Assembly (NCBI GenBank): GCA_964552775.1
Contig: CAZKIH010000011.1
Span: 15,206-79,205 of the forward strand
Direction: 5' to 3'
From: an uncultured Ignavibacteria bacterium
Lineage (GTDB): Bacteria > Zixibacteria > MSB-5A5 > CAIYYT01
Length of the DNA stretch: 64,000 bases
Shown: positions 1-64,000 of the stretch, in pieces
Position numbering within the stretch: position 1 is the stretch's first letter
Layout of the letters: the number at the start of each line of letters is the position of its first letter
Made by a program: the position numbers and the translations under genes
The notes under the pieces: generated by a model
The model's database searches: none
What the model was told of the DNA's origin: nothing
What the model saw: only the letters and a program-made list of their open reading frames with translations

Positions 1-8890: not shown

Positions 8891-9478
8891 ATGTCTGAAC
8901 AAGATATCAAGATTACCGCTCAACTCTTTCCAGACCCTGATGTTTGCATCTTTCGCGTCGACCGTCCGGTATTTCCGGGCGGAGCGTTTGATTGCAAGAA
9001 CAAGGACATGGCTGCCGGCTCGCCGCTATTGGAAGCGCTCTTCGCGCTGAAGGGAATACGCGAAGTGTTCATTACCGGCGATAGCATAACGATCAGCAAA
9101 GACTCCGATGAAGAGTGGCAGGTACTTGGTCGGGAAGTCGGTCGAACTATTCGCGAACTGATCAAGTCTGGACAACCGCTGATGGCTGAGGATCTCAAAC
9201 AACCGGTACCGTCTGACGATGAGATCAAGAAAATCGTCGACGAAATGATTGAGAATGAGATTAACCCTGCCATTGCCTCGCACGGCGGCTTCGTTGAATG
9301 CGTTGCTGTCAAAAATGCTCAAGTGATGTTGAGGCTTGCAGGCGGATGTCAAGGTTGTGCGTCTTCATCAATGACATTGCGATACGGGATCGAACGATCT
9401 ATTCGCGATCGTATTCCTGGAGTGGGTGAAGTCGTTGATGTTACCGATCACTCTGCCGGAGTGAATCCATACTATTAG
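8891..9478 (+). CDS. nfuA: Nfu/NifU-like Fe-S cluster assembly protein (Nfu_N plus NifU C-terminal domain)
   Basis: C-terminal HGGFVECVAV...LAGGCQGCASSSMTLRYGIE carries the NifU CxxC motif. Confidence 0.75.
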   Translation: MSEQDIKITAQLFPDPDVCIFRVDRPVFPGGAFDCKNKDMAAGSPLLEALFALKGIREVFITGDSITISKDSDEEWQVLGREVGRTIRELIKSGQPLMAEDLKQPVPSDDEIKKIVDEMIENEINPAIASHGGFVECVAVKNAQVMLRLAGGCQGCASSSMTLRYGIERSIRDRIPGVGEVVDVTDHSAGVNPYY

Positions 9479-9518
9479 GTCGCCATAGAAAATTGAGCCT
9501 CCTCTTCATGAGGAAGAC

Positions 9519-9554
9519 AACGGACGGACTACAAAGTCTGTCCGTTGCTTTTTG
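9519..9554 (+). terminator. Rho-independent terminator after nfu
   Basis: AACGGACGGAC / GTCTGTCCGTT stem (1 mismatch), 6-nt loop, followed by GCTTTTTG. Confidence 0.6.
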
Positions 9555-9800
9555 AGATGTGTCACATTGGAATGAAGCCTGTCGCAACCCGACATTGGGC
9601 TTAAGCTTAATGGAATGGTAGATTGCGACTGAATTCATATAGATGAGAGTGAATTAGATGTCGGTGTAAACTGACTGTCCTTCAACACCTTTCTGATTTG
9701 TATAATTTTCTTAAGATTCTCTTGACTTGTGAGTCGCCCAAAAGATATATTCAGACTCGGAAGTCGCTGGTAGATAATGTGTTAACAATCTGTTAACATC

Positions 9801-10030
9801 TTGTGGATAACAACAAGGACATCTCAGCATTGCGTAGGAGCTCTTCGTAGTTCACTACTGGTTCGGTACCCAAATCGCCGATGTCCACCAAAGAATCATT
9901 AAGGGCTGCGACGGGGCTAATGTTGTATTCGGGCGTAACTCAGAATTTCTAAGGAAATATTTCGGATGACCAACCTCCTCACCGATTCTCGCGTCGGTCG
10001 CGAGCATGAACAATCTTTTTCTTATTCACA
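9801..10030. promoter_or_regulatory. dnaA promoter region with DnaA boxes
   Basis: Perfect TTATCCACA (reverse-complement TGTGGATAA) at 9802-9810. TTATTCACA at 10021-10029. Duplicated GTTAACA motif at 9781-9799. Confidence 0.55.
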
Positions 10031-10045
10031 GTTTACGGGGTAACC

Positions 10046-11419
10046 ATGCAGGAACAAATCAATGCTCTATGGGACAGGTGTCTCTCCAGCTTGTCCAAGC
10101 GCGTGAACAAGCCCTCATTCTTCACGTGGCTCAAGCCAATTCGAGTGGAATTCGTCGACGGCAATTGCTTCAACATACTCGTTCCAAATAATTTCGCGGC
10201 TCATTGGATTTCCGAGCGATATCGCCAGGCAATTAGTGAAGCGCTGGCCGAAGTCTCTGAACAGTCGTGGAATTTCGATTTCAAGATCCAGAAAGCCCCG
10301 GTGCAGGTTGAGATGTTTCCGGGCGAACCGGAGGAGGACCAACCGGCGATCATCGTCAGTGGCAATGGAAGCGGACACAACGGCCACCCAGCCCCAAAGC
10401 TGAATCCACGCTACTTATTTGAGAGCTTTGTCGTTGGTGATTCAAATCAATTCGCCTATGCTGCCTGTGAGGCTGTCTCTGAAGCCCCCGGAGAAAACCG
10501 TTATAACCCTCTCTTCATTTACGGCGGTGTCGGTCTCGGCAAGACTCACTTGGTGCAGGCGATCGGAAATGCCGTCTGCCAATCCAGTCCAAAGCTCCGC
10601 GTCATGTATGTTTCCAGCGAAAACTTCACGAACGAGTTCATTCGTTCCTTGGCCACCAAATCCGTTCACGAGTTTGCCAATCGCTATCGCACGGCTGACC
10701 TCCTTCTGTTGGATGACATTCAGTTCTTCACTGGCAAAGAATCAACCCAAGAGCAGTTCTTTCACACCTTCAATGCCCTGCATCAGGAAGGCAAGCAAAT
10801 CGTCCTGACCGCAGATCGTCCCCCGAAGGACATCCTTGGTCTCGAGGAAAGATTATTGTCGCGATTCAGCTGGGGACTGGTAGCCGATATTCAACCTCCG
10901 TCACTCGAAACCCGGGTAGCAATTCTGCAGAAGAAAGCCGAGAGTGATGGTGTCACCGTTCCCAATGACGTACTCACCTATATTGCCGATTCGATCACAT
11001 CAAATGTCCGTGAGCTTGAAGGCGCTTTGGTAAGACTCGTCGCCTATGCCTCCCTGCGCAAAAAAGAATTAACGATGTTGTTAGCCCAGGACGTCCTCAA
11101 AGACTCCATTCGCTCAAAGTCGAAGCCGGTGACCATTGAACAAATCCAGAAGGAAGTAGCGTCCTATTTCAAGATTTCTGAAGAGATGTTGAAGTCAAAA
11201 AAGAAGACTCAGGAAATTGTTACGGCACGTCAGGTGGCCATGTATCTTTGCAGAACACTAACAAGTTCATCTCTCAAACTGATTGGCATCAACTTTGGAA
11301 ATCGCGATCATTCGACTGTTATCCATGCCTGCCAACAAGTGCAGGACAATATGAAATCCTCAATGGATTTCAAATTGCAGATTGATCAACTCATCAACTT
11401 GACATGTAGTCACAAGTAG
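10046..11419 (+). CDS. dnaA: Chromosomal replication initiator DnaA
   Basis: AAA+ Walker A GGVGLGKTHL, LLLDDIQF, and the C-terminal DnaA-box-binding domain (ARQVAMYLCR...). Confidence 0.97.
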   Translation: MQEQINALWDRCLSSLSKRVNKPSFFTWLKPIRVEFVDGNCFNILVPNNFAAHWISERYRQAISEALAEVSEQSWNFDFKIQKAPVQVEMFPGEPEEDQPAIIVSGNGSGHNGHPAPKLNPRYLFESFVVGDSNQFAYAACEAVSEAPGENRYNPLFIYGGVGLGKTHLVQAIGNAVCQSSPKLRVMYVSSENFTNEFIRSLATKSVHEFANRYRTADLLLLDDIQFFTGKESTQEQFFHTFNALHQEGKQIVLTADRPPKDILGLEERLLSRFSWGLVADIQPPSLETRVAILQKKAESDGVTVPNDVLTYIADSITSNVRELEGALVRLVAYASLRKKELTMLLAQDVLKDSIRSKSKPVTIEQIQKEVASYFKISEEMLKSKKKTQEIVTARQVAMYLCRTLTSSSLKLIGINFGNRDHSTVIHACQQVQDNMKSSMDFKLQIDQLINLTCSHK

Positions 11420-11654
11420 GTGTATAACACTGTGGAAAAAATGACGGAAAAGAATTACTTCACAATCAATCCAAGTTTTCCATGTACACCAGTGTTGTTG
11501 TCAACACCACAGCAAACTCGCATGTTGTTCCATGACAAGAATATCCCTTTACAAAAAAACTTCTCCACACTACTATTATGACTATTATTCTTAGATTAAC
11601 TTAAGTTTATAACAAGAGTGCGGCGGCAATTGTGAATACTGAGGAAGCAACAAA
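11420..11654. promoter_or_regulatory. dnaA-dnaN intergenic region: candidate oriC / DNA unwinding element
   Basis: DnaA-box-like 9-mers TGTGGAAAA (11431-39), TTTTCCATG (11476-84), TTCTCCACA (11561-69). AT-rich tract 11541-11610. Confidence 0.4.
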
Positions 11655-12764
11655 ATGAAATTCACTTTAACAACTGACAAAATCCAATCAGCTCTAAGCG
11701 CGGTAATGAGTGCTGTACCGACTAAATCAACTTTGCCTATCCTTGGTAATATTCTTATGGAAGCTGATGGCAAATCTTTGAGCCTATCTGCAACTGATTT
11801 GGAGATTTCAATCACGACGTCGTTGGAAGTTAAGGCTGCCAAAAAGGGATCAGTTGCCATTCCGGCTAAGACATTTGCCGATATTATCAACGCACTTCCT
11901 CAGACTGAAATCGAAATTGAATCAGTTAATAACCGCATTGAAATGCGCTTTGGCACCGGTGATTACAAAATCTCCGGAATGTCCGCCGATGAATTTCCCA
12001 AACTTCCCGAATACGATGCTAAAAAAGAAATCCGCATTCCCGCTGATGTCGTCCGCAACTTGATTGCCAAGACCGCCTATTCGGTCTCAACCGATGAGAC
12101 TCGCCCAGCACTCAATGGCATTCTTTGGCAGACCAATGGGGAGCGGATGCGCATGGTGGCCACCGATGGTCATCGTTTGTCGCGCGCCGAGGCCGACAAC
12201 ACCAAATTGCAGGGTTTGCATGGCGATGTTATCGTCCCACCCAGAGCATTCAATCTGATCAACAAACTGGCAAGTGAGAGTGTTAGCGAGGTCGGCGTTG
12301 TATTTGGTGAAAACACCCTTGTGTTCATCTGTGGTAATAACACGATCAGCACGCGCATCATCGAAGGTCCGTACCCGAACACCGATCAGGTGATTCCTCG
12401 CAACAACGACAAGAATTTGATTGTCCCCAAAACGCTGCTGATGGAAACCCTCCGCCGCGTATCGATTCTCTCCAATTCACTGACCCGCCAGGTCAAGTTT
12501 ACCATCACGAACAATACCCTCGAACTCTCGGCAACCAATGTTGATCTTGGTGGTGAAGCTGTCGAGAAGATCCCTTGTCAGTATGATTCCGATGACTTGG
12601 AAATCGGCTACAATGCCCAGTATGTCCTCGATATCCTCAAACAGCTCGACGGCGACGAAGTGCGTTTCGCACTGTCGTCCTCAACCGCAGCCGCAGTTGT
12701 AACCTCCCTCGACGACGGCGCTGATTATCTCTGCCTGGTCATGCCACTCAGACTAGCGGACTAA
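11655..12764 (+). CDS. dnaN: DNA polymerase III beta sliding clamp DnaN
   Basis: 369 aa; canonical three-domain clamp sequence (MKFTLTTDKIQSALS..., ...LCLVMPLRL). Confidence 0.95.
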   Translation: MKFTLTTDKIQSALSAVMSAVPTKSTLPILGNILMEADGKSLSLSATDLEISITTSLEVKAAKKGSVAIPAKTFADIINALPQTEIEIESVNNRIEMRFGTGDYKISGMSADEFPKLPEYDAKKEIRIPADVVRNLIAKTAYSVSTDETRPALNGILWQTNGERMRMVATDGHRLSRAEADNTKLQGLHGDVIVPPRAFNLINKLASESVSEVGVVFGENTLVFICGNNTISTRIIEGPYPNTDQVIPRNNDKNLIVPKTLLMETLRRVSILSNSLTRQVKFTITNNTLELSATNVDLGGEAVEKIPCQYDSDDLEIGYNAQYVLDILKQLDGDEVRFALSSSTAAAVVTSLDDGADYLCLVMPLRLAD

Positions 12765-12823
12765 TGGGTGTGACGAATTCAGTCGCTCGTAGACGCTCGC
12801 TGAATGGCGAACTTAGTTGATTA

Positions 12824-13609
12824 GTAGGTCAGACATTCCTGTCTGACCAGCGACCGAAGGTCGCTCAGGGTTTGAGATGAATGATTCCCCTAGATTGAAG
12901 ATCGCGACCCGCCATTTGCCTCACTGGGAGTTGGAGGGATCCTTCTATTACATAACCTTCAGAGTCAAGCAGGGGACTCTGCATGATACGGAGGCATCTG
13001 TCCTAAGGAAACGTCTGCTTGAGGGGCACGGGAAGCACTGTCAGCTTATCGCATTCGTAATCATGCCCAATCATGTTCATCTCGTGCTGTCTCCTCGTCA
13101 GGGAATGACGCTTAGTCGGATACTCAAAGGAATAAAGGGAAAGTCCGCTCGCGAGATAAATACACTGCGAAAGACATCCGGTCCAGTATGGCAAGCCGAG
13201 TCATTTGATAGAATTATTCGGGACGAAACAGAGCTGACAGAAAAACTAAACTACATGCTCAATAATCCAGTAAGAGCGAGACTAACTGCAAATTCTTGGG
13301 AATATGAAGGTTGGTATTTCAATACCGACATTGCGGCTTCGCCGCAATGACAGGCAAGAATGTCTGTCCCACCAATACTGTTTCGCCGCGCTTTAGTAGG
13401 TCAGACATTCCTGTCTGACCAGCGACCGAAGGTCGCTCGAACATATTCAGCTTAGCGGGGTTTTGCGGGAAAGTGAGGAGTGGTACTTTAACTTTGATCT
13501 TGCGGCTTCGCCGCAATGACAGACAAGAATGTCTGTCCCACCAACGCACTGCAACGGACCTTCACAGTAGGTCAGACATTCCTGTCTGACCAGCGACCGA
13601 AGGTCGCTG
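12824..13609. mobile_element. RAYT/REP unit: REP-A, RAYT gene, then two tandem copies of (RAYT 3'-tail remnant + REP-A)
   Basis: Identical 42-nt REP-A GTAGGTCAGACATTCCTGTCTGACCAGCGACCGAAGGTCGCT at 12824-12865, 13396-13437 and 13568-13609. Duplicated tail TTGCGGCTTCGCCGCAATGACAG(G/A)CAAGAATGTCTGTCCCACCAA at 13335-13377 and 13501-13545. Confidence 0.8.
12877..13350 (+). CDS. REP-associated tyrosine transposase (RAYT, IS200/IS605-like Y1 transposase)
   Basis: HuH motif IMPNHVHLVL; catalytic Tyr region EKLNYMLNNPV. Flanked by REP hairpins. Confidence 0.85.
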   Translation: MNDSPRLKIATRHLPHWELEGSFYYITFRVKQGTLHDTEASVLRKRLLEGHGKHCQLIAFVIMPNHVHLVLSPRQGMTLSRILKGIKGKSAREINTLRKTSGPVWQAESFDRIIRDETELTEKLNYMLNNPVRARLTANSWEYEGWYFNTDIAASPQ

Positions 13610-13646
13610 AATGATCATAATTCCGAATAATACACGAGGGCGCCCC

Positions 13647-14555
13647 CTACGTTACCGCCACCGCCAGAACCAACGAGTTGTATTTCAAATCAATTGAGTC
13701 GTGTCCAGAGGTAATCACCGCCGGCACCTTGCCGCCGGTGACAATAAGACCCGCTTCGCTCTTCGTGTACATTGTGAGTGCTTTGTAAATACCATAGCTG
13801 GTCGCCAGGTTCGGACCGATCAGAATCTCGGCCTTGCCGGCGACTTCGCCTTTAGCGCCTTTTTCTTTGGCCGCGCTTTCCATCAACGCCACATCCATCG
13901 ATAGGGGACCGTCGACAAGACAATTCTTAATTTGGCCCTTGTCAACCATCTTGGAAATAACAGCCTCGACAATCGTCACCGGCATCTGTGGATAAATCAC
14001 TTCGACCGCAGCAAGCAACGCAACCTTGGGCAATGGGTTGTCCAGCTTGCGAGCAAGTGCCACGGCATTGTTAAGGATGTCAACCAGGTCCATCATTTCA
14101 GGATCAGGATTCACTATCGGATCAGAGAGTATTAACAGCCGATCCATTTGAGCGCTCTTGCAGACAAGATGCCCCGACACGAGATTCTTGGCAACGCGGA
14201 ATCCCAGCTTGCGCTCGAATAGTAACGACAGGAAATCTTTGGCACCAAATACACCCTTGCAGATTCCGCCAACCTTGCCGTCGCGAATCAGTTCGAGCGC
14301 TTGATACGCTGAATAGTTCGGCTCCGGCGAACGCACCAGTTCCCAACCGAGCACGTCAACACCGACCTCCTTGGAGGCTTTTGCGATCGCCGCCTCGTCG
14401 CCGATCATCACCGGCTTAACCAGACGATTCTTCATGGCACGATCAATCGCCTGAATCAGCTTCGGTTCGTGCGGCTCAACAAACGCGATCAATAGAGGAT
14501 CAACAGCCTTTTCGCGAGCCAGTTTTTCGATGTCAGAGAAATTCTTCAACATCAC
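13647..14555 (-). CDS. ptb: Phosphate butyryl/acetyltransferase (PTA_PTB family)
   Basis: 302 aa PTA_PTB-family fold. 4-nt overlap with the upstream paralog. Confidence 0.75.
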   Translation of the reverse strand: MMLKNFSDIEKLAREKAVDPLLIAFVEPHEPKLIQAIDRAMKNRLVKPVMIGDEAAIAKASKEVGVDVLGWELVRSPEPNYSAYQALELIRDGKVGGICKGVFGAKDFLSLLFERKLGFRVAKNLVSGHLVCKSAQMDRLLILSDPIVNPDPEMMDLVDILNNAVALARKLDNPLPKVALLAAVEVIYPQMPVTIVEAVISKMVDKGQIKNCLVDGPLSMDVALMESAAKEKGAKGEVAGKAEILIGPNLATSYGIYKALTMYTKSEAGLIVTGGKVPAVITSGHDSIDLKYNSLVLAVAVT

Positions 14556-15550
14556 TTAGCCCTCTTGAGATAATGCGAGAATAGGCAGGCAATCGAAATA
14601 GAGGCCAACTTATTCCGAGCCGTGTCAGTTCGCGAAACCAGACTCACCGGCACACGGGCACCGACAATGACTCCGGCAAATGCCGCCGGTGCCAGCAATA
14701 TCAGCGTCTTGGAAACGACATTGCACTCCTCAATAGAATCGACCAAAAAGATGTCGGCTTCGCCCGCGACGTAATTTGTGATACCGCGCCGCAGCGCAAC
14801 TTCTCGTGAAGTCGCCGCATCGAAAGTAATCGGACCATATACTTCACAGTCCGGAATCAATCCATCCTTGTTCATCGCCGTCAATTGCGCAGCCTCGGTC
14901 GTGGCAGAAAGTCGTGGATGGATATAATCCACCGGCGCCGACACCGCGACCTTGGGCTTCTCATATCCGAGGCAATGGAATAGCTTGACGGAGTTGTTGA
15001 TGATCTGGACCTTCTGATCAAACGTCGGCTTGACGACCATGCCACCATCGGTGATCCCGAGCAGTTTGTGATATCCCGGAAATCCAAGCACGGCTACATG
15101 ATTTAGAGTGTCCGCCGAACGCAGCGTGAATTCTCGTGAAAGAACGGTCTTGAGGAGTGCAGAAGTGGAAAGAAAGCCCTTCTGAATCAGATCCGCCTTG
15201 CCCTTGTCAGCGGCCTCGGCAGCCAGATGAGCCGACTCGCTTGGTTCCTTGGTATTTACGATCGTGAATCCCGCAAAATCGATCTTGTGCTTGTCGCCGA
15301 TTTCGCGGAGTTTTGCCTCAGCACCAAAGAGCGTGAAGCGGGCAAAACCGAGTTTGGCTGCTTCCGCGCACGCCTTGAGAACATCATCATCTTCCGCCGC
15401 GGCGACGGCAACCTTGAAAGGGCCGTACTTGTTGCCGAGAATTCCGGCGGCGTCAATTATGCCATCAGCAGAAGTGATCGTTTGGTAGTCCAAAGACATC
15501 GCGAGAATGTAGCAAGAATCATTCTTCAAGTCAACCCATCTGCGAGTCAA
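14552..15550 (-). CDS. ptb: Phosphate butyryl/acetyltransferase paralog (PTA_PTB family); start possibly at the internal Met MSLDYQ
   Basis: Second PTA_PTB-family ORF in tandem with the first. Confidence 0.7.
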   Translation of the reverse strand: MTRRWVDLKNDSCYILAMSLDYQTITSADGIIDAAGILGNKYGPFKVAVAAAEDDDVLKACAEAAKLGFARFTLFGAEAKLREIGDKHKIDFAGFTIVNTKEPSESAHLAAEAADKGKADLIQKGFLSTSALLKTVLSREFTLRSADTLNHVAVLGFPGYHKLLGITDGGMVVKPTFDQKVQIINNSVKLFHCLGYEKPKVAVSAPVDYIHPRLSATTEAAQLTAMNKDGLIPDCEVYGPITFDAATSREVALRRGITNYVAGEADIFLVDSIEECNVVSKTLILLAPAAFAGVIVGARVPVSLVSRTDTARNKLASISIACLFSHYLKRAK

Positions 15551-15700
15551 TCACAAAATCGACCGGAAATGTCAATCCAGCGCCTTGACTTGGAGTTTCT
15601 GGTCATCTATTCTGTGCATATCCCGCTGTCAGGTCCGGTTGGCACCCCGATTGCGGTCCAAGCTTGCATTGAACAATTGATATAGCCCTGGGAGGGAACT

Positions 15701-16558
15701 GTGAACTTCAAGAAAATCGGAATTGTCGGTTTCGGACAGATGGGTTCCGGCATCGCGCAAGTGACTGCTGCGGCCGGCTACAAAGTAGTTGCCCGCGAAG
15801 AAAAAGAAGAGCTGCTACAAAAGGGTCTGAAGGGGATCGAAAAGCTGCTCGACAAGGCAATCGAAAAAGGCAAAGCCACCGCGGACGACAAGTCAAAGAT
15901 TCTCGGCAACATCACTACGACAACTCGAATCGAGGACCTCGCCGATTGCGATCTGGTCATTGAAGCCGTCACGGAAAATCTAGAGGTTAAGATTCCTATC
16001 TTCCGAGCACTTGACAAGGCCTGCAAACCGGAAACGATCTTCGCATCCAATACTTCCTCGCTATCCATCACCGACATGGCCGTCGAGACCTCGCGTCGCG
16101 GCAAGTTTGTCGGTCTGCACTTCTTCAATCCGGTGCCGGTAATGAAGCTCATCGAGGTCGTCCGCACGGTGATGACCGATGATGCTTCATTCAAAGACGC
16201 AATTGCCTTCGCTGAATCGGTCGGCAAGGTTGTTGTGCGCGCCAAGGACTCATGTGGATTCGTCGTAAACCTCTTGTTGGTACCATATCTGATCGATGCC
16301 ATCCGCTGGTACGAAAATGGACTCGCCACGAAGGAAGAAATCGACAACGCCATGAAGCTCGGCTGTGCACATCCGATGGGGCCATTGGAATTGACAGATT
16401 TTATCGGACTCGATACAATCATGTACATTGGCGATATCATGTTCGAAGAATTCCGCCAACCACGCTATGCGTCGCCACCATTGCTCAAGCGCATGGTCAA
16501 GGCTGGATATCTCGGCCGTAAGTCTGGTCGCGGATTTTATGAATACGGATCAAAGTAG
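15701..16558 (+). CDS. hbd: 3-hydroxybutyryl-CoA dehydrogenase
   Basis: N-terminal Rossmann motif IGIVGFGQMGSGIA; 3-hydroxyacyl-CoA dehydrogenase C-terminal domain. Confidence 0.9.
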   Translation: MNFKKIGIVGFGQMGSGIAQVTAAAGYKVVAREEKEELLQKGLKGIEKLLDKAIEKGKATADDKSKILGNITTTTRIEDLADCDLVIEAVTENLEVKIPIFRALDKACKPETIFASNTSSLSITDMAVETSRRGKFVGLHFFNPVPVMKLIEVVRTVMTDDASFKDAIAFAESVGKVVVRAKDSCGFVVNLLLVPYLIDAIRWYENGLATKEEIDNAMKLGCAHPMGPLELTDFIGLDTIMYIGDIMFEEFRQPRYASPPLLKRMVKAGYLGRKSGRGFYEYGSK

Positions 16559-16567
16559 GGAGACGAA

Positions 16568-17350
16568 ATGGCTTACAATAACATCATCGTAGAAATACAA
16601 GGCGCCAAGGCCACGATCACCATGAACCGTCCTAAGGCGCTCAACGCACTCAATACAGAGACCTTGCTCGAAGTTAAGCAGGCCTTCACCGAGCTTGAGA
16701 CTGGCGGTCAAGTCAGGGTCGTGATCTTTACCGGTGCCGGCGAAAAAGCCTTCATCGCCGGAGCCGACATCGGCGAGCTGAAGACGCTTGATGTCGTGAC
16801 CGGAAAGAAATTCGTCGAGACTGGTCATGCGGTGCTCGCCCAAATTGAAAACTCCAGGATCATTTCAATTTGTGCCGTCAATGGATTCGCTTTGGGTGGT
16901 GGTTGTGAGTTCATGATGGCGACGGACATTCGCGTTGCGTCAGATACAGCCAGGATGGGCCAGCCGGAAGTCAACTTGGGAATCATTCCCGGATTCGGCG
17001 GCACGCAGCGGCTATCGCGTTTGGTCGGCAAAGGTCGAGCGAAAGAGCTCACGTTCAGTGCTCGCATCATCAAGGCAGACGAAGCACTTCGTATCGGACT
17101 GGTCGAGTTCATCTATCCCGCCGATCAACTGGTTGCTGAAGCAAACAAATTGGCTGATACGATTCTCTCCAAAAGCCCGCTCGGTGTCCAGTATGCGAAG
17201 GAATTGATCAATCGCGGCGGCGATATCGACCTGGCAAATGCAAATGGCCTCGAGATTCAAGCTTTCGCCGCCTTGTGCGCGACGGACGACAAGACCGAGG
17301 GCCTCGGCGCGTTTCTCGAAAAACGCGACGCCAAGTTTACAGGAAAGTAG
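16568..17350 (+). CDS. crt: Enoyl-CoA hydratase (crotonase)
   Basis: Crotonase fold with AGADI..., GGGCE..., and the GQPE oxyanion region. Confidence 0.9.
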
Positions 17351-17606
17351 GGTAGATTCGGCAGAATCTACTGCCGGTGCCCGCAGCCGCTGATTCGGCG
17401 CGAAGATAGATGAGAGGAATGGGGAATCGGGCTATAGCGCGATTCCCAATCGGGTTGTGCTACGTGAATGGGTCATGCGAGCTAACAGCTACCCTGTACG
17501 CTGGGACGTACTTCGCCCCGCATCAATTATTGCCCTGAAAACGATCTTCATCAAATAGCTGGCAAATACCGGCTCCTGAGTCCCGGTCCAGTTCAGGTGG
17601 GCTGAC

Positions 17607-19298
17607 CTACTTCACCCGCATCGCCTTCTGCTCGATCCCACCTTGATAGAGTATCAAGCTCTCTGCCTTACCGCCCGTACCCAAGACAAACTCGATCTCA
17701 GCATCGACGACCCTGAAAAAGTAGCGCGTCTCCGATTTCGGGAATATCTCGAATTGCTGCTGACCGGTTGCTTGGGCGAAGATCTGTTTACCCTTGCGTT
17801 CTATTGTAATGGAGAAGACGGGAGAGAGTTGGTACTCACCAACATAACGATCGAAGAGCGCAGGGTCAACCGCTACGGCTGCTGTCTTGGCCATGATCGC
17901 GGCTGTTCGCTCATCTGGCAATTTCCCATGACGAGAGTCAACGCCTTCCTGATGAATCACGTGTGCGACGACAACGCCTGCTTGATCGCGCAGGAATGTA
18001 ATTGTCGTGGCGTTATTCATCTCATAGAAGAACTTGTCCGTCGACTCGGGGAATATCTCCGAGCGCATTCCGCCGGACCGCTGCGAATAGAGCCTCCCAT
18101 CCTCTGAAGTAATCAGACGATACTGGTTGTTGCCAAGATCGTAGGCGCCGACGTAATCGCGATATCTGCTCGTGTCAATTGCGACCGGCGTCTTGAGTAC
18201 GGGAACGTCATAGGGCATGCCAAGGGCGATCGCCATCAGGCTATTCGCCAACCGCCGCTGATCGAGCATGTGATTGTTGGCGAGCACGACAATACACAGC
18301 TTCTCCCGCGGAATGCGTATGAACATGCTGCAAAATCCATCGATCAGCCCATCGTGCCAATTTCGCTGATATGATCCAACCGAATCAATCATCATGCCGA
18401 AGCCATAGTTGTCAAGATTTGGCGTCAACATGGCTTCCACTGATTCACGCTTAAGTATCTTTTCTCCTCGAAGTGCCTCATCCCATTTCACCAGGTCGCC
18501 GACCGTGCTGTAAAGAGCGCCGGCAGCTCCGGCTGAACCCGGGAGAGGCAACAGGGTCCGTTGCGGATTCATTTTCTCGTCAAAATGATATCCGAACGCG
18601 CGCTCATTCTTATCAACTGACATCAAATCGTAGCCAGTGTGAGTCATTCCGGCAGGAACCAGGATGTTCTCCTTAACGTAAACGTGCCAAAGCTGGCCGC
18701 TTACCTGGTTTATAATCGCTTCAAGGAGCTTGTAGTTCGAATTGCTATAGCTGCATTTCGTTCCCGGCTCGAATTCCAATGGCAAACTTGCGATTGTAAG
18801 AATTTGCTTTGCAAGGGGGGTATCTTGACCCTTCCACGCCGTGTAGGCAGGAATATCTGTGAAGTTCACAATTCCGGATGTGTGTGTAAGCAGGTGACGA
18901 ATTGTGACCTTGTTTGCGATCTCCTCTGGAAAATCCGGAAAGTACTTCACGATGGGATCATCAAGAGACAACTTTCCCTTTTCCCGAAGCAGCATTACTG
19001 CTGCAGCCGTGAATTGTTTGGTAATGGATCCTATCGCAAAGCGGGTTTCGATGTGATTCAGACGGTTCGTTTCGAAATCGGCGCGCCCGCAAGCTTGCGC
19101 ATAGACAATCCCACCGTCGCTGGCCACCATGGCGACACCGGTAAATTGCTGCAATTTCTCCGCAGCATCCAGGTACTCTTTGAATTCCTTCTCGCTTGCA
19201 GTCGCCGTGCTTGCCGGGAATGAAACCGCAAGAGCGAGCAAGATCAATAGAATTGCTGATTTCATTTTCATGTCCCTCAAGCTCATTCTGTTTGTCAA
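17607..19298 (-). CDS. Secreted serine hydrolase of the beta-lactamase/PBP family with a C-terminal extension
   Basis: Signal peptide MKMKSAILLILLALAVS; SxxK motif SITKQF; YSN-like motif. Confidence 0.75.
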   Translation of the reverse strand: MTNRMSLRDMKMKSAILLILLALAVSFPASTATASEKEFKEYLDAAEKLQQFTGVAMVASDGGIVYAQACGRADFETNRLNHIETRFAIGSITKQFTAAAVMLLREKGKLSLDDPIVKYFPDFPEEIANKVTIRHLLTHTSGIVNFTDIPAYTAWKGQDTPLAKQILTIASLPLEFEPGTKCSYSNSNYKLLEAIINQVSGQLWHVYVKENILVPAGMTHTGYDLMSVDKNERAFGYHFDEKMNPQRTLLPLPGSAGAAGALYSTVGDLVKWDEALRGEKILKRESVEAMLTPNLDNYGFGMMIDSVGSYQRNWHDGLIDGFCSMFIRIPREKLCIVVLANNHMLDQRRLANSLMAIALGMPYDVPVLKTPVAIDTSRYRDYVGAYDLGNNQYRLITSEDGRLYSQRSGGMRSEIFPESTDKFFYEMNNATTITFLRDQAGVVVAHVIHQEGVDSRHGKLPDERTAAIMAKTAAVAVDPALFDRYVGEYQLSPVFSITIERKGKQIFAQATGQQQFEIFPKSETRYFFRVVDAEIEFVLGTGGKAESLILYQGGIEQKAMRVK

Positions 19299-19455
19299 TT
19301 CATCCTCCTGAAGTCCGTCAAATCTTGCTCAACATTAGATGCAGGATACCATGCACTTGTGTCAAGCTCCAACCTCAAAATGGGGCGAGTATGATGAGCT
19401 CTGCCTGGAGAATTTTGCCTTGCCATCAGCGACTCTTTTATTGACTATTATCCGC

Positions 19456-20274
19456 ATGATTCTCGGCGATTGGTTTGTCAATCTGGGTCCAATTCTCCAG
19501 GCACTTCTCGCAACATGTTTCACCTGGGGTGTCACTGCCCTCGGTGCTGCCGGAGTCTTTCTCAGTAAAGAAATGAGCCGTCGAACTCTCGATATCATGC
19601 TCGGCTTCGCTGCCGGAGTAATGATCGCAGCCAGCTATTGGTCGCTCCTCGCTCCGGCAATAGAAATGTCCGAAAACGGTCCGGTTCCGGCATGGGTACC
19701 GGCGGCAGTAGGATTTCTGCTTGGTGCCGTGTTCCTGCGCGGCCTTGATCTCATACTTCCTCATCTACATATAACCGAGTCCGGCCAGCATGCAGAGGGA
19801 ATTAAGACTGCCTGGCATCGCAGCACTTTGCTCGTGATGGCGATTACTCTGCATAACATCCCGGAGGGTCTCGCAGTTGGCGTCGCCTTTGGTGCCGTCG
19901 CCGCCGACCTTCCTTCGGCAAATCTAGCCGGAGCCGTCGCTCTTGCCCTTGGAATAGGAATCCAGAATTTTCCCGAGGGGCTTGCCGTCTCGATGCCGCT
20001 GCGTCGCGTTGGAGTCTCACGGCTGAAGGCCTTCTGGTATGGACAGCTTTCCGGAATCGTTGAACCTATTGCCGGGATGCTTGGAGCAGCGTTAGTGGTT
20101 GCCGCCAAGCCGATCCTGCCGTATGCGCTTTCGTTTGCCGCTGGAGCGATGATATTCGTCGTGGTAGAGGAACTCGTGCCGGAATCCCAAACCTCAGGAC
20201 ATTCACATGTCGCAACCATGGGTGTAATGGTCGGATTCGCAGTGATGATGGTCCTTGACGTCGCTCTCGGATGA
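19456..20274 (+). CDS. zupT: ZIP family metal cation transporter (ZupT-like)
   Basis: [10 protein letters not shown] and [12 protein letters not shown] motifs, 8 TM helices. Start set at MILGDW, an internal Met of the 19339 ORF. Confidence 0.8.
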
Positions 20275-20326
20275 TTACTTTGTTTGCAACGCTTGCCGAG
20301 ACTAAGGTTTGCGCCTACATTGCGGC

Positions 20327-20866
20327 ATGCACCGCAGCGACATCCTGAGGAAACTCCGGAATTATTCCCCAACCGATTCGCGAGATATCAACTGTCGTGA
20401 TCGCATTATAACATTTGTCGAGCGGAACCAAAATTGCTTTGAGCGATCCTTCCAGCCCGGCCACATCACCGGATCGGCCTGGATCACCAATCATGCGCGC
20501 AATCGTTTCCTACTGACTTTTCACTCCAGACTCAATCTCTGGCTGCAACTTGGGGGTCATGCCGACGGTAACCCAGATGTGCTGGCGGTTGCTCTACGCG
20601 AGGCCCGTGAAGAATCAGGCCTCGAGATTATTCACTGTCTCTCCCCGGAAATCTTTGATCTTGATATCCATCGTATTCCCGGTCACCAAGGCGTTCCGGA
20701 ACACTATCACTATGATCTGCGTTTCCTATTCGAGGCCGATGACTCGCAGCCTCTGATCGTGAGCGATGAATCCCATGACTTACGTTGGCTGACGGGCATT
20801 GAAATACTCCAACTAACGCAGGAGGTATCGATTCTCCGCATGCTTCGTAAATCTCCGCTACGTTAA
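20327..20866 (+). CDS. NUDIX hydrolase
   Basis: Nudix box GGHADGNPDVLAVALREAREESGLEI. Confidence 0.75.
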   Translation: MHRSDILRKLRNYSPTDSRDINCRDRIITFVERNQNCFERSFQPGHITGSAWITNHARNRFLLTFHSRLNLWLQLGGHADGNPDVLAVALREAREESGLEIIHCLSPEIFDLDIHRIPGHQGVPEHYHYDLRFLFEADDSQPLIVSDESHDLRWLTGIEILQLTQEVSILRMLRKSPLR

Positions 20867-20929
20867 CACGGATTCAACCATTCGCGAGTTATTTGCCTGA
20901 CAGGCAATGGAGTTTAAGCGAGGACAACT

Positions 20930-21961
20930 ATGAGCATTAATACTGATCGAGTATTCGCCCGTTTCGGCGGCCGCTCCACGAATGCGGCCAATTCCGCAAA
21001 CGGCTCACCTGATATCGTATTCAGCGACGTCGAACTGCTCGACGCCTATTCCCGCGCCGTAACTGCAGTAGTGGAACTGGCCGGACCCGCCGTCGTGAGT
21101 ATAAACGTATCTGTTAAGTCTCCGCGTAACAACCGTGAGCAGGCCGGAACCGGCTCCGGTGTCATTATTGCCCCGGACGGTTACATCCTGACGAATAGTC
21201 ATGTCGTGCACGGCGTCAGCCGAATTAAGGTCGAAATGCTCGATGGCACCGAAACTGAGGCATCTCTGGTGGGAGATGATCCAGCCACTGACCTCGCGCT
21301 CATTCGTGCATCGGCTTCCGGTTTGCCTTTTTCTGAATTGGGAGCTTCAGACAAACTCCGGCCGGGCCAGGTGGTAATTGCCATGGGCAACCCCCTTGGC
21401 TTCCAATCTACAGTCTCTACTGGTGTGGTCAGTGCCATCGGTCGCGCCATGCGCAGCCAGAGTGGCCGGCTGATCGAGAATATCATCCAGCATACCGCGC
21501 CACTCAACCCCGGAAATTCAGGCGGCCCACTGCTCGATACCCGAGGAATAGTGGTAGGCATCAATACGGCGATTATTCGTGAAGCTCAGGGTATTGGTTT
21601 TGCCATCCCGGCAAATACGGCTGTCTCGATTGTCTCGCAACTTCTCCAGCACGGGCGAATCCGCCGCGGTTATCTTGGAATTGCAGGGCAGCAGCGCCCA
21701 CTACCTCGACGCTTGGTACGCTATTACGGTCTGACCAACGAAGTTGGGGTTGAGCTTGTCAAGGTGGAACCAGGAAGTCCGGCACGAAGCGCAGGACTAA
21801 TGAGTGGAGACATCCTCATATCCATTGACAATCGCCCGGTCATGACTGTAGATGACGTTCACCAATTGCTAACCGACTGGAATGGAGAAGCTTCGCTCCG
21901 CCTGACGGTGGTCCGCCTCAATGAGCTGCGGAGTTTTGACGTCTTACCTATTCAAAATTGA
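20930..21961 (+). CDS. Trypsin-like serine protease with PDZ domain (HtrA/DegP family), no signal peptide apparent
   Basis: Catalytic triad context HVV.../D.ALI/GNSGGPL. C-terminal PDZ domain (LGI...GVELVKVEPGSPA). Confidence 0.85.
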   Translation: MSINTDRVFARFGGRSTNAANSANGSPDIVFSDVELLDAYSRAVTAVVELAGPAVVSINVSVKSPRNNREQAGTGSGVIIAPDGYILTNSHVVHGVSRIKVEMLDGTETEASLVGDDPATDLALIRASASGLPFSELGASDKLRPGQVVIAMGNPLGFQSTVSTGVVSAIGRAMRSQSGRLIENIIQHTAPLNPGNSGGPLLDTRGIVVGINTAIIREAQGIGFAIPANTAVSIVSQLLQHGRIRRGYLGIAGQQRPLPRRLVRYYGLTNEVGVELVKVEPGSPARSAGLMSGDILISIDNRPVMTVDDVHQLLTDWNGEASLRLTVVRLNELRSFDVLPIQN

Positions 21962-22067
21962 TCTCAGCCAGTCTGCGGTGCATTTCGCGAGAGGATTATT
22001 CCCTTGACATACCATTGCCTCATAGGTAAAATGATCAGCTAATTGAGTTAATATCACTGGGAGAGGA

Positions 22068-22217
22068 ATGAAAAGAACATATCAGCCTTCGAAGCGGAAA
22101 CGGAAGAACGATCACGGCTTCCGCGAGAGAATGAAGACCAAGGACGGCCGCGCCGTCTTGTCCAGAAGACGCCGCAAAGGCAGAAAAAAACTGACGGTTT
22201 CAGACGAGAGAAAATAG
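22068..22217 (+). CDS. rpmH: 50S ribosomal protein L34
   Basis: 49-aa [52 protein letters not shown]. Absent from the ORF track because it is shorter than 60 aa. Confidence 0.9.
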
Positions 22218-22305
22218 CTTTGGTAAGGGTTGTCGTCTGTCTGATGGCACTCTTATCAGGCGGACGATTCGTTCCGGTGACAAGACCGAAAGCGAGCATC
22301 TGAGC

Positions 22306-22542
22306 ATGCATTGCTTTCCCACACCCGGTATTGCCAGTCGCTGGTGTTTCCGCATTCCTCGTCGACTCGGCAACGCACCAAGTCGCAACCGGGTTCGCAG
22401 ACTACTGCGAGAGTTTGTTCGCACGCACAAGAACCTGTGGCCCGCAAATTCTGCTGTTGTACTGACGGCGAACCTCACTGCAGTCGATCTGAGTTATCAT
22501 CGCGTTTCAGAACAGTTGGAGCGGTTGCTCGTTCATGAATAA
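22306..22542 (+). CDS. rnpA: RNase P protein component RnpA (ATG-initiated portion; true start probably upstream, non-canonical)
   Basis: RnpA core RIPRRLGNAPSRNRVRRLLREFVR. The frame is open back to 22135 with no ATG/GTG/TTG. Confidence 0.7.
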   Translation: MHCFPTPGIASRWCFRIPRRLGNAPSRNRVRRLLREFVRTHKNLWPANSAVVLTANLTAVDLSYHRVSEQLERLLVHE

Positions 22543-22756
22543 ACTGTTCGGTACCGTTTCGGCGGCACTTGTCCGCGCCTATCAGCTTGTACTATCCCCC
22601 TTTCTGCCAAGAGCTTGTCGATTCTATCCATCTTGTTCAGAATATTCACTTCAAGCCTTCAAAAAATATGGATTCATGAAAGGCACATCAATGACCTTTC
22701 GCCGAATCGGCCGTTGCCACCCGTTTCATCCGGGCGGATTCGACCCTGTGGAGTAA
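22535..22756 (+). CDS. yidD: Membrane protein insertion efficiency factor YidD
   Basis: 73 aa with the YidD signature YQLVLSPFL...CRFYPSCSEY. Overlaps the rnpA 3' end. Confidence 0.9.
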   Translation: MNKLFGTVSAALVRAYQLVLSPFLPRACRFYPSCSEYSLQAFKKYGFMKGTSMTFRRIGRCHPFHPGGFDPVE

Positions 22757-22762
22757 TCGCAA

Positions 22763-24430
22763 ATGTTTGATCGCAATACACTCATCGCCATCATCCTGAT
22801 CTTCGTCATCTTTGTCGGCTGGTCGTTCATCTACCAACCAAGTCAGGCGCCGCCACCCTCGACAGCTGACGGTATTACTCAGGCCGATTCGGTTAAGCGT
22901 GTAATCCCGGATACCGCAGACTCAACCCTTGCGATACCGGGAATGGCACAGCCGACTCTTGATACTTTGGCCGTAGCCGCCGACACGATTCCCGAGAAGG
23001 TGATCACGGTTGAGACGGATTGTTTCAAAGCTGTCTTGACCAACAAGGGCGCAGGAATCACGAAGCTCACTTTCAAGAACTATCATTACACTGAAGGCAA
23101 ACAGGTTGAGATGCTGCCCTCCGAAGCCCAACCGGTCCCGACAATCCTCTCTCCAATAAGTGGGTTTACCGATCACGCGCTCAACTACAGCACTTCCGAC
23201 AAGAGTCTGGAACTAACGAAGGGTTCTTCCAGCCAGTCGATAACTTTCACAGCACAGGTTCCTGGTCGCGGTGAAATCGTCAAGCAATTCACTTTCTATC
23301 CCGATAAATATGATTTTGACATCGTGCTCAAGATCAACGGCGTTCCTCAGCTTGGCCTCGACAAGGAATACGTATTGGCGTGGTTGCCGGGGATCCCGCC
23401 GTCAGAGAAAAATCTTACCGATGATTTCAGCCATTATAAGGCTGCTGCCTACATGGCCGGCGAATTACAAAAGCACGATTCATTCGAAAACGGAAAGCTC
23501 ATCAAAGATGTGACCGGAAGTGCCGAATGGGTCGGCTCATGCTCGAAATATTTCGCGTACGCCTTCATTCCGGATAGCCGAACCAGCAACGGAGCCTATT
23601 TCCGTGGTACTGAGAAGAGTCGCGTTGGTACCGATGGCAGCTACAATGAACGTGACATTTCTACCGGAATTCTCATGCCATCCGGTGCTAATGTCACGAT
23701 TGAGAACAAATTCAAGGTGTTTGTCGGACCTCTCGATTACAAACTGCTCAAGAATTACAACGCCAATCTCGAGGACTTTATCGACTGGGGTTGGAAAATC
23801 ATCCGGCCGTTCTCGCATGCAATCTACTGGATCACTTATCAGCTTCATAAGGTCATCCCCAACTATGGATTGGTAATTATTTTTGTCTCGATCCTGATCA
23901 AACTTGTGACTTTTCCGCTGACACGCAAATCGCTGAAGTCGATGGCGGCGATGAAGAACCTCGCTCCGAAAATGGAAGAGCTGAAGGCCAAGTATAAGAG
24001 CGATCCGCAGAAGTTGAACCAGTCGATCATGAAGCTCTACAAGGAAGAGGGTGTCAATCCATTCAGTGGTTGCCTGCTTCTGCTCCCGCAGATGCCCCTG
24101 CTTTATGGTCTCTACAATGTCTTCCGTTCGACGATCGAGTTTCGCCAGGCCTATTTCATATCGCTATGGCCGGATCTATCGCAGCCCGATCCATTCCCAT
24201 ATATCATGCCGATCATCATGACAGTGGCAATGTTCTTCCAACAAAAGATGTCTGTCACCGATCCTAAACAGAAGATGCTCGTCTACTTGATGCCGGTGAT
24301 TTTCTTCTTCTTCATGAAGGGACTTCCGGTCGGCCTGGTGCTGTATTGGACTATGTATTCTGTGCTGTCGATAGGCGAACAGCTGCTTATTAAGCGTCCT
24401 GACGCTGCGCTTAATCCTCAAGTCAAATGA
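22763..24430 (+). CDS. yidC: Membrane protein insertase YidC
   Basis: N-terminal TM, large periplasmic domain, C-terminal 5-TM core (PLTRKS..., MKLYKEEGVNP). Confidence 0.95.
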   Translation: MFDRNTLIAIILIFVIFVGWSFIYQPSQAPPPSTADGITQADSVKRVIPDTADSTLAIPGMAQPTLDTLAVAADTIPEKVITVETDCFKAVLTNKGAGITKLTFKNYHYTEGKQVEMLPSEAQPVPTILSPISGFTDHALNYSTSDKSLELTKGSSSQSITFTAQVPGRGEIVKQFTFYPDKYDFDIVLKINGVPQLGLDKEYVLAWLPGIPPSEKNLTDDFSHYKAAAYMAGELQKHDSFENGKLIKDVTGSAEWVGSCSKYFAYAFIPDSRTSNGAYFRGTEKSRVGTDGSYNERDISTGILMPSGANVTIENKFKVFVGPLDYKLLKNYNANLEDFIDWGWKIIRPFSHAIYWITYQLHKVIPNYGLVIIFVSILIKLVTFPLTRKSLKSMAAMKNLAPKMEELKAKYKSDPQKLNQSIMKLYKEEGVNPFSGCLLLLPQMPLLYGLYNVFRSTIEFRQAYFISLWPDLSQPDPFPYIMPIIMTVAMFFQQKMSVTDPKQKMLVYLMPVIFFFFMKGLPVGLVLYWTMYSVLSIGEQLLIKRPDAALNPQVK

Positions 24431-25818
24431 AGCTCCCCAACAGCGACGACACGATCGTCGCTATCTCTACACCGCCCGGATATGGCGGTATCGGCGTTGT
24501 GCGCATCTCTGGTAGTGCCGCCTTCATCGCCGCGAACCAACTGATTCACGGGGACCATGATTTCGGCTCCGTAAAATCACATACCGTCCATCACTGCTTC
24601 ATCAAAGGATCTCAAAAACGCGTGTTTACCGACGAAGTACTGGTCACGGTCTTTGTTGCACCGAATAGCTACACCGGTGAAAATGTCATAGAAATAGCAG
24701 CGCACGGCAATCCACAAATCCTGAAGCAAATTGTCGAGATGGCGTTGAATGTCGATTGCCGCCAAGCCGCTCCCGGAGAGTTTACGCTTCGCGCCTTTCA
24801 GAATGGTAGAATTGATCTGCTCCAGGCTGAATCCGTGGCTGACTTGATCGCCGCCGAGGGAACTGCATTCCAGCAGGCGGCAATGTACCAACTTTCTGGA
24901 AGACTCTCTGAGTTTATCGGAAACCTCAGAAACGAACTGGTCGAAATCGGCGCATTGTTCGAAGCCTATACTGACTTTCCCGACGAAGAAATTCCACAGC
25001 AGCAAAAAAACGAGCTGCTCCACAAGATCGACACGATCAATGGATCGTTGGTCCGTCTCAGTGAGAGCTACAGGCAAGGCGAAATCCTGCGATCAGGGCT
25101 TCAGATTCCAATCGTGGGTCCGCCAAATGCCGGTAAATCCTCCCTCTTCAATGCCATCCTCGCAGAGGAACGGTCGATCGTCACGGAGATTCCCGGCACT
25201 ACGCGCGATACAATAGCCGAGAAGGTAGAGATCGGCGGAATTGTTGTGAGATTCGTCGATACGGCCGGGATGCGTGAAACAAGTGATAATATTGAGATTG
25301 CCGGAGTCCAGCGTTCGAAGCGCGAAATAGAAACTGCCGGCATCGTCGTGGCAGTGATCGATGCCACCAAGGCCACGGTGACGGAAGTTCGGGAATTTCT
25401 CTCCAAGCTTGGCAATAGGCAGATAATTCTCGCGCTCAACAAGATTGATCTGCTGACGGAATTTCAGATAGCGGACCTCGAATCTGAACTTCAAAACGCT
25501 TCGCCGCTACTGATCTCCGCCAGGGAATTGCGGGGCATAGACAAGCTGCTTTCACGTGTGGGTGAAATGATCTCATCGACTGCAGCTCCGTTGGGCGGCG
25601 ATTACAACATCATTACTAATCAAAGACATTTGCGAGCTGTGCTCTCAGCTCTCGACTCGCTGTCAAGCGTTCGTGAGAAGCTCGACGAGAATGAGAGCTT
25701 CGAATTATTGGCGTTTGATCTCCGCCAAGCTGTTGAGTTCCTCGAAGAAATCCTCGGCAAGGTTACGAATGACGACATCCTCGCCGAGATCTTTAGCCGG
25801 TTCTGCATCGGCAAGTAA
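24427..25818 (+). CDS. mnmE: tRNA modification GTPase MnmE (TrmE)
   Basis: G-domain GPPNAGKSSLFNA, DTAGMRE. C-terminal CIGK motif. Confidence 0.95.
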   Translation: MKLPNSDDTIVAISTPPGYGGIGVVRISGSAAFIAANQLIHGDHDFGSVKSHTVHHCFIKGSQKRVFTDEVLVTVFVAPNSYTGENVIEIAAHGNPQILKQIVEMALNVDCRQAAPGEFTLRAFQNGRIDLLQAESVADLIAAEGTAFQQAAMYQLSGRLSEFIGNLRNELVEIGALFEAYTDFPDEEIPQQQKNELLHKIDTINGSLVRLSESYRQGEILRSGLQIPIVGPPNAGKSSLFNAILAEERSIVTEIPGTTRDTIAEKVEIGGIVVRFVDTAGMRETSDNIEIAGVQRSKREIETAGIVVAVIDATKATVTEVREFLSKLGNRQIILALNKIDLLTEFQIADLESELQNASPLLISARELRGIDKLLSRVGEMISSTAAPLGGDYNIITNQRHLRAVLSALDSLSSVREKLDENESFELLAFDLRQAVEFLEEILGKVTNDDILAEIFSRFCIGK

Positions 25819-25861
25819 CTCATTCCAATAATCTGAATAGAATCAGCCAGAGCTACCGCCT

Positions 25862-27745
25862 CTACAAGCACGCCGCGCACGGAGCCGCTCCGCCCGTGAA
25901 AATATAGTTGATGAGATACACGACATCGGAAATTGTGATAAGGCCGCTGCAATCAGCATCGCCTGCGACAATTGGAGTCGGTGCGGCTCCTCCTGCAAAG
26001 ATATAATTGATCAGGTAAACGGCATCGGAGATAGTCACCATCTCACTGTGGTCGGCATCTCCACAAATGAACGGCGGATCGCTAATGAGAATAGCGAGGT
26101 ATACTGTATCTGACCTTGGCGGATTGTGAGAATCAAATACAGCAATCTCAAAACCGTAATCCCCATTCTGCGTAGGAATCCCCGTGATCGAACCGATTGA
26201 TCCGCCGTTGAATTTACATCCCTGTGGCAATTCGCCGCTGAGGTGCAGCCAATTGAGCGGCGGCTCACCTCCTACGGCTTTCATCTCATAGAGATAGGGC
26301 ACACCACGCTGACCTGCTGGCGGAAAATTCTGATAGCAATGAATATTGCCATCACAGTGATCGCCGATGCCGTCACCATTTTCGTCCGGTTGAGAAGGAT
26401 TGGAGACAATCGGACAATTGTCATCCAAATCGGATGTGCCATCGCCGTCGCAATCGGGTTTCAACCTGGTCACACTGATCGTGTCTCGAAACGGAGCGCC
26501 GTTGTCTTTGACTTCCACAATGATCAGATTGGATCCGATTGACAATGTTGTGCTGCCGCTAAACAAACCATCGATTACCGGCAAGGTCGTCCCATTAAGC
26601 GTTACTTCCGTGACTGCCGGATTTCCGGAGACACCTGTAACAATCACTTCATCAGTTAACACCACAGAACCTTGTGGTGGAGAAGTAGTTACAGCATTAT
26701 CAGAATTGCAGACTCGGTTCATCACATCAGGCACAGCCGCTATGCTGGATCCAGGGATAACCATCAATTCATAGGGATGACAATAGTCCATATAGCCAAC
26801 GTATCCCGTCGGAACAGATCGGAAGTCATCGAATGCCGGGAACTCGCTGCCGATTGAGGATGGATCCATGTACAGCCATCTGTGTGCGAGCCAAATCACT
26901 GTATACATGTGCTGACTGTACCGCAACTGCCACCGCGTTTCGGCGATTGCGACCCGATTTCTTGAGAGTCCGACTTTGTATAGCATCGTCGTTAGAATGT
27001 GTGCCCTGCTCATGCAGGTTCCCCAAACAATGAACCCGTAGATATCAAACGTTGCAGCGATCGCCTCAATCGATGGGTAGCCATCGTCATAGTTCATCAT
27101 GAACGTCCATGCCGCCTGAACAGCAGGATCGCCGGGATAAGAGTTGATATAGCGGGCATTCGTCTGCAGCCATTCCCATACTAAAGAGCATTTTATCCAG
27201 ATCAACGAATCATCTTCTGTCTGCCCGGATCCGGTACCGATCGAGGCCAACAGCGAATCTATCAACTCGTTATCAGCATCAATGTTGGGGAAGTCAAAAT
27301 CTGTTACGGTTCCGTTTCCTCTACGGCTGTATCCTCCGATAAGCGAATAATTCACGAGTCCTTGATTCAAGGTCTCGACGAGGAACCCTCCCACCGGCTT
27401 GCTAAGATAGATATCAATATTTGCATTTGGAGTTTGCATGAGCATCGTGACCGACTCATAGCCCGCAGCCGATGCGAGAACCGTGTAGTCAGTCAGATCG
27501 GGAAGAACAGGGGACTCAAAGTACCCTGTCGAATCACAGAATACTGAAGTTCCATTTGGCATCAGCCCATTCCCAATAATCAACTCGGCGCACGGAATTG
27601 GGAATCCGATAGCGGCGTCGTAAACACGCCCGGTGAACTTCCCAGCAAGCGCAACGCTCGAAACAAATAGCGTTGTGTACGCCAGTAACGCCACCTTCAT
27701 CAAGAATCTCATTCTGAATATCATTGCAAATGTCTCCAACCGCAA
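25862..27745 (-). CDS. Secreted multidomain protein: CarbopepD_reg-like N-terminus, transglutaminase-like core, thrombospondin type 3 (TSP3) Ca-binding repeats, two C-terminal dockerin-like repeats
   Basis: Signal peptide MKVALLAYTTLFVSSVALA. Transglutaminase-like core GTCMSRAHILTTMLYKVGL. TSP3 repeats DCDGDGTSDLDDNCP...DENGDGIGDHCD. Dockerin-like repeats GDADHSEMVTISDAVYLINYIF and GDADCSGLITISDVVYLINYIF. Confidence 0.65.
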   Translation of the reverse strand: MRLETFAMIFRMRFLMKVALLAYTTLFVSSVALAGKFTGRVYDAAIGFPIPCAELIIGNGLMPNGTSVFCDSTGYFESPVLPDLTDYTVLASAAGYESVTMLMQTPNANIDIYLSKPVGGFLVETLNQGLVNYSLIGGYSRRGNGTVTDFDFPNIDADNELIDSLLASIGTGSGQTEDDSLIWIKCSLVWEWLQTNARYINSYPGDPAVQAAWTFMMNYDDGYPSIEAIAATFDIYGFIVWGTCMSRAHILTTMLYKVGLSRNRVAIAETRWQLRYSQHMYTVIWLAHRWLYMDPSSIGSEFPAFDDFRSVPTGYVGYMDYCHPYELMVIPGSSIAAVPDVMNRVCNSDNAVTTSPPQGSVVLTDEVIVTGVSGNPAVTEVTLNGTTLPVIDGLFSGSTTLSIGSNLIIVEVKDNGAPFRDTISVTRLKPDCDGDGTSDLDDNCPIVSNPSQPDENGDGIGDHCDGNIHCYQNFPPAGQRGVPYLYEMKAVGGEPPLNWLHLSGELPQGCKFNGGSIGSITGIPTQNGDYGFEIAVFDSHNPPRSDTVYLAILISDPPFICGDADHSEMVTISDAVYLINYIFAGGAAPTPIVAGDADCSGLITISDVVYLINYIFTGGAAPCAACL

Positions 27746-28004
27746 TCCGCCAGCCGTGGATGTATCCGCGCCAGCCAGGGTCTACTCCCTTGCCAATTTC
27801 GTGTAGTATTTAGTCCATTATAATCTACAATTTCGAATTGTCAAGGCAGTCCCGAAGCATGGTGCTCGAATTGCAGTTACTCTGAACAACCGGACTTAAG
27901 GGAGTAATTACATTGAAGTAGGACATTGCCAATAGCCCATTGGTGAGAGACTAATTGAGGTTTATGTACTTTGGAGATATGAAGTCGAATCAACGGCATC
28001 TGAG

Positions 28005-28020
28005 CGTTTCACGTGAAACG
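28005..28020. promoter_or_regulatory. parS-like centromere site CGTTTCACGTGAAACG
   Basis: Matches the central 14-mer GTTTCACGTGAAAC of the parS consensus TGTTTCACGTGAAACA. Lies in the mnmG upstream region. Confidence 0.6.
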
Positions 28021-28075
28021 GCCCAACGATCTTGCTTGATTTTGACGGCATCGCCGCGTATCATCTTCTGCTATC

Positions 28076-29938
28076 ATGAGGGATTTTGATGTAATTGTCA
28101 TTGGTGGAGGCCATGCCGGAATCGAAGCTGCCGCAGCGACTGCCCGCATGGGTGCTTCTACGGCTATAATCAGTGGTGAACTCTCCAAGATCGGTGAAAT
28201 GTCATGCAATCCGGCAATCGGCGGCGTCGGAAAAGGACAACTAGTCCGCGAAATTGATGCTCTCGGTGGACTAATGGGGCACATCACCGATCAAGCCGGA
28301 ATTCACTTCCGAACGCTGAACAAAAGCAAAGGACCTGCTGTCTGGTCTTCGCGGGCTCAATGTGATCGCAGGCTCTATCGAGAGTTCGCTCAGGAGGCAC
28401 TCGCACGACTCAACGGTCTCCATCTCATTGCCGGGATGGTTGTTGGCGTAATCGCAGAAGGTCGGGAATTCAACCGGATCGTCCTCAAGGACGGTCGAGA
28501 CATCTCAGCAAGGGCGTGTGTTCTCGCCTCAGGCACATTTCTTAATGGCCTCATTCACATCGGCGAAGAGCAGATTCCTGCCGGTCGAGTCAATGAGGCG
28601 CCGGCGCTGCATCTCTCGGAATCATTACAAGCTCTGGGCTTTCAGACAGGTAGGCTGAAAACCGGCACACCGCCACGCCTCGAGGGCGAGACGATCGACT
28701 TCAGCAAAATGGAGCCACAGCCCGGCGATGATGATTTCTACCCATTTTCGCTGAGAACACGTGAGTCTGTCAAGAATAGAGCCTTGTGCCATATAACCTA
28801 CACCTCGACGAAGACTCACGCAATTGTCGATGCCAACCTGCATCGCTCTGCAATGTTCTCTGGGAGTATCCAAGGTATCGGACCTCGTTATTGCCCGTCC
28901 ATCGAAGATAAAGTCCATCGGTTCCGTGACAAGGACCGCCATCAATTGTTTATTGAACCTGAGGGCCTTGACACTACTGAAATCTATATAAACGGACTTT
29001 CGACTTCGTTACCGTCGGATGTCCAACTCGATATTCTCCATTCTATTTCCGGCCTTGAAGATGTTGTCATGAAACGCCCCGGGTATGCTATCGAATATGA
29101 CTTCTTTCCTGCCTACCAGATAAAGCCAACGCTCGAGACACGACTAATCGACAATCTGTACTTCTGCGGACAGATCAACGGTACATCTGGATATGAAGAA
29201 GCCGCCGCACAGGGATTAATGGCAGGCATCAATGCAGTTGCTAAGCTTAGGGATAATCCCCAAATAGTATTGGACAGAGCGCAGGCCTATATCGGTGTGA
29301 TGATTGACGATTTGGTCACCCGAGTACCAATGGAGCCTTATCGAATGTTCACGTCGAGAGCTGAATACCGACTTGCACTGCGCGAGGATAACGCCGCCGA
29401 TCGATTGATCAACATTGGAAGAGGCCTCGGGCTGGTCAACAATGAAATGATGGATAGCTTCTTGTCTGGCCGGGACGCCATCGATCAGGAGAGTCGGCGC
29501 CTTCACCAGACATCAGTCCCAGCAGCCTGGGTTGATACGACCGCCAACGGCGACAAACTTCCCATGGGCATCCTGCTCAAGCGGCCAAACGTGACTTATG
29601 ATAACTTCCGGGGCATCGATGAGACTTGCGCTGGATTCCCGAAGAGACTTTCAGAAAAGCTGGAAATCTCAATCAAATACGCTGGTTACATGGAAAAACA
29701 ACAGCGCGAGATTGACCGCTTCCGGCAACTTGAGTCTCGAAAAATACCCGAGAGTTTGGATATTTCCGCGCTTTCAGGTCTGAAGAGAGAAGCGGTAGCT
29801 ACATTGGAAAAATATCACCCAGTCAATCTGGGTCAAGCCTCGCGATTAAACGGAATCACATATTCTGATATCACAGTGCTGATGATTCACTTAAAGCGCC
29901 ACTATGCTGACTCTGTTTCACGTGAAACACCCCAATGA
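28076..29938 (+). CDS. mnmG: tRNA uridine 5-carboxymethylaminomethyl modification enzyme MnmG (GidA)
   Basis: FAD motif VIVIGGGHAGIEAA; full-length GidA. Confidence 0.97.
   Translation: MRDFDVIVIGGGHAGIEAAAATARMGASTAIISGELSKIGEMSCNPAIGGVGKGQLVREIDALGGLMGHITDQAGIHFRTLNKSKGPAVWSSRAQCDRRLYREFAQEALARLNGLHLIAGMVVGVIAEGREFNRIVLKDGRDISARACVLASGTFLNGLIHIGEEQIPAGRVNEAPALHLSESLQALGFQTGRLKTGTPPRLEGETIDFSKMEPQPGDDDFYPFSLRTRESVKNRALCHITYTSTKTHAIVDANLHRSAMFSGSIQGIGPRYCPSIEDKVHRFRDKDRHQLFIEPEGLDTTEIYINGLSTSLPSDVQLDILHSISGLEDVVMKRPGYAIEYDFFPAYQIKPTLETRLIDNLYFCGQINGTSGYEEAAAQGLMAGINAVAKLRDNPQIVLDRAQAYIGVMIDDLVTRVPMEPYRMFTSRAEYRLALREDNAADRLINIGRGLGLVNNEMMDSFLSGRDAIDQESRRLHQTSVPAAWVDTTANGDKLPMGILLKRPNVTYDNFRGIDETCAGFPKRLSEKLEISIKYAGYMEKQQREIDRFRQLESRKIPESLDISALSGLKREAVATLEKYHPVNLGQASRLNGITYSDITVLMIHLKRHYADSVSRETPQ
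29914..29929. promoter_or_regulatory. Perfect parS site TGTTTCACGTGAAACA embedded in the last codons of mnmG
   Basis: Exact 16/16 match to the parS consensus. Encodes ...SVSRETP... of MnmG, 6 nt before the rsmG start. Confidence 0.7.
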
Positions 29939-30558
29939 CCCTTGAGCCGGTCTGGAAAAACCTCCTCGTCGAGTCCTTGCCATCACGCATTGCGGATCCT
30001 GAATCGTTGATCAATCGATTTCGAGGTTATCTCCTCGAAGTTAACGTGCACATCAATCTGATTGCGCGCACCGACACAAGCAGCATCATCGACGGGCTGA
30101 TCTTTGACTCCTTATCAATGCTGAGACATATCAACTACTCTGGCGGCGCATTGGTATTGGACATTGGGTCCGGCGCCGGATTCCCCTGGGTCCTCCACAA
30201 GTTGATGCGGCCTGACCTCCGCATCGTAAGTGTCGATTCGAATCGCCGCAAAATAGAATTCCAGCGGAATGTGTGCCGACTGATAGGCCTCGAAAACTGC
30301 AGATTAGTTGCCGACCGAATTGAGAGCCTTGCCCCCCTCGGTGCAGACTTCGCCATAGCAAAAGCGGTTGGTACAATCGACCAAATCAGCCATCTCGCAG
30401 CACCCCATCTCAAGCAGGGAGCTTTCCTCGTCCTTCCCAGAGGAATTTCTGAACCACACTTTCAGCCAATTCCCGGTTTCCTTCTGAAAAGCTCGTTCGA
30501 GTACCAAAGTTCGCCTAATGGCCGGTTCTCCAGCCTGGTTACTCTCGAGAAATCGTAA
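29935..30558 (+). CDS. rsmG: 16S rRNA (guanine527-N7)-methyltransferase RsmG (GidB)
   Basis: SAM-binding motif LDIGSGAGFP. Confidence 0.9.
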   Translation: MTLEPVWKNLLVESLPSRIADPESLINRFRGYLLEVNVHINLIARTDTSSIIDGLIFDSLSMLRHINYSGGALVLDIGSGAGFPWVLHKLMRPDLRIVSVDSNRRKIEFQRNVCRLIGLENCRLVADRIESLAPLGADFAIAKAVGTIDQISHLAAPHLKQGAFLVLPRGISEPHFQPIPGFLLKSSFEYQSSPNGRFSSLVTLEKS

Positions 30559-30652
30559 AGTCTATCCGTTCTTTGACAAGTTTTTATTGCGAAATGTCTG
30601 TATAATCATAAATTAGCAATCGCGAACGGACTCGTGTAATCAGGAGGGATTT

Positions 30653-31411
30653 CTGGCAAAAATATTCGCCGTGGTCAATCAGAAGGGCGGCGTCGGTAAG
30701 ACGACCACTGCCATCAATCTTTCCGCCTGTATCGCAATCGCTGAAAAGTCAACCCTACTCGTCGACCTGGATCCCCAGTCAAATGCTACTTCCGGAATGG
30801 GTGTCGACAAAAGAAATCTCGCCGTCTCCATTTATGACGTCCTGAACGACGACAAGAGTGTCGAGGAAGTCATTCTCAAGACCAACATCAAGTACCTGGA
30901 CTTAATACCGGCCAATATCAACCTGGTGGCGGCTGAGCTTGAGTTGGTTGAACGCAATGGTCGTGAGACAATCCTGCGAGATAAGTTGGCGGCAATTAAG
31001 GACTACTATGACTACATTGTGATCGATTGTCCACCATCATTAGGACTTCTAACATTGAATGCGCTGGTTGCCGCCGACCACCTCCTGATCCCCATTCAGG
31101 CCGAATACTACGCGCTCGAGGGGCTCGGTCAGCTGATCAGTACGATTGGATTGGTGCAACAAAATCTCAATCGCAATTTGACGATAGGTGGAATTCTCAT
31201 CACAATGTTCGACCCGCGCCTGAACCTTGCTCGTCAGGTCGTGGAAGAAACTCGGAATCATTTCAAGGACAAAGTCTTTGCTACGATAATCAACCGCAAT
31301 GTCCGCCTTGGCGAGGCGCCGTCTTTCGGCAAGCCGATCATCCTGTATGATATCGGTTCAACCGGAGCTGAGAACTACATCTCGCTGACGGAGGAGGTCT
31401 TACGGATATGA
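30653..31411 (+). CDS. parA: Chromosome partitioning ATPase ParA/Soj (start uncertain; likely non-ATG)
   Basis: Deviant Walker A NQKGGVGKTTTAINLSA. Strong SD AGGAGGG at 30642-30648; in-frame CTG at 30653 and GTG at 30671 are the start candidates. Confidence 0.85.
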   Translation: MAKIFAVVNQKGGVGKTTTAINLSACIAIAEKSTLLVDLDPQSNATSGMGVDKRNLAVSIYDVLNDDKSVEEVILKTNIKYLDLIPANINLVAAELELVERNGRETILRDKLAAIKDYYDYIVIDCPPSLGLLTLNALVAADHLLIPIQAEYYALEGLGQLISTIGLVQQNLNRNLTIGGILITMFDPRLNLARQVVEETRNHFKDKVFATIINRNVRLGEAPSFGKPIILYDIGSTGAENYISLTEEVLRI

Positions 31412-32292
31412 AAAAACCGGCACTCGGAAAAGGTCTGTCGGCGCTGATTCCTACCGCTCTATACGCGCCGGCGGTACCGGAGATGCATCCTGAGCCTGAA
31501 CACGGCGACAGGTTTGTGATGGTCTCGCTTGACAAGTTGATCGCCAATCCAAATCAGCCGCGCAAGTATTTCGCGGAGGAGAAATTGAGTCAGCTTGCAG
31601 ATTCCATCGCCCAAAAAGGAGTGCTGCAGCCGATCCTCGTGCGCCAGATCAACGGTAAATTCCAGATCGTCGCCGGTGAACGGCGCTTTCGTGCTGCCGA
31701 ACGACTCGGCTTGGCGGAAGTCCCGGCTCGGATCGTCGAGCACTTGGATGATCGCGACATGCTCGAGATTTCCATTGTCGAAAACCTGCAGCGCGATGAT
31801 CTCAATCCTCTGGAATTGGCGGAGGGCTATCAACGCCTCGTAACGGAATTCAGCTTGACCCAGGTCGAGCTTTCCACCCGAGTTGGTAAGGACCGCTCTT
31901 CGGTCGCCAACACGTTACGGTTGCTGAATCTCCCAAATGAAGTGAAAGCAAGAATAGCTACGGGTGAACTGAAGGAAGGTCACGCGCGCGCGATCCTCGC
32001 CTTGGAGACTGAAAAAGAGCAGTTGGAGCTTGCGCGTAAAATCATCGAAGAAGATTTGACCGTCCGGGCAATCGAAGAGATCATCTACGGCGGGCAGCGC
32101 AAGAAGCGGGGACGCAGCTTGAAACTGAAAACTCGCCCAATTGAAATTTCACAAGCCGAAACTGCGCTCAAACGCAGACTTGGTACCGCGGTGACAATTC
32201 AGCGCGGTCTGAAACGCGGGAAAATCACCATTCAATTCTATGGCGATTCCGATCTGACGCGCATCCTCGAACTCCTGGGAGTTGAACTCTAA
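31408..32292 (+). CDS. parB: Chromosome partitioning protein ParB/Spo0J
   Basis: ParB box GERRFRAAE; HTH; C-terminal dimerisation domain. Confidence 0.95.
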   Translation: MKKPALGKGLSALIPTALYAPAVPEMHPEPEHGDRFVMVSLDKLIANPNQPRKYFAEEKLSQLADSIAQKGVLQPILVRQINGKFQIVAGERRFRAAERLGLAEVPARIVEHLDDRDMLEISIVENLQRDDLNPLELAEGYQRLVTEFSLTQVELSTRVGKDRSSVANTLRLLNLPNEVKARIATGELKEGHARAILALETEKEQLELARKIIEEDLTVRAIEEIIYGGQRKKRGRSLKLKTRPIEISQAETALKRRLGTAVTIQRGLKRGKITIQFYGDSDLTRILELLGVEL

Positions 32293-33117
32293 ATGTCGAG
32301 AAGCGATCAACAGATTACGTTGATGCTGATCTTTGAGACCGGCAAGTCGCCCCTGACTCTGAAATTCTCTCGGCTGCTGTACTATACCGTGCTGGGTGTT
32401 ATTGCGCTTTTGATCATCATCTCGATTGTCGGGACCTTCACCTATGCACGCTTGCTGGTGCATTCCAGCGAGCGGGAACAACTCACACAGGAAAACGAAG
32501 AACTGCGTCGCCTGAATTCAAAAGTTGTATTATTAGAAAGTAATCTTCAGGCGTATCGAGACATGCTCAGTCAGGTCGCCACTCTGGCAGGAATTGACTT
32601 GAGCCAGTATGGGATGCAGATTCCAACCGAAGGAGGCGAAGTAGCTGGGTCGAATCAGCTCCCGCGGGAGCCGGCCCTGATCACGGACCAGGCTGATCTC
32701 AATGCAGGGCCTGTCAGCGAGCCGAAAGGCCTGCCGGTACAGGGCTTTGTCTCACGCACATTTCGGCCAACTGCGGATAACCCGAGAACACGCCATCTGG
32801 GAATCGATCTGGCAGTAAAGAAAGGAACCCGCGTTATTGCCACGGCAGACGGTGAAGTAACTTTCGCCGGATGGGATGACGCTTTTGGCTGGAAGGTTGT
32901 ATTGAAACACCCGAACAATGTCGAAACTATGTATGGACACAACGACTCGATATTAGTCGCCATTGGTCAACACGTTCGTTACGGTCAGACGATTGCACTC
33001 TCGGGCAGCACTGGAGTCAGCACTGCACCGCATGTCCATTATGAACTTCGCGTTGACGGACTACCTGTTAATCCGGAAGAATATTATGGCAAAGACAATA
33101 ATTCCAAATCTCATTAA
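32293..33117 (+). CDS. M23 family metallopeptidase with N-terminal TM anchor and coiled coil
   Basis: HLGIDLA..., GYG..., and HVHYELR zinc-ligand motifs. Confidence 0.85.
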   Translation: MSRSDQQITLMLIFETGKSPLTLKFSRLLYYTVLGVIALLIIISIVGTFTYARLLVHSSEREQLTQENEELRRLNSKVVLLESNLQAYRDMLSQVATLAGIDLSQYGMQIPTEGGEVAGSNQLPREPALITDQADLNAGPVSEPKGLPVQGFVSRTFRPTADNPRTRHLGIDLAVKKGTRVIATADGEVTFAGWDDAFGWKVVLKHPNNVETMYGHNDSILVAIGQHVRYGQTIALSGSTGVSTAPHVHYELRVDGLPVNPEEYYGKDNNSKSH

Positions 33118-33130
33118 AGGAGAAGAGACG

Positions 33131-33511
33131 ATGGCAGAAAATCTGAGCACCATCATCGGAAAGGATAGTGTTTTCACTGGAACCATGGAGGTGAAGGGCA
33201 CTCTTCGCGTCGACGGCAAATTGAAAGGCAAAATCGTATCGGATGAAACTGTCTCTATCGGATCGACGGGTGAGGTCGAGGCAGACATTGAGGCCAAGAT
33301 CGTGATCGTTTCCGGTACGGTTGTCGGAAACATCCATTCCTCGGAAAAAACCGAAATGCAGGCTAAAGCCAAGGTAGTAGGTGACTTAGTCACAAAAAGC
33401 ATCGTCATCGAGCAAGGTGCCATATTTCATGGCTCATGCCAGATGAAAGGCCTAAAAGAATTCGACCAGAAACCCGATAATAAGATGGTAGATAAGAAAC
33501 CGCAACTCTAA
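33131..33511 (+). CDS. Bactofilin (CcmA/DUF583 beta-helical cytoskeletal protein)
   Basis: Repetitive beta-helix segments (VFTGTMEVKGTLRVDGKLKGKIV...). RBS AAGGAGAAGAG before ATG 33131, an internal Met of the 32963 ORF. Confidence 0.8.
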   Translation: MAENLSTIIGKDSVFTGTMEVKGTLRVDGKLKGKIVSDETVSIGSTGEVEADIEAKIVIVSGTVVGNIHSSEKTEMQAKAKVVGDLVTKSIVIEQGAIFHGSCQMKGLKEFDQKPDNKMVDKKPQL

Positions 33512-33678
33512 TCAAGTTGTAACAGTTTGCCTGTGTGGATAACGTGAGCAACAATGTGGAAATTGTTGTAACGTATTGGAAGATAGCATAATGCGGTCTG
33601 GACTTAACGATACGATTTAAGGGTTATCCACAAGAGCTTGATTTAAGAATGTTTAGATTTCTGTAAGGCGGATTCACT
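33512..33678. promoter_or_regulatory. Intergenic DnaA-box cluster (alternative oriC candidate / DnaA-regulated promoter)
   Basis: Perfect TGTGGATAA at 33534-33542. TGTGGAAAT at 33555-33563. Perfect TTATCCACA at 33624-33632. AT-rich. Confidence 0.45.
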
Positions 33679-34383
33679 TTGGGCACATTCTTTCTCACAG
33701 CCGGGACAGTTTTGTTCTTCGTCGGTCTCGGATGTCTACTATTTGTGTTTGTCTCTATCGCTCGCCGACTGAGAGACAATATTACTACATCGGTCTACTT
33801 TAGAAGCAAGCGCTCTGCGAGGCCATGGATTCTCTCAGGTGCCGGAATTCTGTTGATCGCCATTGCTCAGTGTTTCTACTGGTTCAACAATGAAGTGGAA
33901 CGCTTCATTCCTTTTAATGCTGACACGCCCCAGGCGCAGATAAGCTTTCTTTATGAAGAATACAAACAACCTCGCCTTGTCGTCCAAGTTACTGATAGCA
34001 ACAATTTGACTACTTCACAAATGGTTCCCTTTACGGCAGACAGCGTCGCACTCGGAGTTGAGATTGTTCATTGGAAGAAAGTTTGCCAGGTGATTGGACT
34101 CAAGGACTGCTATCGCATCAACGGCATCTACTATCTGAGCGGAGCCGGCGACACGCTACTGACATTATCGCGAATCCCAAATCATGAGTTGAATGGCGGA
34201 CAGTCGGGGTTTGTCGGATTGGTGCAGGCGATCGGCTCAGCGTTTCCGGGTGAGCTGAAGTTGTACCTCTCGCAGCCGATCGTAACGGATGGCAGCTCCA
34301 GATATTTGACACAGATTGCCTGGGATGCTGTTACCACCACTCGTTTGATTGACAAACCAACCGCCGTGAATTATCCTCGTTAA
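33679..34383 (+). CDS. Hypothetical membrane-anchored protein (TTG start)
   Basis: Two N-terminal TM helices; no recognisable domain. Confidence 0.4.
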   Translation: MGTFFLTAGTVLFFVGLGCLLFVFVSIARRLRDNITTSVYFRSKRSARPWILSGAGILLIAIAQCFYWFNNEVERFIPFNADTPQAQISFLYEEYKQPRLVVQVTDSNNLTTSQMVPFTADSVALGVEIVHWKKVCQVIGLKDCYRINGIYYLSGAGDTLLTLSRIPNHELNGGQSGFVGLVQAIGSAFPGELKLYLSQPIVTDGSSRYLTQIAWDAVTTTRLIDKPTAVNYPR

Positions 34384-34522
34384 CTGAAAACAATTTGGGC
34401 ACTATGGCCGCTTATCCGTATAAGCGATTATGGCGCGTGCGACTTTCAGACCAGGCTCGTACTGTCTGTAAAACCATCATTGTCGCAGTCTTGAATCAAT
34501 ACGGCACCGGTCGGAGGAGCAG

Positions 34523-35527
34523 ATGACAGATCAGATAAGAGAGTCCGCAGACTTGCAGGCGGTAGAAAGACTAAGAGACGCCCGGGCAAGAATCAAGGCC
34601 GAGGTAGGGAAGGTCATTATTGGACAAGATCGTGTCATCGACGAGCTACTTATCGCCCTCCTTTCAAATGGCCACTGCCTGCTTGTCGGGGTGCCCGGAT
34701 TGGCGAAGACCCTGCTGATATCCACCTTGGCACGCGTTCTTGACCTGAAATTTTCACGCATCCAGTTCACTCCCGACCTTATGCCTTCTGATATCACGGG
34801 AACTGAAATCCTCGAGGAAAACAAATCAACCGGACAGCGCGATTTCAGATTCGTGAAGGGACCAGTCTTTGCAAATATCGTTCTGGCCGATGAAGTCAAC
34901 CGTACGCCACCCAAAACCCAGGCAGCGCTCTTGCAGGCAATGCAAGAGCACGAGGTCACAGCGTCTGGCCATACCTTCAAACTTGAGGAGCCATTCTTCG
35001 TTCTCGCGACTCAGAACCCGATCGAGCAAGAAGGAACCTATCCACTGCCGGAAGCTCAACTGGACCGTTTCATGTTTAACATCTTCGTAGACTATCCCTC
35101 TTATGATGAAGAGCATGCTATTGTAAAATCCACGACCGCAGTCATGCGGCATGAGTTGGGCAAAGTCATGAGCGGAGTCGATATTCAGCAGCTCCAACAG
35201 CTCGTGCGCAAGGTCCCGGTCTCGGATCACGTGATTGATTATGCCATCAAGCTTGTCCGAGCGACCCGTCGTACCGAGGCCCAGGTCCGTGACTACATCG
35301 CCAACTGGGTCACCTGGGGCGCTGGTCCCCGTGCTTCGCAGTACCTGATTCTTGGTGCCAAGACCAATGCAATACTCAACGGACGTTATACTCCTTCAAT
35401 TGAAGATGTTCAGTATGTCGCCAGACCGGTTCTTCGGCACCGGATTGTGACATCATTCAATGCCGAGGCTGACGGTGTCGATGCACTGCAGATCATTGAC
35501 AAATTGCTTGCAGACGTGAAAGAATAA
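34523..35527 (+). CDS. MoxR-family AAA+ ATPase
   Basis: Walker A VGVPGLAKTLL; Walker B/sensor VLADEVNRTPPKTQAALLQAMQE. Confidence 0.9.
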   Translation: MTDQIRESADLQAVERLRDARARIKAEVGKVIIGQDRVIDELLIALLSNGHCLLVGVPGLAKTLLISTLARVLDLKFSRIQFTPDLMPSDITGTEILEENKSTGQRDFRFVKGPVFANIVLADEVNRTPPKTQAALLQAMQEHEVTASGHTFKLEEPFFVLATQNPIEQEGTYPLPEAQLDRFMFNIFVDYPSYDEEHAIVKSTTAVMRHELGKVMSGVDIQQLQQLVRKVPVSDHVIDYAIKLVRATRRTEAQVRDYIANWVTWGAGPRASQYLILGAKTNAILNGRYTPSIEDVQYVARPVLRHRIVTSFNAEADGVDALQIIDKLLADVKE

Positions 35528-35654
35528 CGGGCACTCTACCGTCTCTCTCGGATATGTCCGGTAAGACAGAATTCGTAACGAATCTACCGAGATAACCTGA
35601 TATTCCTGAACATTCTGATCACACCCACGCAATTTATTCGTATATTCTCCCCCT

Positions 35655-36275
35655 TTGACCTTCCCTTATCTCTCTAACAAGGAGTCACTTGTGACAATCA
35701 TTCAAAAACTCCGTTTCTGGGGTACCAAAGTGTCCGCGGCAATTCTCGTGTTCGGCCTTGTCGCTGGCATTGCCTGCGGTCAAAGCGCCGGAGACAACTC
35801 CCGGACAATCGTGGAAGACTACTTCAAGGCGGCGCGCGCCGGTGATTGGAGCGCTTGTGCTCTGACCGTACATCCCACGGATCTCGGCAAATTCAAGGGA
35901 ACATTGGTTCCGCTTCTGACCAATATCAAAGATTCAGGTAATCCCGCCGACCCGCTTCTCCCATTCTTCACCGATACCAAGGACTGGGAGGGTATCTTTG
36001 CCAAGGATTCTGTCGTCTTTTTCTCAAGCACAATGAGCTGGATCTCCAGCCTGGCGCCGCAGATCGGAATGATAATGGGCGGAAATGAAGTGCAATTTGT
36101 AGGCTCAGTTGACGAAGGAAAAGAAACTCGACACTTCGTCTTCCATATGAAATTGCAGCCTGACGATACGGAATCATCCACTGACGTCATCACCGTGCGC
36201 AAATCCGACGGTAAGTGGCTGGTGATAATGGGCGGGACCATAAATCAACTTGCTGGCCTTTTCCGAAGAGGATAG
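35655..36275 (+). CDS. Hypothetical secreted protein; paralog of the ORF at 63282-63866
   Basis: Signal-peptide-like N-terminus. C-terminal region ...HFVFHMK...VITVRKSDGKWLVI... is shared with the 63282-63866 ORF. Confidence 0.5.
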   Translation: MTFPYLSNKESLVTIIQKLRFWGTKVSAAILVFGLVAGIACGQSAGDNSRTIVEDYFKAARAGDWSACALTVHPTDLGKFKGTLVPLLTNIKDSGNPADPLLPFFTDTKDWEGIFAKDSVVFFSSTMSWISSLAPQIGMIMGGNEVQFVGSVDEGKETRHFVFHMKLQPDDTESSTDVITVRKSDGKWLVIMGGTINQLAGLFRRG

Positions 36276-36380
36276 CCAGTCAGTCGTTGTTAGTGTCTTG
36301 AAACTCGGCCTGGTTCTGATTGGGGCCCTCCACCGGGACCGCTGTGCAGATTTTCGAATCGACCAGGTTGCTGCCGCTTG

Positions 36381-37649
36381 CTACCTCACTGGAGCCGGCG
36401 TAAAAAGACACCCCGGGATTTCGTGGCGGCCGCTCCAGTAATTGATCAAAGCGACAATATCGGTGATGTTGAATCGTCGATTGCAGTCGCAGTCAATTGG
36501 GTAGAATGGGCAACCGATTGGCGAGCCAAGGAAAATGATGTTCACCAGAGTGGTTGCATCGGCCAGATTGACGCGACCGTCGCTGGTAGGATCTCCAACT
36601 CGATACTGATACTCAAACATACCGATATCTTCACGTGCTCCACCCTCAGGATAGGAATTGGGAATTGCAGTCCCTGCGTCAATAAGCCTCGAATCGCAGC
36701 GTAAACTAAAATCACTCAGAGCTGCATTCGAATAGCCGGGCTCCTTCAAGATATTGGAGTAATTATCAGCTGAATCGAGGTTGAAGTTCTTGGTTTTGCT
36801 GATGTCGCCCATATCTGGTTCTCCGCAGCCGAGGAAATTCTTGGTCTGATTCTGATAGAAATTGCAGTTATTGATCTGCCAAATTCCGCCGCTGCAATAG
36901 ACGCCACCACAAACACTGGAAGTATTGTCGGTGATGCTGGAATTCGAGACGGTGACAAATGATCCTTTCATAAATATCGCCCCGCCAGAGCCATCGGCGT
37001 CATTCGAATAAATGACGTTGTGATTGATGAGCATTTCGGAGCTTTCAATCCAAATTCCACCGCCATCGAGAGCAGAATTGTGAACGATGGCATTGTTCTC
37101 GATGATCGGTTTGGAAAACCTGACAGCAATACCGGCGCCAACGAGCGCACTGTTGTTGCGAATGATATTCCACTGAATCTTTGGTCCGCTTGTGTTTGCT
37201 ACGAGAATGCCCCCACCAGCGAAAGACCCGGGAACCAACGTGCCTATGCCATTCTGGAGCGTGAATCCGCACAAAACAGCAAGAGAGTCTTCGCGTGAGA
37301 TGAATCGCGCAACCGATCCGGAATCCGAAAACGTCGAGCGGCTGCCATCAATGATGGTCTGCTTGATGATATCAATGCTCTGAGTGAGGAGAAACTGCGA
37401 TGCGACCGTTATTCGCTTGCCGCGGAAATCAATATTCTCGAAATAGGTTCCGGCTGATACCAACACCGTGTCCCGGTCAATCGCAGCACCAATCGCGGAC
37501 TGAATGGTCGCGTAACCGGAGGGCACATTTAGTATGCGTGCATTTAGCTGGGGACAAATAAACCCAACCGCCGATGCTAAGAAAAGCAAGACACGAAACA
37601 ACACTAACTTCTCCCTATCGGCCAGTAGGGTCGCGCACAATCTAACCAA
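36381..37649 (-). CDS. Secreted right-handed parallel beta-helix (pectate-lyase-like) protein with C-terminal dockerin-like repeats
   Basis: Signal peptide. Repeated PbH1-type NxxI/GGG segments. C-terminal ...TSDGRVNLADATTLVNIIF... and ...NRRFNITDIVALINYW... Confidence 0.6.
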   Translation of the reverse strand: MVRLCATLLADREKLVLFRVLLFLASAVGFICPQLNARILNVPSGYATIQSAIGAAIDRDTVLVSAGTYFENIDFRGKRITVASQFLLTQSIDIIKQTIIDGSRSTFSDSGSVARFISREDSLAVLCGFTLQNGIGTLVPGSFAGGGILVANTSGPKIQWNIIRNNSALVGAGIAVRFSKPIIENNAIVHNSALDGGGIWIESSEMLINHNVIYSNDADGSGGAIFMKGSFVTVSNSSITDNTSSVCGGVYCSGGIWQINNCNFYQNQTKNFLGCGEPDMGDISKTKNFNLDSADNYSNILKEPGYSNAALSDFSLRCDSRLIDAGTAIPNSYPEGGAREDIGMFEYQYRVGDPTSDGRVNLADATTLVNIIFLGSPIGCPFYPIDCDCNRRFNITDIVALINYWSGRHEIPGCLFTPAPVR

Positions 37650-37806
37650 ACTTCAGCTTTTTCCAAGTACTAATAGTCAGCCATCGAAGAAATTGGGACG
37701 TATTCAATGTCCAGTTCGACACCATCGATGAGTTGGTCCGATAGCGTTCTGGGAAGTAAAACCGAAGTGATTTCTCACTTCAATCAGTAATCAGCGGCAA
37801 GCCAAG

Positions 37807-38721
37807 CTACTGCTTTGGTAATCGTTGAAAGAATCTCGCTGCCAGAGCCTTTGCCTTACCTATATCAGAATACCCGGTTACGACCGCCAGCGTTTGCCTG
37901 TCTATTGCGCACAATACGGCTCCATGATCCGGGTGGGAGCCGACCAGTGATTGAATCTCGCCTTCCATAAGCCACTCATCTACTGTGCCCCTGTCACCAA
38001 TGAATTCGTCGGTCGCAGTAGTGAGTCCTATGGCCGAATTCACCATGAAATAAAGTCTCATCGTATCGTCAGCCACAACATATTGACAACCAAAGAATTC
38101 CGGGAATTCCTCATGGTCCATTTGATCGAGTGGACGAAGCGTTTCTGTGTTAGGAATTCGGCCTTCGGGAGGAAAAAGCACCAAGTGCCTTGGCCAGGAA
38201 TCTGTCGAGTCGACAATCGCCTGATACACCATGCTCGCCGTTTCAATCAGTTGGTCATCGCCAATATCGCCAATTCGTTCAAACCTTCCCAAGTGGCTCC
38301 CTTTTAGAAAACACAGCATATCGCCAGTGATGTAGCTTCGAGGCAGGTCACTAATTGTCTTTGTGGTGGAATTACGGTTCATTGCGAACATTGTAAATGC
38401 GTTGATTGGCTCCATGAATTCAATAACTTCAATTTTCAGAGACCGCGAATTGTCCGAAGATGCATAGATACCGGTAGCGAGTGTGTCCAGACCATTATTG
38501 AGGAAGATCTCAGCTTGTTGACTTAGGTGATCCCAGACTGTACTTCGGTCATAGATTTTTGCCGTGTCCCGCAGCACCAAATCGTTGAGGATATTCTGCT
38601 TAGGCAGTACTTGGCGCAAATCGCTCGACTGGGTCTTTGGCGCGGATGAGCCTGAACAACCAGCAATCGCCAAAATGAGAAATAATGAACTAAAGCAAAA
38701 AAGGTGAATACTAGACCGCAT
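37807..38721 (-). CDS. Hypothetical lipoprotein
   Basis: Lipobox LAIAGCSGSS after the signal peptide MRSSIHLFCFSSLFLI. Confidence 0.5.
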   Translation of the reverse strand: MRSSIHLFCFSSLFLILAIAGCSGSSAPKTQSSDLRQVLPKQNILNDLVLRDTAKIYDRSTVWDHLSQQAEIFLNNGLDTLATGIYASSDNSRSLKIEVIEFMEPINAFTMFAMNRNSTTKTISDLPRSYITGDMLCFLKGSHLGRFERIGDIGDDQLIETASMVYQAIVDSTDSWPRHLVLFPPEGRIPNTETLRPLDQMDHEEFPEFFGCQYVVADDTMRLYFMVNSAIGLTTATDEFIGDRGTVDEWLMEGEIQSLVGSHPDHGAVLCAIDRQTLAVVTGYSDIGKAKALAARFFQRLPKQ

Positions 38722-38764
38722 AATCTCGGGAATCCTTACTGAACCAGTTCGAGCCCAGGAATCT

Positions 38765-39646
38765 TCAACCACCGGTTAACCAGAATATCGCCATGACCGA
38801 GAGAAACCACAAGACAATATTGATCAGAATCGGCATGTCAGTAAGTAGCAGTCGCGTGGGTGAGCCGCCGCCTTCCTCCTGATGAATCAAATAGAGATAA
38901 CGGAATATTCCATAGAGAACGAAAGGTATCGTCAACTCAAGATGCTTGACGCCCAACTTCTCCTGAATCTCCGGGGACAGCGTGTAAAAAGTATAGGCGA
39001 CAACGGTCGAGGCAGTCACCACGCCGATAAGCTGATCGAGAAAATAAGGTGAGTATTTCTTGAGAGTCACACGATGACTATACGCCTGATCCTTCAGAAT
39101 CACCAGTTCGTGTCTTCGCTTGCCAAACCCAATAAACAGAGCCAAGAGAAATGTGCAGGCGATCAGCCAGGACGATGTGGGGACAGATATAGCAAAGGAG
39201 CCGGCAACGGCACGCAGGACAAACGATACCGCTATCGACATGACGTCAATGATAACGATGTCCTTGAGCAATGAAGTATAGAGAATGTTGAAGGCGACGA
39301 AAATCAAAGTGACGTTGAGAAAACTTCGCGGAAGAAGAAATGACAACCCTAATCCACATACTATGAGTCCAACTGCCAGCGCCCGGGCGGCAACTACTGA
39401 GACCGTCCCCGAAGCCAATGGGCGGCTCTTCTTAAGCGGATGGAGGCGATCCGTTTCCCGGTCGTGCAGATCATTGATCACGTAAATAGCTGATGACAGC
39501 AGGCAGTAGATTCCGAATGCCATCAGTGTGTGGAGAATGTTCTGCGTGTCTGTGAACTGGCGCGCAAAGATCAGCGCCCCGAATACGATCAGGTTTTTTA
39601 CCCACTGATCGGGTCGCAGGAGAATAAGGATTGCTCGTAGGTGCAT
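38765..39646 (-). CDS. UbiA-family prenyltransferase (decaprenyl-phosphate phosphoribosyltransferase-like / possible DGGGP-synthase-like)
   Basis: NDxxDxxxD motif NDLHDRETD; about 8 TM helices. Confidence 0.7.
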   Translation of the reverse strand: MHLRAILILLRPDQWVKNLIVFGALIFARQFTDTQNILHTLMAFGIYCLLSSAIYVINDLHDRETDRLHPLKKSRPLASGTVSVVAARALAVGLIVCGLGLSFLLPRSFLNVTLIFVAFNILYTSLLKDIVIIDVMSIAVSFVLRAVAGSFAISVPTSSWLIACTFLLALFIGFGKRRHELVILKDQAYSHRVTLKKYSPYFLDQLIGVVTASTVVAYTFYTLSPEIQEKLGVKHLELTIPFVLYGIFRYLYLIHQEEGGGSPTRLLLTDMPILINIVLWFLSVMAIFWLTGG

Positions 39647-39680
39647 CAGGCGATTTCTATCTGCATGTGAGAATGGTTTG

Positions 39681-40319
39681 TTATATCGTCTTGAACGGCA
39701 ACGCCTTGCGGATCTCAGGCAGAGCTATGTGCATGAAGTTCTCCGCCAGTTGCTGGCATTCTTCCGGTTTCTTGCCACTCTGACCGACAGTCAACCGGAT
39801 GATAACTGCATCGGTCGGCGATAACAAGAGCGAATTGCGCACAAGATCAAACTTCAGCGCATATTCGGAAGCAAGATCACCGGAGCGCGTATGAAACCAA
39901 TAGAACATCTGATCAACTCGGGATCGTTTGGTTATGGTCATTCGATTGACCTCGATTTCGCGATCTCCCAAATCAAAAGGAACATGGTCCAGTCCCGTCA
40001 GGACCCAGCCGCCGCCGGGAAGGCAATGACGAGGCGAGTGAATTTGTGAACCGTACTTCTGATCCCGAAAATAGGCAATATACAGACCGACGTAATTTCC
40101 CGCACCGTCCGTGTATCCCCGCAATAGAACATCCGTCGCCTGCAGCACAGCTGCCGTAGCCTCGCCCACAGGAAAGACCTCAGCCTTCCAGCCCGCAATC
40201 TCAAGAGGAATGTCAGCCAAGCGCGAAGGCTGGTCGGGTTCCACTGCCATATATCGAAGTACCGTTGCCATCGCTCCGAACGGCAGCAACAAGACGATTA
40301 TGACCAGAAACTTCTTCAC
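39681..40319 (-). CDS. epsI: EpsI-family exosortase-associated protein
   Basis: ~210 aa with N-terminal TM. 4-nt overlap with the upstream exosortase gene. Confidence 0.6.
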   Translation of the reverse strand: MKKFLVIIVLLLPFGAMATVLRYMAVEPDQPSRLADIPLEIAGWKAEVFPVGEATAAVLQATDVLLRGYTDGAGNYVGLYIAYFRDQKYGSQIHSPRHCLPGGGWVLTGLDHVPFDLGDREIEVNRMTITKRSRVDQMFYWFHTRSGDLASEYALKFDLVRNSLLLSPTDAVIIRLTVGQSGKKPEECQQLAENFMHIALPEIRKALPFKTI

Positions 40320-41221
40320 CTTTTCGATTCTCCGTCTTGCTCCGTCTTCTCGCCGATATGAAGCACACTACTCAAAATCAAGAGACAAACCAAACTGAAC
40401 ACAAATACTATGGTACCTGACAATTCATGAATGAAATCTTCAGCGATGGAGCGTGAAATTCCATAAGCACCCATCGCCGTTACCCAGATTCGAAAGATGT
40501 TAGCCGCCACGGCGATCGGAACTGTCGCAACAAACAAGGTAATTGCCTTCCACTTAACAGTTTGAGTCAAGTAAGCCAATAATGCGCCTAAAGCCAGCAG
40601 GGTGACCAGCGAACGAAGTCCGGAACAAGCCTCTGCCACCTCAAGGGAGTAGTTATCAAGCAGGTGGATAATATTCCCCTGGCGAAGGTGAGGCACGCCG
40701 AACAACCCAAGTAGGCCGGCAGCGACCTTTGAACCAAGCATTTGAAGCGGAAATGTTGCGCTGTAATAGATGATGTAAGGCACCGGTATCATGAAAAGCA
40801 GGAAGAAGAATGCAAACCAAATCTCCCTCGCAAATCGCGCTCCGGCAAGGTACAGTGTTATTCCAAACAACAAGCCAACTAATGAGATTCGTGCGGTGAA
40901 GTATTCCATGCCGGCCGTGCCGAGAATGAAGATGATCAGAGATGCGATCATGACCGGAATTCCCAGCTTGCTCGATTCCAGAGGGATTGTCCGCAACGCG
41001 GCTCGTTTCCTCCAAATGATCCAGGCACTTACCGGGATGATCAAAAAGCCGTGGGAATAATTGTCATCGGTGTACCAATCACCCGCTAATTGCACCAGAA
41101 TCGGCAAATACATGAGCAGAATGATGCAGCCGATTATGACAATCTGCCACATCGGTAATTCAAACGAACCGCCGGTAGCCAGTGACTTGCCGGGTGAATG
41201 GGCGATGTCGTTCTTAGGCAC
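40316..41221 (-). CDS. Exosortase (Xrt-family transpeptidase)
   Basis: W..DDNYSHGFL N-terminal motif; catalytic Cys in LEVAEACSGLRSL; conserved Arg in NIFRIWV; 8 TM helices. Confidence 0.75.
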   Translation of the reverse strand: MPKNDIAHSPGKSLATGGSFELPMWQIVIIGCIILLMYLPILVQLAGDWYTDDNYSHGFLIIPVSAWIIWRKRAALRTIPLESSKLGIPVMIASLIIFILGTAGMEYFTARISLVGLLFGITLYLAGARFAREIWFAFFFLLFMIPVPYIIYYSATFPLQMLGSKVAAGLLGLFGVPHLRQGNIIHLLDNYSLEVAEACSGLRSLVTLLALGALLAYLTQTVKWKAITLFVATVPIAVAANIFRIWVTAMGAYGISRSIAEDFIHELSGTIVFVFSLVCLLILSSVLHIGEKTEQDGESKR

Positions 41222-42164
41222 GGCTCTTCAGTGAGGCTTCACGTTTGTAAAACGCTATGGTCTTTTCTAATCCTTCTCGGAAGCCAATAGCTGGCTTGAT
41301 CCCGAGGACCCTCTCGACTTTAGATACATCAGCAAAAGAGTGCTTGATATCACCGGGGCGGGGATCGTCGTAGTGGGCAGTAATGTTCGTACCGATTAAT
41401 TCATTTAGCTGCTTCAGTAGCTCATTCAGTGTGTATTGGCCTCCGCAGGCGAGATTATATACTCCCGGAATGACCGCTTTCATCTCGCAAGCCTTGATGA
41501 TTCCATCAACCACATTGTCAATATACGTGAAATCGCGCGATTGCAGGCCGTCTCCGAATATCGTTGGCTGTTCCTTGCTCAGTAGGGCATTGATAAATTT
41601 CGGGATCACTGCCGCATAGTGACTGTTCGGATCCTGGTTGGGTCCGAAAACGTTGAAGTATCTGAATGCGACGCACGGCATCTTATAGAGATCGGAATAA
41701 ACACTGCAGTAATACTCACCCGTGATCTTGTTGACGGCGTATGGAGACATCGGAGCCGGTAGCATGTCTTCGTGTTTCGGAAGCGTTGGTGTATCACCAT
41801 AGACCGAAGAGGATGATGCGAAGAAGAACTTCTTGACTCCGTTGCGGCGAGCACATTCGAGCATGGTCAGTGTGCCGTTTATATTAGTGTGATTGGCGGT
41901 GAGAGGATTCTCAACCGATCGATTAACCGAAGGAAGCGCCGCCTGGTGAAGAACAAAATCAATCTCGCGACAACAGTCCAGTACCGTCCAGAAGTCGCAG
42001 ATATCTCCTTCGATAATATCAATCTCGGATTCAACGTCTCTCAGGTTCTGGCGTCTGCCGGTCGAAAAATTGTCCAAAACCCTGACCTTATCACCACGCT
42101 TAACGAGCGACTTGACGATGTTTGAGCCTATGAATCCAGCGCCACCTGTAACGAGATATCTCAT
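41214..42164 (-). CDS. NAD-dependent nucleotide-sugar epimerase (WbpP/TviC-like, extended SDR)
   Basis: VTGGAGFIGSN Rossmann motif; YxxxK. Confidence 0.8.
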   Translation of the reverse strand: MRYLVTGGAGFIGSNIVKSLVKRGDKVRVLDNFSTGRRQNLRDVESEIDIIEGDICDFWTVLDCCREIDFVLHQAALPSVNRSVENPLTANHTNINGTLTMLECARRNGVKKFFFASSSSVYGDTPTLPKHEDMLPAPMSPYAVNKITGEYYCSVYSDLYKMPCVAFRYFNVFGPNQDPNSHYAAVIPKFINALLSKEQPTIFGDGLQSRDFTYIDNVVDGIIKACEMKAVIPGVYNLACGGQYTLNELLKQLNELIGTNITAHYDDPRPGDIKHSFADVSKVERVLGIKPAIGFREGLEKTIAFYKREASLKSRA

Positions 42165-42287
42165 AAGAACTTATCCTCTCCAATTCCGTTCAGTATTCAT
42201 ATCGACAGCAGTCTGCATCGCCTTGATCTTGCTCGAACTCGATTCCCATACAATCGGGGCTCTTTCCAACAAACGCTATGATAGCGG

Positions 42288-43277
42288 TCAGCGGATATAC
42301 TCATTGGTCTGCCTGCCTGCCGGATGATCTCGAAACCACGAAATGGTTCGCTTCAGTCCTGCTTCTAGGCTGATTTCAGGCTTCCACCCTAATACACTTT
42401 GAGCTAGTCCATTGTTGGACAACAATCGTTCAACCTCTGATTGCTGCGGTCGCAAACGGTTCGGATCGCGCACCGGTTTCGTTTTGACACCAACCAGATT
42501 GGCGATCAAATCTACGAGCTCTCCTATTGATATCTCACGCCCGACACCAAGGTTGATTGTCTGCCCGATCGCCTGGTCAGCTTCGGCGCCGCAAATCATG
42601 CCGGTTGCCGTATCCGTGACATAAGTAAAATCGCGCGTGGGCGAGGTTGCACCAATTCGCAACTCATTTCCGACAAGCAACTGCGAAATGATAGTCGGGA
42701 TTACCGCGCGAAGCGACTGACGCGGACCGTAGGTGTTAAACGGACGGACGATGACAACAGGCAGCCCAAAGCTGCGATAGAATGAATCCGCCAACATGTC
42801 GGCTGAGATCTTAGAGGCCGAATATGGCGACTGTCCGACTTTGGGGTGGTTCTCGTCAATGGGAACGTACTGCGCCGTCCCATAGACTTCGGAAGTGGAA
42901 ACATGTACCACGCGCTTGACACCTTGATCAAGTGCCGCTGTGAGAACATTGGTCGTTCCGACAATATTCGTCTCGACATAATTGCGCGGATGAACATACG
43001 AGTACGGTATTCCGATCAGCGCAGCAAGATGAAACACGACATCGCATCCCTTGACCGCGTTTCGCACAGCATCAGAATCCTTAATGTCTCCGGCTATGAC
43101 TTCAGTCTTGCCGGTGACACTCTCGGGCATCGTGTCGATCCAGCCTCGATCCGAGCGCGAGTTGTAACGAATGAAAGCGCGGACGTTCGCGCCCTTGGCA
43201 ACCAAGGCTTCAAGTAGATGACTGCCGATGAATCCGGCTGCGCCGGTCACCAGGACAGTGCGGTCTCTCAATTTCAT
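42288..43277 (-). CDS. NAD-dependent nucleotide-sugar epimerase/4,6-dehydratase (extended SDR)
   Basis: VTGAAGFIGSH; catalytic YSASK. Confidence 0.8.
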   Translation of the reverse strand: MKLRDRTVLVTGAAGFIGSHLLEALVAKGANVRAFIRYNSRSDRGWIDTMPESVTGKTEVIAGDIKDSDAVRNAVKGCDVVFHLAALIGIPYSYVHPRNYVETNIVGTTNVLTAALDQGVKRVVHVSTSEVYGTAQYVPIDENHPKVGQSPYSASKISADMLADSFYRSFGLPVVIVRPFNTYGPRQSLRAVIPTIISQLLVGNELRIGATSPTRDFTYVTDTATGMICGAEADQAIGQTINLGVGREISIGELVDLIANLVGVKTKPVRDPNRLRPQQSEVERLLSNNGLAQSVLGWKPEISLEAGLKRTISWFRDHPAGRQTNEYIR

Positions 43278-43355
43278 GCAGGTATTATTGCGATGTTGGC
43301 AATATTAACGCAAGCGAGAATCTGAGGCTCTTCCCGCTTCACACTCCTGCTTCTC

Positions 43356-44240
43356 CTATGGACTGTACAGGATCTGCAGCTTTGCACCGGGTGTTCCGGT
43401 GAAATAGTCATACACATTCAACAAAATTGGGCCGGATGTCCCAAATTCAGCCTGATGCAGCGCCTTGATGAGAGCCAGGTCAAAACGCAGAGTGGTGTTT
43501 GTCCAACAGCGTTCATCCTGACAGTCTTTGCGGCAGTTATCATCATTGTTGTCGTGGCGCAAGTAGAGACTCGCTTGCACTGGATTTGATTCGGCGAATT
43601 CGCCGGGGGACATGTACAGAAAATAGTAATGGTTTTTGCAGCCGCCGCCGTGAGCGAGGTGGACAAACAGCGTGTCGGCAACGATTGCAACGCTGTCGAG
43701 GTCAAACGGATCGAGAGTTAATAGAGTTGGGAGTATCGAAACGGGTGTCACCGGTTCTACCAGAGCAGGTTTTGGCGATTCCTCGACAACGCGCAACGTG
43801 ATTCGCCAGGGCGGTAATGGTGACGTGGTGGATTTGTAGACTATCAACTCGTAAGGGTCCGGTCGTACAGCGTGAAGCTCGAAGTTGTAGCCGTTCCATG
43901 TTTCTGCAAGTGCGCTTGCTTCGCTGGTCCACGACAACCCGTACTTTCCCAAGACCAGATGCGCACCACCCGCTGATTCGGAGTTGACGTACAGCTCAAT
44001 CTCGACGAAGCCGGGATCGATGCAACCGAGTTCCCCGCTGCAGCGAGTGTCGTTGAGCATGCTGGACATACTGACGCTTAGGTCGGCTTCCTTGATTATT
44101 GCTGTTTGCTGCACTGCGAGTTCAAACGTAGCGCCAAGGTCGGCGTAAAAGATTTCCTGTGTGTTGGGTGGATCGGAGCATTGGAGAGAGAGCAAGCCAA
44201 GAAGCGCGATAGCTGCCACCCTGTAAGCGACTTGAATCAT
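43356..44240 (-). CDS. Hypothetical lipoprotein (start at internal Met MIQVAYR)
   Basis: Lipobox LSLQCS. The N-terminal extension of the 43356-44435 ORF overlaps the upstream gene, so the internal start is preferred. Confidence 0.45.
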   Translation of the reverse strand: MIQVAYRVAAIALLGLLSLQCSDPPNTQEIFYADLGATFELAVQQTAIIKEADLSVSMSSMLNDTRCSGELGCIDPGFVEIELYVNSESAGGAHLVLGKYGLSWTSEASALAETWNGYNFELHAVRPDPYELIVYKSTTSPLPPWRITLRVVEESPKPALVEPVTPVSILPTLLTLDPFDLDSVAIVADTLFVHLAHGGGCKNHYYFLYMSPGEFAESNPVQASLYLRHDNNDDNCRKDCQDERCWTNTTLRFDLALIKALHQAEFGTSGPILLNVYDYFTGTPGAKLQILYSP

Positions 44241-44349
44241 ATTGGACTCCTTCCGCAAGTAAAACGAACCAACGGAAGATTTGTCTATAAAGATTTCCAT
44301 GATTTCTGTGGCGGGTGGCGCCCAATTTGGGGCGCCACCGGGGGGACTC

Positions 44350-44868
44350 TTAGTGGTGGGCGTGAGCCGCGTGAACAAATGCATGGCCGCGTCCACGCTT
44401 GATGAGCCAACGATTGACCGGATAAGCGGCTGCACCGGCCAGCAGAAGCGAGGAGATCATGCTCGCCCAGAAGAGACCGGATAGTGGTCCCGCAGTCATG
44501 GCGCCGGGAATTACGAGCATAACGGCGTTATCGATGATTTCCATGATGATGATTGACACGGTATCGGATGCTAAAGCGAGAAGCAAAGCCGATCCGACTG
44601 CCAAACCGGAACGCAACAGCGGTACCAAGGTAAGGCCGTAACCGAAGAAGAAGGCGAGAGCGACAGAAAGGGCTATTGTCGACCAGGTGCCCCAGCCGAG
44701 GGACATGCCGATCAGCATCCCCAGAATTTCGCCGATCGCACAACCGGTCAGACAGTGAATGGTGGCGCTTAAGGCGAGTCGATTTAGTGATACGGGTGTT
44801 GACCGCTGATGTTCGTGGTGCATTGCGTGATTCATATAAGTACCTCCGTGTTCAGTTTCCAGCTTCAA
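44350..44868 (-). CDS. DUF4396-family integral membrane protein with His-rich termini
   Basis: HCLTGCAIGE motif; His-rich N-terminus (HAMHHEH) and C-terminus (HAFVHAAHAHH). Confidence 0.55.
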   Translation of the reverse strand: MKLETEHGGTYMNHAMHHEHQRSTPVSLNRLALSATIHCLTGCAIGEILGMLIGMSLGWGTWSTIALSVALAFFFGYGLTLVPLLRSGLAVGSALLLALASDTVSIIIMEIIDNAVMLVIPGAMTAGPLSGLFWASMISSLLLAGAAAYPVNRWLIKRGRGHAFVHAAHAHH

Positions 44869-44971
44869 GCGACCAAGATTTTTGACCGCACAAGTTGAGA
44901 CGGGGACCGGTGAAAAGGTTACAGTGCAATTCTGATATTTTGTGGAAAAATGGGATTTTCAGAAGATCGTG

Positions 44972-45511
44972 TTAATTGCGCGAACAGGTGCAGTCGAGAC
45001 AACCGTGCTTGGCGCAGGTGCGGCAGGTTTCCTCGAGACGCTCGCGCAAAGCCTGCCTGGCGCGATGGCGGCGAACCTTGAGATTGTTGATGTTGGTTCC
45101 GAGCTGTCTTGCGAGAGTCGCTGGGTCGCCATCAGCAAGATCGAGCTTTTCAATAAGTTCGGCGTATTCGGGTTTTAGCGCGGGGAGCAAATCACGGAAG
45201 CACTCACAGAGTTCGCTTTCCTCGCTTTGATCAGGTGCGGCGTGCGAGTCGAGCTGATAATCCGAAGACTCGATGTGGCGCGCCTCAACGGCGCGATGGC
45301 GATAGAAATCGATGATGGCGTTATTGAGGATAGTGTAGAACCACGAGGTGAACCGTTCGTCATCACGGATTTCGCCGGCCGATTTCAGCGCTTTGGCGAA
45401 ACTGTCCTGCAGGATATCCTCGGCGGTTTCCGGGTCGGCAACTTTCTTGCGGATGAGCGCGAGAAGTTTCTGCCGTTGAGCGAGCAAGCGGCTGATCAGA
45501 ATCTCATTCAT
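44972..45511 (-). CDS. ECF-type sigma-70 factor with C-terminal Cys-rich extension (CorE-like)
   Basis: Sigma region 2 (DILQDSFAKAL...FYRHR) and region 4 (ATLARQLGTNINNLKVRRHRARQALRE). C-terminal tail CRTCAKHGCLDCTC. Confidence 0.7.
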   Translation of the reverse strand: MNEILISRLLAQRQKLLALIRKKVADPETAEDILQDSFAKALKSAGEIRDDERFTSWFYTILNNAIIDFYRHRAVEARHIESSDYQLDSHAAPDQSEESELCECFRDLLPALKPEYAELIEKLDLADGDPATLARQLGTNINNLKVRRHRARQALRERLEETCRTCAKHGCLDCTCSRN

Positions 45512-45566
45512 TTGAAAAGGAATACGATGTTCGCACGATGAAGTTTGTTGCGGCATAGATTGCTGT

Positions 45567-45962
45567 TTACAAAGTAGTCGCAGTATCTTCACAGAAGGCG
45601 AGCACATGGCCATCGGGATCAAGACTGTAGGCGACTCGATGTCCCCAGGGCCGCAGTGCCATCGGACTTAACTCCGTAGCGCCAGTCTCAAGGGCTCGAA
45701 CGTGGTGAGACTCAGCTTCGGCGAGCATCAGGTACAATTCCGCGCGCGGCACTCCGTGGGCGGTTGCAGGGTCGGGCAGTGAGTTACCCAGAAGCCGCCT
45801 GATTCCGGTCTCTGGCATGAGGCCAAGGGTGGCGCCGTCATTCAACTTGAACTCGGTCATCCCCGGGACGAAAAGAATCGGCTCGCACGCCAGAACGCGC
45901 GAGTAGAATCTGGTACTCGCCTCCTGATCAGCCACATAAAGAATGAAGAGCGCGGGCCTCAA
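45567..45962 (-). CDS. VOC-family (glyoxalase/bleomycin-resistance-like) protein
   Basis: 131 aa, glyoxalase-like betaalphabetabetabeta module. Confidence 0.55.
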   Translation of the reverse strand: MRPALFILYVADQEASTRFYSRVLACEPILFVPGMTEFKLNDGATLGLMPETGIRRLLGNSLPDPATAHGVPRAELYLMLAEAESHHVRALETGATELSPMALRPWGHRVAYSLDPDGHVLAFCEDTATTL

Positions 45963-46438
45963 TGCTGCACCCAGTCCGGCATGGGATTATCTGGCCGTTC
46001 GTCATCCCACACCATCGAGACAACCCACCAGCGTTCACTTTCCCACAGAAGTTGGATGCTGTTGATTCCTCGCCCAATGACAGTATCGTCGATATCGCTG
46101 AGTACGGCTTCGTAGGCGCTGAAAATATGTCGGATAGATCCAAACGCTTCCTCCCGCCGGGCGATTTCTGTCTCCCGAAATCCCTTGTCCCTAAACATAT
46201 CGCTCTGGAAAACGACTTTTCCTCGTTCGACAAACTGCTCGACAGTCAATGACACCGAATCAGGGAGACTTCGTTTGGGGACCAGCAGCCTGCCGTCCGG
46301 AATAAACAACGATCGCAGCTTCTTCCAGTCGGCCGTTTCGCCCTGCTTGAAGGAGATAGAATCATAAAGTGCTTTGATGATGGCGCTGACCGATGCGACA
46401 TGTAACGGGTCAGCCTCAATAAGTGGTGTAGGTTTCAT
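45959..46438 (-). CDS. SnoaL/NTF2-like fold hypothetical protein
   Basis: 159 aa; NTF2-like pattern. Confidence 0.4.
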   Translation of the reverse strand: MKPTPLIEADPLHVASVSAIIKALYDSISFKQGETADWKKLRSLFIPDGRLLVPKRSLPDSVSLTVEQFVERGKVVFQSDMFRDKGFRETEIARREEAFGSIRHIFSAYEAVLSDIDDTVIGRGINSIQLLWESERWWVVSMVWDDERPDNPMPDWVQH

Positions 46439-46539
46439 AGGTCGAATTTACGTGATTTCAGTACGCGGTGTCAAGTTGAGGAATTGGGTAACCAACAGCT
46501 TGCTGTGCAGTAGCTTCTATAGCAGGCACCATGAGAACT

Positions 46540-46690
46540 GAGTCCGTAGGGGCGCGGTCTGCGCGCCCATAGATTGCAAGTGAGCGTCAGTTGTAGGTCA
46601 GGAGCCCCGCGCTCCTGACATCCGCTAGTGATGATCATGGTTGGCGTTGCAGTGCCTGGCACACACCCTCGTGTGCCACGTAATGTCAAA
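46540..46690. repeat. Cluster of REP-like palindromes
   Basis: GGGGCGCGgtctGCGCGCCC. GTAGGTCAGGAGCcccgcGCTCCTGAC (shares the GTAGGTCAG head with REP-A). GGCACACAccctcGTGTGCC. Confidence 0.55.
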
Positions 46691-46720
46691 TTGTCCTGTG
46701 CTCTTTCCCGATTGACTAGA

Positions 46721-47539
46721 TTATCCAAAAATATCGTTCAGATCCTTAAACGCCGCCGCCTCACTGAGGCTGTCAAACGACCCGGTTTTGAGAATTTCTG
46801 AAGCCGATCGCATCAACGCCCCCAGCGCCACGCGCGAAAGCGCCGATCCGACCGAGATCCGGCGCACACCGAGATCGGCCAGCCGTGCTACGCTCAGACC
46901 GGGCACCGGCGAAGACACCAGCACATTGACCGGCAATGGCGCGACGGCCTTGACAATTCTACTGATCGCCTCGGGGTCACGCACTCCCGGCGCATAAAGA
47001 CAATCCGCGCCGGCCTCGGCGAAAGCGACCAATCTGTCGAGCGAGACTCGCTCGGCTTCTGGGTCGCCCACCAGCCAGGCCTCGCAGCGCGCCGTCAAAA
47101 GCACTCCCGTTCCAGTAGCATCGACGGCCGCTCTCGCGGTGCGCACTCGTTCTATCGCGACAGCTCGCTCAAATAACGGCCTCGCACCGTCGCCCGTGGC
47201 GTCCTCGATCGAAAGTCCAGCGACCCCGGTCTCGACGCAGAGTTTGACGTTGCGCGCGAGTGTCTCCAAATCTTCCGCATAGCCGGACTGGAAATCAGCG
47301 TTGACCGGAAGCGGTGTTGCCTCGACAATTTCCTTGATGTGCGCAAGTACGTCGTTGAGCAACAGCGCCTGCGGTTCGTCGCTCAGCCCGCTCGTAAACG
47401 CGTACCCGGCCGAGGTCGTTGCCAGCGCCTTGAATCCGATATGGTGAAGGATTTTCGCCGAGCCGATATCCCACGGATTCGGAATCACAAAACACCCCGA
47501 GGCGTGGAGGGAGTGGAAATTGGAACTGAGATTAGGCAT
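46721..47539 (-). CDS. Isocitrate lyase/PEP mutase superfamily enzyme (methylisocitrate lyase / carboxyvinyl-carboxyphosphonate phosphorylmutase-like)
   Basis: ICL/PEPM family fold. Confidence 0.75.
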   Translation of the reverse strand: MPNLSSNFHSLHASGCFVIPNPWDIGSAKILHHIGFKALATTSAGYAFTSGLSDEPQALLLNDVLAHIKEIVEATPLPVNADFQSGYAEDLETLARNVKLCVETGVAGLSIEDATGDGARPLFERAVAIERVRTARAAVDATGTGVLLTARCEAWLVGDPEAERVSLDRLVAFAEAGADCLYAPGVRDPEAISRIVKAVAPLPVNVLVSSPVPGLSVARLADLGVRRISVGSALSRVALGALMRSASEILKTGSFDSLSEAAAFKDLNDIFG

Positions 47540-47551
47540 CTCTCGCTACTC

Positions 47552-49009
47552 CTAGTAGGATTTGAACGGAGTTCCAGTCAAGCTAAGGAACCACAGAATT
47601 ACAAGTCCCACGGAAAGAATCGACTGAATGCCAGCAACGGGCCTTACCCAACCTCTTGCTATTAAGTCAATTTCACGGCGGGTTAAGAGCCGAATCCAAC
47701 GACCAAAATTCACTTCTCGAAATCCTATATTAAATGCTGACATTGCCGAGAAAAACAGAGACCACCATATCATCCGAACAGGCATTGGCCAATTGCTGAA
47801 TGAATTGGGCCATACTGCCTTTAATTTGCCCTCCGTAGTCCTTAACGGGATTGCCGTAGGCACGGCATTTGTTCTGGGCCGCCTACTCGACCATTTCTGT
47901 CCATACCCGGATTCAATGAGATAGAGTCCCCCCGGTCCCTTTAGAAGTGTTGACACAAAGTATATACAACTTGCAAGAAACCAAAGTAAGCCAACGATAC
48001 GCCAAGGCCGCCAGAGATTGCTCCCCCACTCGCACGTGTAGTCAAATAGTAAGTACTCCCACCATGTTTGAGAACAACGCCTAATCGAACAAATGACTTT
48101 TCGCTCTGCTTTGGCCAGTCCCAATTCGTGGAACCGTCCTTGTAATGCTACCAGGCCATTCGGTCGCACCCGGTATCGCAAGCTATCTAGGCCACGCGCA
48201 AAGGCCATCGTCTCGACATTCGGCAGCGAATCGATCTCGAAAATGGCTCCTGATAATTCCACATCAAACAAGTCCGCTCGCGAAAGGTTTGCTCCCAAAA
48301 GGCTGGCTCCTCTCAAGCTGGTTGAGGGAAGAGGCACTTCAGTTTCAGTTTTGTTTCCTTTGGAGAATTGAGTAATCAAATACTGGCTGTGGGAGGCAGT
48401 GATTCCAGCTAAGTTCGAGCTATCAAGCTTGCACCCAGTGAAGTCGGTGCAATAAAGTTCAGCCTCTGAAAGGTTGGCTCCGGTCAAATCGGAGGTCCGA
48501 AATGATGTCTGCATCATACGAGAGGTAGACATCCTTGCGCCTCTGAGACTCGAGTTCTCAAACGCAAGGTACGATAGATCGACACCCGCCAACACAACAC
48601 TATCTAAGATGGCATTGTCGAAGACGAAGATTTTGGCGACCACACTATCTCTTGCGGACTTGAGTCCTCTATCTTGCTTTAAAAGTGAATCGAGTTCTGC
48701 TCTTGTACGTCGAAGAGAGTCAGGATCCTCACGAAATCGCCAACTCCATTCGGCACAATTGGCGATGGGTACCATTATGCACATTAGTGCAGTGACAAGA
48801 CAGAAGGCTCTTATATTGACACGATTCAGGATAGACTGACGCACAGTAGCACCGCTCAGCTCAAATGTAACATTTGTCGAGTTCCGCGTTGCGTCCTGAC
48901 TTTTTCGGGACTCCACTGTGAACACCGACCTACAACTCTCGACCATTTTGCCGGCGTTGGCAAAATGGTCAGCATTTTGTTTTGCATTCACCGCGGGGCG
49001 CATCGCCAT
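47552..49009 (-). CDS. Pentapeptide-repeat protein with C-terminal multi-TM domain
   Basis: Tandem A(D/N)LxxA pentapeptide repeats (ANLSEAELYCTDFTGCKLDSSNLAG...). Hydrophobic C-terminal ~150 aa. Confidence 0.65.
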   Translation of the reverse strand: MAMRPAVNAKQNADHFANAGKMVESCRSVFTVESRKSQDATRNSTNVTFELSGATVRQSILNRVNIRAFCLVTALMCIMVPIANCAEWSWRFREDPDSLRRTRAELDSLLKQDRGLKSARDSVVAKIFVFDNAILDSVVLAGVDLSYLAFENSSLRGARMSTSRMMQTSFRTSDLTGANLSEAELYCTDFTGCKLDSSNLAGITASHSQYLITQFSKGNKTETEVPLPSTSLRGASLLGANLSRADLFDVELSGAIFEIDSLPNVETMAFARGLDSLRYRVRPNGLVALQGRFHELGLAKAERKVICSIRRCSQTWWEYLLFDYTCEWGSNLWRPWRIVGLLWFLASCIYFVSTLLKGPGGLYLIESGYGQKWSSRRPRTNAVPTAIPLRTTEGKLKAVWPNSFSNWPMPVRMIWWSLFFSAMSAFNIGFREVNFGRWIRLLTRREIDLIARGWVRPVAGIQSILSVGLVILWFLSLTGTPFKSY

Positions 49010-49048
49010 GCGCCCCTACGCGAAGCTCAACGATTTGTCGGGTGACGG

Positions 49049-51523
49049 CTACACCTCTAACTCCGCCTGGTCTCCATTGTCGCCATTCCCGTTCTCATCA
49101 TCTTCAGCGATAATGCGCGCAACATCCGTGACACGGTCGCCCGGCTCGAGATTAATCAACTTGACGCCCTGCGTCGCGCGGCCAATCACTCGAATCGACT
49201 TGATGTCCTGGCGGATGACAATGCCCTTTTCGGTGATGATCATCAGCCCATCCTTGTCGACGACCTCTTTCACCGCAATCACGTTGCCGGTCTTGTCAGT
49301 CGTCTTCATGTTGATCACGCCCTTGCCGCCGCGGTTGGTGACACGGTACTCGGAAATTTCCGAGCGCTTGCCGAAACCGAATTCGGCGACGGTCAGAATC
49401 GAAGTGTCGCGCTTGACCACGACCATGCCGACAACGTAATCCTTTGTCTCGAGTTCAATCCCCTTGACACCGTACGCAGTGCGACCCATCGCGCGCACCT
49501 TGTTCTCCTCGAAGCGAATCGCCTGGCCCTCGTGGGTGGCGAGAATGATGTCGTTGTTGCCGTCGGAGATATCGACCTCGATCAGGATGTCATCATCCGG
49601 AATGTCGATCGCCTTGATACCGTCGCGCCGCGGATTCGAGAAGGCCGGCAGTTCCGTCTTCTTGATAATGCCGTTGCGCGTGGCCATGACGACGAACTTG
49701 CCCTCCTCAAAACTGCGTACCGGAACGAATGCACAGATTTTCTCGGCTTCGACCAACTCGACCATGTTGACCACCGGCTTGCCCTTGGCAAGTTTGCCGC
49801 CGACCGGAACCTCGTGAACCTTGATCCAATAGGCCTTGCCCTTGGTCGAGAAGAAGAGAATGTAGTCGTGCGTCGAGGCAATAAACAAGTGCTCGACGAA
49901 ATCCTCTTCCTTGACGTTGATCCCAATCGATCCGCGGCCGCCGCGATTCTGTTTGCGATAGGCCGAGGTCGACAGTCGCTTGATATAGCCCTGATGGCTG
50001 ATAGTGATGACCATGTCCTCTTCGGCGATCAAGTCTTCGATCGAGATTTCTTCCTCGGCATCGACGATTTCCGTGCGCCGTTCGTCGCCGTACTTCTCTT
50101 TCATCTCAACCAGTTCAGTTTTGATGATCTGCATGCGCATATCGTGACTCGCAAGCACCGACTTGAGGTACTCGATCTGCTGAATCAGGTCTCGGTATTC
50201 GTCCTCGATCTTCTGGCGTTCCAGACCGGTCAGGCGTTGCAAACGCATCTCGAGAATAGCCTGTGCCTGGATCTCCGAAAGCTTGAATCGCGACATGAGA
50301 TTTTCTTTGGCTTCCGGAACAGTCTTGGAAGCGCGAATCGTCGAGATAATCGCGTCTATATGGTCGAGCGCGATACGCAGGCCCTCAAGAATATGCGCGC
50401 GTTCCTCGGCTTTCTTAAGATCATACTTGGCGCGCCTGATAACCACTTCATGCCGATGCTTGAGGAACTCCTCGAGCATCGATCGCAGCGGCAACACCTT
50501 CGGAGCGCCGTCGACAAGCGAGATCATGATCACACCAAACGTCGACTGCATCTGCGTGTGCTTGAACAACTGGTTGAGCACGATCTGCGGTTGGATATCG
50601 CGTTTCAGTTCGATCACGATCCTCATGCCGTCGCGATCAGATTCATCGCGCAGGTCGGAAATGTCTTCGACGACTTTGTTGCGCACGAGATCGGCGATCT
50701 TTTCGATCAAATTCGACTTATTGACTTGATACGGGATCTCCGAAATGACAATCTGCTCTTTGCCGTTCTTGAGTTTTTCGACGTTGGCCTTGGCTCGAAC
50801 ATTGATGCGACCCCGTCCGGTGCGATACGCGTCGCGGATGCCATCGCGGCCGTAGATAATACCGCCGGTCGGAAAATCGGGACCGGAGACATACTTGAGA
50901 AGAAGCTCATTATCAATCGCTGGATTATCAATCACCGCCACCAACGCATCCACGATTTCACGCAGGTTGTGCGGCGGTATGTTCGTCGCCATGCCGACAG
51001 CGATACCCGAGGACCCATTGCAAAGCAAGTTCGGAAACTTGCCAGGCAGCACACGCGGTTCGCGCAAGGTTTCGTCGTAGTTGGGCATGAAATCGACGGT
51101 ATCTTTTTCGAGATCGGCCAGCATCTCCATCGCGATCGCCGTCAGACGCGCCTCGGTGTATCGCATGGCGGCGGCATCATCGCCGTCGACCGAGCCGAAG
51201 TTGCCCTGGCCGTCGACCAGCGGGTAGCGCATGTTGAAATCCTGCGCCATGCGCACCAGCGTCGGATAGACGACCTGTTCGCCGTGCGGGTGGTAGTTGC
51301 CCGAGGTGTCGCCGCAGATTTTGGCGCATTTACGATGCGGCCGGTCGGGGGCGAGATTGAGATCGTTCATGGCGATCAGGATGCGGCGGTTCGAGGGTTT
51401 GAGCCCGTCGCGCACATCGGGCAGCGCGCGCGAGGTGATGACGGACATGGAGTAGTCGAGATAGGAGGATTTCATCTCCTCCTCGAGGTAAACCGATATC
51501 AGATTTTCGCGATTGAGTACCAT
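49049..51523 (-). CDS. gyrA: DNA gyrase subunit A
   Basis: 824 aa; active-site region with the catalytic Tyr; C-terminal beta-pinwheel repeats. Confidence 0.97.
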   Translation of the reverse strand: MVLNRENLISVYLEEEMKSSYLDYSMSVITSRALPDVRDGLKPSNRRILIAMNDLNLAPDRPHRKCAKICGDTSGNYHPHGEQVVYPTLVRMAQDFNMRYPLVDGQGNFGSVDGDDAAAMRYTEARLTAIAMEMLADLEKDTVDFMPNYDETLREPRVLPGKFPNLLCNGSSGIAVGMATNIPPHNLREIVDALVAVIDNPAIDNELLLKYVSGPDFPTGGIIYGRDGIRDAYRTGRGRINVRAKANVEKLKNGKEQIVISEIPYQVNKSNLIEKIADLVRNKVVEDISDLRDESDRDGMRIVIELKRDIQPQIVLNQLFKHTQMQSTFGVIMISLVDGAPKVLPLRSMLEEFLKHRHEVVIRRAKYDLKKAEERAHILEGLRIALDHIDAIISTIRASKTVPEAKENLMSRFKLSEIQAQAILEMRLQRLTGLERQKIEDEYRDLIQQIEYLKSVLASHDMRMQIIKTELVEMKEKYGDERRTEIVDAEEEISIEDLIAEEDMVITISHQGYIKRLSTSAYRKQNRGGRGSIGINVKEEDFVEHLFIASTHDYILFFSTKGKAYWIKVHEVPVGGKLAKGKPVVNMVELVEAEKICAFVPVRSFEEGKFVVMATRNGIIKKTELPAFSNPRRDGIKAIDIPDDDILIEVDISDGNNDIILATHEGQAIRFEENKVRAMGRTAYGVKGIELETKDYVVGMVVVKRDTSILTVAEFGFGKRSEISEYRVTNRGGKGVINMKTTDKTGNVIAVKEVVDKDGLMIITEKGIVIRQDIKSIRVIGRATQGVKLINLEPGDRVTDVARIIAEDDENGNGDNGDQAELEV

Positions 51524-51689
51524 GGTTATGTCTCTATGTTAAGGTAAGGAGAATTTCATATTCATTTGATTCGTAGGTCGGGTTCGCAGCGCAGCGCCGA
51601 ACCCGACATCTGTTCGTGTGTTCTCGTTCAATTGACAAGTTTCACGTTCTGCCTGCCTTCGGCGGCTCCACTGGGAATCCGATCTATAA

Positions 51690-51756
51690 CTACTCTCCGT
51701 AATCGCCCTCGAAGATGGGAGGGAAAATTTGACCCCAATCGGGCCGATACAGTTGG
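51690..51756 (-). pseudogene. 3'-terminal fragment of a RAYT gene
   Basis: Encodes ...LYRPDWGQIFPPIFEGDYGE, matching the C-terminus (GLYRPDWGQIDPPKFEGDYGE) of the intact RAYT at 52119-52190. Confidence 0.6.
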
Positions 51757-52118
51757 TAGGTCGGGTTCGCAGCGCAGCGCCGAACCCGACATCTATTTCT
51801 CATTGAAAAGTCGTCTCTCAATTTCTGTATAGTGCTTGTTACCCTTGATTGTTGTTGGAGTGACAATCGAATGTGACATCTCGAAGCGGCAATTGTCAGA
51901 CGAAAAGATATGCCAATGTTCACTTTGTTCCGGGTCAACCAAAAGGTCTTCCAGTTGCTGCTTCAATTGTCTTGCCTCACTTACAGTCAAGTACAATTGC
52001 AGATTTCGGATGGATTGGCTTCTCTCAACATCCAACATTCTCATCGTGAATACTCCCTATTGTCGGGTTCCGTGCTTCGCTGGGAACCCGACCTACAATC
52101 TACCTCTGCGCGCTACAA

Positions 52119-52598
52119 TTACTCGCCGTAGTCGCCTTCAAATTTCGGCGGGTCAATTTGACCCCAATCGGGCCGATACAGTCCTTCGGCCACATACTTG
52201 CCAAACGACGAATGTTGCCACGCAATGGCGCTTGAAGACAACTTGTGTTTGACCGGATTGTAATGAATGTAATTCAAGTGGTTATTCATTTCGTCCTGAT
52301 CGCGGATGACGTGATCCCAGAAGCGATTGTGCCATACGCGACCATCGCGATAGTTCATACGAAATCTCGCGGCATACTTCACCTTGAATCGATGCATGAT
52401 ATTCGAGATGTTCTCATTGCCGCAGTTTAACATGACATGCAAATGATCAGGCGTCAAAACCCATGCATAGGGTATCACGGTGCTCCAGCATTCCCCAAAG
52501 AGATTGGGATTGTTGAGAAGCAATGGTTCGCGATCATAGGTCACGATTGTCAAGAAGTAATCGTGATTAGCAAGGTCGTATCGTCGCAAAGTCTTCAT
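52119..52598 (-). CDS. REP-associated tyrosine transposase (RAYT), second copy, distinct family
   Basis: HuH motif VLTPDHLHVML; NHLNYIHYNPVKH Tyr region. Confidence 0.85.
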   Translation of the reverse strand: MKTLRRYDLANHDYFLTIVTYDREPLLLNNPNLFGECWSTVIPYAWVLTPDHLHVMLNCGNENISNIMHRFKVKYAARFRMNYRDGRVWHNRFWDHVIRDQDEMNNHLNYIHYNPVKHKLSSSAIAWQHSSFGKYVAEGLYRPDWGQIDPPKFEGDYGE

Positions 52599-52672
52599 GG
52601 CTCAATCGTGTCGGGTTCTGCGCATTGCTGGGAACCCGACCTACGGGCTGATCAACCCGCAACCCCCACGTC

Positions 52673-54625
<1,953 letters not shown>

Positions 54626-54630
54626 TTATC

Positions 54631-54921
54631 TCAAGTAAAATAGATATCCGTAACGATCGTATCGCCAAGCCGCGTGTTCAGCTTGTCAATCATCTCAGCC
54701 TTGGTGTAATTGAGTTCCTGCCGCCACGCCGATGATGCCACACGCACCGTAAGTACGCCGCGCTCAATTTGAATGGCCTGCGCCTTCGCAGCGATTTTCT
54801 CACCAACCACCTCGGCAAAAACATGAACCGCTTCAAACTCGCGAATTCTGCGGTCCAAACCGAGATTCGTAAAGGTCCGTTTTAGAACTTTGCCAATGGA
54901 TTCCGCACGTCGCAACATCAA
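54631..54921 (-). CDS. DUF721-family protein (DciA-like, candidate helicase-loading factor) between recF and gyrB
   Basis: 96 aa. Position equivalent to Bacillus yaaB/remB. Confidence 0.55.
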   Translation of the reverse strand: MMLRRAESIGKVLKRTFTNLGLDRRIREFEAVHVFAEVVGEKIAAKAQAIQIERGVLTVRVASSAWRQELNYTKAEMIDKLNTRLGDTIVTDIYFT

Positions 54922-55069
54922 TTCCCACCGCTAAATAAGCTATTAATATACGATTTTATGCCCTCGACAGGCAAGATAAAACTCCCCGCAGGCGGGCTTT
55001 TTCGCCGTCACAATCGATTGTCAGGCAATGAGTTAAAAAGTAGCTACATTTTGTCGATTTTTGGTAATC

Positions 55070-56182
55070 CTAACTTTCAATTTTCAACAACCGTCCATTG
55101 ACAACAGCAATTTCAGCCTGTATTGATGCGGTCTCCCGCAATTCTGCTGGATTGGCTGTTGTGAGGAAAACCTGCCCCAATTGCGGAAGCGACTTCATCA
55201 GCGCTGCTAACCGGTTTGGGTCAAGATCGCTCGCAATTTCGTCCAATAGCAGCAACGGCGCATCGTGTAATCGCTCCGTCAAGTAGTCGTAGATCGCGAA
55301 TTTGATTGCCAGAGCCGCCGACTTGGCCTCGCCCTGCGATGCATAGCCCCGCATTGGCTCCGAATTCAGGTTGATACTGACATCGTCGCGGTGCGGTCCG
55401 GTTGAGGTTGAACCCATATAGAGATCGCGCTTGCGCGAGGATGTCAACTTCAACAGGAAATTTTGCGGCGCCGATGGATCAACAGTAATCGATGACTCGT
55501 ACCGCCACGACAACACGCTGTTGCCCGACTCGATCGTGCGATAATAACCGGCCAGCCGGTCCGTGGCGGCGCTGATCATCGCCATCCGTTTGCCGTTCAC
55601 CCGGGCTCCGACCGCGGCGAGCTGACCGTCCCAAACATCAAGCATCTCAAAGTCCGTTGGAGAATCCTCGCCGATCTCAAATTCTTTCAACAGAGAATTA
55701 CGCTGAGCGAGAATTCGATTGTATTCGAGCAGGTCATTGAGATAAGTCCTGTCGGCCTGTGATAGATAGAGGTCGAGTAATCGCCTGCGCACCGCCGGTG
55801 CGCCATAAATCAGTTCCGTATCCTCGGGAATATACGACACCGCGTGGAAATAATCGAAAAGATCGGCCACCCGGGTCAGCTTGATACCGTCAGCCTTGAT
55901 TTGCCTCTTTAGTCCGGCGCCCCAGGCTATTTCAATCGTCGTTTCACGACCATTGATCAGGCCGTCGACCTCGATTCGACACACATCCGCGGTCTTGCGC
56001 ATCAACACATCATCACTCGCCGTGCGAAATGACCGCGCCGTGCAAGCAAAGAATATCGCCTCAATAATCGAGGTCTTGCCTGAACCGTTTGGCCCGCCAA
56101 TCAAGTTGACTGATGGCTGCGGCGAAAACCCCAATTCAGAGACATTTCGAAAATTGACCAACTTGACACGCGTGAGATGCAT
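55070..56182 (-). CDS. recF: DNA replication and repair protein RecF
   Basis: Walker A GPNGSGKTS; SMC-like signature; Walker B LLLLDE. Confidence 0.95.
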   Translation of the reverse strand: MHLTRVKLVNFRNVSELGFSPQPSVNLIGGPNGSGKTSIIEAIFFACTARSFRTASDDVLMRKTADVCRIEVDGLINGRETTIEIAWGAGLKRQIKADGIKLTRVADLFDYFHAVSYIPEDTELIYGAPAVRRRLLDLYLSQADRTYLNDLLEYNRILAQRNSLLKEFEIGEDSPTDFEMLDVWDGQLAAVGARVNGKRMAMISAATDRLAGYYRTIESGNSVLSWRYESSITVDPSAPQNFLLKLTSSRKRDLYMGSTSTGPHRDDVSINLNSEPMRGYASQGEAKSAALAIKFAIYDYLTERLHDAPLLLLDEIASDLDPNRLAALMKSLPQLGQVFLTTANPAELRETASIQAEIAVVNGRLLKIES

Positions 56183-56252
56183 GACAACATGTAAAGACAG
56201 GTGATCGTGTTTGGCAATCAGTTTTGGAAACGAGCGGATGTACGCCGGTGGT

Positions 56253-56837
56253 CTACGAGGAAAGAAGAGTCTCGGTCAATTGCGCCAACAGGTGCAACGC
56301 AAAGATGTGTTCTTCCTGAATACGCATGGTTGTGGTCGAAGGTACATTGAGCGCCAGATTGCACAAGTCCGGTTCGGACAAACCGGCCTCGCCAAACAAC
56401 CCAAGCGTTACCAGCTTGCGCGCATTGGCAGCTCGGAAAGCCTCGATGATATTCCGGGATCTTCCTGAAGTCGAAATGCCAATGAACACATCCCCGGCGG
56501 TCCCGTATGCCTCCACTTGTCGGCTGAAGACGTGTTCAAACCCGTAGTCGTTGGACGCAGCCGTGAGAATCGATGTATCGGTCGTCAGCGCGATTGCCGG
56601 CAGGGCCCGTCTATCGTTGTCAGAGGTCAATCGCACTACGAACTCGGCAGCAAAATGTTGGCAATCTGCAGCGGATCCGCCGTTTCCGGCAATAAGTACC
56701 TTCCTGCCGTGATTAAGTGCGGCTGCGAGCTCGTCAGATGCCGCCAACAGCCACTCTTCGCGCTTGAGGCTGAAAGCGTTCTTGAGCGATATCGCGTCGC
56801 TCACGGCTCCCGCGATAATCTGTTTACGACTGGTCAT
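56253..56837 (-). CDS. SIS-domain protein (GmhA phosphoheptose isomerase / DiaA-like)
   Basis: LIAGNGGSAADCQHFAAE motif. The longer ORF start at 56885 would overlap the upstream gene by 62 nt; the internal Met is preferred. Confidence 0.7.
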   Translation of the reverse strand: MTSRKQIIAGAVSDAISLKNAFSLKREEWLLAASDELAAALNHGRKVLIAGNGGSAADCQHFAAEFVVRLTSDNDRRALPAIALTTDTSILTAASNDYGFEHVFSRQVEAYGTAGDVFIGISTSGRSRNIIEAFRAANARKLVTLGLFGEAGLSEPDLCNLALNVPSTTTMRIQEEHIFALHLLAQLTETLLSS

Positions 56838-57549
56838 TCGGCTTGTCTGCAAATTCCTTGGAATGCTGGTGAATCGCTTCTGCAAACTCTACGAATAGGG
56901 AAAGTGGATTGCTCTCTTCGAAGCGATTACCCACGACGACGAAACTCGCACCAGCAGCAACTTTTCGTGAGGCGTCTTCGGGGTGGCGGATCCCTCCTCC
57001 GCAGATGATCGGAAGTGACGCGTAGTCCCGGGTCGCCCTGATCATTTCTTCCGGTACCGAGTGAATCGCCCCCGAACCTGCTTCCAGATAGACCAGCTTC
57101 ATCCCCATATACTTTGCTGCCAACGCGTGAACCTTTGCAATGTCAGGCTTGTTGCGCGGAATCGGATGCGTATGCGACAAATACTCTACTGAAGTCCGAG
57201 TTCCCGATTCGATCAAGAGATAAGCCGTCGGAATCGCCTCCAGACAAAACTCCTTAACTAACGGAGCTCCTTTGACCTGCTCGCCTACGAGGAATTCTGG
57301 ATTACGGCCGGACAACAACGATGTGAATAGAATCGCATCGGCAAATCGACAGACCTGGCTTGCCCCTCCCGGGAAAATGATCAGCGGAATCGTCACCCGT
57401 TGCTTGATCTCCCGCAGCACCTCTTCCATCCGCGTCGTCAGTACCAGCGAGCCTCCCACGAGAAGTGCGTCCGCACCGCCTTGCTCGGCATATTGGGCGT
57501 TATCGATCAACCTCGATTTCGGATGCTCATTGGGATCAATCAGCGTCAA
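56824..57549 (-). CDS. Geranylgeranylglyceryl phosphate synthase family (GGGPS/PcrB TIM-barrel prenyltransferase)
   Basis: TLIDP...GGADALLVGGS...GGGIR motifs. TTG start at 57549; the frame is open upstream to another TTG at 57648. Confidence 0.7.
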   Translation of the reverse strand: MTLIDPNEHPKSRLIDNAQYAEQGGADALLVGGSLVLTTRMEEVLREIKQRVTIPLIIFPGGASQVCRFADAILFTSLLSGRNPEFLVGEQVKGAPLVKEFCLEAIPTAYLLIESGTRTSVEYLSHTHPIPRNKPDIAKVHALAAKYMGMKLVYLEAGSGAIHSVPEEMIRATRDYASLPIICGGGIRHPEDASRKVAAGASFVVVGNRFEESNPLSLFVEFAEAIHQHSKEFADKPNDQS

Positions 57550-57706
57550 AAATCCGGCGCCTCGGGTTCGTGCGATATCGCTAAGATGGTCAAATGTCTT
57601 TGTCAGTTGTTCCTCGCAAATTGCATCCTGGTCATCTCTCTCTCAATCAGCTCGTCTCCACTCAGCGTGTGGCGAGATTCAGTCGGAGCTCGATTTGCAA
57701 ACTAAG

Positions 57707-57752
57707 TCATTCCGGCGAAAGCCGGAATCCAGCTTCGTTTCCAACATGCAAA
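57707..57752. repeat. 46-nt hairpin repeat GTCATTCCGGCGAAAGCCGGAATCCAGCTTCGTTTCCAACAT (copy 1), followed by a REP-B-like element at 57823-57856
   Basis: Near-identical second copy at 60583-60628. Contains the palindrome TTCCGGCGAAAGCCGGAA. Confidence 0.7.
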
Positions 57753-57861
57753 TCTCGTCGATTCACAGTTGGATGGTCCATTAACACGCCCTCAGCAGGC
57801 GGATTTTATGGGCGCAGTCAATAGCTCGGGAACGCAGCGCAGCGACGAACCCGACACTTTG

Positions 57862-60495
57862 CTATCTTATCGCCTTCTCGATCAGCGGCATTATCGTCGC
57901 TCGAATCTTCGCTTCATCCAGCGTTAGCGTCGTTGCACCCTGCACGAAATACTCACGTCCACCGCCGCGTCCGCCGAGAGCTGTATTCACATCTTTAATA
58001 ATCTCACGCGGCTGAATACCCATCTTGATCGCCGCATCCGAGGCCGTAATCGCGTACTGTCCGCTCAGATTATAGAAAACACCACTCGCGGCAAAACTCA
58101 GCGACTTAGTAAAGTCGGCATAAGTGTTGAGCTGTTCCTTCGTTTCAAACGTGTGCAACAACACCTTCACACCCTTGACATCAACGGCTTTGTTCGCAAA
58201 CAGGCTCTCGATCTCCCCCGACGCCGACTCCGCCTGTGTCTTTTCCAGTTCCTTCTTGAGCTTCTTACTTTCCTCAAGAAGTTCCTCCACCCGCGAGACG
58301 ATCTTGTCTTCCGGCTGCTTCAGAATCTGCCCTGCAGTGTCAAGCTTGGCTTTGACGCCGCGCAAGTACTCAAAGGCACCAGCACCGGTCAGAGCCTCAA
58401 TACGCCGAATCCCCGCCGCAATCGCCGTCTCTGCCGTGATAATGAACAACCCGATTTCACCGGTAGCCTGCACATGCGTTCCGCCGCACAGTTCCTTGGA
58501 GTAGCCCTCGACCTCGACCATTCGGACGCGATCGCCATATTTCTCGCCGAACAGTGCCATAGCGCCTTGCGCCTTGGCTTCATTTATGTCGAAGATATCC
58601 CACTTCACCTTGCGATTAGCGAGAATCTCTGCATTGACTTGCCGCTCGACCTCTTGAATCTCCTCTTCGCTCATAGCCTTGAAATGCGAGAAGTCGAATC
58701 GCAGTCGTTGCGGATCAACCAGCGATCCCTTCTGCTGAACATGCTCTCCCAGCACCGTGCGCAGTGCCTTGTGCAACAGATGTGTTGCCGTATGGTTGCG
58801 CTGAGTATGCTTCTGACGAACACCGTCAACCCGCGCAATGACATCGGCACCGATGACCTGGTCAGCCGGCACACCAATCGATTCAACGACATGTACGACA
58901 TAGTCGCCAACCTTCTGGGTGTCGGTGACTGCGAGCTTATTTCCGTTGATCATCAGAGTTCCGGTGTCGCCAATCTGGCCGCCTGATTCTGCATAAAACG
59001 GAGTATTATCCAGAATCACCTGGAGTTGTTTCTCTGCAGTGTTCGCACTCAGAGCGCGAGCCTTGACCTCAAAGCTGTCATTGTAACCAACATACCGAGT
59101 AGGCGCAACATTGCGCTCCGGGACAACGATGGCCGGCCCAAACCCGCCCGACTCCTTCGACCGCTGCTTTTGTAGCTGCAGCGCCGTATCGAAACCCTTC
59201 ATATCCAGCGCCAGCCCCTGCTCCCGCGCCATCACCTCAGTCATATCGACCGGAAATCCAAACGTATCGTATAATCTGAAAACTTCCTCACCGGGAATGG
59301 TCCTCTGCGATTTGCCCTTGAGCCGCTCCACAATCTTGTCAAAGATCTCAATGCCGCGATCCAGCGTCTCGCCAAAACTCTCCTCTTCCGACTTGATCAC
59401 CAGCGCAACATGTTCGGCCTGTGATTTGACCTCAGGAAATTGGTGTCCCATTGTGTCAACCAGCACCGAAGTCAGCTTGTAGATAAACGGATCATGCTTG
59501 CCGAGCAGACGTCCATGACGCGCACCCCTGCGCAAAATGCGCCTGAGAACATAGCCGCGGCCGTCATTCGACGGTACGCCTCCATCAGCGATGGCAAACG
59601 TCAGAGCGCGCACATGATCGGCGACGACCCGATGCGACAGGCCACGCTTGTCCTGGTGATACTCCTTGCCGGTCAGATCAACTATGGCGCTCAGAAGTGG
59701 GCTGAACACATCTGTATCGTAATTGGAATTTACTCTCTGCATCAACATCGTCATGCGCTCAAGACCTGCTCCGGTGTCGACCGAGGGCTTCGGTAAAGGC
59801 GTCAACTTGCCGGCAGCGTCGCGGTCATATTGCATGAATACCAGATTCCAGAATTCCATATATCGATCGCAATCGCAGTTGACCGTGCAAGTCGGCTTCC
59901 CGCATGAGTATTCCTTACCGCGGTCAAAATGCAGTTCCGAGCACGGGCCGCACGGACCGGTTTCGCCCATCGACCAGAAATTATCCTTTTCGCCAAAGCG
60001 CATGACCCGACCGTTAGCCAGTTCCGGCGCAATCCGCTCCCACAGGGCAAAAGCCTCATCATCATCCTTGTAGACAGTGGCATACAACCGATCCGCTGAT
60101 AGCCCCAGATCTTTGCGCACAAAGTCCCAGGCGAACTTGATGGCGTCTTCCTTGAAATAATCTCCAAAGGAGAAGTTGCCCAGCATCTCAAAGAAAGTAT
60201 GATGGCGCGCCGTTTCGCCGACATTTTCAAGATCGTTATGTTTGCCGCCCGCCCGGATGCACTTCTGCGAGGTCGTTGCGCGCTTGTAGTCGACCTTGCG
60301 TTGTCCCAGAAAGACATCCTTAAACTGGTTCATGCCGGCATTGGTGAACAGCAAGGTCGGGTCATCCTGTGGAATCAGCGACGAACTCGGCAGACGCTTA
60401 TGACTCTTCGATTCGAAGTATGATAAATAGGCTTCTCTGATTTCGGACGCTTTCAAGATTTCTCCTGCTTCATATGCGTATACATTTTTTACCAC
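57862..60495 (-). CDS. alaS: Alanine--tRNA ligase
   Basis: 877 aa; class II motifs; editing domain with the HxxxH...CGGTH zinc motif. Confidence 0.97.
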   Translation of the reverse strand: MVKNVYAYEAGEILKASEIREAYLSYFESKSHKRLPSSSLIPQDDPTLLFTNAGMNQFKDVFLGQRKVDYKRATTSQKCIRAGGKHNDLENVGETARHHTFFEMLGNFSFGDYFKEDAIKFAWDFVRKDLGLSADRLYATVYKDDDEAFALWERIAPELANGRVMRFGEKDNFWSMGETGPCGPCSELHFDRGKEYSCGKPTCTVNCDCDRYMEFWNLVFMQYDRDAAGKLTPLPKPSVDTGAGLERMTMLMQRVNSNYDTDVFSPLLSAIVDLTGKEYHQDKRGLSHRVVADHVRALTFAIADGGVPSNDGRGYVLRRILRRGARHGRLLGKHDPFIYKLTSVLVDTMGHQFPEVKSQAEHVALVIKSEEESFGETLDRGIEIFDKIVERLKGKSQRTIPGEEVFRLYDTFGFPVDMTEVMAREQGLALDMKGFDTALQLQKQRSKESGGFGPAIVVPERNVAPTRYVGYNDSFEVKARALSANTAEKQLQVILDNTPFYAESGGQIGDTGTLMINGNKLAVTDTQKVGDYVVHVVESIGVPADQVIGADVIARVDGVRQKHTQRNHTATHLLHKALRTVLGEHVQQKGSLVDPQRLRFDFSHFKAMSEEEIQEVERQVNAEILANRKVKWDIFDINEAKAQGAMALFGEKYGDRVRMVEVEGYSKELCGGTHVQATGEIGLFIITAETAIAAGIRRIEALTGAGAFEYLRGVKAKLDTAGQILKQPEDKIVSRVEELLEESKKLKKELEKTQAESASGEIESLFANKAVDVKGVKVLLHTFETKEQLNTYADFTKSLSFAASGVFYNLSGQYAITASDAAIKMGIQPREIIKDVNTALGGRGGGREYFVQGATTLTLDEAKIRATIMPLIEKAIR

Positions 60496-60582
60496 TCTTC
60501 ACTTCGCTCAGGCGGGCTACCGGATTCTTGTCTCCAATTTCATCGGAGCCCAGACCGAACCCCGATCCAAAATCGAGTGAGT

Positions 60583-60797
60583 CATTCCCGCGAAAGCGGG
60601 AATCCAGCTTCGTTTCCAACATTCGATCCACACCATTGCGCAGTCGAATGATCTTTGAAAATGCGTTCAGAACGCGAATGTGACGGGCGCGGGAACCGCT
60701 ACCCTACACGACAATCAACGAATACTGGATATCTGTGCTATGTCGGGCTTCTCCCACGTCACGCCTGCGGCGTTCCTCGCTCGGAATCCGACCTACG
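60583..60797. repeat. Hairpin repeat copy 2 plus a REP-B-like palindrome (GTCGGGCTTCTCC...GGAATCCGACCTAC)
   Basis: Same composite arrangement as on the other side of alaS. Confidence 0.65.
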
Positions 60798-60841
60798 GAA
60801 TTCCCACGTTGCACGACACTCCGGGCGATCTACCAGCTGCC

Positions 60842-61480
60842 TCACGATTTCATGTCCTTTACGAATCGCTGAAAAGCCGATTCCACCGCATCGGGCGAGA
60901 ACCCACGATAGCTAAGAAAGTTATAGATTTTACGGCGGATTTCAAGTGATTCCATACCCTTGAAGCGGTTCCTGCGGGCAATCACGACCTGGTAAGCCGC
61001 CTCGGATTCATCCTCGGAGGTTATACTGCTCTGCACAGTCTGACCCGCTGTCTCGCGGTCGATGCCCTTCTGGTACAATTCCATCAACAAGCGACGCTTG
61101 CCGCGCGGCGCCAATTGCTGGCGGTTACGCACCCAGGCTTCGGCAAACTCCTGGTCGTTCAAATACTTCTTCTCCAGCAACCAGCTTATCGTGCTTGCGA
61201 TTTGTGCGCCATCGAAGCTCTTTCGCTCAAGATACTTCTGCATTTCCGAGATCGAGCGGCTGCGTCGTGCCAGATACCGCAACGCCGCGTCACGCACTTT
61301 GTTCAATCCCAGCGCGTCACGAATCTCGTCTTGCCGCGACGGCGCCAGATCATCCCCGACCTGAAGGTGCAGCGCCGCCAACATCTCCTCCGAACAGCCC
61401 GCGAAGAATTTGTTGTCAATGAAAATTGACCAGCGCGAGGAGTTCTTCTTCTGCGGTTCGAGCTTGGTAATTCGCGGCAT
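60842..61480 (-). CDS. recX: Recombination regulator RecX
   Basis: Three-helix-repeat RecX family; adjacent to alaS as in many bacteria. Confidence 0.75.
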   Translation of the reverse strand: MPRITKLEPQKKNSSRWSIFIDNKFFAGCSEEMLAALHLQVGDDLAPSRQDEIRDALGLNKVRDAALRYLARRSRSISEMQKYLERKSFDGAQIASTISWLLEKKYLNDQEFAEAWVRNRQQLAPRGKRRLLMELYQKGIDRETAGQTVQSSITSEDESEAAYQVVIARRNRFKGMESLEIRRKIYNFLSYRGFSPDAVESAFQRFVKDMKS

Positions 61481-61606
61481 GTATCAAATGTAGACGACGG
61501 GTGCGGGTAAGGCAAGCGCCTATGAATCGTTCTGACACGAAAAAAGTCGCCGAATGCGATCACCCGGCGAATGCTGTTGGGCCAGAATCTCTCCTGAAAT
61601 TAGCGC

Positions 61607-62590
61607 TTACCAATCAAGGATAATCGCGAACATCAACGGCGCAACAATCGAAGCGTCCGATTCAATGATGTACTTCGGCGTGTCTACTGAAAGTTTTCCC
61701 CAGGTGATCTTCTCATTGGGCACAGCACCGGAATAAGAACCGTAACTGGTTGTCGAATCAGATATCTGGCAGAAATAACCCCAGACCGGAACATCCTCAC
61801 GCTGCAGGTCCTGATGCAGCATCGGCACAACGCAGATCGGAAAATCGCCCGCAATTCCTCCACCGATCTGGTAAAATCCGATCGAGGACTTTCTCGAAGT
61901 CTCCGTGTACCACTCGGCGAGGAACGTCATGTACTCGATTCCGGTCTTAACCGTATGGACATTCTTGACGTCACCCGAGATCACATGACCGGCGTACATA
62001 TTTCCCATCGTCGAATCTTCCCAGCCCGGAACCACCATCGGCAGGTTCTTCTCCGCCGCTGCGACCATCCACGAGTCTTTGGGATCGATCTGATAGTATT
62101 GCTTAAGCACACCCGATTTGATTATGCGGTACATGAATTCATGCGGGAAGAACCGCTCGCGGGCTTTGTCAGCGCGAGTCCACTCGTCAACCAGTGCCTT
62201 TTCCAGCCGCCGCATCGCCTCCATTTCAGGTATACAGGTATCCGTCACGCGATTCATGTGGCGATTGAGCAGGGCAGCCTCGTCTGCAGGCGTCAAATCC
62301 CGATAATGTGGAACGCGCTCGTAGTAATCATGCGCCACCAGGTTGAATAAGTCCTCTTCGAGATTGGCGCCAGTGCAGCTAATAATATGCACCTGGTCGC
62401 GACGAATCATCTCCGCCAGGGAAATTCCCAACTCGGCAGTGCTCATTGCCCCTGCGAGCGAATGCAGCATCTTGCCACCCTTCTCGATATGGCGCTTGTA
62501 CGCGATTGAAGCGTCAATCAGGGCAGCAGAGTTGAAATGCCGATAGTGGTGTTTGAGAAACTTCGTGATTTCACCGTTGCTCATTGACAA
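61607..62590 (-). CDS. Deoxyhypusine synthase-like protein (DHS/homospermidine-synthase family)
   Basis: DHS fold with NAD-binding motifs (CTGANLEED..., GGGIAGDF). Confidence 0.8.
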   Translation of the reverse strand: MSMSNGEITKFLKHHYRHFNSAALIDASIAYKRHIEKGGKMLHSLAGAMSTAELGISLAEMIRRDQVHIISCTGANLEEDLFNLVAHDYYERVPHYRDLTPADEAALLNRHMNRVTDTCIPEMEAMRRLEKALVDEWTRADKARERFFPHEFMYRIIKSGVLKQYYQIDPKDSWMVAAAEKNLPMVVPGWEDSTMGNMYAGHVISGDVKNVHTVKTGIEYMTFLAEWYTETSRKSSIGFYQIGGGIAGDFPICVVPMLHQDLQREDVPVWGYFCQISDSTTSYGSYSGAVPNEKITWGKLSVDTPKYIIESDASIVAPLMFAIILDW

Positions 62591-62594
62591 TCAC

Positions 62595-63176
62595 CTAATC
62601 TTCGTCTTCGCTGTCCACGGGCTCGTCATCAAGGATCAACATTGCCGCCGTGATCACCGTCGTCCACATCCCGGTTTTGTCGCCTTCCGCAGATTGCGTA
62701 ATGTTGCGTGAGTAGACGACCTCGCCCTTGAGCTTCCACTGCTCTTTATTTTGGTCCCACGACTTGTCGAGATCAATTTCCAGGCCCATCGTGGTAGCCA
62801 GCATCTGCACAGCCAAATCCTCGGCGTAATCGCCTGCAACCTTCTGGGTTTGGCCGAATCCGTGGTGTTCCGACAGGTATCCGAATTTCGCCTTGTCTTT
62901 GGGCATGGCAATACCAATTGATGACGACACCAACCGGTTCGGCTCGTTCGTCGCATCACGGCTCATGACGCAAAATCCGATCTGTCCTGGTTTGAAGTAC
63001 TTCAGGCCGACGCGACGCGAAATCAGCTTACAGTGCGGCGGAAAGATCGAGGAAACATTTACGAGATTGAGATAGGCAATGCCGGCATCACGGAGAGCCA
63101 GCTCGAAAGAAGCGAGCTTTTCTTTGTGTCTGCCCACGCCTTTCGTCAGAAAGAGCTTTTTCGGTACGAAGTTCAA
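62595..63176 (-). CDS. Pyruvoyl-dependent arginine decarboxylase
   Basis: ~190 aa PvlArgDC family, including the serine self-cleavage region. Confidence 0.7.
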   Translation of the reverse strand: MNFVPKKLFLTKGVGRHKEKLASFELALRDAGIAYLNLVNVSSIFPPHCKLISRRVGLKYFKPGQIGFCVMSRDATNEPNRLVSSSIGIAMPKDKAKFGYLSEHHGFGQTQKVAGDYAEDLAVQMLATTMGLEIDLDKSWDQNKEQWKLKGEVVYSRNITQSAEGDKTGMWTTVITAAMLILDDEPVDSEDED

Positions 63177-63281
63177 CGCTTACTCCTTGAAAAAGATGAA
63201 CCTCTTGCACTAAGCACGCAACAACGCGGGAAAATACGCAATTTGCGTATCGATGCAATGCCAAATTCGATTTGAGAATCC

Positions 63282-63866
63282 CTATTTAATTGAGCGTCTC
63301 ATCAGCGACGCCATCTGTTCCATCGACCTCTTGATCACCACGTACCATTTGCCGTTTGTCTTGCGCAGCGTGATCACCTCGATGTTGCTGATGCGTTCCT
63401 TTTGCATCGGAACATTGACGCGGCAGACAAAATGCATCATCTCACTGCCCTCGTTAACCGAGCCAAGCACAGTGTCACTGCCGTTGGCTGCCATCTCCCG
63501 CATTACCGGGTACAGATCGAAGATGGTCGCGAAGATTCCGGCGAAATAGTTGACTGAATCGGCGGAGGCGATTTCAGCAGAAGTCCTCTTGCCGAAACTC
63601 GATGGTCGAAAGATGGTAGTGTCGATGGGGCCAGGGATCACGTCAAGAATCGAACGAAACAGCTTCTTGAATTCCGAAAGCTCTGCGGGCGACACACATG
63701 TTGCCACCACTTTCCAGTCCAGGCGGCGTTGCGCCGTGACATACCTGTCTACTACCGCACGTGGTGCGTCAGCCTGAGCCATGGCAATTGAGGCAATAGG
63801 TGCGATAATCACTGCTGCCATGATCAATGCTACACTGCGATTGACGAAAAATGACTTCACAAACAT
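63282..63866 (-). CDS. Hypothetical secreted protein; paralog of the ORF at 35655-36275
   Basis: Signal peptide. Shared C-terminal block MHFVCRVN...VITLRKTNGKWYVVI. Confidence 0.5.
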   Translation of the reverse strand: MFVKSFFVNRSVALIMAAVIIAPIASIAMAQADAPRAVVDRYVTAQRRLDWKVVATCVSPAELSEFKKLFRSILDVIPGPIDTTIFRPSSFGKRTSAEIASADSVNYFAGIFATIFDLYPVMREMAANGSDTVLGSVNEGSEMMHFVCRVNVPMQKERISNIEVITLRKTNGKWYVVIKRSMEQMASLMRRSIK

Positions 63867-64000
63867 CGAATGACCTTTCAGGAAATGATCTCTTGGGGCG
63901 GCAATTCTCTGCAGTCCCTATGCTGGAAAACCAATATGCCCTACGGCACTGGATTATACTCGACGAGTTCCTATGACTACTATTCTCAACACTATGCCAG

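What the first reader, a model, noticed from the sequence alone, without database searches (positions are those of the whole stretch)
44350..45511. ECF sigma factor with fused Cys-rich C-terminal domain next to a His-rich DUF4396 membrane protein: candidate metal-sensing module
The sigma factor ends in CRTCAKHGCLDCTC after region 4, resembling CorE-type (ECF44-like) sigma factors whose Cys-rich tail senses Cu/Cd/Zn. No separate anti-sigma factor is evident. The adjacent DUF4396 protein has HAMHHEH and HAFVHAAHAHH termini and an HCLTGC motif, and the neighbouring lipoprotein may belong to the same unit. The ZIP transporter elsewhere in the window is unrelated positionally.
Basis: partly seen in the sequence, partly recalled or inferred. 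Interest (0 to 1): 0.5.

Follow-up and report, generated by a model that had tools for sequence, protein, structure and literature searches.

The report
CorE-type copper sigma factor driving DUF4396
This is a self-contained metal (most likely copper) switch: a sigma factor that carries its own cysteine sensor, like CorE of Myxococcus, with a conserved promoter turning on the neighbouring DUF4396 membrane protein, which this points to as a copper-handling protein.

Summary
On the minus strand, 44972..45511 encodes a 179-aa ECF sigma factor. It has a linker CxC (C102, C104) and the tail C163-x2-C166-A167-x3-C171-x2-C174-x-C176. That is residue for residue the published CorE cysteine pattern, including the 59-residue distance from the CxC.

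The DUF4396 protein lies 136 nt downstream (44350..44835, 161 aa, four membrane helices). Between the genes sits an ECF-type promoter, TGTAACC-N14-CGTCT (44898..44923). In 80 related loci from many phyla, this motif is about 20-fold enriched within 1 kb of the sigma gene. It precedes DUF4396 (18-21 loci), CopA/CopB-type ATPases (18), cupredoxins (3) or the sigma gene itself (10).

DUF4396 is therefore the sigma's local target, not an anti-sigma factor. Elsewhere DUF4396 sits behind CsoR or MerR regulators, next to copper oxidases, CusF, DUF305 and P-type ATPases. One homologue is fused to an HMA domain.

The lipoprotein is not part of the unit. A related genome lacks exactly 44268..45969 (glyoxalase-like gene, sigma, DUF4396 and hairpin) but keeps the lipoprotein.

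Verdict: a new member of the known CorE-like kind. It also gives a useful, apparently unpublished functional lead for DUF4396. Metal response and transport remain untested.

The parts
44972..45511 (-). CorE-like ECF sigma factor gene (179 aa, sigma2 + sigma4.2 + about 20-aa Cys-rich tail)
   Evidence: ORF and translation. Pfam Sigma70_r2 and Sigma70_r4_2. Best NCBIfam model is SigZ at 103 bits, below its cut-off. 1302 homologues at E<=1e-5.
45200..45208 (-). Codons of the linker CxC motif (C102-E-C104, within LCECF)
   Evidence: Invariant in 26 homologues and present in 76 of 77 related sigmas. The corresponding CxC is essential in CorE and CorE2 (PMC4937300).
44984..45025 (-). Codons of the Cys-rich domain C163-R-T-C166-A167-K-H-G-C171-L-D-C174-T-C176
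   Evidence: All five Cys and H169 are invariant. The spacing equals CorE C181, C184, A185, C189, C192, C194 (PMC3107203; PMC4937300). 68 of 77 relatives have Ala at the specificity position and none has Cys.
44898..44923 (-). ECF-type promoter TGTAACC-N14-CGTCT in the sigma/DUF4396 intergenic region
   Evidence: The only full-consensus copy in the window. The same motif lies at the same place in related loci. 68 sites within 1 kb of the sigma genes against 14 elsewhere, binomial p 2e-35; reversed-pattern controls give 2 against 13-15.
44843..44847 (-). Shine-Dalgarno GGAGG, 7 nt before the DUF4396 ATG
   Evidence: Read directly from the sequence. The equivalent GGAGG is conserved in related loci.
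44350..44835 (-). DUF4396 membrane protein gene (161 aa; four transmembrane helices; His-rich N and C tails; HCLTGC in helix 1)
   Evidence: PF14342 E 2.9e-41. Invariant polar and ligand residues. AlphaFold2 model with pLDDT 86 and helices 17-45, 50-75, 80-108, 120-159. Adjacent to the sigma in 18-24 of 80 related loci.
44314..44339 (-). GC-rich hairpin (10-bp stem, 6-nt loop) 10 nt after the DUF4396 stop codon; probable end of the transcription unit, although it has no U-tract
   Evidence: Centroid -23.2 kcal/mol, z -3.3, and 0 of 200 shuffles fold as well. Conserved in L003-L005, with one two-sided compensatory change in L004. It lies inside the indel cassette.
45567..45962 (-). Glyoxalase/VOC-superfamily gene immediately upstream of the sigma. 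It belongs to the same 1.7-kb indel cassette; its role in the module is unknown.
   Evidence: Pfam Glyoxalase 24.7 bits against a cut-off of 20.6. Absent together with the sigma and DUF4396 from the related genome L174. Present near the module in L003-5, L013 and L029.
44268..45969 (.). Extent of the cassette (glyoxalase-like gene, sigma, promoter, DUF4396, hairpin) that is missing from a syntenic relative
   Evidence: blastn of the window against L174: the flanks align at 74-85% identity, but this stretch is replaced by about 67 nt (gene list).
46445..46474 (-). Sigma-70-like promoter (TTGACA-18-TAAATT) upstream of hyp159, the glyoxalase-like gene and the sigma. It is a candidate metal-independent promoter for the sigma gene (consensus match only).
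   Evidence: Consensus scan, 10 of 12 matches. No copy of the ECF motif lies upstream of the sigma gene in the window.

Best explanation
The locus is a one-protein metal sensor with its output gene.

**The sensor.** The 179-aa ECF sigma factor is a CorE-type factor (former group ECF44, now within ECF238). Its gene is probably transcribed without regard to metal, together with the upstream hyp159 and glyoxalase-like genes. The protein is inactive until a metal, most likely copper, is bound by a cysteine cluster. That cluster is contributed by the linker CxC (C102, C104) and the C-terminal Cys-rich tail (C163, C166, C171, C174, C176).

**The output.** The metal-loaded sigma directs RNA polymerase to the promoter TGTAACC-N14-CGTCT, which lies 49-74 nt downstream of its own stop codon. 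From there the DUF4396 gene is transcribed, up to the hairpin at 44314..44339.

**The predicted role of DUF4396.** It is predicted to be a small four-helix inner-membrane protein with both termini in the cytoplasm. Its His-rich tails would collect cytoplasmic copper. A ladder of invariant intramembrane ligands (H27, C28, C32, E36 in helix 1; D91, M98, E99, D102, N103 in helix 3) would pass the metal out of the cytoplasm or sequester it. In relatives, CopA/CopB-type ATPases occupy the same position downstream of the same promoter.

**Shown and inferred.**
- Shown: gene anatomy, the Cys signature, motif conservation and enrichment, gene-neighbourhood statistics, and the cassette indel.
- Inferred: metal identity, activation by metal, promoter use by this particular sigma, and the transport role and direction of DUF4396.
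For: **1. CorE signature.**
- The CxC and the pattern Cx2C-A-x3-Cx2CxC are invariant in homologues.
- The spacing is identical to CorE, which has C120/C122 and C181, C184, A185, C189, C192, C194. The CxC-to-tail distance is 59 residues in both proteins (PMC3107203; PMC4937300).
- Ala occupies the position where Cys174 makes CorE2 respond to Cd/Zn and where C174A switches it to Cu.

**2. Best family model.** The best NCBIfam model is SigZ, which Casas-Pastor et al. place in ECF238 together with CorE2.

**3. No anti-sigma domain.** None is found in any neighbouring ORF.

**4. Promoter.**
- GTAACC-N14-17-CGT[CT] occurs at 0.176 per kb within 1 kb of the 80 sigma genes and at 0.0086 per kb elsewhere (p 2e-35).
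- Reversed-pattern controls are flat.
- The unconstrained flanking positions are also conserved: T before GTAACC in 65 of 68 sites, and T after CGTC in 52 of 68.
- The motif precedes DUF4396 in 18 loci (21 with three Planctomycetota loci identified only by ORF clustering), P1B-ATPases in 18, the sigma itself in 10 and cupredoxins in 3.
- It is absent from 78 DUF4396 upstream regions in loci that lack the sigma.
- Its geometry fits the published CorE promoters, which have AAC and a conserved G 16-18 nt downstream.

**5. DUF4396 or an ATPase, not both.** None of the 18 DUF4396-adjacent loci is among the 41 loci with a P1B-ATPase within 4 kb of the sigma. The ATPases are 16 CPH-type with His-rich N-termini (CopB-like) and 17 CPC-type.

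**6. DUF4396 under other metal regulators.**
- A CsoR-family repressor (PF02583, with the C...H-x3-C ligands) lies directly upstream on the same strand in 9 of 80 metagenome loci; MerR-family regulators occur in 3 more.
- One island has MerR divergent from DUF4396, next to CusF, a cupredoxin and a multicopper oxidase.
- Kineococcus plasmid pKRAD01 carries DUF305, CsoR, HMA, a P-type ATPase and DUF4396 in a row.
- A Streptomyces plasmid carries DUF305, DUF4396 and a four-helix copper-binding protein.
- One homologue, P0260, has an N-terminal HMA domain (GMSCGHC) fused to DUF4396.

**7. Repeated association.** DUF4396-linked sigmas are scattered over at least 6 clades of an NJ tree, with 10 Fitch changes, so the pairing arose or was kept repeatedly.

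**8. Cassette.** The glyoxalase-like gene, sigma, DUF4396 and hairpin are present or absent as one block.
Against: - **No experiment.** Nothing here shows metal binding, metal-dependent transcription or transport.
- **No direct comparison with CorE.** I could not obtain the CorE or CorE2 sequences or run the ECF Hub models. The match to CorE rests on residue numbers quoted in the papers.
- **Sigma model uninformative.** The AlphaFold2 model of the sigma is poor in the Cys-rich tail (pLDDT below 55). It does not show the proposed joint metal site.
- **DUF4396 is mostly not sigma-linked.** Only 1 of 80 sampled metagenome loci has the sigma. Some DUF4396 loci have no metal context at all (Devosia; Halalkalicoccus).
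- **Metal identity is not settled.** His/Glu/Asp-rich chemistry would also suit Zn or Cd, and CPC-type ATPases can be Zn/Cd pumps.
- **Weak terminator call.** The hairpin has no U-tract, so read-through into the lipoprotein gene is not excluded.
- **Possible mycobacterial counter-example.** Expressing csoR-pacL3-ctpV-rv0970 in M. smegmatis gave no copper tolerance (PMC13043812). Whether Rv0970 is a DUF4396 protein was not tested.
Confidence: 0.75

Rival explanations
1. The module responds to a metal other than copper. It could be CorE2-like (Zn/Cd), or respond to Ag or Hg, with DUF4396 handling that metal.
For: - His-rich tails and invariant Glu/Asp in the membrane helices are common in Zn transporters.
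- 17 of the neighbouring ATPases are CPC-type, a motif shared by Cu(I) pumps and Zn/Cd/Pb pumps.
- RND efflux genes lie near 7 loci.
- merB and ArsR-family genes lie near DUF4396 on a Streptomyces plasmid.
- CorE2 shows that this sensor class can read Cd/Zn.
Against: - Ala, not Cys, occupies the CorE2-Cys174 specificity position in 68 of 77 relatives. None has Cys there (PMC4937300).
- The partners in related loci are copper-specific kinds: CPH-type ATPases with His-rich N-termini, multicopper oxidases and cupredoxins.
- Elsewhere DUF4396 sits with CsoR carrying the Cu(I) ligand set, with CusF and with a copper-binding four-helix bundle.
Confidence: 0.15
2. [quoted passage not shown]
For: - Adjacency is tight and conserved in about a quarter of the loci.
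- In Planctomycetota, DUF4396 lies upstream of the sigma and overlaps it by 17-41 nt, like a co-translated pair.
- It is a membrane protein with cytoplasmic tails that could contact the sigma.
Against: - 56 or more of the 80 sigma loci have no DUF4396. They carry an ATPase behind the same promoter instead.
- 79 of 80 sampled DUF4396 genes have no such sigma and sit in target position behind CsoR or MerR.
- Its cytoplasmic parts are only about 15-20 residues long and contain no anti-sigma domain.
- CorE and CorE2 work without an anti-sigma factor. In them, deleting the Cys-rich tail inactivates the protein rather than activating it.
- A promoter between sigma and DUF4396 is the arrangement expected for a target gene.
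Confidence: 0.06
3. The Cys-rich sigma is a thiol, redox or electrophile sensor, and the cassette (glyoxalase-like gene, sigma, DUF4396) is a response to thiol stress rather than to metal.
For: - Cys clusters can act as redox switches. The reviews note a resemblance to zinc-binding anti-sigma domains.
- A glyoxalase/VOC-superfamily gene belongs to the same indel cassette. A glyoxalase gene also lies two genes upstream of DUF4396 in Devosia.
Against: - The regulated genes in relatives are copper pumps, copper oxidases and cupredoxins.
- The glyoxalase-like gene is upstream of the sigma, not behind the ECF promoter. It is found only in the closest lineage.
- CorE responds to copper itself and to its redox state. 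The authors examined general oxidative stress as an alternative to direct sensing (PMC3107203).
Confidence: 0.04

Closest known systems
CorE of Myxococcus xanthus (copper-dependent ECF sigma factor; former group ECF44, CorE-like)
   Same: - ECF architecture with a short C-terminal Cys-rich domain and a CxC in the sigma2-sigma4 linker.
- Identical Cys spacing: Cx2C-A-x3-Cx2CxC, 59 residues after the CxC.
- No anti-sigma factor.
- The promoter has AAC in the -35 element and a G 16-17 nt downstream.
- Relatives of the window sigma sit next to CopA/CopB-type ATPases and multicopper oxidases, which are the CorE regulon.
   Different: - The tail is shorter: about 17 residues after the first Cys, against a 38-residue domain in CorE.
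- The window gene has no copy of the motif upstream, so it is probably not autoregulated. CorE is partly autoregulated.
- The local target is a DUF4396 protein, not an ATPase or oxidase.
- The host is an uncultured lineage of the Ignavibacteria/Zixibacteria type, outside the four phyla listed in 2011.
- No direct sequence alignment to CorE could be made here.
CorE2 of Myxococcus xanthus (Cd/Zn-responsive CorE-like sigma)
   Same: - Same class of sensor.
- Not autoregulated.
- A downstream metal-efflux membrane protein (a cation diffusion facilitator) is the regulated output.
- A lipoprotein gene is adjacent.
   Different: - CorE2 has Cx3CC and a Cys at the specificity position (C174). The window protein has Cx2C and Ala there.
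- The CorE2 lipoprotein is co-transcribed and modulates the response. Here the lipoprotein belongs to the genomic backbone, not to the cassette.
SigZ of Bacillus subtilis (ECF238 subgroup 9)
   Same: It is the best-scoring curated family model for the window sigma. It has no anti-sigma factor and has Cys residues in its C-terminus.
   Different: The score (103 bits) is far below the equivalog cut-offs (212 and 168.65). According to the 2022 review, the CxC motif is conserved only in the former ECF44 part of ECF238.
CsoR/CopZ/CopA and CueR/CopA copper-efflux operons
   Same: The logic is the same: a cytoplasmic copper sensor switches on a membrane protein that removes copper. DUF4396 itself occurs in such operons (csoR-DUF4396; DUF305-csoR-HMA-ATPase-DUF4396; merR divergent from DUF4396).
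   Different: The sensor here is a sigma factor, not a repressor or a MerR-type activator. The output has no ATPase domain, is only 161 aa long, and has no solved structural relative.

Membership tests
CorE-like ECF sigma factors (former ECF44; part of ECF238) | ECF architecture: sigma2 and sigma4.2 only, no sigma3 or sigma1 | tested here: met
   Pfam finds Sigma70_r2 (residues 13-73) and Sigma70_r4_2 (103-155) and nothing else. TIGR02937 sigma70-ECF scores 66.8 bits against a cut-off of 42.9.
CorE-like ECF sigma factors (former ECF44; part of ECF238) | [quoted passage not shown] | tested here: met
   C102-E-C104. Invariant in 26 homologues and present in 76 of 77 relatives. The defining role is described in PMC4937300 and PMC6851896.
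CorE-like ECF sigma factors (former ECF44; part of ECF238) | C-terminal Cys-rich domain with the four invariant Cys (CorE 181, 184, 192, 194) | tested here: met
   C163, C166, C174 and C176 have the same spacing. C171 corresponds to CorE C189, the residue essential in delta-proteobacterial and acidobacterial members. The comparison uses published residue numbers, not an alignment to CorE.
CorE-like ECF sigma factors (former ECF44; part of ECF238) | No cognate anti-sigma factor encoded alongside | tested here: met
   The neighbours are a glyoxalase-like gene, hyp159 (no Pfam hit at E<=1), DUF4396 and a lipoprotein (no Pfam hit). None has an anti-sigma domain. DUF4396 behaves as a target gene, not a regulator.
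CorE-like ECF sigma factors (former ECF44; part of ECF238) | Metal-homeostasis genes in the neighbourhood or regulon | tested here: met
   In relatives: P1B-ATPases in about 41 of 80 loci, plus multicopper oxidases, cupredoxins and RND pumps. In the window itself only DUF4396 qualifies, and its metal link is inferred from its context elsewhere.
CorE-like ECF sigma factors (former ECF44; part of ECF238) | Assignment by the ECF Hub group HMMs | not testable with these tools
   The ECF Hub models are not available here, and the supplements of PMC7826278 are not held. The 2022 review notes that CorE itself is unclassified under ECF238.
CorE-like ECF sigma factors (former ECF44; part of ECF238) | Activity switched by metal binding to the Cys-rich domain | not testable with these tools
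   This needs reporter or in-vitro transcription assays. The AlphaFold2 model is uninformative in the tail.
SigZ (NCBIfam equivalogs NF007215 and TIGR02959) | Score above the curated equivalog cut-off | tested here: not met
   103.4 bits against 212, and 102.6 bits against 168.65. It is a related family, not SigZ itself.
DUF4396 (Pfam PF14342) | Score above the Pfam gathering threshold over the whole domain | tested here: met
   141.6 bits against 27; residues 32-160 cover profile positions 5-140 of 141. 65-89% identity to 29 homologues. 2726 representatives at 50% identity in 1.84 billion proteins.
Conventional sigma/anti-sigma pair (DUF4396 as anti-sigma factor) | The partner carries an anti-sigma domain and co-occurs with the sigma throughout the family | tested here: not met
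   No anti-sigma domain. DUF4396 is absent from at least 56 of the 80 sigma loci, and the sigma is absent from 79 of 80 DUF4396 loci.
P1B-type metal ATPase or other known metal transporter families (for DUF4396) | Sequence or fold similarity to a characterised transporter | tested here: not met

The most novel reading that the evidence does not exclude
DUF4396 is a previously unrecognised, widespread family of small four-helix copper exporters or membrane copper-handling proteins.

- **Size.** The family has about 2,700 representatives at 50% identity and is found in Bacteria and Archaea.
- **Regulation.** Bacteria have wired it independently under three different copper sensors: CorE-like sigma factors, CsoR and MerR/CueR-type regulators.
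- **Role.** It can stand in for a P-type ATPase as the local output of the sensor.

The window would then be a minimal two-gene copper-resistance cassette.
Probability: 0.45. Interest if true: 0.6.

Novelty: new member of a known kind. Interest (0 to 1): 0.4.

Why it matters
CorE-like sigma factors are the best-understood example of a sigma factor that senses its signal directly. Only two have been studied, both from one myxobacterium.

This locus and its 80 relatives add three things:
- The exact CorE cysteine signature is spread over many phyla.
- The family has a sharply defined promoter (TGTAACC-N14/15-CGTCT).
- Its output genes are interchangeable.

That makes compact, orthogonal copper-responsive switches available for testing.

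The second gain is a concrete, testable function for DUF4396. This is a large family whose name turned up in only one paper of the searchable library. Here three independent copper regulators, an HMA fusion and invariant intramembrane His/Cys/Met/Glu/Asp residues all point to copper handling.

Tried and rejected
- **Lipoprotein as part of the unit: rejected.**
  - Its family has only 11 members in 5.8 billion proteins.
  - In L174 it directly follows hyp159, with the sigma/DUF4396 cassette missing.
  - In the L029 genome its homologue lies about 27 kb (roughly 26-53 kb on the sampled ranges) from the module.
- **Second motif match at 8486..8509 (+): treated as chance.** It lies inside an Mrp/ApbC-like ORF and has the minority 14-nt spacing. 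Shuffles give 0.29 matches on average.
- **PDB sequence search for DUF4396.** It gave only weak matches to the C-terminus of ABCG5 chains, most likely driven by the His-rich end and not real homology.
- **AlphaFold2 model of the sigma.** It was too poor to say anything about a joint CxC/tail metal site (pLDDT 67, below 55 in the tail).
- **Supplementary alignments.** Those of the CorE2 and ECF-classification papers are not held, so no direct alignment to CorE or CorE2 and no ECF Hub neighbourhood data could be obtained.
- **First gene-calling attempt.** Greedy longest-ORF calling lost the sigma gene in 18 GC-rich loci. It was replaced by clustering all ORFs and by tblastn.
- **Apparent '328-aa P1B' ORFs after DUF4396 in L008 and L032.** The L008 ORF has no Pfam domain (protein 10). 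The L032 ORF was not scanned. Both are treated as spurious.
- **Other metal genes in the window.** No P1B-ATPase, multicopper oxidase, cupredoxin, RND pump, CsoR, DUF305 or MerR was found.
- **Rfam.** No RNA family matches 43000..47000.
- **Rv0970 of the M. tuberculosis cso operon.** Whether it is a DUF4396 protein could not be checked. It is a lead from memory only.
Full report
**1. What is there**

All the relevant genes lie on the minus strand.

- **Sigma factor.** It runs from ATG 45511 to the stop at 44972 (179 aa). An upstream TTG at 45622 would overlap the preceding gene, and every homologue begins at the ATG position. Pfam finds only Sigma70_r2 and Sigma70_r4_2. After region 4 the protein ends EETCRTCAKHGCLDCTCSRN, and the linker contains LCECF.
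- **DUF4396 gene.** It starts 136 nt downstream at ATG 44835, seven nucleotides after GGAGG. It encodes 161 aa and ends at 44350. It matches PF14342 at 141.6 bits (cut-off 27). It carries MNHAMHHEH at the N-terminus, HCLTGC at residues 27-32 and GHAFVHAAHAHH at the C-terminus.
- **Hairpin.** A 10-bp GC hairpin (44314..44339; centroid -23.2 kcal/mol, z -3.3) follows the stop codon.
- **Lipoprotein.** A lipoprotein-like ORF with its own GGAAGGAG ribosome-binding site begins at 44240.
- **Upstream genes.** On the same strand lie a glyoxalase-superfamily gene (45567..45962) and a 159-aa ORF with no Pfam hit (45959..46438). A sigma-70-like promoter match sits at 46445..46474.

**2. The sigma factor is CorE-type**

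Twenty-six homologues of 54-94% identity keep all seven cysteines and H169 invariant.

The literature defines CorE-like sigma factors by two features. One is a CxC motif between sigma2 and sigma4.2. The other is a C-terminal Cys-rich domain. Both are essential for activity, and no anti-sigma factor is involved (PMC3107203, PMC4937300, PMC6851896).

| Feature | CorE | Window protein |
|---|---|---|
| Linker CxC | C120, C122 | C102, C104 |
| Tail | C181, C184, A185, C189, C192, C194 | C163, C166, A167, C171, C174, C176 |
| Second CxC cysteine to first tail cysteine | 59 residues | 59 residues |

Every spacing is identical. CorE2 instead has Cx3CC. Its extra Cys174 sets Cd/Zn specificity, and the C174A mutant responds to copper. 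The window protein has Ala at that position, as do 68 of 77 relatives. None has Cys there.

The best curated family model is SigZ, far below its cut-off. SigZ and CorE2 are both in group ECF238. A later review stresses that the CxC is kept only in the former ECF44 part of that group. So the window protein belongs with the CorE-like core.

I could not run the ECF Hub models or align CorE directly.

**3. The link to DUF4396 is a conserved promoter**

A scan of one genome per species returned 80 loci with relatives of the sigma. They come from Ignavibacteria, Zixibacteria, KSB1, Calditrichaceae, Manganitrophaceae, Chloroflexota, Spirochaetota, Planctomycetota, Gemmatimonadota and others. The nearest are MAGs labelled Ignavibacteria or Zixibacteria, at 91-94% identity.

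Aligning the sigma-to-DUF4396 spacers by eye showed the same element in every one: TGTAACC, 14-15 nt, CGTCT. In the window it lies at 44898..44923.

| Measure (pattern GTAACC-N14-17-CGT[CT], 2.0 Mb of locus sequence, both strands) | Result |
|---|---|
| Sites within 1 kb of a sigma gene | 68 (0.176 per kb) |
| Sites elsewhere | 14 (0.0086 per kb) |
| Binomial p | 2e-35 |
| Two reversed-pattern controls | 2 inside, 13-15 outside |
| Loci with at least one site | 58 of 80 |
| T before GTAACC (unconstrained position) | 65 of 68 |
| T after CGTC (unconstrained position) | 52 of 68 |

The motif lies upstream of:
- DUF4396 in 18 loci, or 21 counting three divergent Planctomycetota genes
- P1B-type ATPases in 18 loci
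- the sigma gene itself in 10 loci
- cupredoxins in 3 loci

It is absent from the upstream regions of 78 DUF4396 genes in metagenome contigs that lack the sigma. The one contig that does have the sigma carries a degenerate copy. Its geometry matches what was described for CorE-dependent promoters: AAC, then a G 16-17 nt downstream.

In the window, the only other match lies inside a coding region and is probably chance. No copy precedes the sigma gene. The sigma is therefore probably made independently of metal, as corE2 is.

**4. DUF4396 is an output, not a regulator**

- **Same place as the ATPases.** In the 80 loci, the gene behind the promoter is either DUF4396 or a P-type ATPase, and the two sets do not overlap (0 of 18 against 41).
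- **Kind of ATPase.** Sixteen have the CPH motif and His-rich N-termini (CopB-like) and 17 have CPC. Multicopper oxidases, cupredoxins and RND pumps are also recurrent. This is the CorE regulon of M. xanthus: copA, copB and cuoB.
- **Repeated association.** On an NJ tree of 77 sigmas, the DUF4396-linked ones are scattered over at least six clades (10 parsimony changes). The pairing was therefore gained or kept repeatedly.
- **Planctomycetota variant.** There the order is promoter, DUF4396, sigma, with overlapping genes. This reads as an autoregulated operon whose first gene is the target.
- **Not an anti-sigma factor.** DUF4396 has no anti-sigma domain and only about 15-20 cytoplasmic residues at each end.

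**5. What DUF4396 probably does**

- **Family size and conservation.** The family has at least 8,000 clusters at 90% identity and 2,726 representatives at 50% identity. It is strikingly conserved, at 65-75% identity across phyla.
- **Predicted structure.** The AlphaFold2 model (pLDDT 86) has four long helices.
- **Topology.** By the positive-inside rule, read from the sequence, both termini and the 2-3 loop are cytoplasmic.
- **Invariant residues.** H27, C28, C32 and E36 lie along helix 1. D91, T92, S94, M98, E99, D102 and N103 lie along helix 3. H151 and H155 lie in the C-terminal tail.

Context outside the sigma family points to copper again:
- In 80 metagenome loci, the commonest immediate upstream neighbour on the same strand is a CsoR-family repressor with the Cys...His-x3-Cys ligand set (9 loci).
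- The same loci also contain DUF305 (8), MerR-family regulators (3), ATPase ends (5) and multicopper oxidases (3).
- One island has MerR divergent from DUF4396, next to CusF, a cupredoxin, a multicopper oxidase and an outer-membrane factor.
- Kineococcus plasmid pKRAD01 is annotated DUF305, CsoR-type regulator, HMA protein, P-type ATPase, DUF4396.
- A Streptomyces plasmid has DUF305, DUF4396 and a four-helix copper-binding protein.
- One representative (P0260) has an N-terminal HMA domain with GMSCGHC joined to DUF4396 by a His-rich linker. This is the N-terminal arrangement of copper ATPases.

All three regulator types switch genes on when copper is in excess. A protective role, export or sequestration, is therefore the most economical reading. 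This is inference; nothing here shows transport.

Some DUF4396 loci have no metal context.

**6. Limits of the unit**

A related genome (L174, 74-85% nucleotide identity in the flanks) has the order gyrA, hyp159, lipoprotein, epimerases, exosortase, the same as the window. It lacks exactly 44268..45969. That stretch holds the glyoxalase-like gene, the sigma, the promoter, DUF4396 and the hairpin.

The module is therefore a 1.7-kb cassette, and the lipoprotein belongs to the backbone. Three further points agree:
- The lipoprotein family has only 11 members.
- In the L029 genome its homologue lies about 27 kb (roughly 26-53 kb on the sampled ranges) from the module.
- The hairpin is conserved in the three closest relatives, with one compensatory pair.

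The window has no ATPase, oxidase, cupredoxin, CsoR or MerR.

**7. Verdict**

- **Sigma factor.** It is a new member of a known kind, CorE-like. A specialist would not be surprised by it.
- **What goes beyond the searchable literature.** The sharply conserved family promoter is one addition. The other is the evidence that DUF4396 is a copper-regulon membrane protein, wired under CorE-like, CsoR and MerR sensors. The name DUF4396 appears in a single paper, as an island-flanking gene.
- **What remains untested.** Metal identity, activation and transport are inferred. The experiments that would settle them are listed under the decisive next steps.

Noticed in passing
P0260 (protein; sequence): A natural fusion of an N-terminal HMA domain (MQILTVQIDGMSCGHC...) to a complete DUF4396 domain through a His-rich linker. 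This mirrors the N-terminal metal-binding domain of copper ATPases.
   Followed up: partly
window 44268..45969 compared with L174:4906-4974: The glyoxalase-like gene, sigma, DUF4396 and hairpin are missing as one 1.7-kb block from a syntenic relative. The block is an insertion or deletion between hyp159 and the lipoprotein gene. No repeats or mobility genes were looked for at the junctions.
   Followed up: partly
L010:5424-5504 and L011:8708-8788 (Candidatus Manganitrophus plasmid and Manganitrophaceae chromosome): Two tandem copies of the GTAACC...CGTC promoter motif lie 56 nt apart, upstream of the same P-type ATPase gene.
   Followed up: no
L027:9185-9244, L031:9227-9287, L034:4503/5156 (Spirochaetota / Leptospirales): In L027 and L031, back-to-back divergent copies of the motif share one intergenic region. 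They drive a cupredoxin gene on one strand and an ATPase gene on the other. In L034 the two copies flank the sigma gene itself, about 650 nt apart. One drives a cupredoxin gene upstream of the sigma and the other drives DUF4396 downstream of it.
   Followed up: no
L070, L071, L077, L079, L064, L069 (Planctomycetota and relatives): The gene order is reversed: motif, then DUF4396, then the sigma, with the two genes overlapping by 17-41 nt. These DUF4396 proteins are only about 28% identical to the window protein.
   Followed up: partly
L175 (Kineococcus pKRAD01) and L176 (Streptomyces plasmid); metagenome loci L092-L171: DUF305 recurs beside DUF4396 in the metagenome loci. An 'F510_1955 family glycosylhydrolase' lies beside it on both plasmids. 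A CoxG/SRPBCC-like protein (8 loci, convergent) is another frequent neighbour. None of these partners has a known role in copper handling as far as I checked.
   Followed up: no
window 8486..8509 (+): This is the second match to the promoter pattern. It lies inside an Mrp/ApbC-like ATPase ORF (7610..8755), 380 nt before a NifU-like ORF (8891..9478). It is probably chance but was not excluded.
   Followed up: partly
window 10046..12764, 22763..32292, 49049..56182: By eye, the window looks like the chromosomal origin region. It has dnaA- and dnaN-like ORFs, yidC/mnmE/gidA/gidB/parA/parB-like ORFs and recF/gyrB/gyrA-like ORFs. Only gyrA is supported, indirectly, by the Pfam annotation of its homologue in L174.
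   Followed up: no
window 39681..41221 (-) and 38765..39646 (-): An exosortase EpsH (PF09721) and an EpsI-family DUF3485 protein lie downstream of two NAD-dependent epimerase genes. This is a PEP-CTERM/exosortase sorting locus, just beyond the lipoprotein.
   Followed up: partly
window 47552..49009 (-): A 485-aa protein with pentapeptide repeats in its N-terminal half and a hydrophobic C-terminal half. It lies between gyrA and a PEP-mutase/isocitrate-lyase-family gene (46721..47539). This stretch differs from the relative L174.
   Followed up: no
L018, L021, L040, L045, L049, L052 (ORF cluster 7): Small SHOCT-domain membrane proteins (PF09851, about 80 aa) recur near the CorE-like sigma genes in Chloroflexota-type loci.
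   Followed up: no

What the first reader, a model, noticed from the sequence alone, without database searches (positions are those of the whole stretch)
56824..57648. Archaeal-type GGGPS/PcrB homolog in a bacterial origin region
The protein carries the LIDP / GGS / GGGI TIM-barrel signatures of geranylgeranylglyceryl-phosphate synthases. A UbiA-family prenyltransferase, a possible DGGGPS-like partner, lies at 38765-39646. Together they could indicate capacity for ether-linked isoprenoid glycerol lipids, as proposed for some bacteria. Alternatively it is a PcrB-type heptaprenylglyceryl-phosphate synthase. The start codon is ambiguous (TTG at 57549 or 57648).
Basis: partly seen in the sequence, partly recalled or inferred. 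Interest (0 to 1): 0.55.

Follow-up and report, generated by a model that had tools for sequence, protein, structure and literature searches.

The report
Bacterial group II GGGP synthase gene
This is a real, conserved bacterial copy of the archaeal-type enzyme that makes the first ether bond of isoprenoid glycerol lipids, of a kind already known in Bacteroidetes-related phyla, and the proposed partner gene 17 kb away belongs to a different pathway.

Summary
The ORF is real and encodes a group II geranylgeranylglyceryl-phosphate synthase (GGGPS), not a PcrB-type heptaprenyl enzyme. It passes NCBIfam cut-offs for GGGPS (NF003198, TIGR01769) and fails the heptaprenyl model (23.8 vs 260 bits). It is 44% identical to the M. 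thermautotrophicus and Flavobacterium enzymes and about 20% to PcrB and A. fulgidus GGGPS. It falls in the bacterial group II clade with 100% bootstrap.

The stated 5' end is wrong. Position 57648 is not a TTG and is followed by an in-frame TGA. TTG 57549 lies inside strand beta-1. The homologous start is CTG 57606 (TTG in six relatives, CTG in one), preceded by GAGGA, giving 260 aa.

The UbiA gene at 38765-39646 is a decaprenyl-phosphate phosphoribosyltransferase-like gene in an exosortase/polysaccharide locus, not a DGGGPS. No G1P dehydrogenase or DGGGPS was found among the 50 window ORFs scanned. The rest of the genome could not be searched.

The gene sits in a recX-alaS-GGGPS-gmhA-like arrangement that recurs across relatives labelled Zixibacteria, KSB1 and Ignavibacteria. 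GGGPS in these phyla is already published, so this is a new member of a known kind, of low to moderate interest.

The parts
56824..57606 (-). GGGPS coding sequence, group II, 260 aa, with probable CTG start at 57606-57604 and TAA stop at 56826-56824
   Evidence: PF01884 159.4 bits. NF003198 282.5 vs 247 and TIGR01769 215.9 vs 161.55. PDB 4mm1 1.6e-57. AF2 pLDDT 88, Foldseek TM 0.87/0.95 to MtGGGPS. N-terminus fixed by homologues.
57611..57615 (-). Shine-Dalgarno-like GAGGA, 4 nt upstream of the CTG start
   Evidence: Read. GAGG occupies the same position ahead of the homologous TTG/CTG in L002-L008. Function is inferred.
57643..57645 (-).
57547..57549 (-). TTG, the first canonical start in frame, but it is internal codon Leu20 within strand beta-1
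   Evidence: One search lists it as the ORF start. The AF2 model places beta-1 at residues 18-23 and helix alpha-0 at 4-15. HMM and PDB alignments extend upstream of it.
56253..56837 (-). GmhA-like SIS-domain gene (194 aa from ATG 56837), overlapping the GGGPS stop by 14 nt
   Evidence: PF13580 75.2 bits. Phosphoheptose isomerase models score 178.6 and 168.7 bits, both below cut-off. The same 14-nt overlap occurs in L001/L007. A SIS gene lies within 100 nt downstream in 44 of 75 bacterial loci.
57862..60495 (-). alaS (alanyl-tRNA synthetase), the conserved upstream neighbour
   Evidence: Translation and ortholog hits. alaS lies within 300 nt upstream in 43 of 77 bacterial loci.
57709..57728 (-). 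GC-rich hairpin in the 255-nt alaS-GGGPS spacer, a possible alaS terminator with a weak T tail
   Evidence: This is a pattern match only.
38765..39646 (-). UbiA-family gene proposed as partner. It is decaprenyl-phosphate phosphoribosyltransferase-like and is not part of the GGGPS system.
   Evidence: NF008977 298.5 vs 234, DGGGPS NF009521 41.6 vs 296. PDB 8j8j 5e-30 vs 6m31 3.8e-5. Only 27% identity over 130 aa to a Cloacimonetes DGGGPS. Neighbours are DUF6599, EpsI, exosortase and epimerases.

Best explanation
The gene encodes a functional group II (bacterial, 'IIb') geranylgeranylglyceryl-phosphate synthase. This is a (beta-alpha)8-barrel prenyltransferase. With Mg2+ it ionises a C20 polyprenyl diphosphate (GGPP) and transfers the geranylgeranyl group to the C3 hydroxyl of sn-glycerol-1-phosphate, forming the first ether bond (GGGP).

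The protein is probably translated from a CTG codon at 57606. It is co-transcribed and translationally coupled with a downstream GmhA-like isomerase gene, within a recX-alaS-GGGPS-gmhA arrangement that recurs across many related loci and looks ancestral, in a lineage of the Fibrobacteres-Chlorobi-Bacteroidetes (FCB) superphylum (public labels Ignavibacteria and Zixibacteria).

Shown here: family and group membership, fold, conserved catalytic and binding residues, purifying selection and synteny. Inferred: C20 and G1P specificity, hexameric state, CTG initiation, and the fate of the product.
For: - **HMMs:** NF003198 282.5 (cut-off 247), TIGR01769 'GGGP' 215.9 (cut-off 161.55), heptaprenyl model NF003197 23.8 (cut-off 260).
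- **Solved relatives:** MtGGGPS 4mm1 1.6e-57, FjGGGPS 4jej 2.2e-49, Thermoplasma 6jo3 and 6nke about 1e-43 to 1e-41, against PcrB 2e-6 and AfGGGPS 1.5e-5.
- **Identity:** 44% to Mt and Fj, 19-21% to Af and PcrB.
- **Tree:** in an NJ tree with 200 bootstraps, the group I | group II split has 100% support and so does the bacterial group II clade containing the window protein and FjGGGPS.
- **Structure:** AF2 pLDDT 88, pTM 0.88, with alpha-0 followed by the alternating strands and helices of a barrel fold. Foldseek TM is 0.87/0.95 at rmsd about 1.6 A to MtGGGPS, and about 0.73 at 2.7-3.4 A to PcrB and AfGGGPS.
- **Residues (roles from PMC9385802):** Asp24 (LIDP), Tyr129, Tyr173 and Glu175 (YLE), Gly177-Ser178, Gly203-205 and Gly226 are all conserved. 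The limiter position (Mt V86) is Val85. The aromatic anchor position (Mt W141) is Tyr142.
- **Selection:** dN is 0.08 with saturated synonymous sites against five species-level relatives.
- **Start and synteny:** start codon and SD conservation. Synteny.
- **Precedent:** bacterial group II enzymes were reported active with GGPP and G1P (Peterhoff 2014, as summarised in PMC9385802 and PMC7888582).
Against: - No biochemical data exist for this protein or its close relatives.
- The phosphate-binding beta-alpha-8 residue is Asn227, where archaeal group II, Mt and Fj have Thr. This Asn is common in the bacterial clade (117 of 120 nearest homologues) and is the group I state, so it probably still binds phosphate.
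- No canonical ATG/GTG/TTG start gives a full-length protein, and CTG initiation is rare.
- No G1P dehydrogenase, GGPP synthase or DGGGPS gene was seen in the window or within 10 kb in relatives of the same locus type. Substrate supply and downstream steps are therefore unknown.
Confidence: 0.88

Rival explanations
1. It is a PcrB-type heptaprenylglyceryl-phosphate synthase, as in Bacillus, making a C35 mono-ether that is later dephosphorylated and acetylated.
For: It belongs to the same Pfam family, PF01884 'PcrB'. It is bacterial. Like PcrB and group I, it has Asn in the beta-alpha-8 phosphate loop.
Against: NF003197 scores 23.8 bits against a cut-off of 260. It is 21% identical to BsPcrB against 44% to group II enzymes. 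The group I/PcrB versus group II split has 100% bootstrap support. The structural match to PcrB is poorer, TM 0.73 against 0.87-0.95. The group II limiter position carries Val as in MtGGGPS.
Confidence: 0.02
2. The gene is one half of a complete archaeal-type diether pathway, paired with the UbiA gene at 38765-39646 acting as DGGGPS, so the organism makes archaeol-like or mixed membranes.
For: GGGPS is genuine. FCB phyla were reported to carry GGGPS and 'DGGGPS orthologs', and the Cloacimonetes pair makes archaeal lipids in E. coli (PMC6431249, PMC7852524). Some bacterial relatives do have DGGGPS-GGR-GGGPS clusters (L019, L034, L064, L104).
Against: The window UbiA is DPPR-synthase-like by a curated cut-off, and it is embedded in an exosortase/polysaccharide locus 17 kb away. 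No DGGGPS-like UbiA was found next to GGGPS in this lineage or in alaS-GGGPS-SIS type loci. Only 1 of 24 loci with at least 8 kb on each side has one. No G1PDH or GGR was found in the window scan. A DGGGPS elsewhere in the genome is not excluded.
Confidence: 0.05
3. The gene is a decaying pseudogene or an N-terminally truncated protein, because no canonical start codon yields the full-length product.
For: The first ATG/GTG/TTG in frame is TTG 57549, which gives 241 aa lacking helix alpha-0. The closest relatives have TTG where the window has CTG.
Against: The frame is intact for 260 codons. dN is 0.08 with saturated dS. All catalytic residues are kept. The 19 codons upstream of 57549 remain homologous to alpha-0. 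L004 independently has CTG at the same codon, and the GAGG motif is retained. The 14-nt overlap with the downstream gene is preserved.
Confidence: 0.05

Closest known systems
Group II GGGPS of Methanothermobacter thermautotrophicus (PDB 4mm1; archaeal, hexameric)
   Same: 44% identity over 229 residues. Same fold (TM 0.87/0.95, rmsd about 1.6 A). Same Asp (LIDP), Tyr/Tyr/Glu triad, Val at the limiter position, and an aromatic residue (Tyr instead of Trp141) at the hexamer 'anchor' position.
   Different: The host is bacterial. Asn227 replaces the group II Thr226 in the beta-alpha-8 phosphate loop. There is a two-residue insertion before the anchor helix. The window protein has a 25-residue low-confidence C-terminal tail.
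Bacterial group II (IIb) GGGPS of Flavobacterium johnsoniae (PDB 4jej; dimeric, active with GGPP and G1P)
   Same: It is in the same bacterial group II clade (100% bootstrap) with 44% identity and the same motifs.
   Different: Fj has Arg at the anchor position and is a dimer (PMC7888582), whereas the window protein has Tyr and is predicted to be a hexamer. Fj has Thr where the window has Asn in beta-alpha-8, and Ile where the window has Val at the limiter position.
GGGPS of Ca. Cloacimonetes and Poribacteria-type loci (DGGGPS-GGR-GGGPS clusters; Villanueva et al. 2021, PMC7852524)
   Same: Same enzyme family and bacterial clade (L019 is 46% identical). Same open question of where G1P comes from when egsA/araM is absent.
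   Different: Those genes are clustered with a DGGGPS-like UbiA and a geranylgeranyl reductase. The window gene lies between alaS and a gmhA-like gene, with no such partners within reach.
PcrB, heptaprenylglyceryl-phosphate synthase of Bacillus subtilis (PDB 3vzx)
   Same: Same Pfam family and TIM-barrel prenyltransferase chemistry on G1P. Asn in the beta-alpha-8 loop.
   Different: 21% identity. Different group (I). The curated HMM is failed (23.8 vs 260). The chain-length ruler is on a different helix (PMC9385802).

Membership tests
GGGPS/PcrB family (PF01884) TIM-barrel prenyltransferases | Significant match to the family HMM above the curated threshold | tested here: met
   PF01884 159.4 bits vs 23.9; TIGR01768 178.1 vs 113.25.
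GGGPS/PcrB family (PF01884) TIM-barrel prenyltransferases | (beta-alpha)8 barrel with an extra N-terminal helix alpha-0 | tested here: met
   AF2 model with pLDDT 88: helix 4-15, then alternating strands and helices. Foldseek top hits are all GGGPS structures. This is a predicted structure, not a solved one.
GGGPS/PcrB family (PF01884) TIM-barrel prenyltransferases | Conserved Asp of beta-1 (LIDP), the Tyr/Tyr/Glu triad, and the standard phosphate-binding loops beta-alpha-6/7/8 | tested here: met
   D24, Y129, Y173, E175, G177-S178, G203-G205 and G226-N227 align with the MtGGGPS residues. Residue roles are taken from PMC9385802.
GGGPS/PcrB family (PF01884) TIM-barrel prenyltransferases | Catalyses polyprenyl transfer to sn-glycerol-1-phosphate | not testable with these tools
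   Needs an enzyme assay.
Group II GGGPS (IIb, bacterial) | Clusters with group II rather than with group I or PcrB | tested here: met
   NF003198 282.5 vs 247 and TIGR01769 215.9 vs 161.55. The group I | group II split and the bacterial group II clade each have 100% bootstrap support.
Group II GGGPS (IIb, bacterial) | Small aliphatic limiter residue on helix alpha-3' (Mt V86 / Fj I90), implying C20 specificity | tested here: met
   Val85 aligns with Mt V86. Chain-length specificity itself is inferred.
Group II GGGPS (IIb, bacterial) | Conserved Thr in the beta-alpha-8 phosphate loop (where group I has Asn) | tested here: not met
   The window has Asn227. So do 117 of the 120 nearest homologues, while Mt, Fj, seven crenarchaeal sequences and L019 have Thr. 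Among 95 bacterial loci both states occur and neither tracks locus type. This Thr is therefore not universal in bacterial group II.
Group II GGGPS (IIb, bacterial) | Aromatic anchor (W/Y/F/H) on helix alpha-5', associated with hexamers | tested here: met
   Tyr142 aligns with Mt W141. The oligomeric state was not tested.
PcrB-type heptaprenylglyceryl-phosphate synthase (group Ib) | Match to the equivalog model NF003197, and grouping with Bacillus PcrB | tested here: not met
   23.8 bits vs a cut-off of 260. 21% identity. Separated with 100% bootstrap support.
DGGGPS (UbiA superfamily), for the ORF at 38765-39646 | Match to DGGGPS equivalog models, and similarity to characterised DGGGPS | tested here: not met
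   NF009521 41.6 vs 296 and NF009522 27.2 vs 353. 6m31 gives 3.8e-5 over 97 residues.
Decaprenyl-phosphate phosphoribosyltransferase (UbiA superfamily), for the ORF at 38765-39646 | Match to the equivalog model above cut-off, and full-length similarity to Rv3806c-type enzymes | tested here: met
   NF008977 298.5 vs 234. 8j8j gives 5e-30 over residues 6-286. Activity was not tested.
Complete archaeal-type ether-lipid pathway (G1PDH + GGGPS + DGGGPS, with or without GGR) | G1P dehydrogenase (EgsA/AraM, Fe-ADH family) and DGGGPS present in the same genome | tested here: inconclusive
   None was found among the 50 window ORFs scanned with Pfam. None was found within 10 kb in same-type relatives. 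DGGGPS searches returned no hit on contigs that carry this type of GGGPS. Whole genomes could not be searched.

The most novel reading that the evidence does not exclude
In this large FCB-related clade, GGGPS may not be part of an archaeal-style diether membrane pathway. Its gene order is conserved as recX-alaS-GGGPS-(CpsB-like phosphatase)-gmhA-like, often followed by a sugar transferase and a flippase. The tight translational coupling to the GmhA-like gene fits a role in making a mono-ether geranylgeranylglycerol(-phosphate) lipid that serves as an anchor or primer for an envelope glycoconjugate. This would parallel the Bacillus PcrB product, but with C20 chemistry and a different downstream route.
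Probability: 0.12. Interest if true: 0.6.

Novelty: new member of a known kind. Interest (0 to 1): 0.27.

Why it matters
Bacterial group II GGGPS genes bear on the 'lipid divide' question, namely whether some bacteria make archaeal-type ether lipids or mixed membranes. This window adds a well-conserved example, under purifying selection, from a poorly known FCB lineage.

It also shows that a nearby UbiA-family gene should not be counted as DGGGPS without family-level classification. This caveat applies to presence/absence surveys of 'DGGGPS orthologs'.

The survey made here suggests that most relatives carry GGGPS in an alaS-GGGPS-gmhA-like arrangement, without DGGGPS or GGR nearby. If confirmed genome-wide, this would point to a function other than diether membrane synthesis in those lineages. 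The finding itself, a GGGPS in an FCB bacterium, is already in the literature (PMC6431249, PMC7852524).

Tried and rejected
Rejected: the codon is GAT and is followed by TGA.
2. **ATT 57621 as start.** Considered, since an AGGA lies 4 nt upstream. It is less likely than CTG 57606, because the homologous TTG/CTG and its GAGG align at 57606 in seven relatives.
3. **Beta-alpha-8 Asn versus Thr as a marker for the two locus types** (alaS/SIS versus DGGGPS/GGR). Rejected: both residues occur in both types.
4. **Looking for a DGGGPS in the same genomes.** I searched the protein database with a DGGGPS-like protein (L019) and then with a profile of six locus-derived sequences plus two database sequences. 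I then compared the listed longest-contig lengths with those of contigs carrying this GGGPS type. No match was found. This is inconclusive, because only the best 120 hits are listed and only same-contig cases could be seen.
5. **Source genome.** It is not in the genome collection: the best match is 89% identical, and only a 1.7-kb Logan contig carries the identical RecF. Genome-wide checks were therefore impossible.
6. **Rfam scan of the window.** No hit.
7. **GC skew.** No sign change in the window, so oriC was not located by skew.
8. **First bootstrap attempt.** The Biopython get_support values were invalid because of rooting. I recomputed support as split frequencies.
9. **SIS protein as a G1P-forming enzyme.** Considered and dropped. 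It retains the GmhA-type catalytic Glu/His/Gln and the Ser/Thr phosphate loop (judged by eye against my recollection of E. coli GmhA, which was not verified with a tool). Aldose-ketose isomerase chemistry also has no obvious route to G1P.
Full report

The minus strand carries an open frame that ends with TAA at 56826-56824. Its translation contains LIDP, GGS and GGGI. It matches Pfam PF01884 at 159.4 bits against a gathering score of 23.9, so the feature is far beyond chance.

The codon at 57648-57646 is GAT, and TGA follows directly at 57645-57643. The first canonical start after that stop is TTG 57549 (241 aa). However, HMM and PDB alignments extend 17-19 residues upstream of it.

Related proteins of 260 aa begin 'MTK...' or 'MNR...' exactly at window codon 57606. 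At the DNA level, that codon is TTG in L002, L003, L005, L006, L007 and L008, and CTG in L004 and in the window. In every case GAGG lies a few bases upstream. In the window it is GAGGA at 57615-57611.

In the AlphaFold model, residues 4-15 form the family's extra helix alpha-0 and residues 18-23 form strand beta-1. TTG 57549 (Leu20) therefore lies inside beta-1. I conclude that the gene spans 56824-57606 (260 aa) and probably starts at a rare CTG codon. That initiation event is inferred, not shown.

**2. What is it?**

- **Curated models.** The protein passes NCBIfam NF003198 (282.5 vs 247) and TIGR01769 'phosphoglycerol geranylgeranyltransferase' (215.9 vs 161.55). The heptaprenylglyceryl-phosphate synthase model NF003197 scores 23.8 against a cut-off of 260.
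- **Solved structures.** The best matches are group II enzymes: M. thermautotrophicus 4mm1 (1.6e-57), Flavobacterium johnsoniae 4jej (2.2e-49), and Thermoplasma 6jo3 and 6nke (about 1e-43 to 1e-41). Bacillus PcrB and A. fulgidus GGGPS score only 1e-5 to 1e-6.
- **Reference sequences.** I recovered exact reference sequences for BsPcrB, a second PcrB (4nae) and AfGGGPS from the PDB search, and most of Mt and Fj GGGPS.
- **Identity and tree.** In a 32-sequence alignment, identity is 44% to Mt and Fj and 19-21% to Af and PcrB. In 200 neighbour-joining bootstraps, the group I | group II split has 100% support. So does the clade uniting all bacterial group II sequences, including the window protein and FjGGGPS.
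- **Structure.** The AF2 model (pLDDT 88, pTM 0.88) superposes on MtGGGPS with TM 0.87/0.95 and rmsd about 1.6 A. Against PcrB and AfGGGPS it gives TM about 0.7 and rmsd 2.7-3.5 A.

The PcrB alternative is therefore rejected.

**3. Functional residues**

Residue roles are taken from the review PMC9385802 and from PMC7888582. The alignment gives:

| Role | Window residue | Comparison |
|---|---|---|
| Beta-1 Asp (LIDP) | D24 | conserved |
| Tyr/Tyr/Glu triad | Y129, Y173, E175 | conserved |
| Phosphate loops | G177-S178, G203-G205, G226 | conserved |
| Group II chain-length limiter | Val85 | Mt V86, Fj I90 |
| Aromatic anchor for hexamers | Tyr142 | Mt W141; dimeric Fj has Arg |
| Beta-alpha-8 phosphate loop | Asn227 | Thr in Mt, Fj, seven crenarchaeal sequences and L019 |

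There is one departure from the group II pattern. The residue after Gly226 in the beta-alpha-8 phosphate loop is Asn, not Thr. Asn is the group I state. It occurs in 117 of the 120 nearest homologues. In a wider set of 95 bacterial loci both states occur, without relation to gene context. I read this as normal variation within bacterial group II.

Against five species-level relatives, dN is 0.08 while synonymous sites are saturated. The gene is therefore under strong purifying selection.

**4. Surroundings**

The window contains the following genes:

- **Origin-region and housekeeping genes:** dnaA (10046), dnaN (11655), yidC, mnmE, mnmG, rsmG, parA/parB, gyrA (49049), gyrB (52673), recF (55070), alaS (57862) and recX (60842).
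- **Immediately downstream of GGGPS:** a GmhA-like SIS gene (56253-56837).

A perfect DnaA box lies upstream of dnaA. There is no GC-skew switch inside the window.

The SIS gene overlaps the GGGPS stop by 14 nt (ATGACCAGTCGTAA). The same overlap is seen in L001/L007.

The closest genomes are MAGs labelled 'uncultured Ignavibacteria' or 'Zixibacteria', at 88-89% protein identity. The source genome itself is not in the collections.

**5. The proposed partner gene**

The UbiA-family ORF at 38765-39646 passes the curated cut-off for decaprenyl-phosphate phosphoribosyltransferase (NF008977, 298.5 vs 234). It scores 41.6 vs 296 on the DGGGPS model.

Its best solved relative is the mycobacterial DPPR synthase 8j8j (5e-30, full length). 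M. jannaschii DGGGPS 6m31 gives only 3.8e-5 over 97 residues. It shares 27% identity over 130 residues with a Cloacimonetes DGGGPS.

It overlaps a DUF6599 gene and is followed by EpsI, an exosortase and two sugar epimerase/dehydratase genes. It belongs to a cell-surface polysaccharide or exosortase module, not to ether-lipid synthesis.

No Fe-ADH-type G1P dehydrogenase and no DGGGPS was found among the 50 window ORFs scanned.

**6. Comparison across relatives**

The order recX-alaS-GGGPS-SIS is kept in several groups:

- the window's own lineage (L002-L008, L021, L022);
- Zixibacteria MAGs (L010, L023);
- a KSB1 MAG (L024), with two inserted genes.

I then surveyed 95 bacterial loci from genome and metagenome collections:

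| Loci considered | Result |
|---|---|
| 75 with enough downstream sequence | 44 have the SIS gene within 100 nt on the same strand |
| 77 with enough upstream sequence | 43 have alaS within 300 nt |
| All 95 | 9 have a DGGGPS-like UbiA and/or a geranylgeranyl reductase next to GGGPS |
| 24 with at least 8 kb on each side | 1 contains a DGGGPS-like UbiA |

One of the nine is L019, where the order is UbiA (best NCBIfam hits DGGGPS-type), then GGR (TIGR02032, 202 vs 158.8), then GGGPS. Database names place this cluster type in Poribacteria and Cloacimonetes.

Ten loci carry a CpsB-like PHP phosphatase between GGGPS and the SIS gene, with a sugar transferase and flippase further downstream.

Two database searches for DGGGPS found no hit on contigs that carry the alaS-type GGGPS. 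This test is weak.

**7. Relation to what is known**

- Group II GGGPS in Bacteroidetes and related phyla is established. Bacterial group II enzymes were characterised as GGPP/G1P-dependent GGGPS (Peterhoff et al. 2014, as summarised in PMC9385802 and PMC7888582).
- Coleman et al. 2019 (PMC6431249) reported GGGPS and 'DGGGPS orthologs' in all 12 FCB phyla surveyed, including Zixibacteria and Ignavibacteria. They found G1PDH only in Fibrobacteres and Cloacimonetes.
- Villanueva et al. 2021 (PMC7852524) showed that the Cloacimonetes GGGPS/DGGGPS pair makes archaeal-type lipids in E. coli.

The window gene is therefore a new member of a known kind. I found no paper linking GGGPS with phosphoheptose isomerase in the searchable library. 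The conserved alaS-GGGPS-gmhA-like arrangement may thus be unreported, but its functional meaning is unknown.

**8. Verdict**

The most likely mechanism is Mg2+-dependent transfer of a C20 prenyl group from GGPP to G1P, by a probably hexameric TIM-barrel enzyme translated from CTG 57606. Confidence is 0.88 for the family and reaction type. Specificity, oligomeric state and start codon are inferred.

Interest is low to moderate.

Noticed in passing
window 2333-4865 (-), next to TssC at 433-1839: A ClpV/ClpB-like AAA+ ATPase beside a type VI secretion sheath gene is split into two ORFs in the same frame. One covers Clp_N + NBD1 (3444-4865) and the other AAA_2 + D2-small (2333-3406). They are separated by two consecutive stop codons and five codons, and the second half has its own ATG and an AGGA upstream. 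It is either a natural two-piece ATPase or a disrupted gene.
   Followed up: partly
window 38765-39646 (-) with neighbours 37807-44435: A decaprenyl-phosphate phosphoribosyltransferase-like UbiA gene overlaps a DUF6599 gene and sits with EpsI, an exosortase, a TviC-like epimerase and a LegB-like dehydratase. This suggests a polyprenyl-phospho-pentose donor used in an exosortase-linked surface polysaccharide or glycoprotein system.
   Followed up: partly
95 bacterial GGGPS loci (L002-L104); window 56253-60495: The gene order (recX-)alaS-GGGPS-gmhA-like SIS recurs widely among bacterial group II GGGPS loci: SIS is adjacent in 44 of 75 and alaS in 43 of 77. DGGGPS/GGR-linked loci are a minority (9). 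Ten loci insert a CpsB-like PHP phosphatase between GGGPS and SIS. I found no paper on this linkage.
   Followed up: partly
GGGPS residue 227 (window about 56926-56928) and homologues: The beta-alpha-8 phosphate-loop residue, described as a conserved Thr in group II, is Asn here and in 117 of the 120 nearest homologues. Thr and Asn both occur among bacterial relatives, independent of locus type.
   Followed up: yes
window 57604-57606 (-); L004 10001-10003: The GGGPS start codon is CTG in the window and in one related MAG, and TTG in six others. This is an apparent TTG/CTG start-codon polymorphism with a conserved GAGG upstream.
   Followed up: yes
window 52119-52598 (-): An IS200-like Y1 transposase ORF (PF01797, 28.5 bits vs 23) lies between gyrA and gyrB.
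   Followed up: no
window 61607-63176 (-): A pyruvoyl-dependent arginine decarboxylase (PF01862, 197 bits) is adjacent to a deoxyhypusine/homospermidine-synthase-like gene that scores below all equivalog cut-offs. This looks like an archaeal-style polyamine module in a bacterium.
   Followed up: no
window 57709-57728 (-), in the 255-nt alaS-GGGPS spacer: There is a GC-rich 8-bp hairpin with a weak T tail. The spacer is about four times longer than in relatives, where it is about 60 nt. Some relatives carry palindromic CCCCTCTCCC...GGGAGAGGGG elements there.
   Followed up: no
window 9803-9811 (+): A perfect DnaA box (TGTGGATAA) lies about 240 nt upstream of dnaA. Cumulative GC skew shows no minimum inside the window.
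   Followed up: partly
window 13647-17350: Two tandem, overlapping PTA_PTB (phosphate acyltransferase) paralogues lie next to 3-hydroxybutyryl-CoA dehydrogenase and crotonase genes. This is a butyrate-type fermentation module.
   Followed up: no
L001/L007 10770-11636, L008: In the 76%-identical relatives, the GmhA-like gene downstream of GGGPS is fused to a C-terminal zf-CDGSH iron-sulfur domain (288 aa). This domain is absent from the window's 194-aa version.
   Followed up: no
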